Translations under genes and position numbers: made by a program
Shown here: one piece after another, positions 1-64,000 of the stretch
Position numbering within the stretch: the first letter of the stretch is position 1
How the letters are laid out: each line of letters begins with the position of its first letter
DNA from: Auanema rhodensis
Lineage: Eukaryota > Animalia > Nematoda
DNA: 64,000 nucleotides
Direction of reading: 5' to 3'
Assembly: GCA_964057225.1 (NCBI GenBank)
Contig: OZ059897.1
Span: 11,284,001-11,348,000 of the forward strand
Notes under the pieces: generated by a model
The model's database searches: none
What the model saw: only the letters and a program-made list of their open reading frames with translations
What the model was told of the DNA's origin: nothing

Positions 1-38
1 AGGAAAATGAAAAACGACCACACGCAATCAACCCACTT

Positions 39-209
39 TTATATAATGAGCAACAATATGACTAGTGTTGTACAAAAGCCCAATCCCAATGCTATACCTT
101 TAATAAATGGCACTGAAATACATTTCAACATTCTCCTGTATAAAGGCGCTGGTTTAGATTGCTCCAACGTGTATTTGACACATAATTCACAGTGACAAGG
201 AATATTCAT
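39..209 (-). CDS. Small Maverick protein (56 aa) with N-terminal Cys/His cluster and C-terminal hydrophobic helix
   Basis: ATG ORF MNIPCHCELC...GIALGLGFCTTLVILLLII; also at 38878-39048 and 51721-51891. Confidence 0.5.
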   Translation of the reverse strand: MNIPCHCELCVKYTLEQSKPAPLYRRMLKCISVPFIKGIALGLGFCTTLVILLLII

Positions 210-250
210 AACTGACCACGTAATGTAGCAGGTTATTAATGACAAATTTC

Positions 251-706
251 TTATATAGTAGCCAATTTATAGTCGAATACTTTATGCATAAACGCTTTAA
301 TAAAGACATCATCATTTTTCAATAGTTTAAAAAATGAACAAATGCTTTCAAATGAATTACCAGCCGACAACATTAGTATTACAAATACCACATAGCCACC
401 ACAAGTGTATTCAATTATGCGTTGTGGTTTGCAAGTATTAATTTTTACCTTTTTATATTTGGCCAGATAATTTTGAATGTACTTGTTCATTTTATATCCC
501 AAGCTACAGAAAAAATAGGCTTGCTTGTTACGGACAAAGATGACCTGCCAATGTGTGCCTGGCTTATCATGTGTGTCAGTATTTACGACAAGTGCAAAGT
601 TTTTACGACGCGTTTTGGGTAGAGTATCAGCGCTATATACACCGAGGAATAGTTTCCGAGTGCTGGGGACAGATTGCAATAGTGATACTATTTCAGACGA
701 ATACAT
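251..706 (-). CDS. Adenain-like cysteine maturation protease
   Basis: FLGVYSAD, VVNTD..KPGTHW (His), PQ..CGGY (Gln/Cys); 151 aa from ATG. Confidence 0.9.
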   Translation of the reverse strand: MYSSEIVSLLQSVPSTRKLFLGVYSADTLPKTRRKNFALVVNTDTHDKPGTHWQVIFVRNKQAYFFCSLGYKMNKYIQNYLAKYKKVKINTCKPQRIIEYTCGGYVVFVILMLSAGNSFESICSFFKLLKNDDVFIKAFMHKVFDYKLATI

Positions 707-757
707 TTTAGTAGAATGATCTAGTGTAACTTTTGTATTGCGCGCGTGCGGTTCGAT

Positions 758-1210
758 ATGCCGCACCTCCTTTTGGATGTCAACTCTATTCAATGGACAA
801 CACTTTTAAATCAACAAATGGGTGGCGCCCCATTTAGCGGAATGATGTTTCAACGTGGAATGCAGAGGGGTCATGGTTTGGGTGGTATTTTGGCAACTTT
901 GGCATCATTTCTACCACGCATCATTCAATCACCTATAGCCCAAAATCTCATCAATGCCGGAAGAAACGCCTTATCCAGTGCTGTAAGCAATAGTCCAGTT
1001 GTAAATTCACCTCTTGGCGGCCAGTTGCTGAAAACTGGTAATGAAATTGTCGATGGGGTGCTGAAAGGCGATAATATGAAGGAAACTCTTAAAACAGCCG
1101 GCCGACAAGCTATACGAGATCTTACCGGCTTGGGCAAACGGCGACGACGCAAAACCACAAAACCTCATAAGCGGTTGTGCATCACTCGTGAGCGGTCGTT
1201 TCACATTAAA
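758..1210 (+). CDS. Putative virion core / membrane-penetration protein (reads in frame into MCP in this copy)
   Basis: QRGHG motif, amphipathic GLGGILATLASFLPRII, adenain-type site LTGL/G, KRRRRK; directly upstream of MCP. Confidence 0.65.
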
Positions 1211-2536
1211 ATGGCTAAATTGATAGATTCAAAATCAGCACAAGCCCTTTTACCTAATATCAACTATGGTGATATACCTGCGTCGGCATTAGGTGTTGAA
1301 TCCACTCGTACTGTACAAGTCCCTTTGAAAAATACGTTTCTTCCTCAAGGACCATGGGAATTTGTTATAGCTCAAAATTCCAAATCATTCCTCAATCTGA
1401 GAAGATGTTGGTTGAATGTAAAATTTAAAATTGTAACCACAAACGGTGATCCAGTACCAGATAACCTTGTTTTTGCACCATGTCAACAATTTGCTGCCAG
1501 TTTAATACATTCGTATCATTTGAAAATTGGTGATGTTAGCGTGTATGACTCTACCGTGAATCATGCCTATAAAACATATATCGAGAATATTTTAATGTAT
1601 AGCAACGATGTTAAAGAGAGCAAACTTGCCATTTCAGGCTATTATGCTGATAGATATATAGATAATGCATCCAGTGCTGGAATTAGAACGCGTCAAGCGC
1701 TTGTAAAAAATGGCATATTGTGTGAGATGGCTGCTCCCGTCAGTATCGACCTATTTAATCAAGAGCGACTGTTTGTAAACTATTCAAAAATGGAGCTAAC
1801 TGCATATCCAAACCGTAATAACTTTTTAATTGACACTCTAGGCTGGAATAATGAAAACAAGGATACTACATTAAAAGAGGAGTTTCCAAATTTGAAAGTA
1901 GATATCAGCGATGTACATTTGCTCATTCAAGAGTTTGATCTAAACGCTGGATTAGCTATGGCTATAGAAGATAAACTCGCAAAGGATCGAATACACTACC
2001 CCATGAAAATGCGCTCTTATTTCATAGAAGGAGGCCGCTTGGATTCACCTAATAATATATTATTCACGTCTCATACACCTAAACGTGTCGTAGTAGGTCT
2101 TGTTGGCGCACACGCTTATAATGGTACTTTTAAACATTCGCCATTCAACTTTAAACCGTTTGATTTGAAAAATATATACTTGACGCTCAACAATAGGGTA
2201 ATACCTACCCGTCCTTATAATTTAGAATGGCGATCTTCCTATGCCACAGCATATATTGACATGCTGGAAGGTTTGGGACTTGGTCGTACAGATTCATCCA
2301 ATGGTATTACACCAGCAATGTATAAAGCTGGTTTCACATTTTTTGTATTTGATATTTCTCCTACTGTGCATTCGTCAGAGTTATTTGATGTTATACGACA
2401 AGGTAATGTAGCCTTGAAATTGGAATTTGGTCAACAAACGCCGCAAGAGGGCTTATATGCAATTGTTTATGCAGAGTATGACTCTATTCTTTCAATTGAC
2501 AACAATCGTGCTCCATATATTGATACCAGTTTGTAA
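1211..2536 (+). CDS. Double jelly-roll major capsid protein
   Basis: 441 aa; GPWEF, PKRVVVGLV..AYNG...SPFNFKPF, GFTFFVFDISP, GNVALKLEF, YAEYD resemble polinton MCPs. Confidence 0.88.
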   Translation: MAKLIDSKSAQALLPNINYGDIPASALGVESTRTVQVPLKNTFLPQGPWEFVIAQNSKSFLNLRRCWLNVKFKIVTTNGDPVPDNLVFAPCQQFAASLIHSYHLKIGDVSVYDSTVNHAYKTYIENILMYSNDVKESKLAISGYYADRYIDNASSAGIRTRQALVKNGILCEMAAPVSIDLFNQERLFVNYSKMELTAYPNRNNFLIDTLGWNNENKDTTLKEEFPNLKVDISDVHLLIQEFDLNAGLAMAIEDKLAKDRIHYPMKMRSYFIEGGRLDSPNNILFTSHTPKRVVVGLVGAHAYNGTFKHSPFNFKPFDLKNIYLTLNNRVIPTRPYNLEWRSSYATAYIDMLEGLGLGRTDSSNGITPAMYKAGFTFFVFDISPTVHSSELFDVIRQGNVALKLEFGQQTPQEGLYAIVYAEYDSILSIDNNRAPYIDTSL

Positions 2537-2673
2537 TGTATGTAATAAATTCTTTAAAAGCTTTAAGAATAAAATTTATTAATACAACTATTTTTAAAAA
2601 TAAATACATGTACAATGATAAAATTTTATAAATACAAATATATACAAGATAAAAATTCATAAATTCAAATATA

Positions 2674-5600
2674 TTAAACACAATAACCGTAGGGTAAAGT
2701 ACTATAATCTTGTAGATAACAAAGTTTATCCATTACAACTTTAGTACTAAAGTAGTTTCAAAGTTTACCACTGATGCTGCCGTGTGGTCCAACCTCTGAA
2801 AATTATAAAATTATTTGAAAAGTCAAAGCTCGTACTTACCACTCCCTTTGCCTTTGTTACATACTTTACATCACCAGCTGCATTTACAAGTTTATAACTA
2901 TAAACTTTTGCCGCTGGTGATACAAACTTGGTCATTGACCAACCATCGGGTATTTCAGAGGTTAGTTTACCTAACCATTCACCCTTCATATCCTCAATTG
3001 GATCTGACTCATCCAGGCACCTTTGATAAATTAGTGAATCCGTGTCTGAATAATGTAAGTTTAAATTGAATACAAGTATAAAATTACCTGTATACACCAA
3101 ATTCTTTCCAATTTTCTCCATTGCCTTATACAATAGTAGCCTTGCATGAGCGGTTGTATAGGCCGCAAAAGCTACATTTGTAAAAGGCGGTGGTGCCAAA
3201 TGTGAATCCTCTGGTACTGTTGTGCAGTACGCAACATTATCCACAATTTTGAACCCAGTGAGTTCCCTTGCAGGATCAGTAATAATCCTACCAATTTCTG
3301 GGTCCTCAACACCAATAATCTTGGTTTGGGCTTTATCTGGTCTTTGACCCATTTTACCCCAGACACTATAAGAAAATTTGTAATGTATTGTTTTAAAAAG
3401 TTTACAAACCTATTTAGCTGCAGTTTGGCAATGCTACGCATGGCAGCATTCTTTTCATTTTTATTGCTCTCCAGAGCAACACCAGTGTTCTCCTCGTGTT
3501 CTTGGAGATAAATCACCTGTAAAATTCTATTTAATGTGATACTTTTATTAAAACATACCTTTTCTTCCTCTGTCATGTTTGACTTTGGCCAGCCCGACGC
3601 CTCTTGTTTAATTTTTATGTACTTTTGTACAAACTCTTTAAACAGGCCGCCTTGTTGCCATTCTTCCCAGTGCCACACCTCATGCACATGAAGCACTTTA
3701 TAGCCACGTTGTATGGCACACTCGAGCTCAACATGTGTCACGGTTAGATGCAGCTTTCGAGCATTTACATCATTTTGGTGCTCACATGCTACATTTTTAC
3801 TTTTGACTGCACAAGTGCGGCAGTTTGTAAAAATTAGTTTACCGCCAATACGTGTCCCTAATACAGGGTACAGCAAATTTGTGGGTGCAAGCACGTCACA
3901 TTTTACTAGACCCTTGTATGGGCAACATGTCTCAAAGCTTTTGAAACCCTCAGTAATCACTTTGGGATTACCTACAGGGTAGTAGGCATCAAAGGCTGTG
4001 ACATATGGATATAGTGAACAAAAGTCCACATACTCGAGCGAGTATCTATCCGAAGCTTGTGCCAAAAGCTTATATGTCTGGGTGCGGCCACCGGTAAAGG
4101 CATCTCTAGGTGCCAAGCGTGTAACAACATTTGTTTCACGCATAAATTTCGCCATTTCTTCATTGGCCGAAATTTGAGCATTAATTTCGTGCTCCCACAC
4201 TGTGGTAACACTAATGCCTTGGCTTTGAATTGCTTGAAGCCTTTTCATGGTTTTATCATAAACCTAAATTTTTCAAATTAAAATGATTAAAAAAGTCACA
4301 ATTACCTCTTCCATTGTTTCACCATTTCTGCCTGGTGCTATAGCGCTCTTGTTGGTGCACTGGGGGCAACCATGGTAAATGCAACCATTAATCTACAAAA
4401 ATTTGCATTTTTTACATTTATTACAAATTACTCACCTCATAGCCATGATTGGCAACGGGGTCATAAGCATCGAGTAGATAGCGATGGCCATCTACTCTCA
4501 CTGCAAATTCGCCACCATTAAGCTTATGCATTAATGGGCGGCCCAATCCTTGTTCTAGCCATTTTATATACTTTATGGCTATTATACTCTGCTTTTGACC
4601 GGCATAATAACCAGTCTCGGGCAGAATACCCACTTGGTTCTCTTTAATATGATTCATTTTCAACTGTAATATACTAGTTTTGAAAATGCTTGTATTTTAA
4701 AAAACTTGCCTGGAATAAAGAGAAACTGGCAAATGTCATACATTGTATGACAGGGTTCCAGCCAGTGGTGGCGGTTGCCAACTTCATGTAAACTTTCATA
4801 CAGTTGGTTAAAATACGGACATCTGTCCTACAATATTCCAAAAGCTCTTCATCAAAATCAAACGCTCTTTGATTACGCTCTTCATACCAAATATTGAATG
4901 AAGCTAGGTCTTCTGCTTTCATTCTAGCAGTACAATAGTACTGTTTTGGTGGTAAAGATGGCAACACTTTGCCATAATTTATTGGATGATTATAGAGGTA
5001 AGGAAACTGTCCTTTACTCATATCAGGTACACCAAATGCCTTGGGTAACGCTGATAGGGGTAAAGGCACTAATAAATAACTATCTTTAAAATATAAATGA
5101 TTAAATTTTTGACCTCTTAAAGGCTTGACAACCATGCTTATAATCTTGGTCCCATTTAAAATTGGATCAGGATATATACCACGGTTTATCAGCCTAGACA
5201 CCAAGAAATGTATGTCAAAGCGTGAACCATTATGCGCAATCAAAATTGCATTATCATTCTCAACAGAGTTGAGTAACCAATCAAGGAAACGATCTGTTAC
5301 AGACCATTCACTATCACCTTGTTGGTACCCAAAATGGCCCTCCTTGGTTGTGCATTTTTCGCATGAATTGGCGTCTATACAACTTTCACAAAATTTGTTA
5401 TACACAACCATATTGGGCCATTGTTCATCTGCATATTCATGAACATTTGTACCGTTTTTTAACACAACCGTTTCAAAGTCATAAAATATAATCTTAAACA
5501 AGTAAGCATTACACTTGTAAAGATGTTAAATACAAACCTTGTATTTCTCTTGCCTCTTTTTTAATCCTTCTTCTTGTCGTTAGGTGGTACCCAACAACAA

Positions 5601-7778
5601 GAATGATCTTCAGGCTTTGTCTGGCCACACTTTTTGCAAAATTTCTCATTGCAATTGTGCGGTCTATCAGCACGTACTCTGTGATAATGATCACAGTTTT
5701 CACATGTCTGAATTTAGTCTTGTTAAATTTTATATATATTTTTTAAATTACCTTAAACATTCGACATGTTTTTCTAATATGCCTGTCAAAGCATTGACGA
5801 GTTTTAAACAAAACTCTACAACTATCACATCTTATGCTACTTTCAACCACATTTTCCATCGAATTACATTTTAAGGTGTGGCATTTCTTACACTTGGCTT
5901 TACATCTATGCAACACTGTTTTGTAAGATAATTTACAGTGTTGGCATATAATACCATCAAAAAGCTGTGATCTACTACAAGTTGTAATACAGTCATAATG
6001 ATTATTTCGGTAGCCTAGTGTTACCACTTTGCTAGCCGTTTCATTAAAGATACGCTGAATAGCGTACATACGCTGTCCAGGTGGCCTACCGTATAATACA
6101 AACTTATAGTCTGTATTACAACTTGCAATAATATTTAAATGATTCAAATTATAATTTGGTAAATGTACAGAAATACCACACCTATTTAATAAATTGATAT
6201 GATGTGGTTGATTTGGCAACAAGATGTAGTTCCGACGAAGATTTTGTATCCTCCGCTTTTCAACAACATCTTCTGCTGCCTCTTCATCGGCTTTCCACAT
6301 TCCCACAACTGCTGCTCTAGCCAGGCAATGTGTATCAGTGTTCTCAATTGTGCCAGGTATTTTGAGTTCGGCATCAAAATAGAAACCAACTCTACCTTCA
6401 CCAGGCATCAGGCTTGGCTGCACCGGTCTTTCATCAAACACATACATTTCAATATTCATTGCCTGGCTAATTACAGCCTCTCGCTTTGATTGCTGCACCT
6501 TGCTGATGGCATTCATGATGGCAACGCCATCCAAATGCTCCCTTCTACGGAAATCCATAAATATGGATCCCTTTTCAAAGGATGGGTGCTCTATTGATAA
6601 ACAAAACAGTGCTTTTTGTTTATCTGGCACACCACTTTCAGCAAGGCACCGATCAAGAAACTCATTAAATAGCCGCGGCATGACAACATGCATTGGCTCA
6701 TTAATGGCTTCCAAATGTGGGAACGTGAGCGATCTAACGACCACGTTGGTGAACCGACCAGTTCGTTTTATGCGTCGGTGTGACCACTATAATACACACT
6801 TTTTATAATGGTTATACGCTTTTAATTTAAATATAAATAATTTTTGTTTATAACTTTTAATAAATTTACTTTTCTTTAAATTATTTTTATTAATGTTTAA
6901 AAATAAATGGCATTTGATTTTTAAATATAAAGTTTTTTTTTTCAACTTTGAAAAAACTTTTATAAACATTTGTTAATGTTTAAAAATAAATGAAAAGGTC
7001 AAGATTGTGTTTTATTATTTTACTAGTTCAAAATGTTTGAAATATTTATAATTTGTAAGAATTCAAAATCGGTTGAAAGAAAGATAGATGAGGAAAGATA
7101 GATAGATAGTGAGATGAAATGTAAAGATTTTAAAATGAATGCTGTTCAAAAGAATGAATATGTAAATTTCAAAATACTTGCAATTTATTTGATAAAAGAT
7201 ATAGATTGAGATGAAATGTAAAGATGAGAGAGAGAGAATTTTATGAATGCAATTGAAAAAGAGAAATAAATTTCAAAATGTTTTCAAAATATGCAACTGG
7301 AGCAAGAGAAAATTTCATGTTTCAAAAGATATATTATGAAATGATATGTAAATAAAAGATCGCACCTCTATTTTACAGACATCGTTGAAAGCCGCTCCAT
7401 ATCCGACTTGCCCTCCACTGGTTGATGGGGTAGCGGGATCCCATTCTCTTAAAAAGAAAAAACTAATTGTTATAATTTTTAATATCGCTTACTCATCACT
7501 GTCATCCAAGGTTATTACTTCAATAACCCTTGATGATGAGGGCCCACTGTTAAAAGTGGGTGATGTGGGCTCACAGAGCTCGATCCCACCAGCCTCGGTA
7601 AACTTTATACGTTTACTAAAAAACAAAATATATATAAAGATTCAAAATTGTGTTAAATTACCTGAGCTGATTAATCTCTTCATAATCAAATCCTAGCTCT
7701 TCACATAAACGTTTATAACTGAAAAAAGAAAAAGTTTACAAACAAATAATCAAAAAGACACAACCTATTAGCAGCCAT
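2674..7778 (-). pseudogene. Protein-primed family B DNA polymerase, 14 predicted exons; 4-bp exon frameshift (~5563) and C-terminal deletion
   Basis: Exonuclease motifs FYDFET, AHNGSRFD, YCRTD; polymerase motifs DFCSLYP, KLQLNSVWGK, YTDTDS restored by splicing short introns. Confidence 0.88.
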
Positions 7779-8177
7779 TGTACCTTGATATAATGAATAT
7801 ATCAGTCTACACATTGCTGTTGGCATTGTAATTTGTTATGTAACATGGATTTGGGTACAGCTGTCAAAACTAGTAGTTGCGATAAACTTTAAAATAAATA
7901 AGCTTATTGAATACATCTGTTTTTATTGTCCCCGTCGGATTAATTTTTGTTATTAGTTCTTATTAAATTAACTGTATGCGTTTCATTGAGGTCAGCGCAA
8001 CTGTTTGTTAATCTTATTGTATTTACCTTCAATGTGTGCTCTATTTAGTTATTGTATTGTTATATTAGTAAAATAAAGTTAAAAACTAATCTTTTATTAT
8101 AATTTGAAACCTTTACTTGTTAGAATAAATATAATTAATAACAATTTGTAATTTCAAAAATTAATAATAATTTAATG

Positions 8178-8331
8178 TCGTTCTTATCGAATTAACTTTC
8201 GATATGTGTTCCATTAAATTTTGGTATTTCATATCGTTCTTATCGAATTAACCTTCGATATGTGTTCCATTGAATTTTGGTATTTCATATCGTTCTGATC
8301 GAATTAACCTTCGATATGTGTTCCATTGAAT
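8178..8331 (+). repeat. Three 56-bp tandem repeats inside the TIR
   Basis: TCGTTCT(T/G)ATCGAATTAAC(C/T)TTCGATATGTGTTCCATT... starting at 8178, 8234, 8290. Confidence 0.9.
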
Positions 8332-8824
8332 TACCCATAACAAGTACGGTGAACAAATTTATCTACATGCAAAAATTTTATTGATCTTTAAAAATACAAA
8401 TAAAATAGTACAAACACAATACAATAAAAAATAAACAAAATAAGTAAACAAACATAATTAATAAATATAATAACTGAATAAAGAAATAAAATTTTAAAAC
8501 AAATTAATATATTTAAAATTTAAATATAATTTATATATAAAATTTAAAGTTTAAATATAATTTATATATATAAAATTTAAATATATTTTAAATATTTAAA
8601 GTTTAAATATAATTTATATATATATAAAATTTAAATATAATTTAAATATTTAAAATTAAGTTTTTTATTTTTACTTAATATATTTAAAAATAATTAAAAA
8701 TATATACATACATTTGAAAAAGCATATTTAAATTTGATTAAAAAAAAAAATCATGCTTTAAATCATGACTTTTATATTTAAAAAAGGAAAATCCATGAAC
8801 CATGATCCCAAAATATGATTTTAA

Positions 8825-8935
8825 CAGCTGACGCTCAAAAATATGTTTTTGACAGCTGACGCGCCCCAAAAGTATGTTTTTAGCAGCTGACGCCCCCAAA
8901 AGTATGTTTTTGACAGCTGTTTGGGGGCGTGGTTA
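8825..8935 (+). repeat. Subterminal ~30-bp repeats with four CAGCTG cores
   Basis: CAGCTG at 8825, 8853, 8884, 8914. Confidence 0.85.
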
Positions 8936-8959
8936 GTAAATTTTGCACGGCTCTCTACT

Positions 8960-10303
8960 CACCAACGTGGTCGTTAGATCGCTCACGTTCCCACATTTGG
9001 AAGCCATTAATGAGCCAATGCATGTTGTCATGCCGCGGCTATTTAATCAGTTTCTTGATCGGTGCCTTGCTGAAAGTGGTGTGCCAGATAAACAAAAAGT
9101 GCTATTTTGTTTATCAATAGAGCACCCATCCTTTGAAAAGGGATCCATATTTATGGATTTCCGTAGAAGGGAGCATTTGGATGGCGTTGCCATCATGAAT
9201 GCCATCAGCAAGGTGCAGCAATCAAAGCGAGAGGCTGTAATTAGCCAGGCAATGAATATTGAAATGTATGTGTTTGATGAGAGACCAGTGCAGCCAAGCC
9301 TGATGCCTGGTGAAGGTAGAGTTGGTTTCTATTTTGATGCCGAACTCAAAATACCTGGCACAATTGAGAACACTGACACTCATTGCCTGGCTAGAGCAGC
9401 AGTTGTGGGAATGTGGAAAGCCGATGAAGAGGCAGCAGAAGATGTTGTTGAAAAGCGGAGGATACAAAATCTTCGTCGCAACTACATCTTGTTGCCAAAT
9501 CAACCACATCATATCAATTTATTAAATAGGTGTGGTATTTCTGTACATTTACCAAATTATAATTTAAACCATTTAAATATTATTGCAAGTTGTAGTACAG
9601 ACTATAAGTTTGTAGTATACGCTAGGCCACCTGGACAGCGTATGTACGCTATTCAGCGTATCTTTAATGAAACGGCTAGCAAAGTGGTAACACTAGGCTA
9701 CCGAAATAATCATTATGACTGTATTACTACTTGTAGTAGATCACAGCTTTTTGATGGTATTATATGCCAACACTGTAAATTATCTTACAAAACAGTGTTG
9801 CATAGATGTAAAGCCAAGTGTAAGAAATGCCACACCTTAAATTGTAATTCGATGGAAAATGTGGTTGAAAGTAGCATAAGATGTGATAGTTGTAGAGTTT
9901 TGTTTAAAACTCGTCAATGCTTCGACAGGCATATTAGAAAAACATGTCGAATGTTTAAGGTAATTTAAAAAATATATATAAAATTTTACAAGACTAAATT
10001 CAGACATGTGAAAACTGTGATCATTATCACAGGGTGCGTGCAGATAGACCGCACAATTGCAATGAGAAATTTTGCAAAAAGTGTGGTCAGACAAAGCCTG
10101 AAGATCATTCTTGTTGTTGGGTACCACCTAACGACAAGAAGAAGGATCAGTTAAAAAAGAGGCAAGAAAAATACAAGGTTTGTATTTTACATCTTTACAA
10201 GTGTAATGCTTACTTGTTTAAGATTATATTCTATGACTTTGAAACGGTTGTTTTAAAAAACGGTACAAATGTTCATGAATATGCAGATGAACAATGGCCC
10301 AAT
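8960..10303 (+). pseudogene. Maverick B-type polB fragment, antiparallel to A1
   Basis: Begins CACCAA right after the A terminus; direct repeat of 23440-24783; breaks at ...GGCCCAAT. Confidence 0.9.
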
Positions 10304-10424
10304 GGAATTTCATGATACTGCTCTTGAAACTCTTTATCAGATTCATGGTAACAACGATGAAACTCTTCTGACCACGTTTGACCAAATGACAGCTGCCCGT
10401 ACAAAAAACTTATGTTTGTATGTT

Positions 10425-10825
10425 TGCAATACTTTATAATTCTTTACTTTATTCTTTCTATAATTTTTATGTATTTCTTTATTCTGTGTTTTATATTTTA
10501 TATTTTATAATTCTAGTTTCTTGTCTTAGTGTATTATGTTATCAGTTATATTTTGCAGCCTCAGCATTTTCTGAGATAGTTATAATTGTCATTGACAACT
10601 TATAACCTTTCGTGGAAAATGCTGATAACATTCGCTATATAAGCTTGCCATTCAACTGAATCTTCAGTTGGCGGACTTATCTTTATCTTTATTTGTTTAT
10701 TGTTTAAATGCTTTTTATTTATAATAAATCTTTCTCTCTTCCTCAAATCTTATTGTTTCTTTTACAACATATCAATCTAAGGGTCAATAACATGGAACAT
10801 TAATATCCAAATAATGGATATTACA
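10425..10825 (+). repeat. 5' LTR
   Basis: TG...CA; matches 19403-19803 apart from about 3 substitutions. Confidence 0.93.
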
Positions 10826-10838
10826 TGGAGGTTCCACC
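10826..10838 (+). promoter_or_regulatory. Primer-binding site, tRNA-Gln
   Basis: TGGAGGTTCCACC immediately after the LTR; complementary to the tRNA-Gln 3' end GGUGGAACCUCCA. Confidence 0.85.
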
Positions 10839-11892
10839 TTAGAATCTTTTTACGATTTTTCGAACTCGATTAAATTATGAATTATCATTCAGTTAAAGAG
10901 AATTTATTTTTTTGAGCTATTTCCCTGGGCTACCACCTCTCTTTCCAATTCAGTACGAAGGGTCTCACTCATTTTTTTAATAAACAGGGTTGATATTTTG
11001 CGCAAGGGTGAGATACTGAATTGGCCAACTTTTCGATTTCTTTTTGTTTCTGCGCAGTTGTACTTTTGATTTTTCATTGTGGCGAAAAATATATATTTTT
11101 TGGAAATGGAAAAGCTGTTTGATATAAGCAAAATTGGACCTTAATAAAGTCAATTTGCGATATTTTTGATAAAGATTACAAGTTTGTACTAACAGAATGG
11201 CCACTGTAAGAAAATAACATCCGCTGTATCATTTGTCATATTTGAATTTAAACCTTCCTCTCATAATTTTTTGATTGTTGATTCAAGTTGAAACAAAGAC
11301 TTTGGAATTTGAAAGATGCCTTGTTTGGTAATTCATTGTTATTCAGTAACAATTGAGATTTTGATTTGTCCGCCATACTCACTTCTCTAATTTATCAATC
11401 ACATTGTCACATAATCATATCCTATCATCATCTTAACAATTAATTATATTCACACTTTTTTTTTCCTCTCTATAGTTTGTTTTTCTATGAATTCATTAAT
11501 TAATTAATCTTCAACCCATATTATTATATATCTTTTTTTTCTTCGATTTTTTTTTTCATGTTATTCACTAATTTATTCACTATTAACTATTCATATTCTT
11601 ATCTTGTTTACTAACTTATTCCACTATTTTACATTGTAGATTGTTCTGACTTTCCTCCCTTTCCAAAACGGCAACCTCCAAGAATAATTATACGGATACG
11701 CCTTTCCGTACCTCTCAAAGATTAAGAGACAAGAGAAATCGTATTTCTCGATTTCCTTTTCCCGATAGTGACGACTCGTTTGACAACGATTTAAGTCCAT
11801 CGGACGACGAAAAAACGCCACACTTGGCTGTAACACCGAAAAAAGAAAAAACTCCCCAGCGCGAAAAACTACCTCTGAAGCTTCTACTCAAC

Positions 11893-14800
11893 ATGAGACC
11901 ACATGAGCAATCAAACAGAGATTCAACTCTGGAAACGCCTAATTTAATGGCATCTCCAGAGTTGACCAAAAACTTAACAAAAGTTCTAGGCAGTCCACAC
12001 TGCCCCAAATACGATGGTAGCCGAAGCTTTCGATCGTACATCGATATATTTAACCGATTTGCGAATGCTGCGGGACTTTCGGTAATTGAAAGAATTTTTC
12101 TTCTTCCTCTGCTGCTTCAGCAGAATGATTCTGCGATCTCTGCATATAACTCGATTCCTTCCGAAATTCGTGAACGAGGGCCTTGGAAAGACCTTGTTTC
12201 ACAATTGGCAGAGTTACTTTGCCCTGCCACGGAAAGGAATTTCACGATCGCGAAGTTGCTACGCTCGACGCAAGGAGAGAAAACTGTTACTCAGTTTGCC
12301 TCATACTTGGAAGAAATGGCTTCCAGTATTATGAGCCCAACTGATCGAGAAAGAGAGCTCATATTAAGATCAGCTTTCTTAAATGGATTGAACGCTGATT
12401 TAGGCATAATTGTTCAAGGAAAAGATCCGAAGACTTATGAGGAAGCAAAAAGGACAGCACGTTTTGAAGAAGCAATTCGTGCTAACTATAAAAAACAGCA
12501 TGAAGAAAACTCAACTATGCAAGAGTTGATCTCTGCAGTTCAGAAGATCACCATGAAGGAAAATAGGAACCAAAGGAACCATCAGCAGCCACGAGATTTC
12601 GAACGGAACAATGGCAACAATTCAAGAAACCCTTGGAAGAATTTCAAAAATAAATTCAGCAGGAACTCTGGCCCTCGACAAAATTATGGAAACAACTACT
12701 CAATGGAGAGTAATCACCATTCGAGAGAACCTCGCAACAATTATCAAAGAGAAAATCGAGACAACTTTGCCAGGAATAATCGCGACAATTATCCAAGAGA
12801 GAATCAAGGCAATCAAAGACGATGGAAACCTCGATTCAATATAAATACTATTGCATTACCATTCCTGCTCACAACAATAATCTGCACATTTCTGCTTCCC
12901 ACTGTGAATGCTTCATATCAACTATGTTTAGCTCATAAAGGAGGAATTCTGATGACACCACCAGAGATAACAGGATGCCAACGGAAAGCAATTCAACAAG
13001 CTCATCAAGTTAACGTTGAATTGTTCATTCCTAAACAAACCGTCGTAACATGGGAAGCGTGGAAGTGTTATACACGCATCTATCGATTATGTGTAACGGA
13101 TCAATTTTGGTTCCGAGAAAGCAACGACACCATCATTGGTAATGGATATGTATCTGTAGAAGAATGCCGTATAGCTGCTCGAGACAAGAAATGGAAAAAT
13201 GAAAAACTGTTGAGCGCTAATCCACTTACATATGAAGCTCCTAAGCCAGTATATGAACCGGAACGTTTCTTCAGTTTTACTCAATGCGCCAACTTAACTC
13301 AATTTGTGATGGAGCGAGGAGTTATTACAAATTTAAAGGACAATACTATTGTATCTGACTTAATTGTCAACGCCGAAGGCTGTAAAGCTCAAATGGGAAG
13401 CTGTACATTTGGAGATGGTTCAGTAGTTTGGAAACCACCCACACCCCGAGCACCATGCCAATACACACGTATTGGACCTCTGTATGGAATACTTGGAGAT
13501 CAAACACTGCTAATATCAAGTCTAGAAACAGCACTTGTCTTAGCCAACACCTCAGCATCTACTACAACTCAATCTTGTTTTTCTTCACCAATTTTTGAAT
13601 CCACTACTGAGACTCTTGTCTCGTTTATTGATTATCCGCATGCATATTCTCTACTGGATCTAACAAGTTATTTGGATAATCAAATGGATCCTTCACGCCA
13701 ACGCTATAAACGTTCAACAAATTCATCCTTAATTGCGTCATTTCGCTCAGAAATGGAATATAAGTTAACTCCTATTCAAATATTGGATCTACCGTTTGCT
13801 AGATATACTGTCACGTCTGGCGGAAATACCATACGATATATTCATAACTGGTATCACTATCAATCAGTTAGCAACGAATATCAGAACCTGACTGTTATTG
13901 CTCGATATCATCAATTTTTGCTGTCAGCTGTCCATATTTTGAACATTACTGATCATACTATAGATTACTGGGCAAATTTAAAAGACTTCCGCGATCCGAA
14001 TATTCTCTTACTACATGCTCTAGGAGGAGAAGAAAGCAAGATGATTACAAAAATGTGGATAGAACAAATGGAGCCTAGTTTTGTCATCGGTCAACTAGCA
14101 CACCGACTTCCTCTCAATTATATAAAAAGAATAGTTAAACCAGGCAATTCTACAATTTTGGTTGCAAGAGATAAATTATGGGAATTGATACAAATACCTG
14201 CAATCTTATCCGAAACAGAATATGTGCCACCACTCGAATTTTTGATATTCACAGTATATCAAAACCATCTCAACTTCACATTTGGAGATCCACGTTCTGT
14301 GGTATATAAAGCAAAAGAATTACTTCGTGAACTACGCTATCAGTATTCTCAACCTCAACTGATAGAATATTATCGAATGAAACTGTTCTTTCATAGTCAT
14401 TTTATGCAACGACAAGTGAAAGATCAAGTATATGAAATGAAATTAAAGCTGTTGGATAACTGGACACTCAGAAACCGAGAAACCATTTTTGGAATACCGA
14501 TGCCTTCGAATAAAGAAGATCTCTACAGCCGTAACATCAATATTGACGCTAAACAATTAACTGATTTATTGTCATGGTTTTCAAAACCAGCACCTGAAGA
14601 GATTACAAAAAGAGTATTCAGTCGCTCTATCACCACTAAAACTACGCCAACTGCACGATTTCTTAGTGCTACCTCAAAACCTGTTGTAAATACATCATCT
14701 ACTACAAAACAAACAATTAGTACTATTCAAGGGATGACATCAATGCAACCCATGATTGGAAGCATAGAGAAAGCTCAAGAATTATTCGGCACTCACTTAA

Positions 14801-16779
14801 CTGATCACCAGAATACTATACTTCGACATCGAGATGCATTAACTACCATCAACAAACTCAACTATGGATTTGAACGAATGAGAACCATACTGGTCGAAGA
14901 ATTTCATCATCAACATCACAGCATATGTCATGCTCAACTTGAACTTATTAAGACATGGCAAGCTATATTTAATATCAATCCTACGATTGCTATCAGATCT
15001 ATTATGCAACGAGATGATATAGTGGCTCGAATAATTGGACGGAATCTTATTCGGGTTTCAACCTGTCAGCCAATAGAACCAATTCACATTTATCGCAACC
15101 ACACATACAAAGATAAGTGTTATTTAGAAACACCCGTCATCACGGATGATGACCGCCTCTACTTTGCACCTCAAGATTCAGCAGATTTGGAAGCATATGG
15201 AACTGAAATTCCATGTGAAACAGTAGAAAATGATATATGGAAAGAGGATGGAGAATGGAAATCCCTCAACGGAGTTACAAACGTAACTGCTTTAAACATT
15301 GGTTCAGATCAGTATCCCGATCTAGCAGCCATTCGATTTTCACAAAGAAATCTTTATGAAAATATCACCGATGAAAACTTAGTTAGAACAATAAGCCTAA
15401 CATATGGACACATTTTCGCTACCAATCCTCATAGAAATTTTCTACGAGTTATCACGAATCAAGCGAATTTGCCAGGCTTATCAGAATGGTTTACAAAAAG
15501 TAACGAACTTTTTAGTTCTACTCAAAATATTGCATCATCACTATGGGAACGAGGAGTTGATTTCTTTGCTGGATCCCTCAACAGAATGTTTATCTCTGCA
15601 GGTGTTATGATAGTTATATTAATCTTTGGATCAGCATTATACATTATTGTTGTATCTTATATCAAAGAGAAAGTTCCTATCTTAAATGTGAATGCAGTTG
15701 AACAACACGAACTACTCAACGCTGACATCGATGTTCCAGCCGACGACGAAACTATTCGAAGATATTTTCCTACTGTCATCACTTTTATTCCTATTATTAT
15801 ACCTTTTGTTGGATGCTGTGCAACGAACAAAAGAGAACTCCCATATATAAGAATCGAAGCAGAAGGCAGAGGACTCGTAGCTTTATGGGATAGCGGAGCA
15901 TCTGTTTCATATTTGAAGGAATCATCAGTACGCTATTTAGGAAAAGAGAATTTCAACTCAACTAAAATCTCTGCCACCGCAGCAAATGGATCAATATTCA
16001 ACTTTCTGGGTACAATAACGTTGGACATTGTTATTGCTGGATACCATCTTTCACACACATTTTTAATCTCTGAGGATAAACATTGTCCTACTGAAATGTT
16101 ACTTGGTTTGGACATCATGAAAGCATTAGAAGAAAAAGGAATAACAACTTCTCTACAAGCTCTACGCAAGCAATTAATAGTTGGAAACCATTTTCTACCA
16201 TTATTATCCGCTAACCAGAAGAGCTTTCGCATCAGTTCAGACACCGTTTCAATTATAAACATTAGAGAATCTATTATTCCACCCCGAACTAAAGCTATGA
16301 TTCATCTACAATTGGCAAAAGAACTACAACCAAAACAATACGCTCTTATACGATGTGGAAATGGACCTATTCAATTCACACCTACTGCTATCAAGACTTC
16401 ACCACTCACAATATTCGCCATCAATACAGCAAATTATGAGGTGAAGTTAACAAGAAACACCATTATTGGAAAAGGAAAAATAGCAGAAGAAATTGGAATC
16501 CCACATATACCAGACTATATTCCACCAGAAGCTGATTGGTCAGATAAATTGCCTATTTTTGAGAAGAATCCTTTCGATAACTTAAAATTCGAATCAACGG
16601 ATCTATCTAAAAATCAACGTCAAAATCTCAAAACTATGTTGAGAAGATTCAAAAATGCTTTTTTTAACGAAGATCGGAACATTGGATTATTCAAAGGACC
16701 AATAGAACATTCAATCACTTTGAGAACCGATATGGACCTGCCCAAATCTCGATCATATCGAGTTCCTTTGGGTAAGTGA
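11893..16779 (+). CDS. Gag-Env-protease polyprotein
   Basis: Capsid-like PKYDGSRSF...FLNGL; signal-like IALPFLLTTIICTFLLPTVNA; Cys-rich ectodomain; furin site RYKR; TM helix; aspartic protease ALWDSGAS. Frame is open from 11650, first ATG at 11893. Confidence 0.88.
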   Translation: MRPHEQSNRDSTLETPNLMASPELTKNLTKVLGSPHCPKYDGSRSFRSYIDIFNRFANAAGLSVIERIFLLPLLLQQNDSAISAYNSIPSEIRERGPWKDLVSQLAELLCPATERNFTIAKLLRSTQGEKTVTQFASYLEEMASSIMSPTDRERELILRSAFLNGLNADLGIIVQGKDPKTYEEAKRTARFEEAIRANYKKQHEENSTMQELISAVQKITMKENRNQRNHQQPRDFERNNGNNSRNPWKNFKNKFSRNSGPRQNYGNNYSMESNHHSREPRNNYQRENRDNFARNNRDNYPRENQGNQRRWKPRFNINTIALPFLLTTIICTFLLPTVNASYQLCLAHKGGILMTPPEITGCQRKAIQQAHQVNVELFIPKQTVVTWEAWKCYTRIYRLCVTDQFWFRESNDTIIGNGYVSVEECRIAARDKKWKNEKLLSANPLTYEAPKPVYEPERFFSFTQCANLTQFVMERGVITNLKDNTIVSDLIVNAEGCKAQMGSCTFGDGSVVWKPPTPRAPCQYTRIGPLYGILGDQTLLISSLETALVLANTSASTTTQSCFSSPIFESTTETLVSFIDYPHAYSLLDLTSYLDNQMDPSRQRYKRSTNSSLIASFRSEMEYKLTPIQILDLPFARYTVTSGGNTIRYIHNWYHYQSVSNEYQNLTVIARYHQFLLSAVHILNITDHTIDYWANLKDFRDPNILLLHALGGEESKMITKMWIEQMEPSFVIGQLAHRLPLNYIKRIVKPGNSTILVARDKLWELIQIPAILSETEYVPPLEFLIFTVYQNHLNFTFGDPRSVVYKAKELLRELRYQYSQPQLIEYYRMKLFFHSHFMQRQVKDQVYEMKLKLLDNWTLRNRETIFGIPMPSNKEDLYSRNINIDAKQLTDLLSWFSKPAPEEITKRVFSRSITTKTTPTARFLSATSKPVVNTSSTTKQTISTIQGMTSMQPMIGSIEKAQELFGTHLTDHQNTILRHRDALTTINKLNYGFERMRTILVEEFHHQHHSICHAQLELIKTWQAIFNINPTIAIRSIMQRDDIVARIIGRNLIRVSTCQPIEPIHIYRNHTYKDKCYLETPVITDDDRLYFAPQDSADLEAYGTEIPCETVENDIWKEDGEWKSLNGVTNVTALNIGSDQYPDLAAIRFSQRNLYENITDENLVRTISLTYGHIFATNPHRNFLRVITNQANLPGLSEWFTKSNELFSSTQNIASSLWERGVDFFAGSLNRMFISAGVMIVILIFGSALYIIVVSYIKEKVPILNVNAVEQHELLNADIDVPADDETIRRYFPTVITFIPIIIPFVGCCATNKRELPYIRIEAEGRGLVALWDSGASVSYLKESSVRYLGKENFNSTKISATAANGSIFNFLGTITLDIVIAGYHLSHTFLISEDKHCPTEMLLGLDIMKALEEKGITTSLQALRKQLIVGNHFLPLLSANQKSFRISSDTVSIINIRESIIPPRTKAMIHLQLAKELQPKQYALIRCGNGPIQFTPTAIKTSPLTIFAINTANYEVKLTRNTIIGKGKIAEEIGIPHIPDYIPPEADWSDKLPIFEKNPFDNLKFESTDLSKNQRQNLKTMLRRFKNAFFNEDRNIGLFKGPIEHSITLRTDMDLPKSRSYRVPLGK
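12850..15663 (+). other. Class III-like envelope glycoprotein domain within the polyprotein
   Basis: YQLC..P....C, WKC, VEEC, C....GSC....GSVVW...C and ICH...INPT...RDDIVA....STC....CY...PV patterns; many N-x-S/T sequons; C-terminal TM. Confidence 0.75.
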
Positions 16780-19345
16780 AGTTGAACGTCAAGTAAAAGA
16801 AATGCTGGACCAAGAAGTAATAGAAACATCAACATCAAGTTTTACAAGTCCAGTCGTCTTAGTCAAGAAGAAAGACAACTCATTCCGCTTTGTAACGGAC
16901 TTCCGTGCACTCAATAGTGTCACACAGAAACAGACTTATTCTATTCCTCATATACCAGAAATAATCGACAGCACTGCAGGAGCTCGATACTTCACAAACA
17001 TCGATCTCGTATCGGGATTTTTTCAAATTCCTTTACGTGAAGAAGACCGTCACCTCACTGCATTTGTGACCTCATCAGGAGTTTATCAATATTGCAGAAT
17101 GCCGATGGGTCTCTGTGGAGCTCCACATACATTTCAATCAGCTGTTCGCTATTTGCAAAATCAAGTAAAATGTCGACTTTTTGTTTATCTGGATGATCTA
17201 CTCATTATATCAAACACAGCTGAACAACATCTGGAGGATATAGAAGAAGTGTTACAAGCTTTACAAGGATTAGGAATGAAAGCAAAACTAAGTAAATGCA
17301 AATTTGCAGCTACACAAGTTAAATTTCTTGGATTTATAATTGGTCGTGATGGAATACAACCTGATCCATCAAAAATTACAGCCGTTAAGAAATTTCCAAC
17401 TCCCAAAACGGTCACCGCTATTCGTTCATTCCTTGGAATGACAAATTATTTTCGGCGATTCATCAGAGACTACGCCAAAATAGCCGAACCGTTGTATCAA
17501 CTCACACACAAGGATCAAGATTTCGAATGGACGGAAGAACGTGAAAAAGCATTCGAGACTCTCAAGAAAGCTCTATGCACAGCACCAGTTCTGAAGCCAC
17601 CAACAAATGGAGCACCTTTTGTTATTGAAAGTGACGCTAGTACTATTGCAATTGGAGCAGTCTTACTACAAGATACAGGAAATGGATTACACCCTGTTGC
17701 GTTCGCAAGTAGGAAGCTCTCACCTACAGAAAGAAAATACCCACCTATCGAATTAGAAGCTTTGGCACTCGTCTACGCATTACAACAATTTCGCACATAT
17801 GTTTTAGGCACGTCAACTAAGCTAATAACGGATCATCGACCACTAACCAGTCTAATGAGTAGAAGAGATCTTATTGGAAGACTAGCGAAATATCAGTTAA
17901 TGATCCAGGAATATGATATTGTGATTATGTACCGTCCAGGACGTATGAATAGTGTATGTGATGCACTATCCAGATACATAGGCAACGAAGCTAACGATGG
18001 TCCTAAACCGAAACTACAGAAGACAACGCCAACAACAAGTTTAACGGATATCCAAGAAACCATCAACTATCTCATAAATGTAACCAATGTGGAAACTCTG
18101 GATACCGACAAACTAATTCAGTTACAACAAGGAACACCATGGATTAAGGAAACTATTGCTGATATGTTAACGGAACAACCTAAACAGATTAATAGCGATA
18201 GATATATTGTTATCGACGGAGTTTTGCATGCTCGACCTAACAAACAATATCTTACTCCAAGGATTATGATTCCAAAACAAAAGACATTGAATCAAGTACT
18301 TGTGAAACTTTTTCATGAAGACGCAAGAATTGGAGCGCATCAAGGAATCAAAAGAACACATGCAGCATTATCAAGAAGATTCCATTGGACAAATATGATG
18401 GAAGATGCGAAAGAGATCGTCAGCCAATGCCTGACATGCGCAAAAAGGAAAATAAATCAACATGATACAACGAGAGAACCATATGGAAAGTTTGTTACCC
18501 CACAAAAACCATTTGATAGGATTCATATGGATGTGACAGGACCTTTTTCCCCTAGCACTAATGGATTTAAATATATTCTTTCTATTCAAGATGCTTTTTC
18601 GAAATGGATAACGAGCATACCTTTACGCACACAGAATGCCGAAGAAACAGTCCGAAAGTTCCTGACGAATTTCGTCTTCATTTTTGGACCACCAGTGAGC
18701 ATCGTGTCTGACAATGGAGGAAATTTTATATCTAAAGAATTCAAGTTAATGTGCAACGAATTTGGAATTGTACAAACCTTCTCTCTGCCATATCACAAAA
18801 ATACAAACGGTCAAGTGGAACGACTACATCGAACCATCCAGGAATGTTTATCCACTTGTGCTGAAAACCGTGTCTCTCAATGGGCCTCACAATTACCTAA
18901 AATCACATTCGCGTTAAATACAATCCCAAGTACAACTACCGGAATCAGCCCATACATTGCTTTATTTGGAAGAGACGCACGCCTACCTATGGACCGTCAA
19001 TTACCAGGACAACCTCATCTAAATTCTCCTGAAGATGACGAATTATTGGAAAGAAATGACAACCGGAAAAATACCTGGGATTCTATTCAAGAAAAAATTC
19101 AATTAAAATCAATTGAACAACAAAATCGGCTGAATAATAGTAACCGAATAGCATCACGTATATTTGAAATAGGTGAAATGGTACTATTAAAGGATATGAC
19201 GGTTCACGGCAAATTGCGACCCACTTATAATGGACCGTTCAAAATTACAGGCGTATACAACTCATATGTGGAATTGGAAATGAGTCAAGGAAAGATGAGA
19301 AAAGTACATAAGGATCTCATCAAAAAGCTTGCTACAACATTATGA
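16778..19345 (+). CDS. pol: Pol: reverse transcriptase, RNase H, integrase (+1 frame relative to upstream ORF)
   Basis: SPVVLVKKKD, DFRALN, DLVSGFFQ, MPMGL, YLDD; ESDAS, TDH, DALSR; HHCC, HMD/SDNG/VER, GPF. Confidence 0.95.
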   Translation, partial: EVERQVKEMLDQEVIETSTSSFTSPVVLVKKKDNSFRFVTDFRALNSVTQKQTYSIPHIPEIIDSTAGARYFTNIDLVSGFFQIPLREEDRHLTAFVTSSGVYQYCRMPMGLCGAPHTFQSAVRYLQNQVKCRLFVYLDDLLIISNTAEQHLEDIEEVLQALQGLGMKAKLSKCKFAATQVKFLGFIIGRDGIQPDPSKITAVKKFPTPKTVTAIRSFLGMTNYFRRFIRDYAKIAEPLYQLTHKDQDFEWTEEREKAFETLKKALCTAPVLKPPTNGAPFVIESDASTIAIGAVLLQDTGNGLHPVAFASRKLSPTERKYPPIELEALALVYALQQFRTYVLGTSTKLITDHRPLTSLMSRRDLIGRLAKYQLMIQEYDIVIMYRPGRMNSVCDALSRYIGNEANDGPKPKLQKTTPTTSLTDIQETINYLINVTNVETLDTDKLIQLQQGTPWIKETIADMLTEQPKQINSDRYIVIDGVLHARPNKQYLTPRIMIPKQKTLNQVLVKLFHEDARIGAHQGIKRTHAALSRRFHWTNMMEDAKEIVSQCLTCAKRKINQHDTTREPYGKFVTPQKPFDRIHMDVTGPFSPSTNGFKYILSIQDAFSKWITSIPLRTQNAEETVRKFLTNFVFIFGPPVSIVSDNGGNFISKEFKLMCNEFGIVQTFSLPYHKNTNGQVERLHRTIQECLSTCAENRVSQWASQLPKITFALNTIPSTTTGISPYIALFGRDARLPMDRQLPGQPHLNSPEDDELLERNDNRKNTWDSIQEKIQLKSIEQQNRLNNSNRIASRIFEIGEMVLLKDMTVHGKLRPTYNGPFKITGVYNSYVELEMSQGKMRKVHKDLIKKLATTL

Positions 19346-19402
19346 AAATTTTGGAAACCTTATGCATACCTGTGAGGACACAGGACTTCAAGAGCGGTAG
19401 CA

Positions 19403-19803
19403 TGTTATACTTTATAATTCTTTACTTTATTCTTTCTATAATTTTTATGTATTTCTTTATTCTGTGTTTTATATTTTATATTTTATAATTCTAGTTTCTT
19501 GTCTTAGTGTATTATGTTATCAGTTATATTTTGCAGCCTCAGCATTTTCTGAGATAGTTATAATTGTCATTGACAACTTATAACCTTTCGTGGAAAATGC
19601 TGATAACATTCGCTATATAAGCTTGCCATTCAACTGAATCTTCAGCTGGCGGACTTATCTTTATCTTTATTTGTTTATTGTTTAAATGCTTTTTATTTAT
19701 AATAAATCTTTCTCTCTTCCTCAAATCTTATTGTTTCTTTTACAACATATCAATCTAAGGGTCAATAACATGGAACATTAATATCCAAATAATGGATATT
19801 ACA
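19403..19803 (+). repeat. 3' LTR
   Basis: TGTTATAC...ATTACA, preceded by a purine-rich AAGAGCGGTAGCA. Confidence 0.93.
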
Positions 19804-22800
19804 CCCAAAATGGCCCTCCTTGGTTGTGCATTTTTCGCATGAATTGGCGTCTATACAACTTTCACAAAATTTGTTATACACAACCATATTGGGCCATTGT
19901 TCATCTGCATATTCATGAACATTTGTACCGTTTTTTAACACAACCGTTTCAAAGTCATAAAATATAATCTTAAACAAGTAAGCATTACACTTGTAAAGAT
20001 GTTAAATACAAACCTTGTATTTCTCTTGCCTCTTTTTTAACTGATCCTTCTTCTTGTCGTTAGGTGGTACCCAACAACAAGAATGATCTTCAGGCTTTGT
20101 CTGGCCACACTTTTTGCAAAATTTCTCATTGCAATTGTGCGGTCTATCAGCACGTACTCTGTGATAATGATCACAGTTTTCACATGTCTGAATTTAGTCT
20201 TGTTAAATTTTATATATATTTTTTAAATTACCTTAAACATTCGACATGTTTTTCTAATATGCCTGTCAAAGCATTGACGAGTTTTAAACAAAACTCTACA
20301 ACTATCACATCTTATGCTACTTTCAACCACATTTTCCATCGAATTACATTTTAAGGTGTGGCATTTCTTACACTTGGCTTTACATCTATGCAACACTGTT
20401 TTGTAAGATAATTTACAGTGTTGGCATATAATACCATCAAAAAACTGTGATCTACTACAAGTTGTAATACAGTCATAATGATTATTTCGGTAGCCTAGTG
20501 TTACCACTTTGCTAGCCGTTTCATTAAAGATACGCTGAATAGCGTACATACGCTGTCCAGGTGGCCTACCGTATAATACAAACTTATAGTCTGTATTACA
20601 ACTTGCAATAATATTTAAATGATTCAAATTATAATTTGGTAAATGTACAGAAATACCACACCTATTTAATAAATTGATATGATGTGGTTGATTTGGCAAC
20701 AAGATGTAGTTCCGACGAAGATTTTGTATCCTCCGCTTTTCAACAACATCTTCTGCTGCCTCTTCATCGGCTTTCCACATTCCCACAACTGCTGCTCTAG
20801 CCAGGCAATGTGTATCAGTGTTCTCAATTGTGCCAGGTATTTTGAGTTCGGCATCAAAATAGAAACCAACTCTACCTTCACCAGGCATCAGGCTTGGCTG
20901 CACCGGTCTTTCATCAAACACATACATTTCAATATTCATTGCCTGGCTAATTACAGCCTCTCGCTTTGATTGCTGCACCTTGCTGATGGCATTCATGATG
21001 GCAACGCCATCCAAATGCTCCCTTCTACGGAAATCCATAAATATGGATCCCTTTTCAAAGGATGGGTGCTCTATTGATAAACAAAACAGTGCTTTTTGTT
21101 TATCTGGCACACCACTTTCAGCAAGGCACCGATCAAGAAACTCATTAAATAGCCGCGGCATGACAACATGCATTGGCTCATTAATGGCTTCCAAATGTGG
21201 GAACGTGAGCGATCTAACGACCACGTTGGTGAACCGACCAGTTCGTTTTATGCGTCGGTGTGACCACTATAATACACACTTTTTATAATGGTTATACGCT
21301 TTTAATTTAAATATAAATAATTTTTGTTTATAACTTTTAATAAATTTACTTTTCTTTAAATTATTTTTATTAATGTTTAAAAATAAATGGCATTTGATTT
21401 TTAAATATAAAGTTTTTTTTTTCAACTTTGAAAAAACTTTTATAAACATTTGTTAATGTTTAAAAATAAATGAAAAGGTCAAGATTGTGTTTTATTATTT
21501 TACTAGTTCAAAATGTTTGAAATATTTATAATTTGTAAGAATTCAAAATCGGTTGAAAGAAAGATAGATGAGGAAAGATAGATAGATAGTGAGATGAAAT
21601 GTAAAGATTTTAAAATGAATGCTGTTCAAAAGAATGAATATGTAAATTTCAAAATACTTGCAATTTATTTGATAAAAGATATAGATTGAGATGAAATGTA
21701 AAGATGAGAGAGAGAGAATTTTATGAATGCAATTGAAAAAGAGAAATAAATTTCAAAATGTTTTCAAAATATGCAACTGGAGCAAGAGAAAATTTCATGT
21801 TTCAAAAGATATATTATGAAATGATATGTAAATAAAAGATCGCACCTCTATTTTACAGACATCGTTGAAAGCCGCTCCATATCCGACTTGCCCTCCACTG
21901 GTTGATGGGGTAGCGGGATCCCATTCTCTTAAAAAGAAAAAACTAATTGTTATAATTTTTAATATCGCTTACTCATCACTGTCATCCAAGGTTATTACTT
22001 CAATAACCCTTGATGATGAGGGCCCACTGTTAAAAGTGGGTGATGTGGGCTCACAGAGCTCGATCCCACCAGCCTCGGTAAACTTTATACGTTTACTAAA
22101 AAACAAAATATATATAAAGATTCAAAATTGTGTTAAATTACCTGAGCTGATTAATCTCTTCATAATCAAATCCTAGCTCTTCACATAAACGTTTATAACT
22201 GAAAAAAGAAAAAGTTTACAAACAAATAATCAAAAAGACACAACCTATTAGCAGCCATTGTACCTTGATATAATGAATATATCAGTCTACACATTGCTGT
22301 TGGCATTGTAATTTGTTATGTAACATGGATTTGGGTACAGCTGTCAAAACTAGTAGTTGCGATAAACTTTAAAATAAATAAGCTTATTGAATACATCTGT
22401 TTTTATTGTCCCCGTCGGATTAATTTTTGTTATTAGTTCTTATTAAATTAACTTTATGCGTTTCATTGAGGTCAGCGCAACTGTTTGTTAATCTTATTGT
22501 ATTTACCTTCAATGTGTGCTCTATTTAGTTATTGTATTGTTATATTAGTAAAATAAAGTTAAAAACTAATCTTTTATTATAATTTGAAACCTTTACTTGT
22601 TAGAATAAATATAATTAATAACAATTTGTAATTTCAAAAATTAATAATAATTTAATGTCGTTCTTATCGAATTAACTTTCGATATGTGTTCCATTAAATT
22701 TTGGTATTTCATATCGTTCTTATCGAATTAACCTTCGATATGTGTTCCATTGAATTTTGGTATTTCATATCGTTCTGATCGAATTAACCTTCGATATGTG

Positions 22801-23439
22801 TTCCATTGAATTACCCATAACAAGTACGGTGAACAAATTTATCTACATGCAAAAATTTTATTGATCTTTAAAAATACAAATAAAATAGTACAAACACAAT
22901 ACAATAAAAAATAAACAAAATAAGTAAACAAACATAATTAATAAATATAATAACTGAATAAAGAAATAAAATTTTAAAACAAATTAATATATTTAAAATT
23001 TAAATATAATTTATATATAAAATTTAAAGTTTAAATATAATTTATATATATAAAATTTAAATATATTTTAAATATTTAAAGTTTAAATATAATTTATATA
23101 TATATAAAATTTAAATATAATTTAAATATTTAAAATTAAGTTTTTTATTTTTACTTAATATATTTAAAAATAATTAAAAATATATACATACATTTGAAAA
23201 AGCATATTTAAATTTGATTTAAAAAAAAAATCATGCTTTAAATCATGACTTTTATATTTAAAAAAGGAAAATCCATGAACCATGATCCCAAAATATGATT
23301 TTAACAGCTGACGCTCAAAAATATGTTTTTGACAGCTGACGCGCCCCAAAAGTATGTTTTTAGCAGCTGACGCCCCCAAAAGTATGTTTTTGACAGCTGT
23401 TTGGGGGCGTGGTTAGTAAATTTTGCACGGCTCTCTACT
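19804..23439 (+). mobile_element. Maverick A-type right end (polB 5' part on minus strand, ATG 22258, plus TIR)
   Basis: Direct repeat of ~5328-8959 at offset ~14480; ends CTCTCTACT at 23439. Confidence 0.92.
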
Positions 23440-26400
23440 CACCAACGTGGTCGTTAGATCGCTCACGTTCCCACATTTGGAAGCCATTAATGAGCCAATG
23501 CATGTTGTCATGCCGCGGCTATTTAATCAGTTTCTTGATCGGTGCCTTGCTGAAAGTGGTGTGCCAGATAAACAAAAAGTGCTATTTTGTTTATCAATAG
23601 AGCACCCATCCTTTGAAAAGGGATCCATATTTATGGATTTCCGTAGAAGGGAGCATTTGGATAGCGTTGCCATCATGAATGCCATCAGCAAGGTGCAGCA
23701 ATCAAAGCGAGAGGCTGTAATTAGCCAGGCAATGAATATTGAAATGTATGTGTTTGATGAGAGACCAGTGCAGCCAAGCCTGATGCCTGGTGAAGGTAGA
23801 GTTGGTTTCTATTTTGATGCCGAACTCAAAATACCTGGCACAATTGAGAACACTGACACTCATTGCCTGGCTAGAGCAGCAGTTGTGGGAATGTGGAAAG
23901 CCGATGAAGAGGCAGCAGAAGATGTTGTTGAAAAGCGGAGGATACAAAATCTTCGTCGCAACTACATCTTGTTGCCAAATCAACCACATCATATCAATTT
24001 ATTAAATAGGTGTGGTATTTCTGTACATTTGCCAAATTATAATTTAAACCATTTAAATATTATTGCAAGTTGTAGTACAGACTATAAGTTTGTAGTATAC
24101 GCTAGGCCACCTGGACAGCGTATGTACGCTATTCAGCGTATCTTTAATGAAACGGCTAGCAAAGTGGTAACACTAGGCTACCGAAATAATCATTATGACT
24201 GTATTACTACTTGTAGTAGATCACAGCTTTTTGATGGTATTATATGCCAACACTGTAAATTATCTTACAAAACAGTGTTGCATAGATGTAAAGCCAAGTG
24301 TAAGAAATGCCACACCTTAAATTGTAATTCGATGGAAAATGTGGTTGAAAGTAGCATAAGATGTGATAGTTGTAGAGTTTTGTTTAAAACTCGTCAATGC
24401 TTCGACAGGCATATTAGAAAAACATGTCGAATGTTTAAGGTAATTTAAAAAATATATATAAAATTTTACAAGACTAAATTCAGACATGTGAAAACTGTGA
24501 TCATTATCACAGGGTGCGTGCAGATAGACCGCACAATTGCAATGAGAAATTTTGCAAAAAGTGTGGTCAGACAAAGCCTGAAGATCATTCTTGTTGTTGG
24601 GTACCACCTAACGACAAGAAGAAGGATCAGTTAAAAAAGAGGCAAGAAAAATACAAGGTTTGTATTTTACATCTTTACAAATGTAATGCTTACTTGTTTA
24701 AGATTATATTCTATGACTTTGAAACGGTTGTGTTAAAAAACGGTACAAATGTTCATGAATATGCAGATGAACAATGGCCCAATATGGTTGTGTATAATAA
24801 ATTTTGTGAAAGTTGTATAGATGCCAACTCATGTGAAAAATGCACAACCAAGGAGGGCCATTTTGAGTACCAACAAGGTGATAGTGAATGGTCTGTAACA
24901 GATCGTTTCCTTGATTGGTTACTCAACTCTGTTGAGAATGATAATGCAATTTTGATTGCGCATAATGGTTCACGCTTTGACATACATTTCTTGGTGTCTA
25001 GGCTGATAAACCGTGATATATATCCTGATCCAATTTTAAATGGGACCAAGATTATAAGCATGGTTGTCAAGCCTTTAAGAGGTCAAAAATTTAATAATTT
25101 ATATTTTAAAGATAGTTATTTATTAGTGCCTTTACCCCTATCAGCGTTACCCAAGGCATTTGGTGTACCTGATATGAGTAAAGGACAGTTTCCTTACCTC
25201 TTTAACCATCCAATAAATTATGGCAAAGTGTTGCCATCTTTACCACCAAAACAGTACTATTGTACTGCTAGAATGAAAGCAGAAGACCTAGCTTCATTCA
25301 ATATTTGGTATGAAGAGCGTAATCAAAGAGCGTTTGATTTTGATGAAGAGCTTTTGGAATATTGTAGGACAGATGTCCGTATTTTAACCAACTGTATGAA
25401 AGTTTACATGAAGTTGGCAACCGCCACCACTGGCTGGAACCCTGTCATACAATGTATGACATTTGCCAGTTTCTCTTTATTCCAGGCAAGTTTTTTAAAA
25501 TACAAGCATTTTCAAAACTAGTATATTACAGTTGAAAATGAATCATATTAAAGAGAACCAAGTGGGTATTCTGCCCGAGACTGGTTATTATGCCGGTCAA
25601 AAGCAGAGTATAATAGCCATAAAGTATATAAAATGGCTAGAACAAGGATTGGGCCGCCCATTAATGCATAAGCTTAATGGTGGCGAATTTGCAGTGAGAG
25701 TAGATGGCCATCGCTATCTACTCGATGCTTATGACCCCGTAGGTGAGTAATTTGTAATAAATGTAAAAAATGCAAATTTTTGTAGATTAATGGTTGCATT
25801 TACCATGGTTGCCCCCAGTGCACCAACAAGAGCGCTATAGCACCAGGCAGAAATGGTGAAACAATGGAAGAGGTAATTGTGACTTTTTTAATCATTTTAA
25901 TTTTTTAAATTTACGTTTATGATAAAACCATGAAAAGGCTTGAAGCAATTCAAAGCCAAGGCATTAGTGTTACCACAGTGTGGGAGCACGAAATTAATGC
26001 GTGAAACAAATGTTGTTACACGCTTGGCACCTAGAGATGCCTTTACCGGTGGCCGCACCCAGACATATAAGCTTTTGGCACAAGCTTCGGATAGATACTC
26101 GCTCGAGTATGTGGACTTTTGTTCACTATATCCATATGTCACAGCCTTTGATGCCTATTACCCTGTAGGTAATCCCAAAGTTATTACTGAGGGTTTCAAA
26201 AGCTTTGAGACATGTTGCCCATACAAGGGGCTAGTAAAATGTGACGTGCTTGCACCCACAAATTTACTGTACCCTGTATTAGGCACACGTATTGGCGGTA
26301 AACTTATTTTTACAAACTGCCGCACTTGTGCAGTCAAAAGTAAAAATGTAACATGTGAGCACCAGAATGATGTAAATGCTAGAAAGCTGCATCTAACTGT

Positions 26401-27268
26401 GACACATGTTGAGCTCGAGTGTGCCATACAACGTGGCTATAAAGTGCTTAATGTGCATGAGGTGTGGCACTGGGAAGAATGGCAACAAGGCGGCCTGTTT
26501 AAAGAATTTGTACAAAAGTACATAAAATTTAAACAAGAGGCGTCGGGCTGGCCAAAGCCAAACATGACAGAGGAAGAAAAGGTATGTTTTAACAAAAGTA
26601 TCACATTAAATAGAATTTTACAGGTGATATATCTCCAAGAGCACGAGGAGAACACTGGTGTTGCTCTGGAGAGCAATAAAATTGAAAAGAATGCTGCCAT
26701 GCGTAGCATTGCCAAACTGCAGCTAAATAGGTTTGTAAACTTTTTAAAAACAATACATTACAAATTTGCTTATAGTGTCTGGGGTAAAATGAATCAAAGA
26801 CCTGATGAAGCCCAAACCAAGATTATTGGTGTTGAGGACCCGGAAATTGGTAGGATCATTACTGATCCTGCAAGGGAACTCACTGGGTTCAAAATTGTGG
26901 ATAATGTTGCGTACTGCACAACAGTACCAGAGGATTCACATTTGGCACCACCGCCTTTTACAAATGTAGCCATAGCGGCTTATACAGGGAGTGGTAAGTA
27001 CGAGCTTTGACTTTTCAAATAATTTTATAATTTTCAGACGTTGGACCACACGGCAGCATCAGTGGTAAACTTTGAAAGTATGGAGCGACTGGTTCGCGGA
27101 CTCGTTATGGATGGAGAGAAATTGGTTTTAAAAACCAATACAACCTTGTTAAAGAGGCAACTCGGTGCCATATCCACAATGGATATGACAAAAAGTACTA
27201 GAGTCGTAATGGATAAACTTTGTTATCTACAAGATTATAGTACTTTACCCTACGGTTATTGTGAATAA
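23440..27268 (+). pseudogene. pPolB copy B: 5' end displaced by the A insertion; 17-, 38- and ~308-bp deletions, the last removing YTDTDS
   Basis: Comparison with copies A and C; keeps the C-terminal exon ...TLPYGYCE that is partly deleted in A. Confidence 0.88.
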
Positions 27269-27406
27269 GTTTTAATATATTTGAATTTATAAATTTTATT
27301 ATTGCGTGTATATTTGTATATGGTTGTATTTATAGATTTTTATGTATAGTTGTATTAATAAATTTTATTCTTCTCATCAAATATTTTAAAGAATTTATTA
27401 CATACA

Positions 27407-28741
27407 TTACAAACTGGTATCAATATATGGAGCACGATTGTTGTCAATTGAAAGAATAGAGTCATACTCTGCATAAACAATAGCATATAAACCCTCTTGC
27501 GGCGTTTGTTGACCAAATTCCAGTTTCAAGGCTACATTACCTTGTCGTATAACATCAAATAACTCTGACGAATGCACAGTGGGAGAAATATCAAATACAA
27601 AAAATGTGAAACCAGCTTTATACATTGATGGTGTAATACCATTGGATGAATCTGTACGACCAAGTCCCGAACCTTCGAGCATGTCAATATATGCTGTGGC
27701 ATAGGAAGATCGCCATTCTAAATTATAAGGACGGGTAGGTATTACCCTATTGTTGAGCGTCAAGTATATATTTTTCAAATCAAACGGTTTAAAGTTGAAT
27801 GGCGAATGTTTAAAAGTACCATTATAGGCGTGTGCGCCAACAAGACCTACTACAACACGTTTCGGTGTATGAGACGTGAATAATATATTATTAGGTGAAT
27901 CCAAGCGGCCTCCTTCTATGAAATAAGAGCGCATTTTCACTGATGTCATGGGGTAGTGTATTCGATCCTTTGCGAGTTTATCTTCTATAGCCATAGCTAA
28001 TCCAGCGTTTAGATCAAACTCTTGAATAAGCAAATGTACATCGCTGATATCTACTTTCAAATTTGGAAACTCCTCCTTTAATGTAGTATCCTTGTTTTCA
28101 TTATTCCAGCCTAGAGTGTCAATTAAAAAGTTATCACGGTTTGGATATGCAGTTAGCTCAATTTTTGAATAGTTTACAAACAGTCGCTCTTGATTAAATA
28201 GGTCGATACTGACGGGAGCAGCCATCTCACACAATATGCCATTTTTTACAAGCGCTTGACGCGTTCTAAATCCAGCACTGGATGCATTATCTATATATCT
28301 ATCAGCATAATATCCTGATATGGCAAGTTTGCTCTCTTTAACATCGTTGCTATACATTAAAATATTCTCGATATATGTTTTATAGGCATGATTCACGGTA
28401 GAGTCATACACGCTAACATCACCAATTTTCAAATGATACGAATGTATTAAACTGGCAGCAAATTGTTGACATGGTGCAAAAACAAGGTTATCTGGTACTG
28501 GATCACCGTTTGTGGTTACAATTTTAAATTTTACATTCAACCAACATCTTCTCAGATTGAGGAATGATTTGGAATTTTGAGCTATAACAAATTCCCATGG
28601 TCCTTGAGGAAGAAACGTATTTTTCAAAGGGACTTGTACAGTACGAGTGGATTCAACACCTAATGCCGACACAGGTATTTCACCATAGTTGATATTAGGT
28701 AAAAGGGCTTGTGCTGATTTTGAATCTATCAATTTAGCCAT
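27407..28741 (-). CDS. Major capsid protein (444 aa, intact)
   Basis: Near-identical to 1211-2536, with TSV that A lacks. Confidence 0.88.
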   Translation of the reverse strand: MAKLIDSKSAQALLPNINYGEIPVSALGVESTRTVQVPLKNTFLPQGPWEFVIAQNSKSFLNLRRCWLNVKFKIVTTNGDPVPDNLVFAPCQQFAASLIHSYHLKIGDVSVYDSTVNHAYKTYIENILMYSNDVKESKLAISGYYADRYIDNASSAGFRTRQALVKNGILCEMAAPVSIDLFNQERLFVNYSKIELTAYPNRDNFLIDTLGWNNENKDTTLKEEFPNLKVDISDVHLLIQEFDLNAGLAMAIEDKLAKDRIHYPMTSVKMRSYFIEGGRLDSPNNILFTSHTPKRVVVGLVGAHAYNGTFKHSPFNFKPFDLKNIYLTLNNRVIPTRPYNLEWRSSYATAYIDMLEGSGLGRTDSSNGITPSMYKAGFTFFVFDISPTVHSSELFDVIRQGNVALKLEFGQQTPQEGLYAIVYAEYDSILSIDNNRAPYIDTSL

Positions 28742-29194
28742 TTAAATGTGAAACGACCGCTCACGAGTGATGCACAACCGCTTATGAGGTTTTGTGGTTT
28801 TGCGTCGTCGCCGTTTGCCCAAGCCGGTAAGATCTCGTATAGCTTGCCGGCCGGCTGTTTTAAGAGTTTCCTTGATATTATCGCCTTTCAGCACCCCATC
28901 GACAATTTCATTACCAGTTTTCAGCAACTGGCCGCCAAGAGGTGAATTTACAACTGGACTATTGCTTACAGCACTGGATAAGGCGTTTCTTCCGGCATTG
29001 ATGAGATTTTGGGCTATAGGTGATTGAATGATGCGTGGTAGAAATGATGCCAAAGTTGCCAAAATACCACTCAAACCATGACCCCTCTGCATTCCACGTT
29101 GAAACATCATTCCGCTAAATGGGGCGCCACCCATTTGTTGATTTAAAAGTGTTGTCCATTGAATAGAGTTGACATCCAGAAGGAGGTGCGGCAT
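28742..29194 (-). CDS. Putative core protein (separate ORF in this copy)
   Basis: Ends with TAA directly before the MCP ATG. Confidence 0.65.
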   Translation of the reverse strand: MPHLLLDVNSIQWTTLLNQQMGGAPFSGMMFQRGMQRGHGLSGILATLASFLPRIIQSPIAQNLINAGRNALSSAVSNSPVVNSPLGGQLLKTGNEIVDGVLKGDNIKETLKTAGRQAIRDLTGLGKRRRRKTTKPHKRLCITRERSFHI

Positions 29195-29244
29195 ATCGAA
29201 CCGCACGCGCGCAATACAAAAGTTACACTAGATCATTCTACAAA

Positions 29245-29700
29245 ATGTATTCGTCTGAATTAGTATCACTATTGCAATCTGTCCCCAGCACTCGGAAACT
29301 ATTCCTCGGTGTATATAGCGCTGATACTCTACCCAAAACGCGTCGTAAAAACTTTGCACTTGTCGTAAATACTGACACACATGATAAGCCAGGCACACAT
29401 TGGCAGGTCATCTTTGTCCGTAACAAGCAAGCCTATTTTTTCTGTAGCTTGGAATATAAAATGAACAAGTACATTCAAAATTATCTGGCCAAATATAAAA
29501 AGGTAAAAATTAATACTTGCAAACCACAACGTTTAATTGAATACACTTGTGGTGGCTATGTGGTATTTGTAATACTAATGTTGTCGGCTGGTAATTCATT
29601 TGAAAGCATTTGTTCATTTTTTAAACTATTGAAAAATGATGATGTCTTTATTAAAGCGTTTATGCATAAAGTATTCGACTATAAATTGGCTACTATATAA
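29245..29700 (+). CDS. Adenain-like protease
   Basis: GTHW / CGGY motifs. Confidence 0.9.
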   Translation: MYSSELVSLLQSVPSTRKLFLGVYSADTLPKTRRKNFALVVNTDTHDKPGTHWQVIFVRNKQAYFFCSLEYKMNKYIQNYLAKYKKVKINTCKPQRLIEYTCGGYVVFVILMLSAGNSFESICSFFKLLKNDDVFIKAFMHKVFDYKLATI

Positions 29701-29812
29701 GAAATTTGTCATTAATAACCTGCTACATTACGTGGTCAGTTATGAATATTCCTTGTCACTGTGAATTATGTGTCAAATACACGTTGGAGCAATCTAAACC
29801 AGCGCCTTTATA

Positions 29813-30143
29813 CACTGGTCTCTCATCAAACACATACATTTCAATATTCATTGCCTGGCTAATTACAGCCTCTCGCTTTGATTGCTGCACCTTGCTGATG
29901 GCATTCATGATGGCAACGCTATCCAAATGCTCCCTTCTACGGAAATCCATAAATATGGATCCCTTTTCAAAGGATGGGTGCTCTATTGATAAACAAAATA
30001 GCACTTTTTGTTTATCTGGCACACCACTTTCAGCAAGGCACCGATCAAGAAACTGATTAAATAGCCGCGGCATGACAACATGCATTGGCTCATTAATGGC
30101 TTCCAAATGTGGGAACGTGAGCGATCTAACGACCACGTTGGTG
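29813..30143 (-). pseudogene. Inverted B-type polB fragment
   Basis: Reverse complement of 23440-23770, sharing the HLDSV allele. Confidence 0.88.
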
Positions 30144-31325
30144 AGTAGAGAGCCGTGCAAAATTTACTAACCACGCCCCCAAACAGCTGTCAAAAACATA
30201 CTTTTGGGGGCGTCAGCTGCTAAAAACATACTTTTGGGGCGCGTCAGCTGTCAAAAACATATTTTTGAGCGTCAGCTGTTAAAATCATATTTTGGGATCA
30301 TGGTTCATGGATTTTCCTTTTTTAAATATAAAAGTCATGATTTAAAGCATGATTTTTTTTTTTAAATCAAATTTAAATATGCTTTTTCAAATGTATGTAT
30401 ATATTTTTAATTATTTTTAAATATATTAAGTAAAAATAAAAAACTTAATTTTAAATATTTAAATTATATTTAAATTTTATATATATATAAATTATATTTA
30501 AACTTTAAATATTTAAAATATATTTAAATTTTATATATATAAATTATATTTAAACTTTAAATTTTATATATAAATTATATTTAAATTTTAAATATATTAA
30601 TTTGTTTTAAAATTTTATTTCTTTATTCAGTTATTATATTTATTAATTATGTTTGTTTACTTATTTTGTTTATTTTTTATTGTATTGTGTTTGTACTATT
30701 TTATTTGTATTTTTAAAGATCAATAAAATTTTTGCATGTAGATAAATTTGTTCACCGTACTTGTTATGGGTAATTCAATGGAACACATATCGAAGGTTAA
30801 TTCGATCAGAACGATATGAAATACCAAAATTCAATGGAACACATATCGAAGGTTAATTCGATAAGAACGATATGAAATACCAAAATTTAATGGAACACAT
30901 ATCGAAAGTTAATTCGATAAGAACGACATTAAATTATTATTAATTTTTGAAATTACAAATTGTTATTAATTATATTTATTCTAACAAGTAAAGGTTTCAA
31001 ATTATAATAAAAGATTAGTTTTTAACTTTATTTTACTAATATAACAATACAATAACTAAATAGAGCACACATTGAAGGTAAATACAATAAGATTAACAAA
31101 CAGTTGCGCTGACCTCAATGAAACGCATAAAGTTAATTTAATAAGAACTAATAACAAAAATTAATCCGACGGGGACAATAAAAACAGATGTATTCAATAA
31201 GCTTATTTATTTTAAAGTTTATCGCAACTACTAGTTTTGACAGCTGTACCCAAATCCATGTTACATAACAAATTACAATGCCAACAGCAATGTGTAGACT
31301 GATATATTCATTATATCAAGGTACA

Positions 31326-34300
31326 ATGGCTGCTAATAGGTTGTGTCTTTTTGATTATTTGTTTGTAAACTTTTTCTTTTTTCAGTTATAAACGTTTATG
31401 TGAAGAGCTAGGATTTGATTATGAAGAGATTAATCAGCTCAGGTAATTTAACACAATTTTGAATCTTTATATATATTTTGTTTTTTAGTAAACGTATAAA
31501 GTTTACCGAGGCTGGTGGGATCGAGCTCTGTGAGCCCACATCACCCACTTTTAACAGTGGGCCCTCATCATCAAGGGTTATTGAAGTAATAACCTTGGAT
31601 GACAGTGATGAGTAAGCGATATTAAAAATTATAACAATTAGTTTTTTCTTTTTAAGAGAATGGGATCCCGCTACCCCATCAACCAGTGGAGGGCAAGTCG
31701 GATATGGAGCGGCTTTCAACGATGTCTGTAAAATAGAGGTGCGATCTTTTATTTACATATCATTTCATAATATATCTTTTGAAACATGAAATTTTCTCTT
31801 GCTCCAGTTGCATATTTTGAAAACATTTTGAAATTTATTTCTCTTTTTCAATTGCATTCATAAAATTCTCTCTCTCTCATCTTTACATTTCATCTCAATC
31901 TATATCTTTTATCAAATAAATTGCAAGTATTTTGAAATTTACATATTCATTCTTTTGAACAGCATTCATTTTAAAATCTTTACATTTCATCTCACTATCT
32001 ATCTATCTTTCCTCATCTATCTTTCTTTCAACCGATTTTGAATTCTTACAAATTATAAATATTTCAAACATTTTGAACTAGTAAAATAATAAAACACAAT
32101 CTTGACCTTTTCATTTATTTTTAAACATTAACAAATGTTTATAAAAGTTTTTTCAAAGTTGAAAAAAAAAACTTTATATTTAAAAATCAAATGCCATTTA
32201 TTTTTAAACATTAATAAAAATAATTTAAAGAAAAGTAAATTTATTAAAAGTTATAAACAAAAATTATTTATATTTAAATTAAAAGCGTATAACCATTATA
32301 AAAAGTGTGTATTATAGTGGTCACACCGACGCATAAAACGAACTGGTCGGTTCACCAACGTGGTCGTTAGATCGCTCACGTTCCCACATTTGGAAGCCAT
32401 TAATGAGCCAATGCATGTTGTCATGCCGCGGCTATTTAATGAGTTTCTTGATCGGTGCCTTGCTGAAAGTGGTGTGCCAGATAAACAAAAAGCACTGTTT
32501 TGTTTATCAATAGAGCACCCATCCTTTGAAAAGGGATCCATATTTATGGATTTCCGTAGAAGGGAGCATTTGGATGGCGTTGCCATCATGAATGCCATCA
32601 GCAAGGTGCAGCAATCAAAGCGAGAGGCTGTAATTAGCCAGGCAATGAATATTGAAATGTATGTGTTTGATGAAAGACCGGTGCAGCCAAGCCTGATGCC
32701 TGGTGAAGGTAGAGTTGGTTTCTATTTTGATGCCGAACTCAAAATACCTGACACAATTGAGAACACTGATACACATTGCCTGGCTAGAGCAGCAGTTGTG
32801 GGAATGTGGAAAGCCGATGAAGAGGCAGCAGAAGATGTTGTTGAAAAGCGGAGGATACAAAATCTTCGTCGGAACTACATCTTGTTGCCAAATCAACCAC
32901 ATCATATCAATTTATTAAATAGGTGTGGTATTTCTGTACATTTACCAAATTATAATTTGAATCATTTAAATATTATTGCAAGTTGTAATACAGACTATAA
33001 GTTTGTATTATACGGTAGGCCACCTGGACAGCGTATGTACGCTATTCAGCGTATCTTTAATGAAACGGCTAGCAAAGTGGTAACACTAGGCTACCGAAAT
33101 AATCATTATGACTGTATTACAACTTGTAGTAGATCACAGCTTTTTGATGGTATTATATGCCAACACTGTAAATTATCTTACAAAACAGTGTTGCATAGAT
33201 GTAAAGCCAAGTGTAAGAAATGCCACACCTTAAAATGTAATTCGATGGAAAATGTGGTTGAAAGTAGCATAAGATGTGATAGTTGTAGAGTTTTGTTTAA
33301 AACTCGTCAATGCTTTGACAGGCATATTAGAAAAACATGTCGAATGTTTAAGGTAATTTAAAAAATATATATAAAATTTAACAAGACTAAATTCAGACAT
33401 GTGAAAACTGTGATCATTATCACAGAGTACGTGCTGATAGACCGCACAATTGCAATGAGAAATTTTGCAAAAAGTGTGGCCAGACAAAGCCTGAAGATCA
33501 TTCTTGTTGTTGGGTACCACCTAACGACAAGAAGAAGGATTAAAAAAGAGGCAAGAGAAATACAAGGTTTGTATTTAACATCTTTACAAGTGTAATGCTT
33601 ACTTGTTTAAGATTATATTTTATGACTTTGAAACGGTTGTGTTAAAAAACGGTACAAATGTTCATGAATATGCAGATGAACAATGGCCCAATATGGTTGT
33701 GTATAACAAATTTTGTGAAAGTTGTATAGACGCCAATTCATGCGAAAAATGCACAACCAAGGAGGGCCATTTTGGGTACCAACAAGGTGATAGTGAATGG
33801 TCTGTAACAGATCGTTTCCTTGATTGGTTACTCAACTCTGTTGAGAATGATAATGCAATTTTGATTGCGCATAATGGTTCACGCTTTGACATACATTTCT
33901 TGGTGTCTAGGCTGATAAACCGTGGTATATATCCTGATCCAATTTTAAATGGGACCAAGATTATAAGCATGGTTGTCAAGCCTTTAAGAGGTCAAAAATT
34001 TAATCATTTATATTTTAAAGATAGTTATTTATTAGTGCCTTTACCCCTATCAGCGTTACCCAAGGCATTTGGTGTACCTGATATGAGTAAAGGACAGTTT
34101 CCTTACCTCTATAATCATCCAATAAATTATGGCAAAGTGTTGCCATCTTTACCACCAAAACAGTACTATTGTACTGCTAGAATGAAAGCAGAAGACCTAG
34201 CTTCATTCAATATTTGGTATGAAGAGCGTAATCAAAGAGCGTTTGATTTTGATGAAGAGCTTTTGGAATATTGTAGGACAGATGTCCGTATTTTAACCAA

Positions 34301-36413
34301 CTGTATGAAAGTTTACATGAAGTTGGCAACCGCCACCACTGGCTGGAACCCTGTCATACAATGTATGACATTTGCCAGTTTCTCTTTATTCCAGGCAAGT
34401 TTTTTAAAATACAAGCATTTTCAAAACTAGTATATTACAGTTGAAAATGAATCATATTAAAGAGAACCAAGTGGGTATTCTGCCCGAGACTGGTTATTAT
34501 GCCGGTCAAAAGCAGAGTATAATAGCCATAAAGTATATAAAATGGCTAGAACAAGGATTGGGCCGCCCATTAATGCATAAGCTTAATGGTGGCGAATTTG
34601 CAGTGAGAGTAGATGGCCATCGCTATCTACTCGATGCTTATGACCCCGTAGGTGAGTAATTTGTAATAAATGTAAAAAATGCAAATTTTTGTAGATTAAT
34701 GGTTGCATTTACCATGGTTGCCCCCAGTGCACCAACAAGAGCGCTATAGCACCAGGCAGAAATGGTGAAACAATGGAAGAGGTAATTGTGACTTTTTTAA
34801 TCATTTTAATTTGAAAAATTTAGGTTTATGATAAAACCATGAAAAGGCTTCAAGCAATTCAAAGCCAAGGCATTAGTGTTACCACAGTGTGGGAGCACGA
34901 AATTAATGCTCAAATTTCGGCCAATGAAGAAATGGCGAAATTTATGCGTGAAACAAATGTTGTTACACGCTTGGCACCTAGAGATGCCTTTACCGGTGGC
35001 CGCACCCAGACATATAAGCTTTTGGCACAAGCTTCGGATAGATACTCGCTCGAGTATGTGGACTTTTGTTCACTATATCCATATGTCACAGCCTTTGATG
35101 CCTACTACCCTGTAGGTAATCCCAAAGTGATTACTGAGGGTTTCAAAAGCTTTGAGACATGTTGCCCATACAAGGGTCTAGTAAAATGTGACGTGCTTGC
35201 ACCCACAAATTTGCTGTACCCTGTATTAGGGACACGTATTGGCGGTAAACTAATTTTTACAAACTGCCGCACTTGTGCAGTCAAAAGTAAAAATGTAGCA
35301 TGTGAGCACCAAAATGATGTAAATGCTCGAAAGCTGCATCTAACCGTGACACATGTTGAGCTCGAGTGTGCCATACAACGTGGCTATAAAGTGCTTCATG
35401 TGCATGAGGTGTGGCACTGGGAAGAATGGCAACAAGGCGGCCTGTTTAAAGAGTTTGTACAAAAGTACATAAAAATTAAACAAGAGGCGTCGGGCTGGCC
35501 AAAGTCAAACATGACAGAGGAAGAAAAGGTATGTTTTAATAAAAGTATCACATTAAATAGAATTTTACAGGTGATTTATCTCCAAGAACACGAGGAGAAC
35601 ACTGGTGTTGCTCTGGAGAGCAATAAAAATGAAAAGAATGCTGCCATGCGTAGCATTGCCAAACTGCAGCTAAATAGGTTTGTAAACTTTTTAAAACAAT
35701 ACATTACAAATTTTCTTATAGTGTCTGGGGTAAAATGGGTCAAAGACCAGATAAAGCCCAAACCAAGATTATTGGTGTTGAGGACCCAGAAATTGGTAGG
35801 ATTATTACTGATCCTGCAAGGGAACTCACTGGGTTCAAAATTGTGGATAATGTTGCGTACTGCACAACAGTACCAGAGGATTCACATTTGGCACCACCGC
35901 CTTTTACAAATGTAGCTTTTGCGGCCTATACAACCGCTCATGCAAGGCTACTATTGTATAAGGCAATGGAGAAAATTGGAAAGAATTTGGTGTATACAGG
36001 TAATTTTATACTTGTATTCAATTTAAACTTACATTATTCAGACACGGATTCACTAATTTATCAAAGGTGCCTGGATGAGTCAGATCCAATTGAGGATATG
36101 AAGGGTGAATGGTTAGGTAAACTAACCTCTGAAATACCCGATGGTTGGTCAATGACCAAGTTTGTATCACCAGCGGCAAAAGTTTATAGTTATAAACTTG
36201 TAAATGCAGCTGGTGATGTAAAGTATGTAACAAAGGCAAAGGGAGTGGTAAGTACGAGCTTTGACTTTTCAAATAATTTTATAATTTTCAGAGGTTGGAC
36301 CACACGGCAGCATCAGTGGTAAACTTTGAAACTACTTTAGTACTAAAGTTGTAATGGATAAACTTTGTTATCTACAAGATTATAGTACTTTACCCTACGG
36401 TTATTGTGTTTAA
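31326..36413 (+). pseudogene. pPolB copy A2, 14 predicted exons, frameshifted
   Basis: As A1, plus the 17-bp deletion at ~34649 otherwise seen in B. Confidence 0.88.
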
Positions 36414-36550
36414 TATATTTGAATTTATGAATTTTTATCTTGTATATATTTGTATTTATAAAATTTTATCATTGTACATGTATTTATTTTTAAAAATAGT
36501 TGTATTAATAAATTTTATTCTTAAAGCTTTTAAAGAATTTATTACATACA

Positions 36551-37876
36551 TTACAAACTGGTATCAATATATGGAGCACGATTGTTGTCAATTGAAAGAA
36601 TAGAGTCATACTCTGCATAAACAATTGCATATAAGCCCTCTTGCGGCGTTTGTTGACCAAATTCCAATTTCAAGGCTACATTACCTTGTCGTATAACATC
36701 AAATAACTCTGACGAATGCACAGTAGGAGAAATATCAAATACAAAAAATGTGAAACCAGCTTTATACATTGCTGGTGTAATACCATTGGATGAATCTGTA
36801 CGACCAAGTCCCAAACCTTCCAGCATGTCAATATATGCTGTGGCATAGGAAGATCGCCATTCTAAATTATAAGGACGGGTAGGTATTACCCTATTGTTGA
36901 GCGTCAAGTATATATTTTTCAAATCAAACGGTTTAAAGTTGAATGGCGAATGTTTAAAAGTACCATTATAAGCGTGTGCGCCAACAAGACCTACTACGAC
37001 ACGTTTAGGTGTATGAGACGTGAATAATATATTATTAGGTGAATCCAAGCGGCCTCCTTCTATGAAATAAGAGCGCATTTTCATGGGGTAGTGTATTCGA
37101 TCCTTTGCGAGTTTATCTTCTATAGCCATAGCTAATCCAGCGTTTAGATCAAACTCTTGAATGAGCAAATGTACATCGCTGATATCTACTTTCAAATTTG
37201 GAAACTCCTCTTTTAATGTAGTATCCTTGTTTTCATTATTCCAGCCTAGAGTGTCAATTAAAAAGTTATTACGGTTTGGATATGCAGTTAGCTCCATTTT
37301 TGAATAGTTTACAAACAGTCGCTCTTGATTAAATAGGTCGATACTGACGGGAGCAGCCATCTCACACAATATGCCATTTTTTACAAGCGCTTGACGCGTT
37401 CTAATTCCAGCACTGGATGCATTATCTATATATCTATCAGCATAATAGCCTGAAATGGCAAGTTTGCTCTCTTTAACATCGTTGCTATACATTAAAATAT
37501 TCTCGATATATGTTTTATAGGCATGATTCACGGTAGAGTCATACACGCTAACATCACCAATTTTCAAATGATACGAATGTATTAAACTGGCAGCAAATTG
37601 TTGACATGGTGCAAAAACAAGGTTATCTGGTACTGGATCACCGTTTGTGGTTACAATTTTAAATTTTACATTCAACCAACATCTTCTCAGATTGAGGAAT
37701 GATTTGGAATTTTGAGCTATAACAAATTCCCATGGTCCTTGAGGAAGAAACGTATTTTTCAAAGGGACTTGTACAGTACGAGTGGATTCAACACCTAATG
37801 CCGACGCAGGTATATCACCATAGTTGATATTAGGTAAAAGGGCTTGTGCTGATTTTGAATCTATCAATTTAGCCAT
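36551..37876 (-). CDS. Major capsid protein
   Basis: Same protein as A1. Confidence 0.88.
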   Translation of the reverse strand: MAKLIDSKSAQALLPNINYGDIPASALGVESTRTVQVPLKNTFLPQGPWEFVIAQNSKSFLNLRRCWLNVKFKIVTTNGDPVPDNLVFAPCQQFAASLIHSYHLKIGDVSVYDSTVNHAYKTYIENILMYSNDVKESKLAISGYYADRYIDNASSAGIRTRQALVKNGILCEMAAPVSIDLFNQERLFVNYSKMELTAYPNRNNFLIDTLGWNNENKDTTLKEEFPNLKVDISDVHLLIQEFDLNAGLAMAIEDKLAKDRIHYPMKMRSYFIEGGRLDSPNNILFTSHTPKRVVVGLVGAHAYNGTFKHSPFNFKPFDLKNIYLTLNNRVIPTRPYNLEWRSSYATAYIDMLEGLGLGRTDSSNGITPAMYKAGFTFFVFDISPTVHSSELFDVIRQGNVALKLEFGQQTPQEGLYAIVYAEYDSILSIDNNRAPYIDTSL

Positions 37877-38329
37877 TTTAATGTGAAACGACCGCTCACG
37901 AGTGATGCACAACCGCTTATGAGGTTTTGTGGTTTTGCGTCGTCGCCGTTTGCCCAAGCCGGTAAGATCTCGTATAGCTTGTCGGCCGGCTGTTTTAAGA
38001 GTTTCCTTCATATTATCGCCTTTCAGCACCCCATCGACAATTTCATTACCAGTTTTCAGCAACTGGCCGCCAAGAGGTGAATTTACAACTGGACTATTGC
38101 TTACAGCACTGGATAAGGCGTTTCTTCCGGCATTGATGAGATTTTGGGCTATAGGTGATTGAATGATGCGTGGTAGAAATGATGCCAAAGTTGCCAAAAT
38201 ACCACCCAAACCATGACCCCTCTGCATTCCACGTTGAAACATCATTCCGCTAAATGGGGCGCCACCCATTTGTTGATTTAAAAGTGTTGTCCATTGAATA
38301 GAGTTGACATCCAAAAGGAGGTGCGGCAT
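37877..38329 (-). CDS. Putative core protein (in frame with MCP)
   Basis: Same protein as A1. Confidence 0.65.
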
Positions 38330-38380
38330 ATCGAACCGCACGCGCGCAATACAAAAGTTACACTAGATCATTCTACTAAA

Positions 38381-38836
38381 ATGTATTCGTCTGAAATAGT
38401 ATCACTATTGCAATCTGTCCCCAGCACTCGGAAACTATTCCTCGGTGTATATAGCGCTGATACTCTACCCAAAACGCGTCGTAAAAACTTTGCACTTGTC
38501 GTAAATACTGACACACATGATAAGCCAGGCACACATTGGCAGGTCATCTTTGTCCGTAACAAGCAAGCCTATTTTTTCTGTAGCTTGGGATATAAAATGA
38601 ACAAGTACATTCAAAATTATCTGGCCAAATATAAAAAGGTAAAAATTAATACTTGCAAACCACAACGCATAATTGAATACACTTGTGGTGGCTATGTGGT
38701 ATTTGTAATACTAATGTTGTCGGCTGGTAATTCATTTGAAAGCATTTGTTCATTTTTTAAACTATTGAAAAATGATGATGTCTTTATTAAAGCGTTTATG
38801 CATAAAGTATTCGACTATAAATTGGCTACTATATAA
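38381..38836 (+). CDS. Adenain-like protease
   Basis: Same protein as A1. Confidence 0.9.
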   Translation: MYSSEIVSLLQSVPSTRKLFLGVYSADTLPKTRRKNFALVVNTDTHDKPGTHWQVIFVRNKQAYFFCSLGYKMNKYIQNYLAKYKKVKINTCKPQRIIEYTCGGYVVFVILMLSAGNSFESICSFFKLLKNDDVFIKAFMHKVFDYKLATI

Positions 38837-38877
38837 GAAATTTGTCATTAATAACCTGCTACATTACGTGGTCAGTT

Positions 38878-39048
38878 ATGAATATTCCTTGTCACTGTGA
38901 ATTATGTGTCAAATACACGTTGGAGCAATCTAAACCAGCGCCTTTATACAGGAGAATGTTGAAATGTATTTCAGTGCCATTTATTAAAGGTATAGCATTG
39001 GGATTGGGCTTTTGTACAACACTAGTCATATTGTTGCTCATTATATAA
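38878..39048 (+). CDS. Small Cys-rich membrane protein
   Basis: Copy of 39-209. Confidence 0.5.
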   Translation: MNIPCHCELCVKYTLEQSKPAPLYRRMLKCISVPFIKGIALGLGFCTTLVILLLII

Positions 39049-39089
39049 AAGTGGGTTGATTGCGTGTGGTCGTTTTTCATTTTCCTCTA

Positions 39090-39548
39090 ATGGAACTTTT
39101 ATGTAACAAATATTGTGGTACATGCAAGGAAATATTTTCTTCAACCAAGCATTTTAGTGATCACGTTTTGAAAAGGCATGCAGGGATTCAACCCATATGT
39201 AACAATTATATCAGCAATGCTGACTTTATTCAAAAATATGGACATTTGGATGGTGTTCGTAGACGTTTGTGCCCTCATTGTAGTGAAACTTTTGGAACAA
39301 GATTCAATTGTGAGCGTCATATTCGGCGTATTCATAATAATAATGGAACGAATGGTGAAGATGGTGATGGAAATGATATCAGCAAACCCTTTGAAAAAGC
39401 TGAGGAGTTTGTACATTCAACCCAATCAAAAAGATGCCGCAGCAATAGTGACGGAGAACATTCACAACACGAGCCGAGCGACAAACAAAACTGCCCTAAA
39501 CTATCTTTTAAACCTTCGAAAATAGGACCCATTTCTCGTCACAAGTAA
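39090..39548 (+). CDS. Two-finger C2H2 zinc-finger protein (last residues replaced by mariner sequence)
   Basis: CGTC...HVLKRH and CPHC...HIRRIH. Confidence 0.75.
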   Translation: MELLCNKYCGTCKEIFSSTKHFSDHVLKRHAGIQPICNNYISNADFIQKYGHLDGVRRRLCPHCSETFGTRFNCERHIRRIHNNNGTNGEDGDGNDISKPFEKAEEFVHSTQSKRCRSNSDGEHSQHEPSDKQNCPKLSFKPSKIGPISRHK

Positions 39549-40551
39549 TGATATTGTCGAGAAATGGATCATTCATGTTTCTCAGCCTGAATCCTAAGCA
39601 TGCCATGTATCGAACATTCTTCTGCGCTTCCGAAAGTTCATGGGGCACCCATTTATCCAATTTTTTCACTTTTCCGAGTTTTTTCAAATGAGTTAATACA
39701 GTTGTATGATAAGGTTTCTTGAGCTGATACTCGTATCCTTTTCCAAAAATTCATCTAATGCTGAATCATCCAACGTCGTAGTTCTTCCTTTTTTGGCTTG
39801 ATCTTCTATGTTCTCGTCACCGTTACGGAATTTCTTGAACTAAAATTGAACAGTCCTTAAGTTGGTTGTTCCGATTCCAAAAGCACTGTTGATGTTGTTG
39901 GTTGCTTCAGAAGTTGTGTGCCCTAACTTAACTTCGTACAAAAAAAAAGGGTTCTCAATTGGGATTTTTGCATCATTGATCTATAATCTTTAAATTAGTA
40001 ATTATATTGTCATTTCATGAAAATAAGTGAAAAACTATCTGCTTTATCATATAAAACTTATATATTTATTATTTTTGTATTTAGCGCCCAGATAATTCAA
40101 ATTGTTCAGATGAGTTTGAAAAATGCGCAAGAACATTCTTTCCAACCTAATATATATATACAGTAGCGAACAAAAAGATATAGCCTTTTTGAAATTTGTG
40201 TTTTTTCTATTCTATTTTTTTATAACTAACTTGAAAAAACTAGATAATGTATTTTTTTCATGAGAAATGAATTTATAAAAGTTATTATCACTTTCAGAAT
40301 TTCGAAAACCTTTTTTTTTTGTTTTTTAATCTTCTATTCACCATAAGACCTTTAACTCAATGTAACATCCATATCAACACTAACAAGAATTATTAAAAAA
40401 AAATTTCCAAAACTAAATTACATAATTATACTTCATAAAACAATAATATACTCCTAATACTTTGTAGCATACCCGTTTGCTTTGATCACAGCCCGACAGC
40501 GTTGAGGCATTGCCTCCAGCAAAGCATCGATTCGATGCTGTGGGATACTTC

Positions 40552-40842
40552 TGTAATACTTTATAATTCTGTACTTTATTCTTTCTATAATTTTTATGTA
40601 TTTCTTCATTCTGTATTTTATATTTTATAGTTTTAGTTTCTTGTCTTAGTGTATTATGTTATCAGTTATATTTTGCAACCTTAGCATTTTTCGAGATAGT
40701 TACAATTGTCATTGAAAACTTATAACCTTTCGTGGAAAATGCTGATAACATTCGCTATATAAGCTTGCCATTCAACTGAATCTTCAGTTGGCGGACTTAT
40801 CTTTATCTTTATTTGTTTATTGTTTAAATGTTTTTTATTTAT
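40552..40842 (+). repeat. Partial LTR of the 10425 family, inserted in a Tc1 transposase (inverted partial copy 40843-41021)
   Basis: TGTAATACTTTATAATTC...; a few percent diverged from 10425-10825. Confidence 0.88.
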
Positions 40843-41021
40843 AAAGGTTATAAGTTTTCAATGACAATTGTAACTATCTCGAAAAATGCTAAGGTTGCAA
40901 AATATAACTGATAACATAATACACTAAGACAAGAAACTAAAACTATAAAATATAAAATACAGAATGAAGAAATACATAAAAATTATAGAAAGAATAAAGT
41001 ACAGAATTATAAAGTATTACA

Positions 41022-41412
41022 GAAGTATCCCACAGCATCGAATCGATGCTTTGCTGGAGGCAATGCCTCAACGCTGTCGGGCTGTGATCAAAGCAAACGG
41101 GTATGCTACAAAGTATTAGGAGTATATTATTGTTTTATGAAGTATAATTATGTAATTTAGTTTTGGAAATTTTTTTTTAATAATTCTTGTTAGTGTTGAT
41201 ATGGATGTTACATTGAGTTAAAGGTCTTATGGTGAATAGAAGATTAAAAAACAAAAAAAAAAGGTTTTCGAAATTCTGAAAGTGATAATAACTTTTATAA
41301 ATTCATTTCTCATGAAAAAAATACATTATCTAGTTTTTTCAAGTTAGTTATAAAAAAATAGAATAGAAAAAACACAAATTTCAAAAAGGCTATATCTTTT
41401 TGTTCGCTACTG
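41022..41412 (+). mobile_element. Tc1-like transposon 3' end (mirror copy 40161-40551)
   Basis: ...IDALLEAMPQRCRAVIKANGYATKY*; TIR ending ...GCTACTG followed by TA. Confidence 0.85.
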
Positions 41413-41422
41413 TATATATATA

Positions 41423-42673
41423 TTAGGTTGGAAAGAATGTTCTTGCGCATTTTTCAAACTCATCTGAACAATTTGAATTATCTGGGCGCTAAATACAAAA
41501 ATAATAAATATATAAGTTTTATATGATAAAGCAGATAGTTTTTCACTTATTTTCATGAAATGACAATATAATTACTAATTTAAAGATTATAGATCAATGA
41601 TGCAAAAATCCCAATTGAGAACCCTTTTTTTTTGTACGAAGTTAAGTTAGGGCACACAACTTCTGAAGCAACCAACAACATCAACAGTGCTTTTGGAATC
41701 GGAACAACCAACTTAAGGACTGTTCAATTTTAGTTCAAGAAATTCCGTAACGGTGACGAGAACATAGAAGATCAAGCCAAAAAAGGAAGAACTACGACGT
41801 TGGATGATTCAGCATTAGATGAATTTTTGGAAAAGGATACGAGTATCAGCTCAAGAAACCTTATCATACAACTGTATTAACTCATTTGAAAAAACTCGGA
41901 AAAGTGAAAAAATTGGATAAATGGGTGCCCCATGAACTTTCGGAAGCGCAGAAGAATGTTCGATACATGGCATGCTTAGGATTCAGGCTGAGAAACATGA
42001 ATGATCCATTTCTCGACAATATCATTACTTGTGACGAGAAATGGGTCCTTTACAACAATAAGAAAAGATCAGCTCACTGGATGGACAAAAATGAAACTCC
42101 TAAACACTTTCCCAAACTAGCTTTGACATATTCGAAAGTTATGTTAACTGTTTGGTGGTGTTCAACAGAAATCATTCATTATAAGTTTCTACAGCCTAAT
42201 GATACAATCAATACGGAATCGTACTGCCAAGAAATTGATGAAATGCACTAAAAATTATTGAGTTTGAAGCCAGGACTGATCAATAGGAGACGGGCCATCA
42301 TACTACAGGATAATGCAAGACCCCATGTCTCAAGACCGACGATGAAAAAATTTTTTGATTTAGGTTATGAATGTTCACCCCACCCTCCTTATTCACCCGA
42401 TTTGTCCCCTACCGATGTCCATTTATTTAAACATTTATCAAGTTATATTGAAGGTATGGTATTTAAAAATGTTGATGAGGTCAAAAAAATGTTTTGTGAC
42501 TTCATAAACACTAAAAAACCTGACTTTTATAAAAAAGGTATTTATTCTTTGCTCAATCGTTGGGAACAATGTATTGAAGCTAACGGTGAATACTTTTAAC
42601 TAATTTGTAATTGTAATTTGAAAAAAAATAAATTTGAATTTTTTTTGTTATATGCGCAAGAACATTCTTTCCA
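41423..42673 (+). mobile_element. mariner DD34D element, pseudogenised transposase
   Basis: TIR TTAGGTTGGAAAGAATGTTCTTGCGCA; WVPHEL, TCDEKW, QDNARPH, YSPDLSPTD (34-aa spacing); stops and frameshifts; right TIR clipped. Confidence 0.92.
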
Positions 42674-42709
42674 CAACTACAGATCTTTTGATTGAAAAAA
42701 AAAGAAGTT

Positions 42710-43750
42710 ATGAAGCCTTCAATGCACCGTGCCAGTATCGTCCATCTTTTTGAACAAGGGCTCAAACCTATGGAGATTGTCAGAACTCTTTGTATACCAC
42801 GAAGCTTTGTTTATAGAGTTATCAAGGTATACAAAGATCAAGGAAACGTCGAACCAAGAAAAATACCCGGAAGACCCAGAAGTGTGAACACAGCACGAAC
42901 CCGGAATGCCATCCGAAGCAGAATAGCTCGAAATGATGGTGTAAGCTTAAACAAAGTTGCTTTTCAGATGAAAATATCCCGTTCAACAGTTCAGAAGATT
43001 GTAAAAAAAGAACTAGGCTTTCATTCTTACCTTATACTGAAAGGACACAGGCTCACGGAACAGATGAAAAAAAATCGGTATGAAAAAGCCGAAATTTTAC
43101 TTCAGAATCTCGAAGGGGCTCGCATCAACAACGTTTTGTGGACTGATGAAAAAATTTTTACTGTGGAACCCAAACTCAATCAACAAAATAGCCGTCAACT
43201 GCTCCACACTGGAGAACAGTACTCTGTCAAGAGAAGGATAGCAGAAAGAAGCCACTTCCCACAAAGCATAATGGTGTGGGGAGGAATAACAGCGACAGGG
43301 AAAACTCCACTTGTTTTTGTTGAAAAAGGTTGTAAAATTAATGCAAAATATTATCAGGAAAAAATTCTGAAAGAAGTAGTGTTACCGTGGACCCAACGAC
43401 AACATACTAACGGCAGTATAACACTCCAACAGGATTGGGCTCCAGCTCATGGTGCAAAAAGCACAATTGAGCTGTGCTCAAGGATTTTACCAGGATTCTG
43501 GGGAAAGGATATCTGGCCCAGCAACTCACCAGATCTCAAACCAATGGACATTTCTGTATGGAGTGTTTTAGAACAGAAACTCTCGGCTAAGTCTTCTCAA
43601 AATTTGACGACACTAAAACGTGATTTAAAAAAAGCATGGGACTCTTTGGACGAGGAATATCTGCGTGCCACGGTACTATCAGTACGCACAAGACTTGAAG
43701 CCTGTAGGAAAGCAAGAGGAGATCATATCGAACAATTTCTTCACAAATAG
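42710..43750 (+). CDS. maT-family DD37D transposase (open ORF)
   Basis: GRPR, WTDEK, QQDWAPAH-37aa-PMD; right TIR ...GGCCACCCTG then TA at 43857; left TIR absent. Confidence 0.9.
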   Translation: MKPSMHRASIVHLFEQGLKPMEIVRTLCIPRSFVYRVIKVYKDQGNVEPRKIPGRPRSVNTARTRNAIRSRIARNDGVSLNKVAFQMKISRSTVQKIVKKELGFHSYLILKGHRLTEQMKKNRYEKAEILLQNLEGARINNVLWTDEKIFTVEPKLNQQNSRQLLHTGEQYSVKRRIAERSHFPQSIMVWGGITATGKTPLVFVEKGCKINAKYYQEKILKEVVLPWTQRQHTNGSITLQQDWAPAHGAKSTIELCSRILPGFWGKDIWPSNSPDLKPMDISVWSVLEQKLSAKSSQNLTTLKRDLKKAWDSLDEEYLRATVLSVRTRLEACRKARGDHIEQFLHK

Positions 43751-43863
43751 TTAGATAAATGAAAAATATATAGAACTAGTAAATTATTTTGGATTTGGTT
43801 GTTTTTTGTATTAATTATAACATTTTGAAAGTGTCTCAATACTTAAAGGCCACCCTGTATATA

Positions 43864-44538
43864 CAGTCATGTGCAATGAAAGTCGGACACCCCTATGTTA
43901 GAGGCCTCAGAAAACCCCTTCAAACTACAAAAAAAAAATTTTTTTAATTTCAAAAATTTTGTGAGTTCATATAGTTTATATTCAGTCAAAATATATGTTA
44001 ATATAACTAAAACTGATTTTAATATTATTTTCTAAATTATTAAGGAAAAATAGTGTTTTTTGACTATTTTGAATAATTCATCTTAATATAACAAAATTTA
44101 AGATTAGGAAGAAGTTAATTCATTAGAAGTATTTTTAAATGATTCTGAGCACAGAGCTCGATCAATAACTAAGTTTTTTCTATGGCATAGACAAGTAAGC
44201 TTCAGCATCTGAATCTTACTGAATATCTATGAAGAGAACTTTGTGAACGTATAACAAAAGTCTCCCGTTCAAAAGAAAAATAGACGTTTAGCGTACTTCT
44301 AACATTCTATCAAAAAATTATTTCTGAAATCTTGATGAAACTTCTGAAATTCAATAGAGAAGACTTCAAGCAGTTTATGAAAATTTCGGAGACTTCAGAA
44401 ATTACTTTTAAACATGATTTTTTCTGAATTCATTATCGTTTTTTAACACTCAAAATATCTTTTTTCTGAATTTTTGTAGTTTGTCTTCTCAGATATAAGG
44501 GTTTCTAGTGGGTGTCCGACTTTCATCGCACATGACTG
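43864..44538. mobile_element. Non-autonomous Tc1-type element / MITE (675 bp)
   Basis: TIRs CAGTCATGTGC(A/G)ATGAAAGTCGGACACCC flanked by TA; no ORF. Confidence 0.88.
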
Positions 44539-44581
44539 TATATATAATATATATATATATATCTTTCTTTCAACTAATTTT

Positions 44582-44637
44582 GTATAGTGAGATGAAATGT
44601 AAATATTATAAGATAAATGCTGTTCAAAAGAATGAAA
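44582..44637 (+). mobile_element. Older Maverick remnant D, left piece
   Basis: Matches polB intron-4 sequence (cf. 58111-58165); continues at 60684. Confidence 0.7.
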
Positions 44638-45214
44638 TATTATGTACCGGAAAAAGTAATCGATGTTTTTGAACCTTTGCATTAAACTACAAAATTAAAA
44701 AAAAAAGTTTATTCTACAAAATAGTCACCATTACACTTTATTGTTTTTTCCCAACGTTCTACAAGATTATTCATTCCACGTGAAAAAAAGTCTAGGGTTT
44801 TAAAGGCCAAAAATGTGTTGAGTTCATTTTTTGAGCTCGATTTCATTTGAAAAAGTTTTGTTACATAAAAAGTTAGAAAGAGAAAGAAACAAGTGATAGT
44901 CAGTGGGTGAAAGATCTGGGCTGTAAGGTGGGTGTGGTAAAAGACTCGATCCAACGCTTTTTATCTTGTTCCAAGTCTCAATTGCAATGTGAGGCCTTGC
45001 GTTGTCCTGAAGCAGTAGAACTCCTTTCCTGTTGACTAAAGCAGGGCAAAGTTTGATGAGTTTCTCATGAACTATGTCTATTTGAGCACAATATGCTGTT
45101 CTATCGATAGTTCTCCCTTTTCGCAAATAATCTACGTGAACAATTCCGTGTGTAGTCCACCATACAGTAATCAAAATTTTTTTTGCTGTTAGTGCCTTCT
45201 TAGCTATGGTTCCT

Positions 45215-46055
45215 AGTAGAGAGCCGTGCAAAATTTACTAACCACGCCCCCAAACAGCTGTCAAAAACATACTTTTGGGGGCGTCAACTGCTAAAAACAT
45301 ACTTTTGGGGCGCGTCAGCTGTCAAAAACATATTTTTGAGCGTCAGCTGTTAAAATCATATTTTGGGATCATGGTTCATGGATTCTCCTTTTTTAAATTT
45401 AAAAATCATGATTTAAAGCATGATTTTTTTTTTTAATTTTAAATTTGTTTTTTTCAAATGTATGTATATGTTTTTAATTATTTTTAAATATATTAAGTAA
45501 AAATAAAAATAATAAATTTTAAATATTTAAATTTTAAATATATAAATTTGTTTTTAAATTTTATTTATTTATTATATTTATTAATAATGTTTGTTTACTT
45601 ATTTTGATTATTTTTTATTGTATTGTGTTTGTACTATTTTATTTGTATTTTAAAGAACAATAAAATTTTTGCATGTATATCGTTTTGTTCACCGTACTTG
45701 TTATGGGTAATTCAATGGAACACATATCGAAAGTTAATTCGATAAGAACGATATAAAATACCAAAATTTAATGGAACACATATCGAAGGTTAATTCGATA
45801 AGAACGATATGAAATACCAAAATTTAATGGAACACATATCGAAGGTTAATTCGATAAGAACGACATTAAATTATTAATTTTTGAAATTGTGAATTGTTAT
45901 TAATTATATTTATTCTAACAAGTAAAGGTTTCAAATTATAATAAAGGATTAGTTTTAAACTTTATTTTACTAATATAACAATACAATAACTAACTAGAGC
46001 ACACATTGAAGGTAAATACAATAAGATTAACAAACAGTTGCGCTGACTTCAACGC
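45215..46055 (+). repeat. Left TIR of copy C; inner boundary approximate
   Basis: Reverse complement of 58712-59424 and of the A right ends. Confidence 0.88.
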
Positions 46056-46686
46056 CACGCATATCGATGGTTAATAAACACTAATAACTGCACTGTGGGG
46101 GTTCAAATATAGTATAATCATTTTAACATTTCAAAAGTTTTAGTTTCGTAATATAATCATTAGTAAATATTCAAGAATGAAATATTTTTCACATATAAAA
46201 CGTTGGCACTCATATGTTTTGTGCTACAATATGGGTTTAAAGGTATACTATGAATAATATATGAGCTATTAAGCAAAGTTTAAAAAGCGTAAATGTTTTA
46301 CAGAGATGGCTGTTGTTTATGGCACAAACGGTAAACAATAATGTTTAAAGAGATGTAAAAACTAATTAATATGCAGATTGTTTACAGGTTCAGAGTGCGC
46401 GAACTGCTGGCAACTGTCGATGAGATGAGCATATCTGCATAAATATGCTGTAAAATCTAATTAATAAAAGAATTTCATCAGCAAACTTGATTGTAACACA
46501 ATGGGTTGTACTTTACAAAAATCTTTGTATAAAAGGTTGGCAATTTTGCTACATTTACATTTCAGCTCTGCCAACTATCCGAGGATCCGACGTTTCACCA
46601 TCTTCTGCTACTCTTCGTCAATCGCCATAGACTGCTCCTCTCTGCAAGTTTGCCTTATATTTTAGAAAGTTGGATCTTTAGCGGAA

Positions 46687-47047
46687 ATGAAGCGTGCTGT
46701 ACTTGCTGATGTGACAAATGTTGTGCGCAAATCGCCTGAACCTGAAATACCACGACCACCCACACCAGCTCCAAATTTTACAAGTTTTGGTATGAACCAT
46801 AACTTGTATTTTTTAAATCTTTAATTTAGATTCACCAATAAAGCAGATGGAGATTCTGAGAGAGAGCACTCCACCAAGGAGTGTATTAATGAGACCAATT
46901 TGTCTCTGCAAAACTTGTAGGGAATCATTGCAGGTTATAGACGAGTATCACTGTTTCAGCCTCTGTATAAAGTGTAGAGGAAGGAATGATGCGTTGGGTC
47001 TTTTGAAGGAATTTTGTCACTATAAGCCCGAAAATTTCTCTATTAAT
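46687..47047 (+). CDS. Spliced Maverick accessory protein with D-box, S/T-P sites and Cys/His cluster (3' exons uncertain)
   Basis: Exon 46687-46789, 40-nt GT..AG intron, exon 46830-47047 in frame, then donor GTAAGC. Confidence 0.55.
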
Positions 47048-47563
47048 GTAAGCTTGCATATTTATTTATTTTCAATTTTATCATTTTTTCGATGCGCTCT
47101 TATAACACCATGCCGTGCAAACAATTGTTGAACAATATGGGCTATATTGTTATATATGCAGATGAGGCTACTGTAAAGACTTTTGGTTATAAACAGAATG
47201 TATTCTACTTTAAAATAAGTCCAGAAGCACTCAACCTGAACATGTTTATCCGCTTTGATCCTTCATTTTGACTACAACAAGCACAAATAGTACAATTGGC
47301 GTTTTATTCTTGTTTTGTTATGTGGTATTTTTATATTCTCAGCCGTAACATTTTTTTCCAGCCCTTGCGAATATCCATCAATGGCTCAACAATTGAGGAC
47401 GAATGATCAACCAACTGGTAAGAATTTGAAAATTTGAATAGTCTACATTTTTTTTTTGCATGTTGAATTGTTGTTTGTATTTTGCTGGTTTTTTATTGTT
47501 ACATTATACGATATATCAAATAAATCATTTATTATAATTACAATTGTTTATAACATTGAAAAG

Positions 47564-48593
47564 TTATACATTTAAATTTTCTGCATCTATCCATTCATTA
47601 AAGTTGTCGGGATATCCACTCCATTTTACAAATACTTGACGTTTACCGCTTCGAGTACGCTCTTTTAAAACTTTTTCTATATAGTACTGGTTGCTTTTAT
47701 TAGTAGCCAAGACAAGTTCAGGTTCGTAAAATATTCCCTTTATACGTTCACCATTATAATCTACAAGTTTATACACGGTTGGGTTTCCGGTTACAACCAC
47801 ATCAATTGTGAATAGCTCCATTGTATATCCAGACTCGTAGCTTTTTTCAAAAGTACGCCTATTTTTGCTTATGCGAACAGTATCACCAATTTTAAAGCGG
47901 CTTTTAACAGCTGGTGCATATTCTTCAATGAATATATTTGCTTTAACATCAATGGGCCGCATTTTTATGGAGCGGTTATAAGATTTGTTTATTCCTTCAA
48001 CCAAATCATCTAGGATATCAATCCAACGATGATTATTCTTGTAATAGAGATATTTCATCATGCGTGTTTTTAAAGTTCTATTTGCTCGCTCCACCATTGC
48101 AGCCTTTTGTGGTGAACTTGTAGATCCGTGCAGTATGGCAAACTTTTTGAATAGTTTTTCGCAATGACTATTATAAAACTCTGTGCCATTATCAGTAATC
48201 AACTGAATTGGTATAAAATTCTTGAATAAATTTTCAAATGCACTAGCAACCTCTATACCACCTTTAGTTTTCAAAGGCCTAACATATAACATGCGTGTAT
48301 AAACATCAATCATGGTCAACATGTAAGCATAGCCGTCGTTTAATTTTTTATATTTTTGCATATCAACCAAATCTGCTTGCACTGTTAGAAATCGACCACA
48401 TCCTCTAGTCTTTCTAGTCTGCATACGCATTCTGGTTGGTTTATGCCGTGTAAAAGTTTCAGAATCCTGCAAAAAATCATCGACTTGTACCTTTGAAATG
48501 CCATGTTTTCGTGCTTGCGATAATAAATTCTTGGCTGATGTATATGAAGCTGGATGTTTTATATCGTAATAAATGCTCGCCAAAATATCATTT
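47564..48593 (-). CDS. Retroviral-type (RVE) integrase with C-terminal chromodomain; start uncertain
   Basis: QADLVDM, TDNGTEF, VERANRTLK triad; YYIEKVL...VKWSGYPDNFNEWI. Confidence 0.93.
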
Positions 48594-49304
48594 CCATAAT
48601 CGAATGTAGAACCTTTTACGACCTTGGGAATTCTGTGAGTCTCCTTCTTGTGGTGTGTAATATGATTCGGCGGCAGTATCAAAAGTCTTTGACCTTTTAC
48701 TTTTGAGTGTACGAACCGGTGATGGTGAATATCGAATAACAGCTTTACGATGACGAGGCGTTCTAGGTAATATAGTAGAGTCCAAGTCTGTAACAGCCGG
48801 TTCAGCTCTAGTTACAACGTCAACTGAATCATTGTCAGGCGACTCTCTTCTAGTTTGTTTCTTGTTAGAACTAGATACGCCTTTACTGGCTAAAAACTTT
48901 GACAAGACTGAAAATCCATTGGGCTCCGTTTTTGTTTTATCCAATACAAAATCTAAAATTTTTGTAATATTGGTGTTTGGTACAGCCTCATTATTAATCA
49001 CAAGTTGGTTATTCTTGTTTGTGCGCACCTCTGGAAATTTCTCCCACAAATTGTTATACTTTCTTGGCAACTTGTATTCTGGCAATAGAGGTGGATCAGC
49101 ATTTTCCACTTGTACTGATATGGGCGCATCTATACTTTCTCTGTAGTTTTTGAGACGAGCAATCAAGTCTTCGTATAGTTCAGCCTTTTTATAGTCGGGT
49201 ATAGCTTTATTTTCTCGTAAAAGCTTGAGCTCTGCATCAAACTTGTCTATATTAATTGTTTCCTCGTCGACAGGAATTAGTCGATATTTATGGTTGAGCT
49301 TCAT
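48588..49304 (-). CDS. Maverick protein of unknown function (238 aa, basic S/P-rich tail)
   Basis: ATG ORF in tight cluster between ATPase and integrase. Confidence 0.7.
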   Translation of the reverse strand: MKLNHKYRLIPVDEETINIDKFDAELKLLRENKAIPDYKKAELYEDLIARLKNYRESIDAPISVQVENADPPLLPEYKLPRKYNNLWEKFPEVRTNKNNQLVINNEAVPNTNITKILDFVLDKTKTEPNGFSVLSKFLASKGVSSSNKKQTRRESPDNDSVDVVTRAEPAVTDLDSTILPRTPRHRKAVIRYSPSPVRTLKSKRSKTFDTAAESYYTPQEGDSQNSQGRKRFYIRLWK

Positions 49305-49609
49305 GATTTAAAACCAAAATAGGCAATACCACATGTAACTATTGTTTTCAATTGTTTGTGTGAAAGCGTTGCCAATAATGATTTAGCCTTTTCTGGTGTG
49401 CGTATCAAAGCTATTTGACGTAATAATGAAGATATGGGCAAGAGGGTTTTATATTCCTTGTTAGTTAAAAGAAAATTATTATTTTTCACAATATTAAATA
49501 CAATTTCAACAATAATTTCAATTTGTGCAAAAGAAAATGAGGGAACAGAACAAGGAGTTTTGGCGCAAGAAGACAAAAAGTTGAAATTTAACAAAATACG
49601 ACCACTCAT
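49301..49609 (-). CDS. Maverick small protein of unknown function (102 aa)
   Basis: ATG ORF with ATGA overlap into the next gene. Confidence 0.65.
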   Translation of the reverse strand: MSGRILLNFNFLSSCAKTPCSVPSFSFAQIEIIVEIVFNIVKNNNFLLTNKEYKTLLPISSLLRQIALIRTPEKAKSLLATLSHKQLKTIVTCGIAYFGFKS

Positions 49610-49621
49610 TGAACAAGCACT

Positions 49622-50269
49622 TTAAACACTAAACACATTTCTGGCAACATAAACAATAGGGTTCTCCGCTGTTATATAAGATAGTATATGCTGCTTCTCA
49701 CTTGTTAAAGGATGATTGTCAATCAGTAAATGACTATAGGGAGTAGACATTGCATCATCATACGCCTCTAGAGCATTTTTGAAACGTGGCCCAAATAATT
49801 GCTGCAGACAATTACGTATTTGTAATATATCTGAATGACTTTTCATCAGTATTATATATGTACTATTGACCCGACTGGTCCTGTCCAGTTGAAATGCCGC
49901 TTGCACAAGATTAAACACTGCCAAGTTCCAGTGATGAGCCCATACTGTAAAAATATTGTTGAATAATTTCTTTGCTGCTTTATTCGATGAAAAAAAGTTC
50001 ATCAAATCATCCAGCACTAGTATAGTATTTACTCCCTTTTGTTCTTTTATCAAATCAGGATCAGGCGGCCCTTGAATAATTATTAAACGCTCATCATTTA
50101 TTGGTACACCTGACGATGACCCACATTGAGTGAACCAGAATATTCTATCAATGGGGACGTTGAAAAACTTTTCAGTATTTTCACATATGTGCTTTATGAG
50201 GGTTGTTTTACCGCATTGGGTAGCACCTATTACTGTTGTCTGACTGGGTAGTTTGAAGCTGAAAACCAT
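49622..50269 (-). CDS. A32/FtsK-HerA-type DNA packaging ATPase
   Basis: Walker A GATQCGKTT, Walker B LVLDD, HH....LVQ, RVNSTY. Confidence 0.92.
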   Translation of the reverse strand: MVFSFKLPSQTTVIGATQCGKTTLIKHICENTEKFFNVPIDRIFWFTQCGSSSGVPINDERLIIIQGPPDPDLIKEQKGVNTILVLDDLMNFFSSNKAAKKLFNNIFTVWAHHWNLAVFNLVQAAFQLDRTSRVNSTYIILMKSHSDILQIRNCLQQLFGPRFKNALEAYDDAMSTPYSHLLIDNHPLTSEKQHILSYITAENPIVYVARNVFSV

Positions 50270-50348
50270 AATCAACCACTCGTAAATGTACCTAAAATGC
50301 AAATGATTTCATTTGCAGTAGTGTACACGTATCAAGTGGTGGTTTGTC

Positions 50349-51209
50349 ATGGATGATTTTTACATTACTCTTCCATCATCAGTTGACTCTGAAAAAAGTA
50401 ATACATCATCAGTGTTTCTTACCAGATTACCTGAAACACTAAGGATACTCAATAATAGGTATTGCATTGGGCTGACAGACATCATTTTTCCTTGTTCAAT
50501 GTTCAAAAAGATTTATCTTATACACTACGTTTTTCCAATAGAAAGTTTATTCTGCACTTGCCTAAAGGCAACTATGCAAATGGTGATGAAATAATACGCG
50601 GAATCAATGCTGGAAGGGAATCATTTATCGCCAACAATACAAAGCCTCTTGGAGCTGAGGAAGAAGCACGTATAAAAAGTTTAATAGATAAAGATGAAGA
50701 TGTAAAAAAATGGTATAATAATCGCCAGGCTGAGGCTAAGCTAGTGGAGGAAATGCTCGCAGATGCCACATTTCAGTTTAACAAAACATTGCAGCGCATA
50801 GAGTTTGTAACAAGCAAGCGACTATTAATGAATGCAACGCTTGGTGATGATTTTGCATATTTTCTTGGTTTTGAAAATAAAAACATGAACGATACAATAA
50901 TAGCCAGGCGTCCCATTGATTTTTCAAATAACATTAATACAATGTATATATATTGTGATATTGTAGAATATTGTAGAATATTCCATTCTTGGTAATGTGA
51001 AAGCTAATTTACTTGCATGTTTACCTGTACCACTTCCTACTGAATTTGGTAAAATGATTGCCAAAACATTTAATCCTATTCGTTATGTACCAATCACTAG
51101 ACAAACACTCGATACCATACGTATTGAAATTTTAGATGAATTTGGTCGTCCTATGCAATTTAATTATGGTTCTACAGTTGTTACATTGCATGTTAAAAAT
51201 ATGAAATAA
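50349..51209 (+). pseudogene. Minor capsid (penton-like) protein with two frameshifts
   Basis: MDDFYITLPS, LPETL, YIYCDIVE, NLLACL, PIRYVP, IRIEILDEFG, VVTLH across three frames. Confidence 0.85.
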
Positions 51210-51214
51210 ACGTT

Positions 51215-51679
51215 TTATTCAACAGTTATACAATACCACATTTTTATTTTCGAAGGTTTAAAAGATAGTTTAGAACAGTTTTGTTTGTCGCTCGGCTCGT
51301 GTTGTGAATGTTCTCCGTCACTATTGCTGCGGCATCTTTTTGATTGGGTTGAATGTACAAACTCCTCAGCTTTTTCAAAGGGTTTGCTGATATCATTTCC
51401 ATCACCATCTTCACCATTCGTTCCATTATTATTATGAATACGCCGAATATGACGCTCACAATTGAATCTTGTTCCAAAAGTTGCACTACAATGAGGGCAC
51501 AAACGTCTACGAACACCATCCAAATGTCCATATTTTTGAATAAAGTCAGCATTGCTGATATGATTGTTACATACGGGTTGAATCCCTGCATGCCTTTTCA
51601 AAACGTGATCACTAAAATGCTTGGTTGAAGAAAATATTTCCTTGCATGTACCACAATATTTGTTACATAAAAGTTCCAT
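51215..51679 (-). CDS. Two-finger C2H2 zinc-finger protein
   Basis: CxxC..HxxxxH twice. Confidence 0.75.
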   Translation of the reverse strand: MELLCNKYCGTCKEIFSSTKHFSDHVLKRHAGIQPVCNNHISNADFIQKYGHLDGVRRRLCPHCSATFGTRFNCERHIRRIHNNNGTNGEDGDGNDISKPFEKAEEFVHSTQSKRCRSNSDGEHSQHEPSDKQNCSKLSFKPSKIKMWYCITVE

Positions 51680-51720
51680 TAGAGGAAAATGAAAAACGAC
51701 CACACGCAATCAACCCACTT

Positions 51721-51891
51721 TTATATAATGAGCAATAATATGACTAGTGTTGTACAAAAGCCCAATCCCAATGCTATACCTTTAATAAATGGCACTGAAA
51801 TACATTTCAACATTCTCCTGTATAAAGGCGCTGGTTTAGATTGCTCCAACGTGTATTTGACACATAATTCACCGTGACAAGGAATATTCAT
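51721..51891 (-). CDS. Small membrane protein
   Basis: Copy of 39-209. Confidence 0.5.
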   Translation of the reverse strand: MNIPCHGELCVKYTLEQSKPAPLYRRMLKCISVPFIKGIALGLGFCTTLVILLLII

Positions 51892-51932
51892 AACTGACCA
51901 CGTAATGTAGCAGGTTATTAATGACAAATTTC

Positions 51933-52388
51933 TTATATAGTAGCCAATTTATAGTCGAATACTTTATGCATAAACGCTTTAATAAAGACATCATCATTTT
52001 TCAATAGTTTAAAAAATGAACAAATGCTTTCAAATGAATTACCAGCCGACAACATTAGTATTACAAATACCACATAGCCACCACAAGTGTATTTAATTAA
52101 ACGTTGTGGTTTGCAAGTATTTATTTTTACCTTTTTATATTTGGCCAGATAATTTTGAATGTACTTGTTCATTTCATATCCCAAGCTACAGAAAAAATAG
52201 GCTTGCTTGTTACGGACAAAGATGACCTGCCAATGTGTGCCTGGCTTATCAAGTGTGTCAGTATTTACGACAAGTGCAATGTTTTTACGACGCGTTTTGG
52301 GTAGAGTATCAGCGCTGTATACACCGAGGAATAGTTTCCGAGTGCTGGGGACAGATTGCAATAGTGATACTATTTCAGACGAATACAT
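51933..52388 (-). CDS. Adenain-like protease
   Basis: GTHW / CGGY motifs. Confidence 0.9.
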   Translation of the reverse strand: MYSSEIVSLLQSVPSTRKLFLGVYSADTLPKTRRKNIALVVNTDTLDKPGTHWQVIFVRNKQAYFFCSLGYEMNKYIQNYLAKYKKVKINTCKPQRLIKYTCGGYVVFVILMLSAGNSFESICSFFKLLKNDDVFIKAFMHKVFDYKLATI

Positions 52389-52439
52389 TTTAGTAGAATG
52401 ATCTAGTGTAACTTTTGTGTTGCGCGCGTGCGGTTCGAT

Positions 52440-52892
52440 ATGCCGCACCTCCTTTTGGATGTCAACTCTATTCAATGGACAACACTTTTAAATCAACAAA
52501 TGGGTGGCGCCCCATTTAGCGGAATGATGTTTCAACGTGGAATGCAGAGGGGTCATGGTTTGGGTGGTATTTTGGCAACTCTGGCATCATTTCTACCACG
52601 CATCATTCAATCACCTATAGCCCAAAATCTCATCAATGCCGGAAGAAACGCCTTATCCAGTGCTGTAAGCAATAGTCCAGTTGTAAGTTCACCTCTTGGC
52701 GGACAGTTGCTGAAAACTGGTAATGAAATTGTCGATGGGGTGCTGAAAGGCGATAATATCAAGGAAACTCTTAAAACAGCCGGCCGGCAAGCTATACGAG
52801 ATCTTACCGGCTTGGGCAAACGGCGACGACGCAAAACCATAAAACCTCATAAGCGGTTGTGCATCACTCGTGAGCGGTCGTTTCACATTTAT
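52440..52892 (+). CDS. Putative core protein (in frame with MCP)
   Basis: As other copies; junction codon TAT. Confidence 0.65.
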
Positions 52893-54169
52893 ATGGCTAA
52901 ATTGATAGATTCAAAATCAGCACAAGCCCTTTTACCTAATATCAACTATGGTGATATACCAGCGTCGGCATTAGGTGTAGAGTCTACTCGTACTGTACAA
53001 GTCCCTTTGAAAAATACGTTTCTTCCTCAAGGACCATGGGAATTTGTTATAGCTCAAAATTCCAAATCATTCCTCAATCTGAGAAGATGTTGGTTGAATG
53101 TAAAATTTAAAATTGTAACCACAAACGGTGATCCAGTACCAGACAACCTTGTTTTTGCACCATGTCAACAATTTGATGCCAGTTTAATACATTCGTATCA
53201 TTTGAAAATTGGTGATGTTAGCGTGTATGACTCTACCGTGAATCATGCCTATAAAACATATATAGAGAATATTTTAATGTATAGCAACGATGTTAAAAAG
53301 AGCAAACTTGCCATATCAGGCTATTATGCTGATAGATATATAGATAATGCATCCAGTGCTGGATTTAGAACGCGTCAAGCGCTTGTAAAAAATGGCATAT
53401 TGTGTGAGATGGCTGCTCCCGTCAGTATCGACCTATTTAATCAAGAGCGACTGTTTGTAAACTATTCAAAAATGGAGCTAACTGCATATCCAAACCGTGA
53501 TAACTTTTTAATTGACACTCTAGGCTGGAATAATGAAAACAAGGATATTACATTAAAGGAGGAGTTTCCAAATTTGAAAGTAGATATCAGCGATGTACAT
53601 TTGCTCATTCAAGAGTTTGATCTAAACGCTGGATTAGCTATGGCAATAGAAGATAAACTCGCAAAGGATCAAATACACTACCCCATGACATCAGTGAAAA
53701 TGCGCTCTTATTTCACAGAAGGAGGCCGCTTGGATTCACCTAATAATATATTATTCACGTCTCACACACCAAAACGTGTTGTAGTAGGTCTTGTTGGCGC
53801 ACACGCTTATAATGGTACTTTTAAACATCCGCCATTCAACTTTAAACCGTTTGATTTGAAAAATATATACTTGACGCTCAACAATAGGGTAATACCTACC
53901 CGTCCTTATAATTTAGAATGGCGATCTTCCTATGGCACATCATATATTGACATACTGGAAGGTTTGGGACTTGGTCGTACAGATTCATCCAATGGTATTA
54001 CACCAGCAATGTATAAAGCTGGTTTCACATTTTTTGTATTTGATATTTCTCCTACTGTGCATTCGTCAGAGTTATTTGATGTTATATGACAAGGTAATGT
54101 AGCCTTGAAATTGGAATTTGGTCAACAAACGCCGCAAGAGGGCTTATATGCAATTGTTTATGCAGAGTA
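52893..54169 (+). pseudogene. Major capsid protein, nonsense at 54087 and 3' deletion
   Basis: CGA>TGA relative to A/B; joined to polB at 54170-54182. Confidence 0.85.
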
Positions 54170-54182
54170 AAAGGTGTAAAGG

Positions 54183-57100
54183 TTTGTAAAAGGCGGTGGT
54201 GCCAAGTGTGAATCCTCTGGTACTGTTGTGCAGTACGCAACATTATCCACAATTTTGAATCCAGTGAGTTCCCTTGCAGGATCAGTAATGATCCTACCAA
54301 TTTCTGGGTCCTCAACACCAATAATCTTGGTTTGGGCTTTATCAGGTCTTTGACCCATTTTACCCCAGACACTATAAGCAAACTTGTAATGTATTGTTTT
54401 AAAAAGTTTACAAACCTATTTAGCTGCAGTTTGGCAATGCTACGCATGGCAGCATTCTTTTCAATTTTATTGCTCTCCAGAGCAACACCAGTGTTCTCCT
54501 CGTGTTCTTGGAGATATATCACCTGTAATATTCTATTTAATGTGATACTTTTATTAAAACATACCTTTTCTTGCTCTGTCATGTTTGGCTTTGGCCAGCC
54601 CGACGCCTCTTGTTTAATTTTTATGTACTTTTGTACAAACTCTTTAAACAGGCCGCCTTGTTGCCATTCTTCCCAGTGCCACACCTGATGCACATGAAGC
54701 ACTTTATAGCCACGTTGTATGGCACACTCAAGCTCAACATGTGCCACAGTTAGATGCGGTTTTCGAGCATTTACATCATTTTGGTGCTCACATGTTACAT
54801 TTTTACTTTTGACTGCACAAGTGCGGCAGTTTGTAAAAATTAGTTTACCGCCAATACGTGTGCCTAATACAGGGTACAGCAAATTTGTGGGTGCAAGCAC
54901 GTCACATTTTACTAGACCCTTGTACGGGCAGCATGCCTCTAAGCTTTTGAAACCCTCAGTAATCACTTTGGAATTACCTACAGGGTAGTAGGCATCAAAA
55001 GCGGTGACATATGGATATAGTGAACAAAAGTCCACATACTCGAGCGAGTATCTATCCGAAGCTTGTGCCAAAAGCTTATATGTCTGGGTGCGGCCACCGG
55101 TAAAGGCATCTCTAGGTGCCAAGCGTGTAACTACATTTGTTTCACGCATAAATTTCGCCATTTCTTCATTGGCCGAAATTTGTACATTAATTTCGTGCTC
55201 CCACACTGTGGTAACACTAATGCCTTGGCTTTGAATTGCTTCAAGCCTTTTCATGGTTTTATCATAAACCTAATATTTTCAAATTAAAATGATTTAAAAA
55301 GTCACAATTACCTCTTCCATTGTTTCACCATTTCTGGCTGGTGCTATAGCGCTCTTGTTGGTGCACTGGGGACAACCATGGTAAATACAACCATTAATCT
55401 ACAAAAATTTACATTTTTTACATTTATTACAAATTACTCACCTCATAGCCATGATTGGCAACGGGGTCATAAGCATCGAGTAGATAGCGATGGCCATCTA
55501 CTCTCACTGCAAATTCACCACCATTAAGCTTATGCATTTATGGGCGGCCCAATCCTTGTTCTAGCCATTTTATATACTTTATGGCTATTATACTCTGCTT
55601 TTGACCGGCATAATAACCAGTCTCGGGCAGAATACCCACTTGGTTCTCTTTAATGTGGTTCATTTACAACTGTAATATACTAGTTTTGAAAATGCTTGTA
55701 TTTTAAAAAACTTGCCTGGAATAAAGAGAAACTGGCAAATATCATACATTGTATGACAGGGTTCCAGCCAGTGGTGGCGGTTGCCAACTTCATGTAAACT
55801 TTCATACAGTTGGTTAAAATACGGACATCTGTCCTACAATATTCCAAAAGCTCTTCAGTAAAATCAAACGCTCTTTGATTACGCTCTTCATACCAAATAT
55901 TGAATGAAGCTAGGTCTTCTGCTTTCATTCTAGCAGTACAATAGTACTGTTTTGGTGGTAAAGATGGTAACACTTTGCCATAATTTATTGGATGGTTAAA
56001 GAGGTAAGGAAACTGTCCTTTACTCATATCAGGTACACCAAATGCCTTGGGTAACGCTGATAGGGGTAAAGGCACTAATAAATAACTATCTTTAAAATAT
56101 AAATGATTAAATTTTTGACCTCTTAAAGGCTTGACAACCATGCTAATAATCTTGGTCCCATTTAAAATTGGATCAGGATATATTCCACGGTTTATCAGCC
56201 TAGACACCAAGAAATGTATGTCAAAGCGTGAACCATTATGCGCTATCAAAATTGCATTATCATTCTCAACAGAGTTGAGTAACCAATCAAGGAGACGATC
56301 TGTTACAGACCATTCACTATCACCTTGTTGATACCCAAACTGGCCCTCCTTGGTTGTGCATTTTTCACATGAGTTGGCATCTATACAACTTCCACAAAAT
56401 TTGTTATACACAACCATATTGGGCCATTGTTCATCTGCATATTCATGAACATTTGTACCGTTTTTTAACAAAACCGTTTCAAAGTCATAAAATATAATCT
56501 TAAACAAGTAAGCATTACACTTGTAAAGATGTTAAATACAAACCTTGTATTTCTCTTGCCTCTTTTTTAACTGATCCTTTTTCTTGTCGTTAGGTGGTAC
56601 CCAACAACAAGAATGATCTTCAGGCTTTGTCTGACCACACTTTTTGCAAAATTTCTCATTGCAATTGTGCGGTCTATCTGCACGCACCCTGTGATAATGA
56701 TCACAGTTTTCACATGTCTGAATTTAGTCTTGTAAAATTTTATATATATTTTTTAAATTACCTTAAACATTCGACATGTTTTTCTAATATGCCTGTCGAA
56801 GCATTGACGAGTTTTAAACAAAACTCTACAACTATCACATCTTATGCTACTTTCAACCACATTTTCCATCGAATTACAATTTAAGGTGTGGCATTTCTTA
56901 CACTTGGCTTTACATCTATGCAACACTGTTTTGTAAGATAATTTACAGTGTTGGCATATAATACCATAAAAAAGCTGTGATCTACTACAAGTTGTAATAT
57001 AGTCATAATGATTATTTCGGTAGCCTAGTGTTACCACTTTGCTAGCCGTTTCATTAAAGATACGCTGAATAGCGTACATACGCTGTCCAGGTGGCCTAGC

Positions 57101-58708
57101 GTATACTACAAACTTATAGTCTGTATTACAACTTGCAATAATATTTAAATGGTTTAAATTATAATTTGGTAAATGTAAAGAAATGCCACACCTATTTAAT
57201 AAATTGATATGATGTGGTTGATTTGGCAACAAAAAGATTTTCAATCCTCCGCTTCTCAATAACATCTTCTGCTGCCTCTTCATCGGCTTTCCATATTCCC
57301 ACAACTGCTGCTCTAGCCAGGCAATGAGTGTCAGTGTTTTCAATTGTGCCAGGTATTTTGAGTTCGGCATCAAAATAGAAACCAACTCTACCTTCACCAG
57401 GCATCAAGCTTGGCTGCACCGGTCTTTCATCAAACACATACATTTCAATATTCATTGCCTGGCTAATTACAGCCTCTCGCTTTGATTGCTGCACCTTGCT
57501 GATGGGATTCATGATGGCAACGCCATCCAAATGCTCCCTTCTACGGAAATCCATAAATATGGATCCCTTTTCAAAGGATGGGTGCTCTATTGATAGACAA
57601 AATAGCGCTTTTTGTTTATCTGGCACACCACTTTCAGCAAGGCACCGATCAAGAAACTCATTAAATAACCGCGGCATGACAACATGCATTGGCTCATTAA
57701 TGGTTTCCAAATGTGGGAACGTGAACGATCTAACGACCACGTTGGTGAACCGACCGGTGCGTTTTATGCGTCGGTGTGACCACTATAATACACACTTTTT
57801 ATAATGGTTATACGCTTTTAATTTAATTATAAATAATTTTTGTTTATAAGTTTTAATAAATTTACTTTTCTTTAAATTATTTTTATATGCTTTTATTAAA
57901 AATAAATGGCATTTGATTTTTAAATATAAAGTTTTTTTTTTCAACTTTGAAAAAACTTTTATAAACATTTGTTAAAATGTTTAAATTGTTGTTCGAAAAA
58001 TGTTTTAAAATAATTGAGAAGGACAAGATGGTGTTTTATTATTTTACTAGTTCAAAATGTTTGAAATATTTATAATTTGTAAGAAATCAAAATTGATTGA
58101 AAGAAAGATATATAGTGAGATGAAATGTAAAAATTTTAAGATGAATGCTGTTCAAAAGAATGAATATATAAATTTCAAAATATTTGCAATTTGTTTGATA
58201 AAAGATATAGATTGAGATGAAATGTAAAGATGAGAGAGAAAGAATTTCATGTATGCAATTGAAAAAGAGAAATAAATTTCAAAATGTTTTCAAAATATGC
58301 AATTGGAGCAAGAGAAAATTTCATGTTTCAAAAGATATATTATGAAATAATATGTAAATAAAAGATCGCACCTCTATTTTACAGACATCGTTGAATGTCG
58401 CTCCATATCCGACTTGCCCTCCACTGGTTGATGGGGTAGCGGGATTTCATTCTCTTAAAAAAGAAAAAAACTAATTGTTATAATTTTTAATATCGCTTAC
58501 TCATCACTGTCATCCAAGGTTATTATTTCAAAAACCCCTGATGATGAGAGCCCACTATTAAAAGTGGGTGCTGTAAGCTCACAGAGCTCGATCCCACCAG
58601 CCTCGGTAAACTTTATACGTTTACTAAAAAAAAAAAAATATGTATAAATAAATTCAAAATATTGTTAAATTACCTAAGTTGATTGATTTCTTCATAGTCA
58701 AATCCTAG
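54183..58708 (-). pseudogene. pPolB copy C: start exon and 3' end deleted, frameshift near 57232
   Basis: Same exon/motif series as A and B. Confidence 0.88.
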
Positions 58709-58711
58709 TGC

Positions 58712-59424
58712 TCAATGTGTGCTCTATAGAGTTATTGTATTGTTATATTAGTAAAATAAAGTTTAAAACTAATCTTTTACTATAATTTGAAACTTTTACT
58801 TGTTAGAATAAATATAATTAATAACAATTTGTAATTTCAAAAATTAATAATTTAATGTCGTTCTTATCGAATTAACCTTCGATATGTGTTCCATTAAATT
58901 TTGTATTTCATATCGTTCTTATCGAATTAACCTTCGATATGTGTTCCATTGAATTTTGGTATTTCATATCATAAATTTTATTGTTCTTTAAAATAAAAAC
59001 AATACAAACACAATACAATGAAAAATAAACAAAATAAGTAAACAAACATTATTAATAAATATAATAAATAAATAAAATTTAAAAACAAATTTATATATTT
59101 AAAATTTAAATATTTAAAATTTATAATTTTTATTTTTACTTAATATATTTAAAAATATTTAAAAACATATACATACATTTGAAAAAATAAATTTAAAATT
59201 TGATTTTAAAAAAAATCATGCTTTAAATCATGATTTTTAAATTTAAAAAAGGAGAATCCATGAACCATGATCCCAAAATATGATTTTAATAGCTGACGCT
59301 CAAAAATATGTTTTTGACAGCTGACGCGCCCCAAAAGTATGTTTTTAGCAGCTGACGCCCCCAAAAGTATGTTTTTGACAGCTGTTTGGGGGCGTGGTTA
59401 GTAAATTTTGCACGGCTCTCTACT
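58712..59424 (+). repeat. Right TIR of copy C, internally deleted
   Basis: Only two full 56-bp repeats; ends CTCTCTACT. Confidence 0.88.
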
Positions 59425-59949
59425 GTTCCTGCCGGTTCTCCTCGTTGAACCCATTGTGCTGATCTACTGAAGTTATCGTATTCAACCTATTTTTTATCAC
59501 AGGTGAGAATACGATCGATGAAAGGGTCCTGACAATTCATAGAGAGTAGAAAAGCAGCTATAGTCAGGCGAGTCAACTTATTGTCTTCGGAGAGAGTATG
59601 TGGAATCCATTTGTCGAGCATTTTGATGTAGTTCAACTCATGTAGACGCTTCCTAACTGTAGATTCATCACAATTGAAATCTCTACATAGTTTCTGACAA
59701 GTAACTCTTGGTTTATTTTTAGGTTTTTTTTTTGGTTTATTTTCATTTCCTGTTTTAAATCTTCTGAACCAGAATCTTGCCACTCCGTCACTCACAGCAT
59801 CATCACCGAACACTCTTCTAATTTTTTGAGCAGCTTTAGAAGCTTTAAAATTGTTCTTAAATTCATGAAGCAGAACTGAGCGAATTGTAACACTCAAGTA
59901 GACCATTTTCAATCTTCAAAAAAATAATTTTATTCAGAATATATGATCA

Positions 59950-60386
59950 CTACACATGCATTAAATAATTAATGCATTGGCTCATTTTCAGAAGATCCTG
60001 AGCCAAACTTATTCTCGATCTGAGATTACTCTCAGTCAGAACATGCGGGGAAAAAGGTGAAATTTTATGGATTTTACCCATTTTTTTCAATCTTTTTGAA
60101 ATAGCAACATCGCTGACTTTTAGAATGTTTCACATTTGAAGCTGAGTTGCTTCAGGATTCTCATCCAAAACATTCTGAAGGTCTGCGTTGCTGAATTTCT
60201 TACCAGCTCCCGACCTTGGACGATCTTTTAAATCGGTTTCGCCAAACGCGATTACCATCTTTTGCAGGTGCTGTAGTTTGGAGATGAATCTCCATAAACA
60301 GCTCTCATTTTTTTAAAGGCTGCTTTCGCAGATAATCCTTCATTAAAACGATAAAAAAGAAAATGGCGCGCATGAGTAGAATTCAT
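59950..60386 (-). pseudogene. Extra mariner-type DNA-binding (HTH-HTH) module lacking a catalytic domain
   Basis: MNSTHARHFLFYRF...TCKRW*, DLKDRPRSG, ENPEATQ, ISKRLKKMG, SPHVL; lies inside the mariner TIRs. Confidence 0.75.
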
Positions 60387-60683
60387 AACGGAAAACAGCA
60401 AAAAAAAAAGATGGAAAATAAAAATCAATTTTTCAAACAAAAAAATTTGTTTTTTGAAACTTTTTTTTGATAATATTGTTTTAAAATATTCAAATTTCCT
60501 TAATTTTAAATAATTTTGAATTTTTAATTTTTCGAAAAAATTCGAAAAACTAGGGGACCTAATATATAAAGAGTAGTTATTTATGCTGTTTATATTTTTA
60601 TAATTAATTTTATTATATCCCGCCAAATATATAAAAAATGACTAATTGAATTTGAAACGTTGATTACTTTTTCCGGTACCTAA

Positions 60684-61133
60684 TATATATAAATTTCAAA
60701 ATATTTGCAATTTGTTGTTATAATTTTTAATATCGCTTACTCATCACTGTCATCCAAGGTTATTATTTCAAAAACCCCTGATGATGAGAGCCCACTATTA
60801 AAAGTGGGTGCTGTAAGCTCACAGATCTCGATCCCACCAGCCTCGGTGAACTTTATCCGTTTACTAAAAAAAATATATATATATATGAAGATTCAAAATT
60901 GTGTTAAATTACCTGAGCTGATTAATCTCGTCATAATCAAATCCTAGCTCTTCACATAAACGCTTATAACTAAAAAAAAAGTTTACAAATGAATAATCAA
61001 AAAGACACAACCTATTAGCAGCCATTGTACCTTGATATAATGAATACATCAGTTTACACATTGCTGTTGGCGTTGTAATTTATTATGTAACATGGATAAG
61101 CATATTGAATACATCTGTTTTTATTGTCGCCGT
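60684..61133 (+). mobile_element. Older Maverick remnant D, right piece (polB exons 1-3 on minus strand)
   Basis: Matches 7466-7935 and 58475-58700 with deletions. Confidence 0.8.
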
Positions 61134-62667
61134 CGTATTACAAACACGTTTTGTTTGGCACAAACGCTCAAAGCACTAAGAGATCCAAGCATTTGATACG
61201 AAGAAAAAATAAACTTCCTAAATAGAAAGCAAACTAGCCCGGACGCAAATGACTTGTGTGTAAAGAATTGTGTCGATCCTGAAATAGCACACAAATCTTT
61301 GAACGGGTACAAAAGCTGGAAGAAAAGCAAAGAGCTACAGATTCGAGTAGCAAAGGAGTGCATTAAATTGTGGAATCTACCCCATGATTTCAACGAAGCT
61401 AATGCAGCGATCTTCAAACAAAAAGAGATGTTCAAGAAGCATTCTATTATCTGTAAACCAAGTCGAACCTTTGTGAAATATTTCTTAGAAATTAACAACG
61501 ATTTTAATAGTCTGATAGAGAGTTTGAAATGAAACAGGTTTCATTTTTTACACTGTATTTGTCACGAAAAATATCTGTGTTATAATTATCACATAAGACT
61601 AAAGATGCCTAAGTAATATGAATTTAAATATAAATATAAAGCGTTTTTCACATTATACTTTGACCTGATATTGCCGATATATTAGAGTATGAATTTAAAA
61701 TGTTTTTGAGATTGAAAATTATTATAACCAGTTATTACCTTGGTATATGCACTGCTGATGAACTTTATTGCTAAGAATAGGCAATTTTGATGCAGGGATC
61801 TCATGATGAATGTAGATATTTCGTGATCAGAAATCGAATTTTGAAATAAAAGCAGAGTTAAATGGCTAAATATTACAAGAACTAGTATTAAAGTTGGAAT
61901 AAGGTTCAATGCGTGAGTCTTATGCTTCTGAACAACAATAACGGTATGAGGAAGGTGACATTCAGTAAGGGGAGAAAATCCAAACCGATATGCTTTAGCC
62001 AACACGACCTGTGTTAATCATGATTCAAATTCGAGATAACATTTTTCAACAGGATTTTTCGGACTATAGCGATCTATAAATTAACAATCCTCCCTTTCTG
62101 GTGAGGTTTCCCGTGTAATTTTTTTCATGCGTACTGATTATAAATTTAGGATGTTAGAAGCAAAATTTGTCTGAACGAAATCGTAACGCAAAATAAAATA
62201 GTCCTGATCGCAAAACAAACTTCATCCACGAAATATAAAGATATAACCGAAGTTATTCTTTCCTTGAAGCCAAAATTAATCCTTAAAAAGGAGAAGGCGT
62301 GGGAAATACAAAATAACAATTACTTTAGGTGAATTTGTTCACTAATTCAGCCTAAAGCCCTCATCAAGCTTCAAGGTTGGGTAACAGAGCATTTCAGATG
62401 TTATAAGCAAGGATACGAAATTTAAAGGTTCAGACGAAAAACTTTTTGTGAACAAACGGGAAAATAATAATCTCGAAACGTATAATCCTTCTTTAAAAAA
62501 AAAAGGATTCCTTGCCTCTGTTCCCATTTAACGTTGTTGGCCCCTCCGTATTGTGTTAAGACATAGAGTAGATGGTATGAGAAAAAGAGAGATGAAAGAG
62601 ATTTGAAAATAAATTAACAACACAAACATTAGAGAGAAGGAAGAAAAAAAAATTGTGATAAGTTCGA

Positions 62668-62680
62668 GGTGGAACCTCCA
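62668..62680 (-). promoter_or_regulatory. Primer-binding site-like motif, tRNA-Gln
   Basis: TGGAGGTTCCACC on the minus strand, identical to 10826-10838. Confidence 0.65.
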
Positions 62681-62855
62681 CGTTCCGTTATGCTCCCGCG
62701 TCGATCTTACAGACCAATGGAGTCTACAAGATGAGCGTGGTAGTATTCCAGATGTAGCGGTTAAACATGGAGCATAAGGATAAACATAAGACTCGAGAAA
62801 GATTGGTTTATTATATCTACGTGATTACAATAAGATACATATAACTAAGTAAAGG

Positions 62856-64000
62856 TTAAACTAATAGAGAACAGAGAGAGAACGACCGACCATCCATGAT
62901 CGTCCCTGAGGCAAAGCTGAAGTGTTGTAATATGGAAAAGGGCGGGTCGTCTTCTCTCAGTCTTGCATTCTCTGACTCTAACCCGCCTGCTACAGCTTCG
63001 TCATATGAATGTAATGCATTGATCTTATGTGCGATTCCGTCATCTGTTTCTCGATTAAATAATTTGAGATTGTCCTTGTGAACGTCTTGGATCTTTCCGA
63101 AAAGGTTTTTGATTTGAACCATGTTTCCCTTCACATTAATAACTTCAAATGGTCCATCATAAGCTTTCCGAAGCTTTTGTCCTGGCTTGTGCATTTTCAC
63201 AGCTAACATAACGCAGTCTCCTTCTTGTATATCTCTTTCGTGAGTGCGTAATCGAGCATCATGTTTCTTTTTTGCTAATTCTTGATGCTTTTCCAAATTT
63301 TCTTGAATGATTGTTTTCTGTTTGCTTCGGATTTTCTCAATATTTTCAATCTCCTTTGAAATTTCCTTTGGTTCAGTTGTTTCGGGGTATAAATCTTTAT
63401 CCAATCTCAAACGGCTTTCTTTCCCGAATAGTACAACGTATGGTGATATTCCTGTGGTTGCATGCGTTGTGGTGTTCAATGCAAAGGTAATTTTTGGCAA
63501 AAACATGTCCCAATCAGTGACATCTTCGTTGAGATAATGTGTGAGTCCTTCTTCTAACGTTCTATGAAGTCTTTCTACTTGTCCATTGGAATTCTTCTGA
63601 TGTGGGAGTGTTGATTCATGTTTGATACCGAGTTTTTCGCACATGTCTTCATATTTCCTTGATAGGAAGTTGGAACCGCGGTCTGTTATTAAGCGGTTCG
63701 GTGGTCCATAGACATATACAAAGTTTCTGAGGAATCTATCAATGACAACTTCACTAACAATTGTTGGTATGGCGATAGTTGTAGCCCATTTGGAGAAAGA
63801 GTCTTGTATTGTGAGGACATAGCTGTTGTTCCTTTTTGATGTTGGGAATGGTCCCATGATATCCATATGTATTCTCTCAAATGGTTTTGTTGGTATGTTA
63901 AATTGACCCATTGGTTGTACGGTCATAGCATGAGGATCTTTCTTTCGTTGTGCACATTTGATGCACTGTTTTACGTATTTTGCTATGTCGTTCTGCATGT
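62856..64000 (-). CDS. pol: Integrase end of a second Ty3/gypsy element (runs off window)
   Basis: CIKC, IHMD, TDRG, NGQVERLHRT, YDGPF; clearly diverged from the 16778 Pol. Confidence 0.9.
   Translation of the reverse strand, partial: MQNDIAKYVKQCIKCAQRKKDPHAMTVQPMGQFNIPTKPFERIHMDIMGPFPTSKRNNSYVLTIQDSFSKWATTIAIPTIVSEVVIDRFLRNFVYVYGPPNRLITDRGSNFLSRKYEDMCEKLGIKHESTLPHQKNSNGQVERLHRTLEEGLTHYLNEDVTDWDMFLPKITFALNTTTHATTGISPYVVLFGKESRLRLDKDLYPETTEPKEISKEIENIEKIRSKQKTIIQENLEKHQELAKKKHDARLRTHERDIQEGDCVMLAVKMHKPGQKLRKAYDGPFEVINVKGNMVQIKNLFGKIQDVHKDNLKLFNRETDDGIAHKINALHSYDEAVAGGLESENARLREDDPPFSILQHFSFASGTIMDGRSFSLCSLLV

Follow-up and report, generated by a model that had tools for sequence, protein, structure and literature searches.

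A frame-broken Ty3/gypsy element of Auanema rhodensis with a predicted gB-like fusogen between Gag and protease, and the probable membrane-threaded polyprotein of its intact relatives

An LTR retrotransposon lies in a 64,000-nucleotide stretch of the genome of the nematode Auanema rhodensis (contig OZ059897.1 of assembly GCA_964057225.1, positions 11,284,001 to 11,348,000), hereafter the window, and its features are collected in Table 1. Its first coding part is a stop-to-stop frame of 1709 codons (11650-16779), which from the ATG at 11893 gives a protein of 1628 aa (P0001, 11893-16779), in agreement with an earlier note on this DNA that described a single uninterrupted ORF of about 1630 aa. 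Along P0001 the Pfam search finds Retrotrans_gag (aa 87-167, E 2e-4), Monjiviricetes_fusion (aa 969-1126, E 9e-12, over the family cut-off), Glycoprotein_B (aa 986-1066, E 2e-4, under the cut-off) and gag-asp_proteas (aa 1321-1410, E 7e-7). The succession of parts given in that note is also recovered: the capsid, 30-37% identical to the Gag of Caenorhabditis relatives, is followed by a region rich in N (26 of its 111 aa) and R (17), in which no CCHC knuckle is found, hydropathy peaks fall on the internal signal-like segment and on the transmembrane (TM) helix, and the aspartic protease match with its DSG comes after the helix. A third and weaker hydropathy peak at aa 1292-1312 is probably not a second TM helix, as the segment matches a conserved pre-protease stretch which is non-hydrophobic in many relatives; judged by this comparison, it is likely part of the protease N-terminus.

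Table 1. Features of the element, in positions of the window
Feature	Position	Strand	Basis or remark
5' LTR	10425..10825	+	TG...CA, 401 nt; compared with 3' LTR
Primer-binding site, tRNA-Gln type	10826..10837	+	reverse complement is a listed tRNA-Gln 3' end
Gag capsid domain, aa 1-205	11893..12507	+	Pfam Retrotrans_gag; Gag of relatives
N/R-rich linker, aa 206-316	12508..12840	+	composition; likely nucleocapsid equivalent (role inferred)
[VIL]N-x-[VIL], aa 317-320 of P0001	12841..12852	+	likely own-protease site, Gag / signal segment
Internal signal-peptide-like segment, aa 320-340	12850..12912	+	hydropathy peak (aa 319-340); also in relatives
Env N-terminal half, gB domains I-II by model, 10 conserved Cys	12913..13701	+	pLDDT, Cys conservation, gB matches
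Furin-type site, aa 604-607	13702..13713	+	sequence motif; comparable sites in many relatives
Cys-free helical insert, then S/T-rich linker, ~350 aa, lineage-specific	13714..14757	+	comparison of inserts; model
Env C-terminal half: long central helix, gB domain IV-like beta region, membrane-proximal helices	14758..15585	+	
Transmembrane helix, aa 1232-1257	15586..15663	+	hydropathy; 30/31 relatives
[VIL]N-x-[VIL], aa 1266-1269 of P0001	15688..15699	+	likely own-protease site, Env tail / protease
Aspartic protease, catalytic DSG at aa 1333	15760..16152	+	Pfam PF13975
RT, RNase H, H2C2 zinc finger, integrase ORF, out of frame, 873 aa (P0002)	16724..19345	+	Pfam
Frame break at RT start, particular to window copy	16770..16779	+	ORF frames; relatives; run contigs
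3' LTR	19403..19803	+	short purine-rich tract just upstream; Maverick-type DNA downstream

Between the signal-like segment and the TM helix stands an HSV/gB-type ectodomain with conserved cysteines. The class III fold that had been proposed for it is borne out by structure prediction: the N-terminal half is modelled with pLDDT mostly 80-98 (the overall pTM of the Env model is 0.42 and the insert region is of low confidence), and the model matches gB structurally, including the long central helix. Env also matches Nyavirus G, and on the strength of the model it is a predicted gB-like class III fusogen, whose fusion activity is likewise a prediction. The expected length of about 890 aa holds (891 aa), but the description as Cys-rich was overstated, since the 14 cysteines are confined to the two ends, 10 within the first 222 residues and 4 C-terminal, with none in the middle. 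All 14, together with the aromatics at the likely fusion-loop hairpins, are conserved, and the class III scaffold is whole at 20-30% identity. A phmmer search of the ectodomain against PDB sequences gave 0 matches, and a word-index search of the ectodomain region returned nothing at E<=0.001, as did that of the insert discussed below; because the HMMER scan found 223 homologues, these word-index blanks are weak evidence. A profile of Env run over six frames found no second env match in the 64-kb window. Among the 22 coding differences listed between the window and the other sequencing runs, 12 are synonymous and 10 non-synonymous, of which env holds 4 and 4, these being raw counts from a shortened list and not dN/dS.

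The stretch that separates the gB scaffold halves ranges in relatives from ~0 to 487 aa and measures 380 aa here. Among the 28 inserts longer than 120 aa, which fall into several unrelated groups, the insert following the furin-type site matches only that of another Auanema protein (P0004, E 6e-9). Its model is helical and of low confidence, built on 2 sequences with a mean pLDDT of 50; with this model Foldseek gave no PDB match at E<=0.001, and in the ESM Atlas the best score, 0.85, stays under the threshold. That it serves in receptor binding or shielding is no more than conjecture.

The remainder of Pol follows in the second ORF, and the order of protease, RT, RNase H, H2C2 zinc finger and integrase is of the Ty3/gypsy type by Pfam, the nearest Pol relatives being gypsy-type as well. 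Peptidase_A17, DUF1759 and DUF5641 are absent from P0001 and P0002 in the Pfam search and are found in control homologues. Pol is 45-55% identical to gag-env-pol polyproteins of rhabditid nematodes, with the nearest named relatives in Auanema, Caenorhabditis and Diploscapter. In an RT tree of 16 rows, taken from env-search hits only, with no outgroup and with closer Pol hits left out, the window sequence is sister to P0010 of Caenorhabditis japonica (97/98), the resolution of this tree being poor (2 of 13 branches starred). The break between the two frames, at ~16775, falls within a conserved RT N-terminal block, 15 relatives read from protease into RT straight through, and contigs from all three DNA runs (X1, X2 and X3) depart from the window at this point. 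Because a conserved block is hit and the three DNA runs are without the break, we rejected the idea of a programmed frameshift at 16775 and take the break to be specific to the window copy, strain or assembly. The earlier picture of Pol as a separate product is thus not that of the relatives, in which PR runs directly into RT in one frame, so that Gag, Env, PR, RT and IN are expected at 1:1:1:1:1 in intact members. The window copy is not read without interruption through RT and integrase, contrary to its description as intact; by ordinary translation it would make Gag-Env-PR, with RT and integrase absent, and its mobility would hence need another copy in trans. In the text of PMC13524379, being intact is the inclusion filter for elements, by which the pol frame break leaves the window copy outside. 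Over the end of the integrase region, contigs of X12 and X13 (one study) skip 18732-18777 (46 nt) and 18897-18939 (43 nt), both with minus-strand GT...AG and absent from the DNA runs; they describe a minus-strand spliced transcript over 18605-19056, antisense to the integrase end, with a longest open frame of 94 codons, and at its low end the X13 contig has another 76 letters that stay unplaced.

Both LTRs and the tRNA primer-binding site are present, as in the GAG-ENV-POL gB-type Ty3/gypsy errantiviruses. Supplement 1 of PMC13524379 has 36 nematode elements, among them 8 with a tRNA-Gln primer site, and in two of these, the Caenorhabditis elements Clat_errantivirus_4 and Ctro_errantivirus_1, the tRNA-Gln 3' end equals the reverse complement of the primer site in the window. 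The LTR pair differs by 1 mismatch in 397 core letters and by 2 more in the first 4 letters. The five letters bordering each LTR end are unequal at the two ends, which means that there is no target-site duplication; the proposal that the element is young remains plausible from its near-identical LTRs and is weakened by the missing duplication. The ~120 nt between a Maverick copy and the 5' LTR (10304-10424) have no other match in the window, and together with the missing duplication this suggests either that each end derives from a different insertion or that a later rearrangement took place.

The surroundings are rich in rearranged Maverick/Polinton copies (1-10303, 19804-39500 and 47500-59500), with a protein-primed DNA polymerase B split over frames, an integrase with chromodomain, an adenovirus-type C5 protease and an ATPase. 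This region holds near-100% duplications and inversions of 3-4 kb, one copy of which contains the right end of the element, and no env-like fusogen was found among the Maverick copies of the window. Further downstream, a perfect inverted repeat of 1.2 kb (39524-42049) has at its centre two facing LTR fragments (40552-40844 and 40843-41021), which are 90-93% identical to the LTR of the element, and a 352-aa ORF at 42692-43750, with a paired-type HTH and a weak DDE_3 match, is a Tc1/mariner-like transposase.

The HMMER scan was taken at E<=0.001, and the order of domains was counted in 150 listed homologues of the 223. Gag comes before Env in one protein in 34 of these 150 and Env before the protease in 39, with 15 showing Gag-Env-protease and 7 Gag-Env-protease-RT-integrase, so the env insert is a trait of the family and not a one-off; many homologues are gene-model predictions, and one protein is not always one genomic ORF. 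A separate Pol search yielded 119 new proteins, 27 of them with this env, and in 27/27 it lies upstream of RT. In a Pfam check of 18 long homologues, 3 proved to be BEL/Pao elements, whose env comes after pol. Of the 34 gag-env relatives, 4 were set aside because their Env match stopped short of the start, and all of the other 30 have a signal-like segment ahead of Env; of the 39 env-protease relatives, 8 without a C-terminal Env match or catalytic motif were set aside, and 30 of the other 31 have a TM helix after Env. These segments fit a polyprotein that threads through the ER membrane, as was proposed earlier. Four relatives (P0009, P0013, P0039 and P0143) have a tandem double protease after the Env TM helix, which may be a real duplication or a gene-model artefact.

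As to known systems, the nematode endogenous retroviruses (NERVs) of Sacco and co-workers reportedly read gag-env-pro-pol as a single continuous ORF and have an env like that of Nyamiviridae, which agrees with the Nyavirus G match of the present Env. They reportedly also carry extra ORFs such as a helicase, whereas between the LTRs of the window element no plus-strand ORF of at least 100 aa exists besides the Gag-Env-PR and RT-RNase H-IN ORFs. The layout itself, which had been put forward as novel, is already published: according to the text of Chary and Hayashi (eLife 2026, PMC13524379), the errantiviruses of Nematoda, Bryozoa and Platyhelminthes have only env of the HSV/gB type, together with the order GAG-ENV-POL, and the features held in common with our element are this order, the gB-type env between signal peptide and TM helix, a variable furin site and LTRs. 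That text credits the nematode case to Sacco et al. 2022 (J Gen Virol 103:1739, doi 10.1099/jgv.0.001739), which, by its title and its citation in PMC13524379, concerns nematode Metaviridae with env and pol flipped and an RNA-virus-type glycoprotein as env; our literature search on the gag-env-pro-pol order and on NERVs gave nothing further beyond PMC13524379. Within this known layout, the window element is by sequence a distinct diverged family (Pol 45-55%, Env 23-30% to the nearest relatives). In BEL/Pao elements (Tas, Atlas virus, the mosquito Anakin-type), env comes after pol, unlike here, and the BEL/Pao proteins P0033, P0070 and P0076 have an env homologous to the Env of the window. According to PMC9094657, Atlas has its env in one polyprotein and Tas has a gB-like env, both like the element here; the env of Atlas is class II, in contrast to the gB-like class III prediction for ours. 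MFUS-1 of Mavericks is likewise a class III fusogen of the gB-like sort carried by a mobile element of nematodes, but a stand-alone gene of a DNA element rather than an in-frame Env (bioRxiv 10.1101/2022.07.12.499685).

A short motif, [VIL]N-x-[VIL], recurs at the junctions of the polyprotein, on both cytosolic sides of Env in P0001 (Table 1) and a third time at aa 447 of P0002, in the RNase H-integrase linker. Of 30 relatives, 20 have it within 48 aa upstream of the signal segment, against a shuffle mean of 3.1; of 31, 21 have it between TM helix and protease (mean 6.3); and of 16, the Pol of the window included, 11 have it in the RNase H-integrase linker, a place at which the protease has to cut (mean 3.9). 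At each of the three places, 0 of 2000 shuffles reached the observed count, the motif having been picked after viewing the junctions and the relatives not being independent. In a second set, four proteins of which are 84-100% identical to members of the first, it precedes the signal in 7 of 11 (shuffle mean 1.4) and lies between TM helix and protease in 18 of 22 (3.0). About one third of the relatives are without the motif in the windows tested, and P0001 has it at 4 other places, three of them in the lumenal ectodomain. Among 9 hand-picked control proteins, only 3 of them confirmed as BEL/Pao, one with env before RT and some with windows that miss the signal segment, 0 have the motif before Env. 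The motif, which we take to resemble known gypsy protease sites, is likely, from its placement, the cleavage site of the element's own protease on both cytosolic sides of Env. Ty3 cleavage-site sequences are not given in the available text of PMC6952103, and the main text of PMC13524379 never mentions polyprotein, splicing or frameshift and does not discuss processing.

Taken as a whole, the element is very probably a frame-broken Ty3/gypsy LTR retrotransposon of the published GAG-ENV-POL kind, the intact relatives of which make one protein that likely threads the ER membrane once in and once out. For such a protein, Gag would be synthesised in the cytosol, the internal hydrophobic segment would act as signal and host signal peptidase would likely free the Env N-terminus, and the TM helix would halt transfer, so that protease and Pol fold on the cytosolic side; with the signal segment before Env and the TM helix after it, Gag and PR-Pol would be cytosolic and Env lumenal. 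Clustering of Env on the membrane would gather the protease domains, and the element's own protease would likely cut at the motif before the signal segment and after the TM helix, releasing Gag, Env and PR-Pol, and likely also in the RNase H-integrase linker, while furin would likely clip Env on its way through the secretory path. Budding particles would carry Env and would fuse with a second cell, the passage likely being from soma to germline.

The supply of Gag deserves separate attention, since contigs joining 12759 to 19008 were found in X1, X2 and X3 (DNA, three studies) and in X12 (whose status as RNA is a guess). The joint drops the signal peptide, env and nearly all of pol; it lies at a gag codon boundary with 6 letters of microhomology and without a GT donor, and a stop follows four codons on (19020-19022 in the window sequence, with no difference listed there). 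Presence in DNA, microhomology and the lack of a GT donor mark it as a deletion and not a shown splice, and as a splice it was rejected. Compared with the window, the joined contigs show 13 differences in 152 letters of the 3' flank and 7 in 145 of the gag flank (~91-95% identity near the joint), which makes the derivative a lineage of its own. Over the joint the contigs have a depth of 46, 121 and 170, against ~60, 63 and 140 over env, depth not being copy number. The derivative likely encodes, from its reading frame, a free Gag of ~293 aa that ends ahead of the signal peptide; the simplest view makes it a non-autonomous parasite, and in a bolder reading it helps the full element with Gag.

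It might then be proposed that spliced RNAs skipping env, or else gag-only derivatives, are the main source of the Gag and Gag-Pol used in replication, and that the fused precursor mostly supplies Env. A Gag to Pol proportion of 1:1 is unusual among LTR elements, which counts for this proposal, as does the codon-aligned joint with its early stop in the three DNA runs and the RNA-like X12. We consider it unlikely all the same, for the joint is of the microhomology kind without GT donor and in DNA, no plus-strand env-skipping splice was seen (with RNA cover of 8 of 30 bins, from one run), and the nematode Atlas elements likewise make one Gag-Pol-Env polyprotein, according to PMC9094657. Alternatively, Env might be conserved as a membrane anchor which sets the assembly site or times protease activation, the element moving intracellularly. 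The text of PMC13524379 states the entry mechanism of gB-type errantiviruses as unknown, and the region after the furin site varies between relatives from nothing to several hundred residues, both in keeping with an anchor; an anchor would however not need the class III scaffold, the 14 Cys and the fusion-loop aromatics kept at such low identity, and we regard this explanation as improbable. That the gag-env-pro fusion is a chance nested insertion, a recombinant or an assembly artefact can practically be dismissed, for although near-identical multi-kb duplications and inversions crowd the Maverick-rich window and no target-site duplication flanks the element, single X1 contigs span 12682-15802 and 15773-18801, pieces of X2 and X3 agree, dozens of diverged relatives have the same order and the order is published.

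Within the membrane-threaded reading which we prefer, one may go further and picture a two-component system, in which the membrane-threaded polyprotein cut by its own protease is joined by a separately evolving gag-only satellite, found in several strains and in RNA, that supplies the surplus of free Gag which an equimolar polyprotein cannot, and the furin-exposed helical region of 350 aa is a swappable receptor-binding module; we offer this as a long shot. What is of more direct use is that the motif flanking Env gives exact and cheaply testable candidate sites for gag-env-pro-pol processing, and that two further leads emerge for nematode enveloped retroelements, the gag-only derivative for how Gag is supplied and the variable insert behind the furin site for how hosts or cells are targeted.
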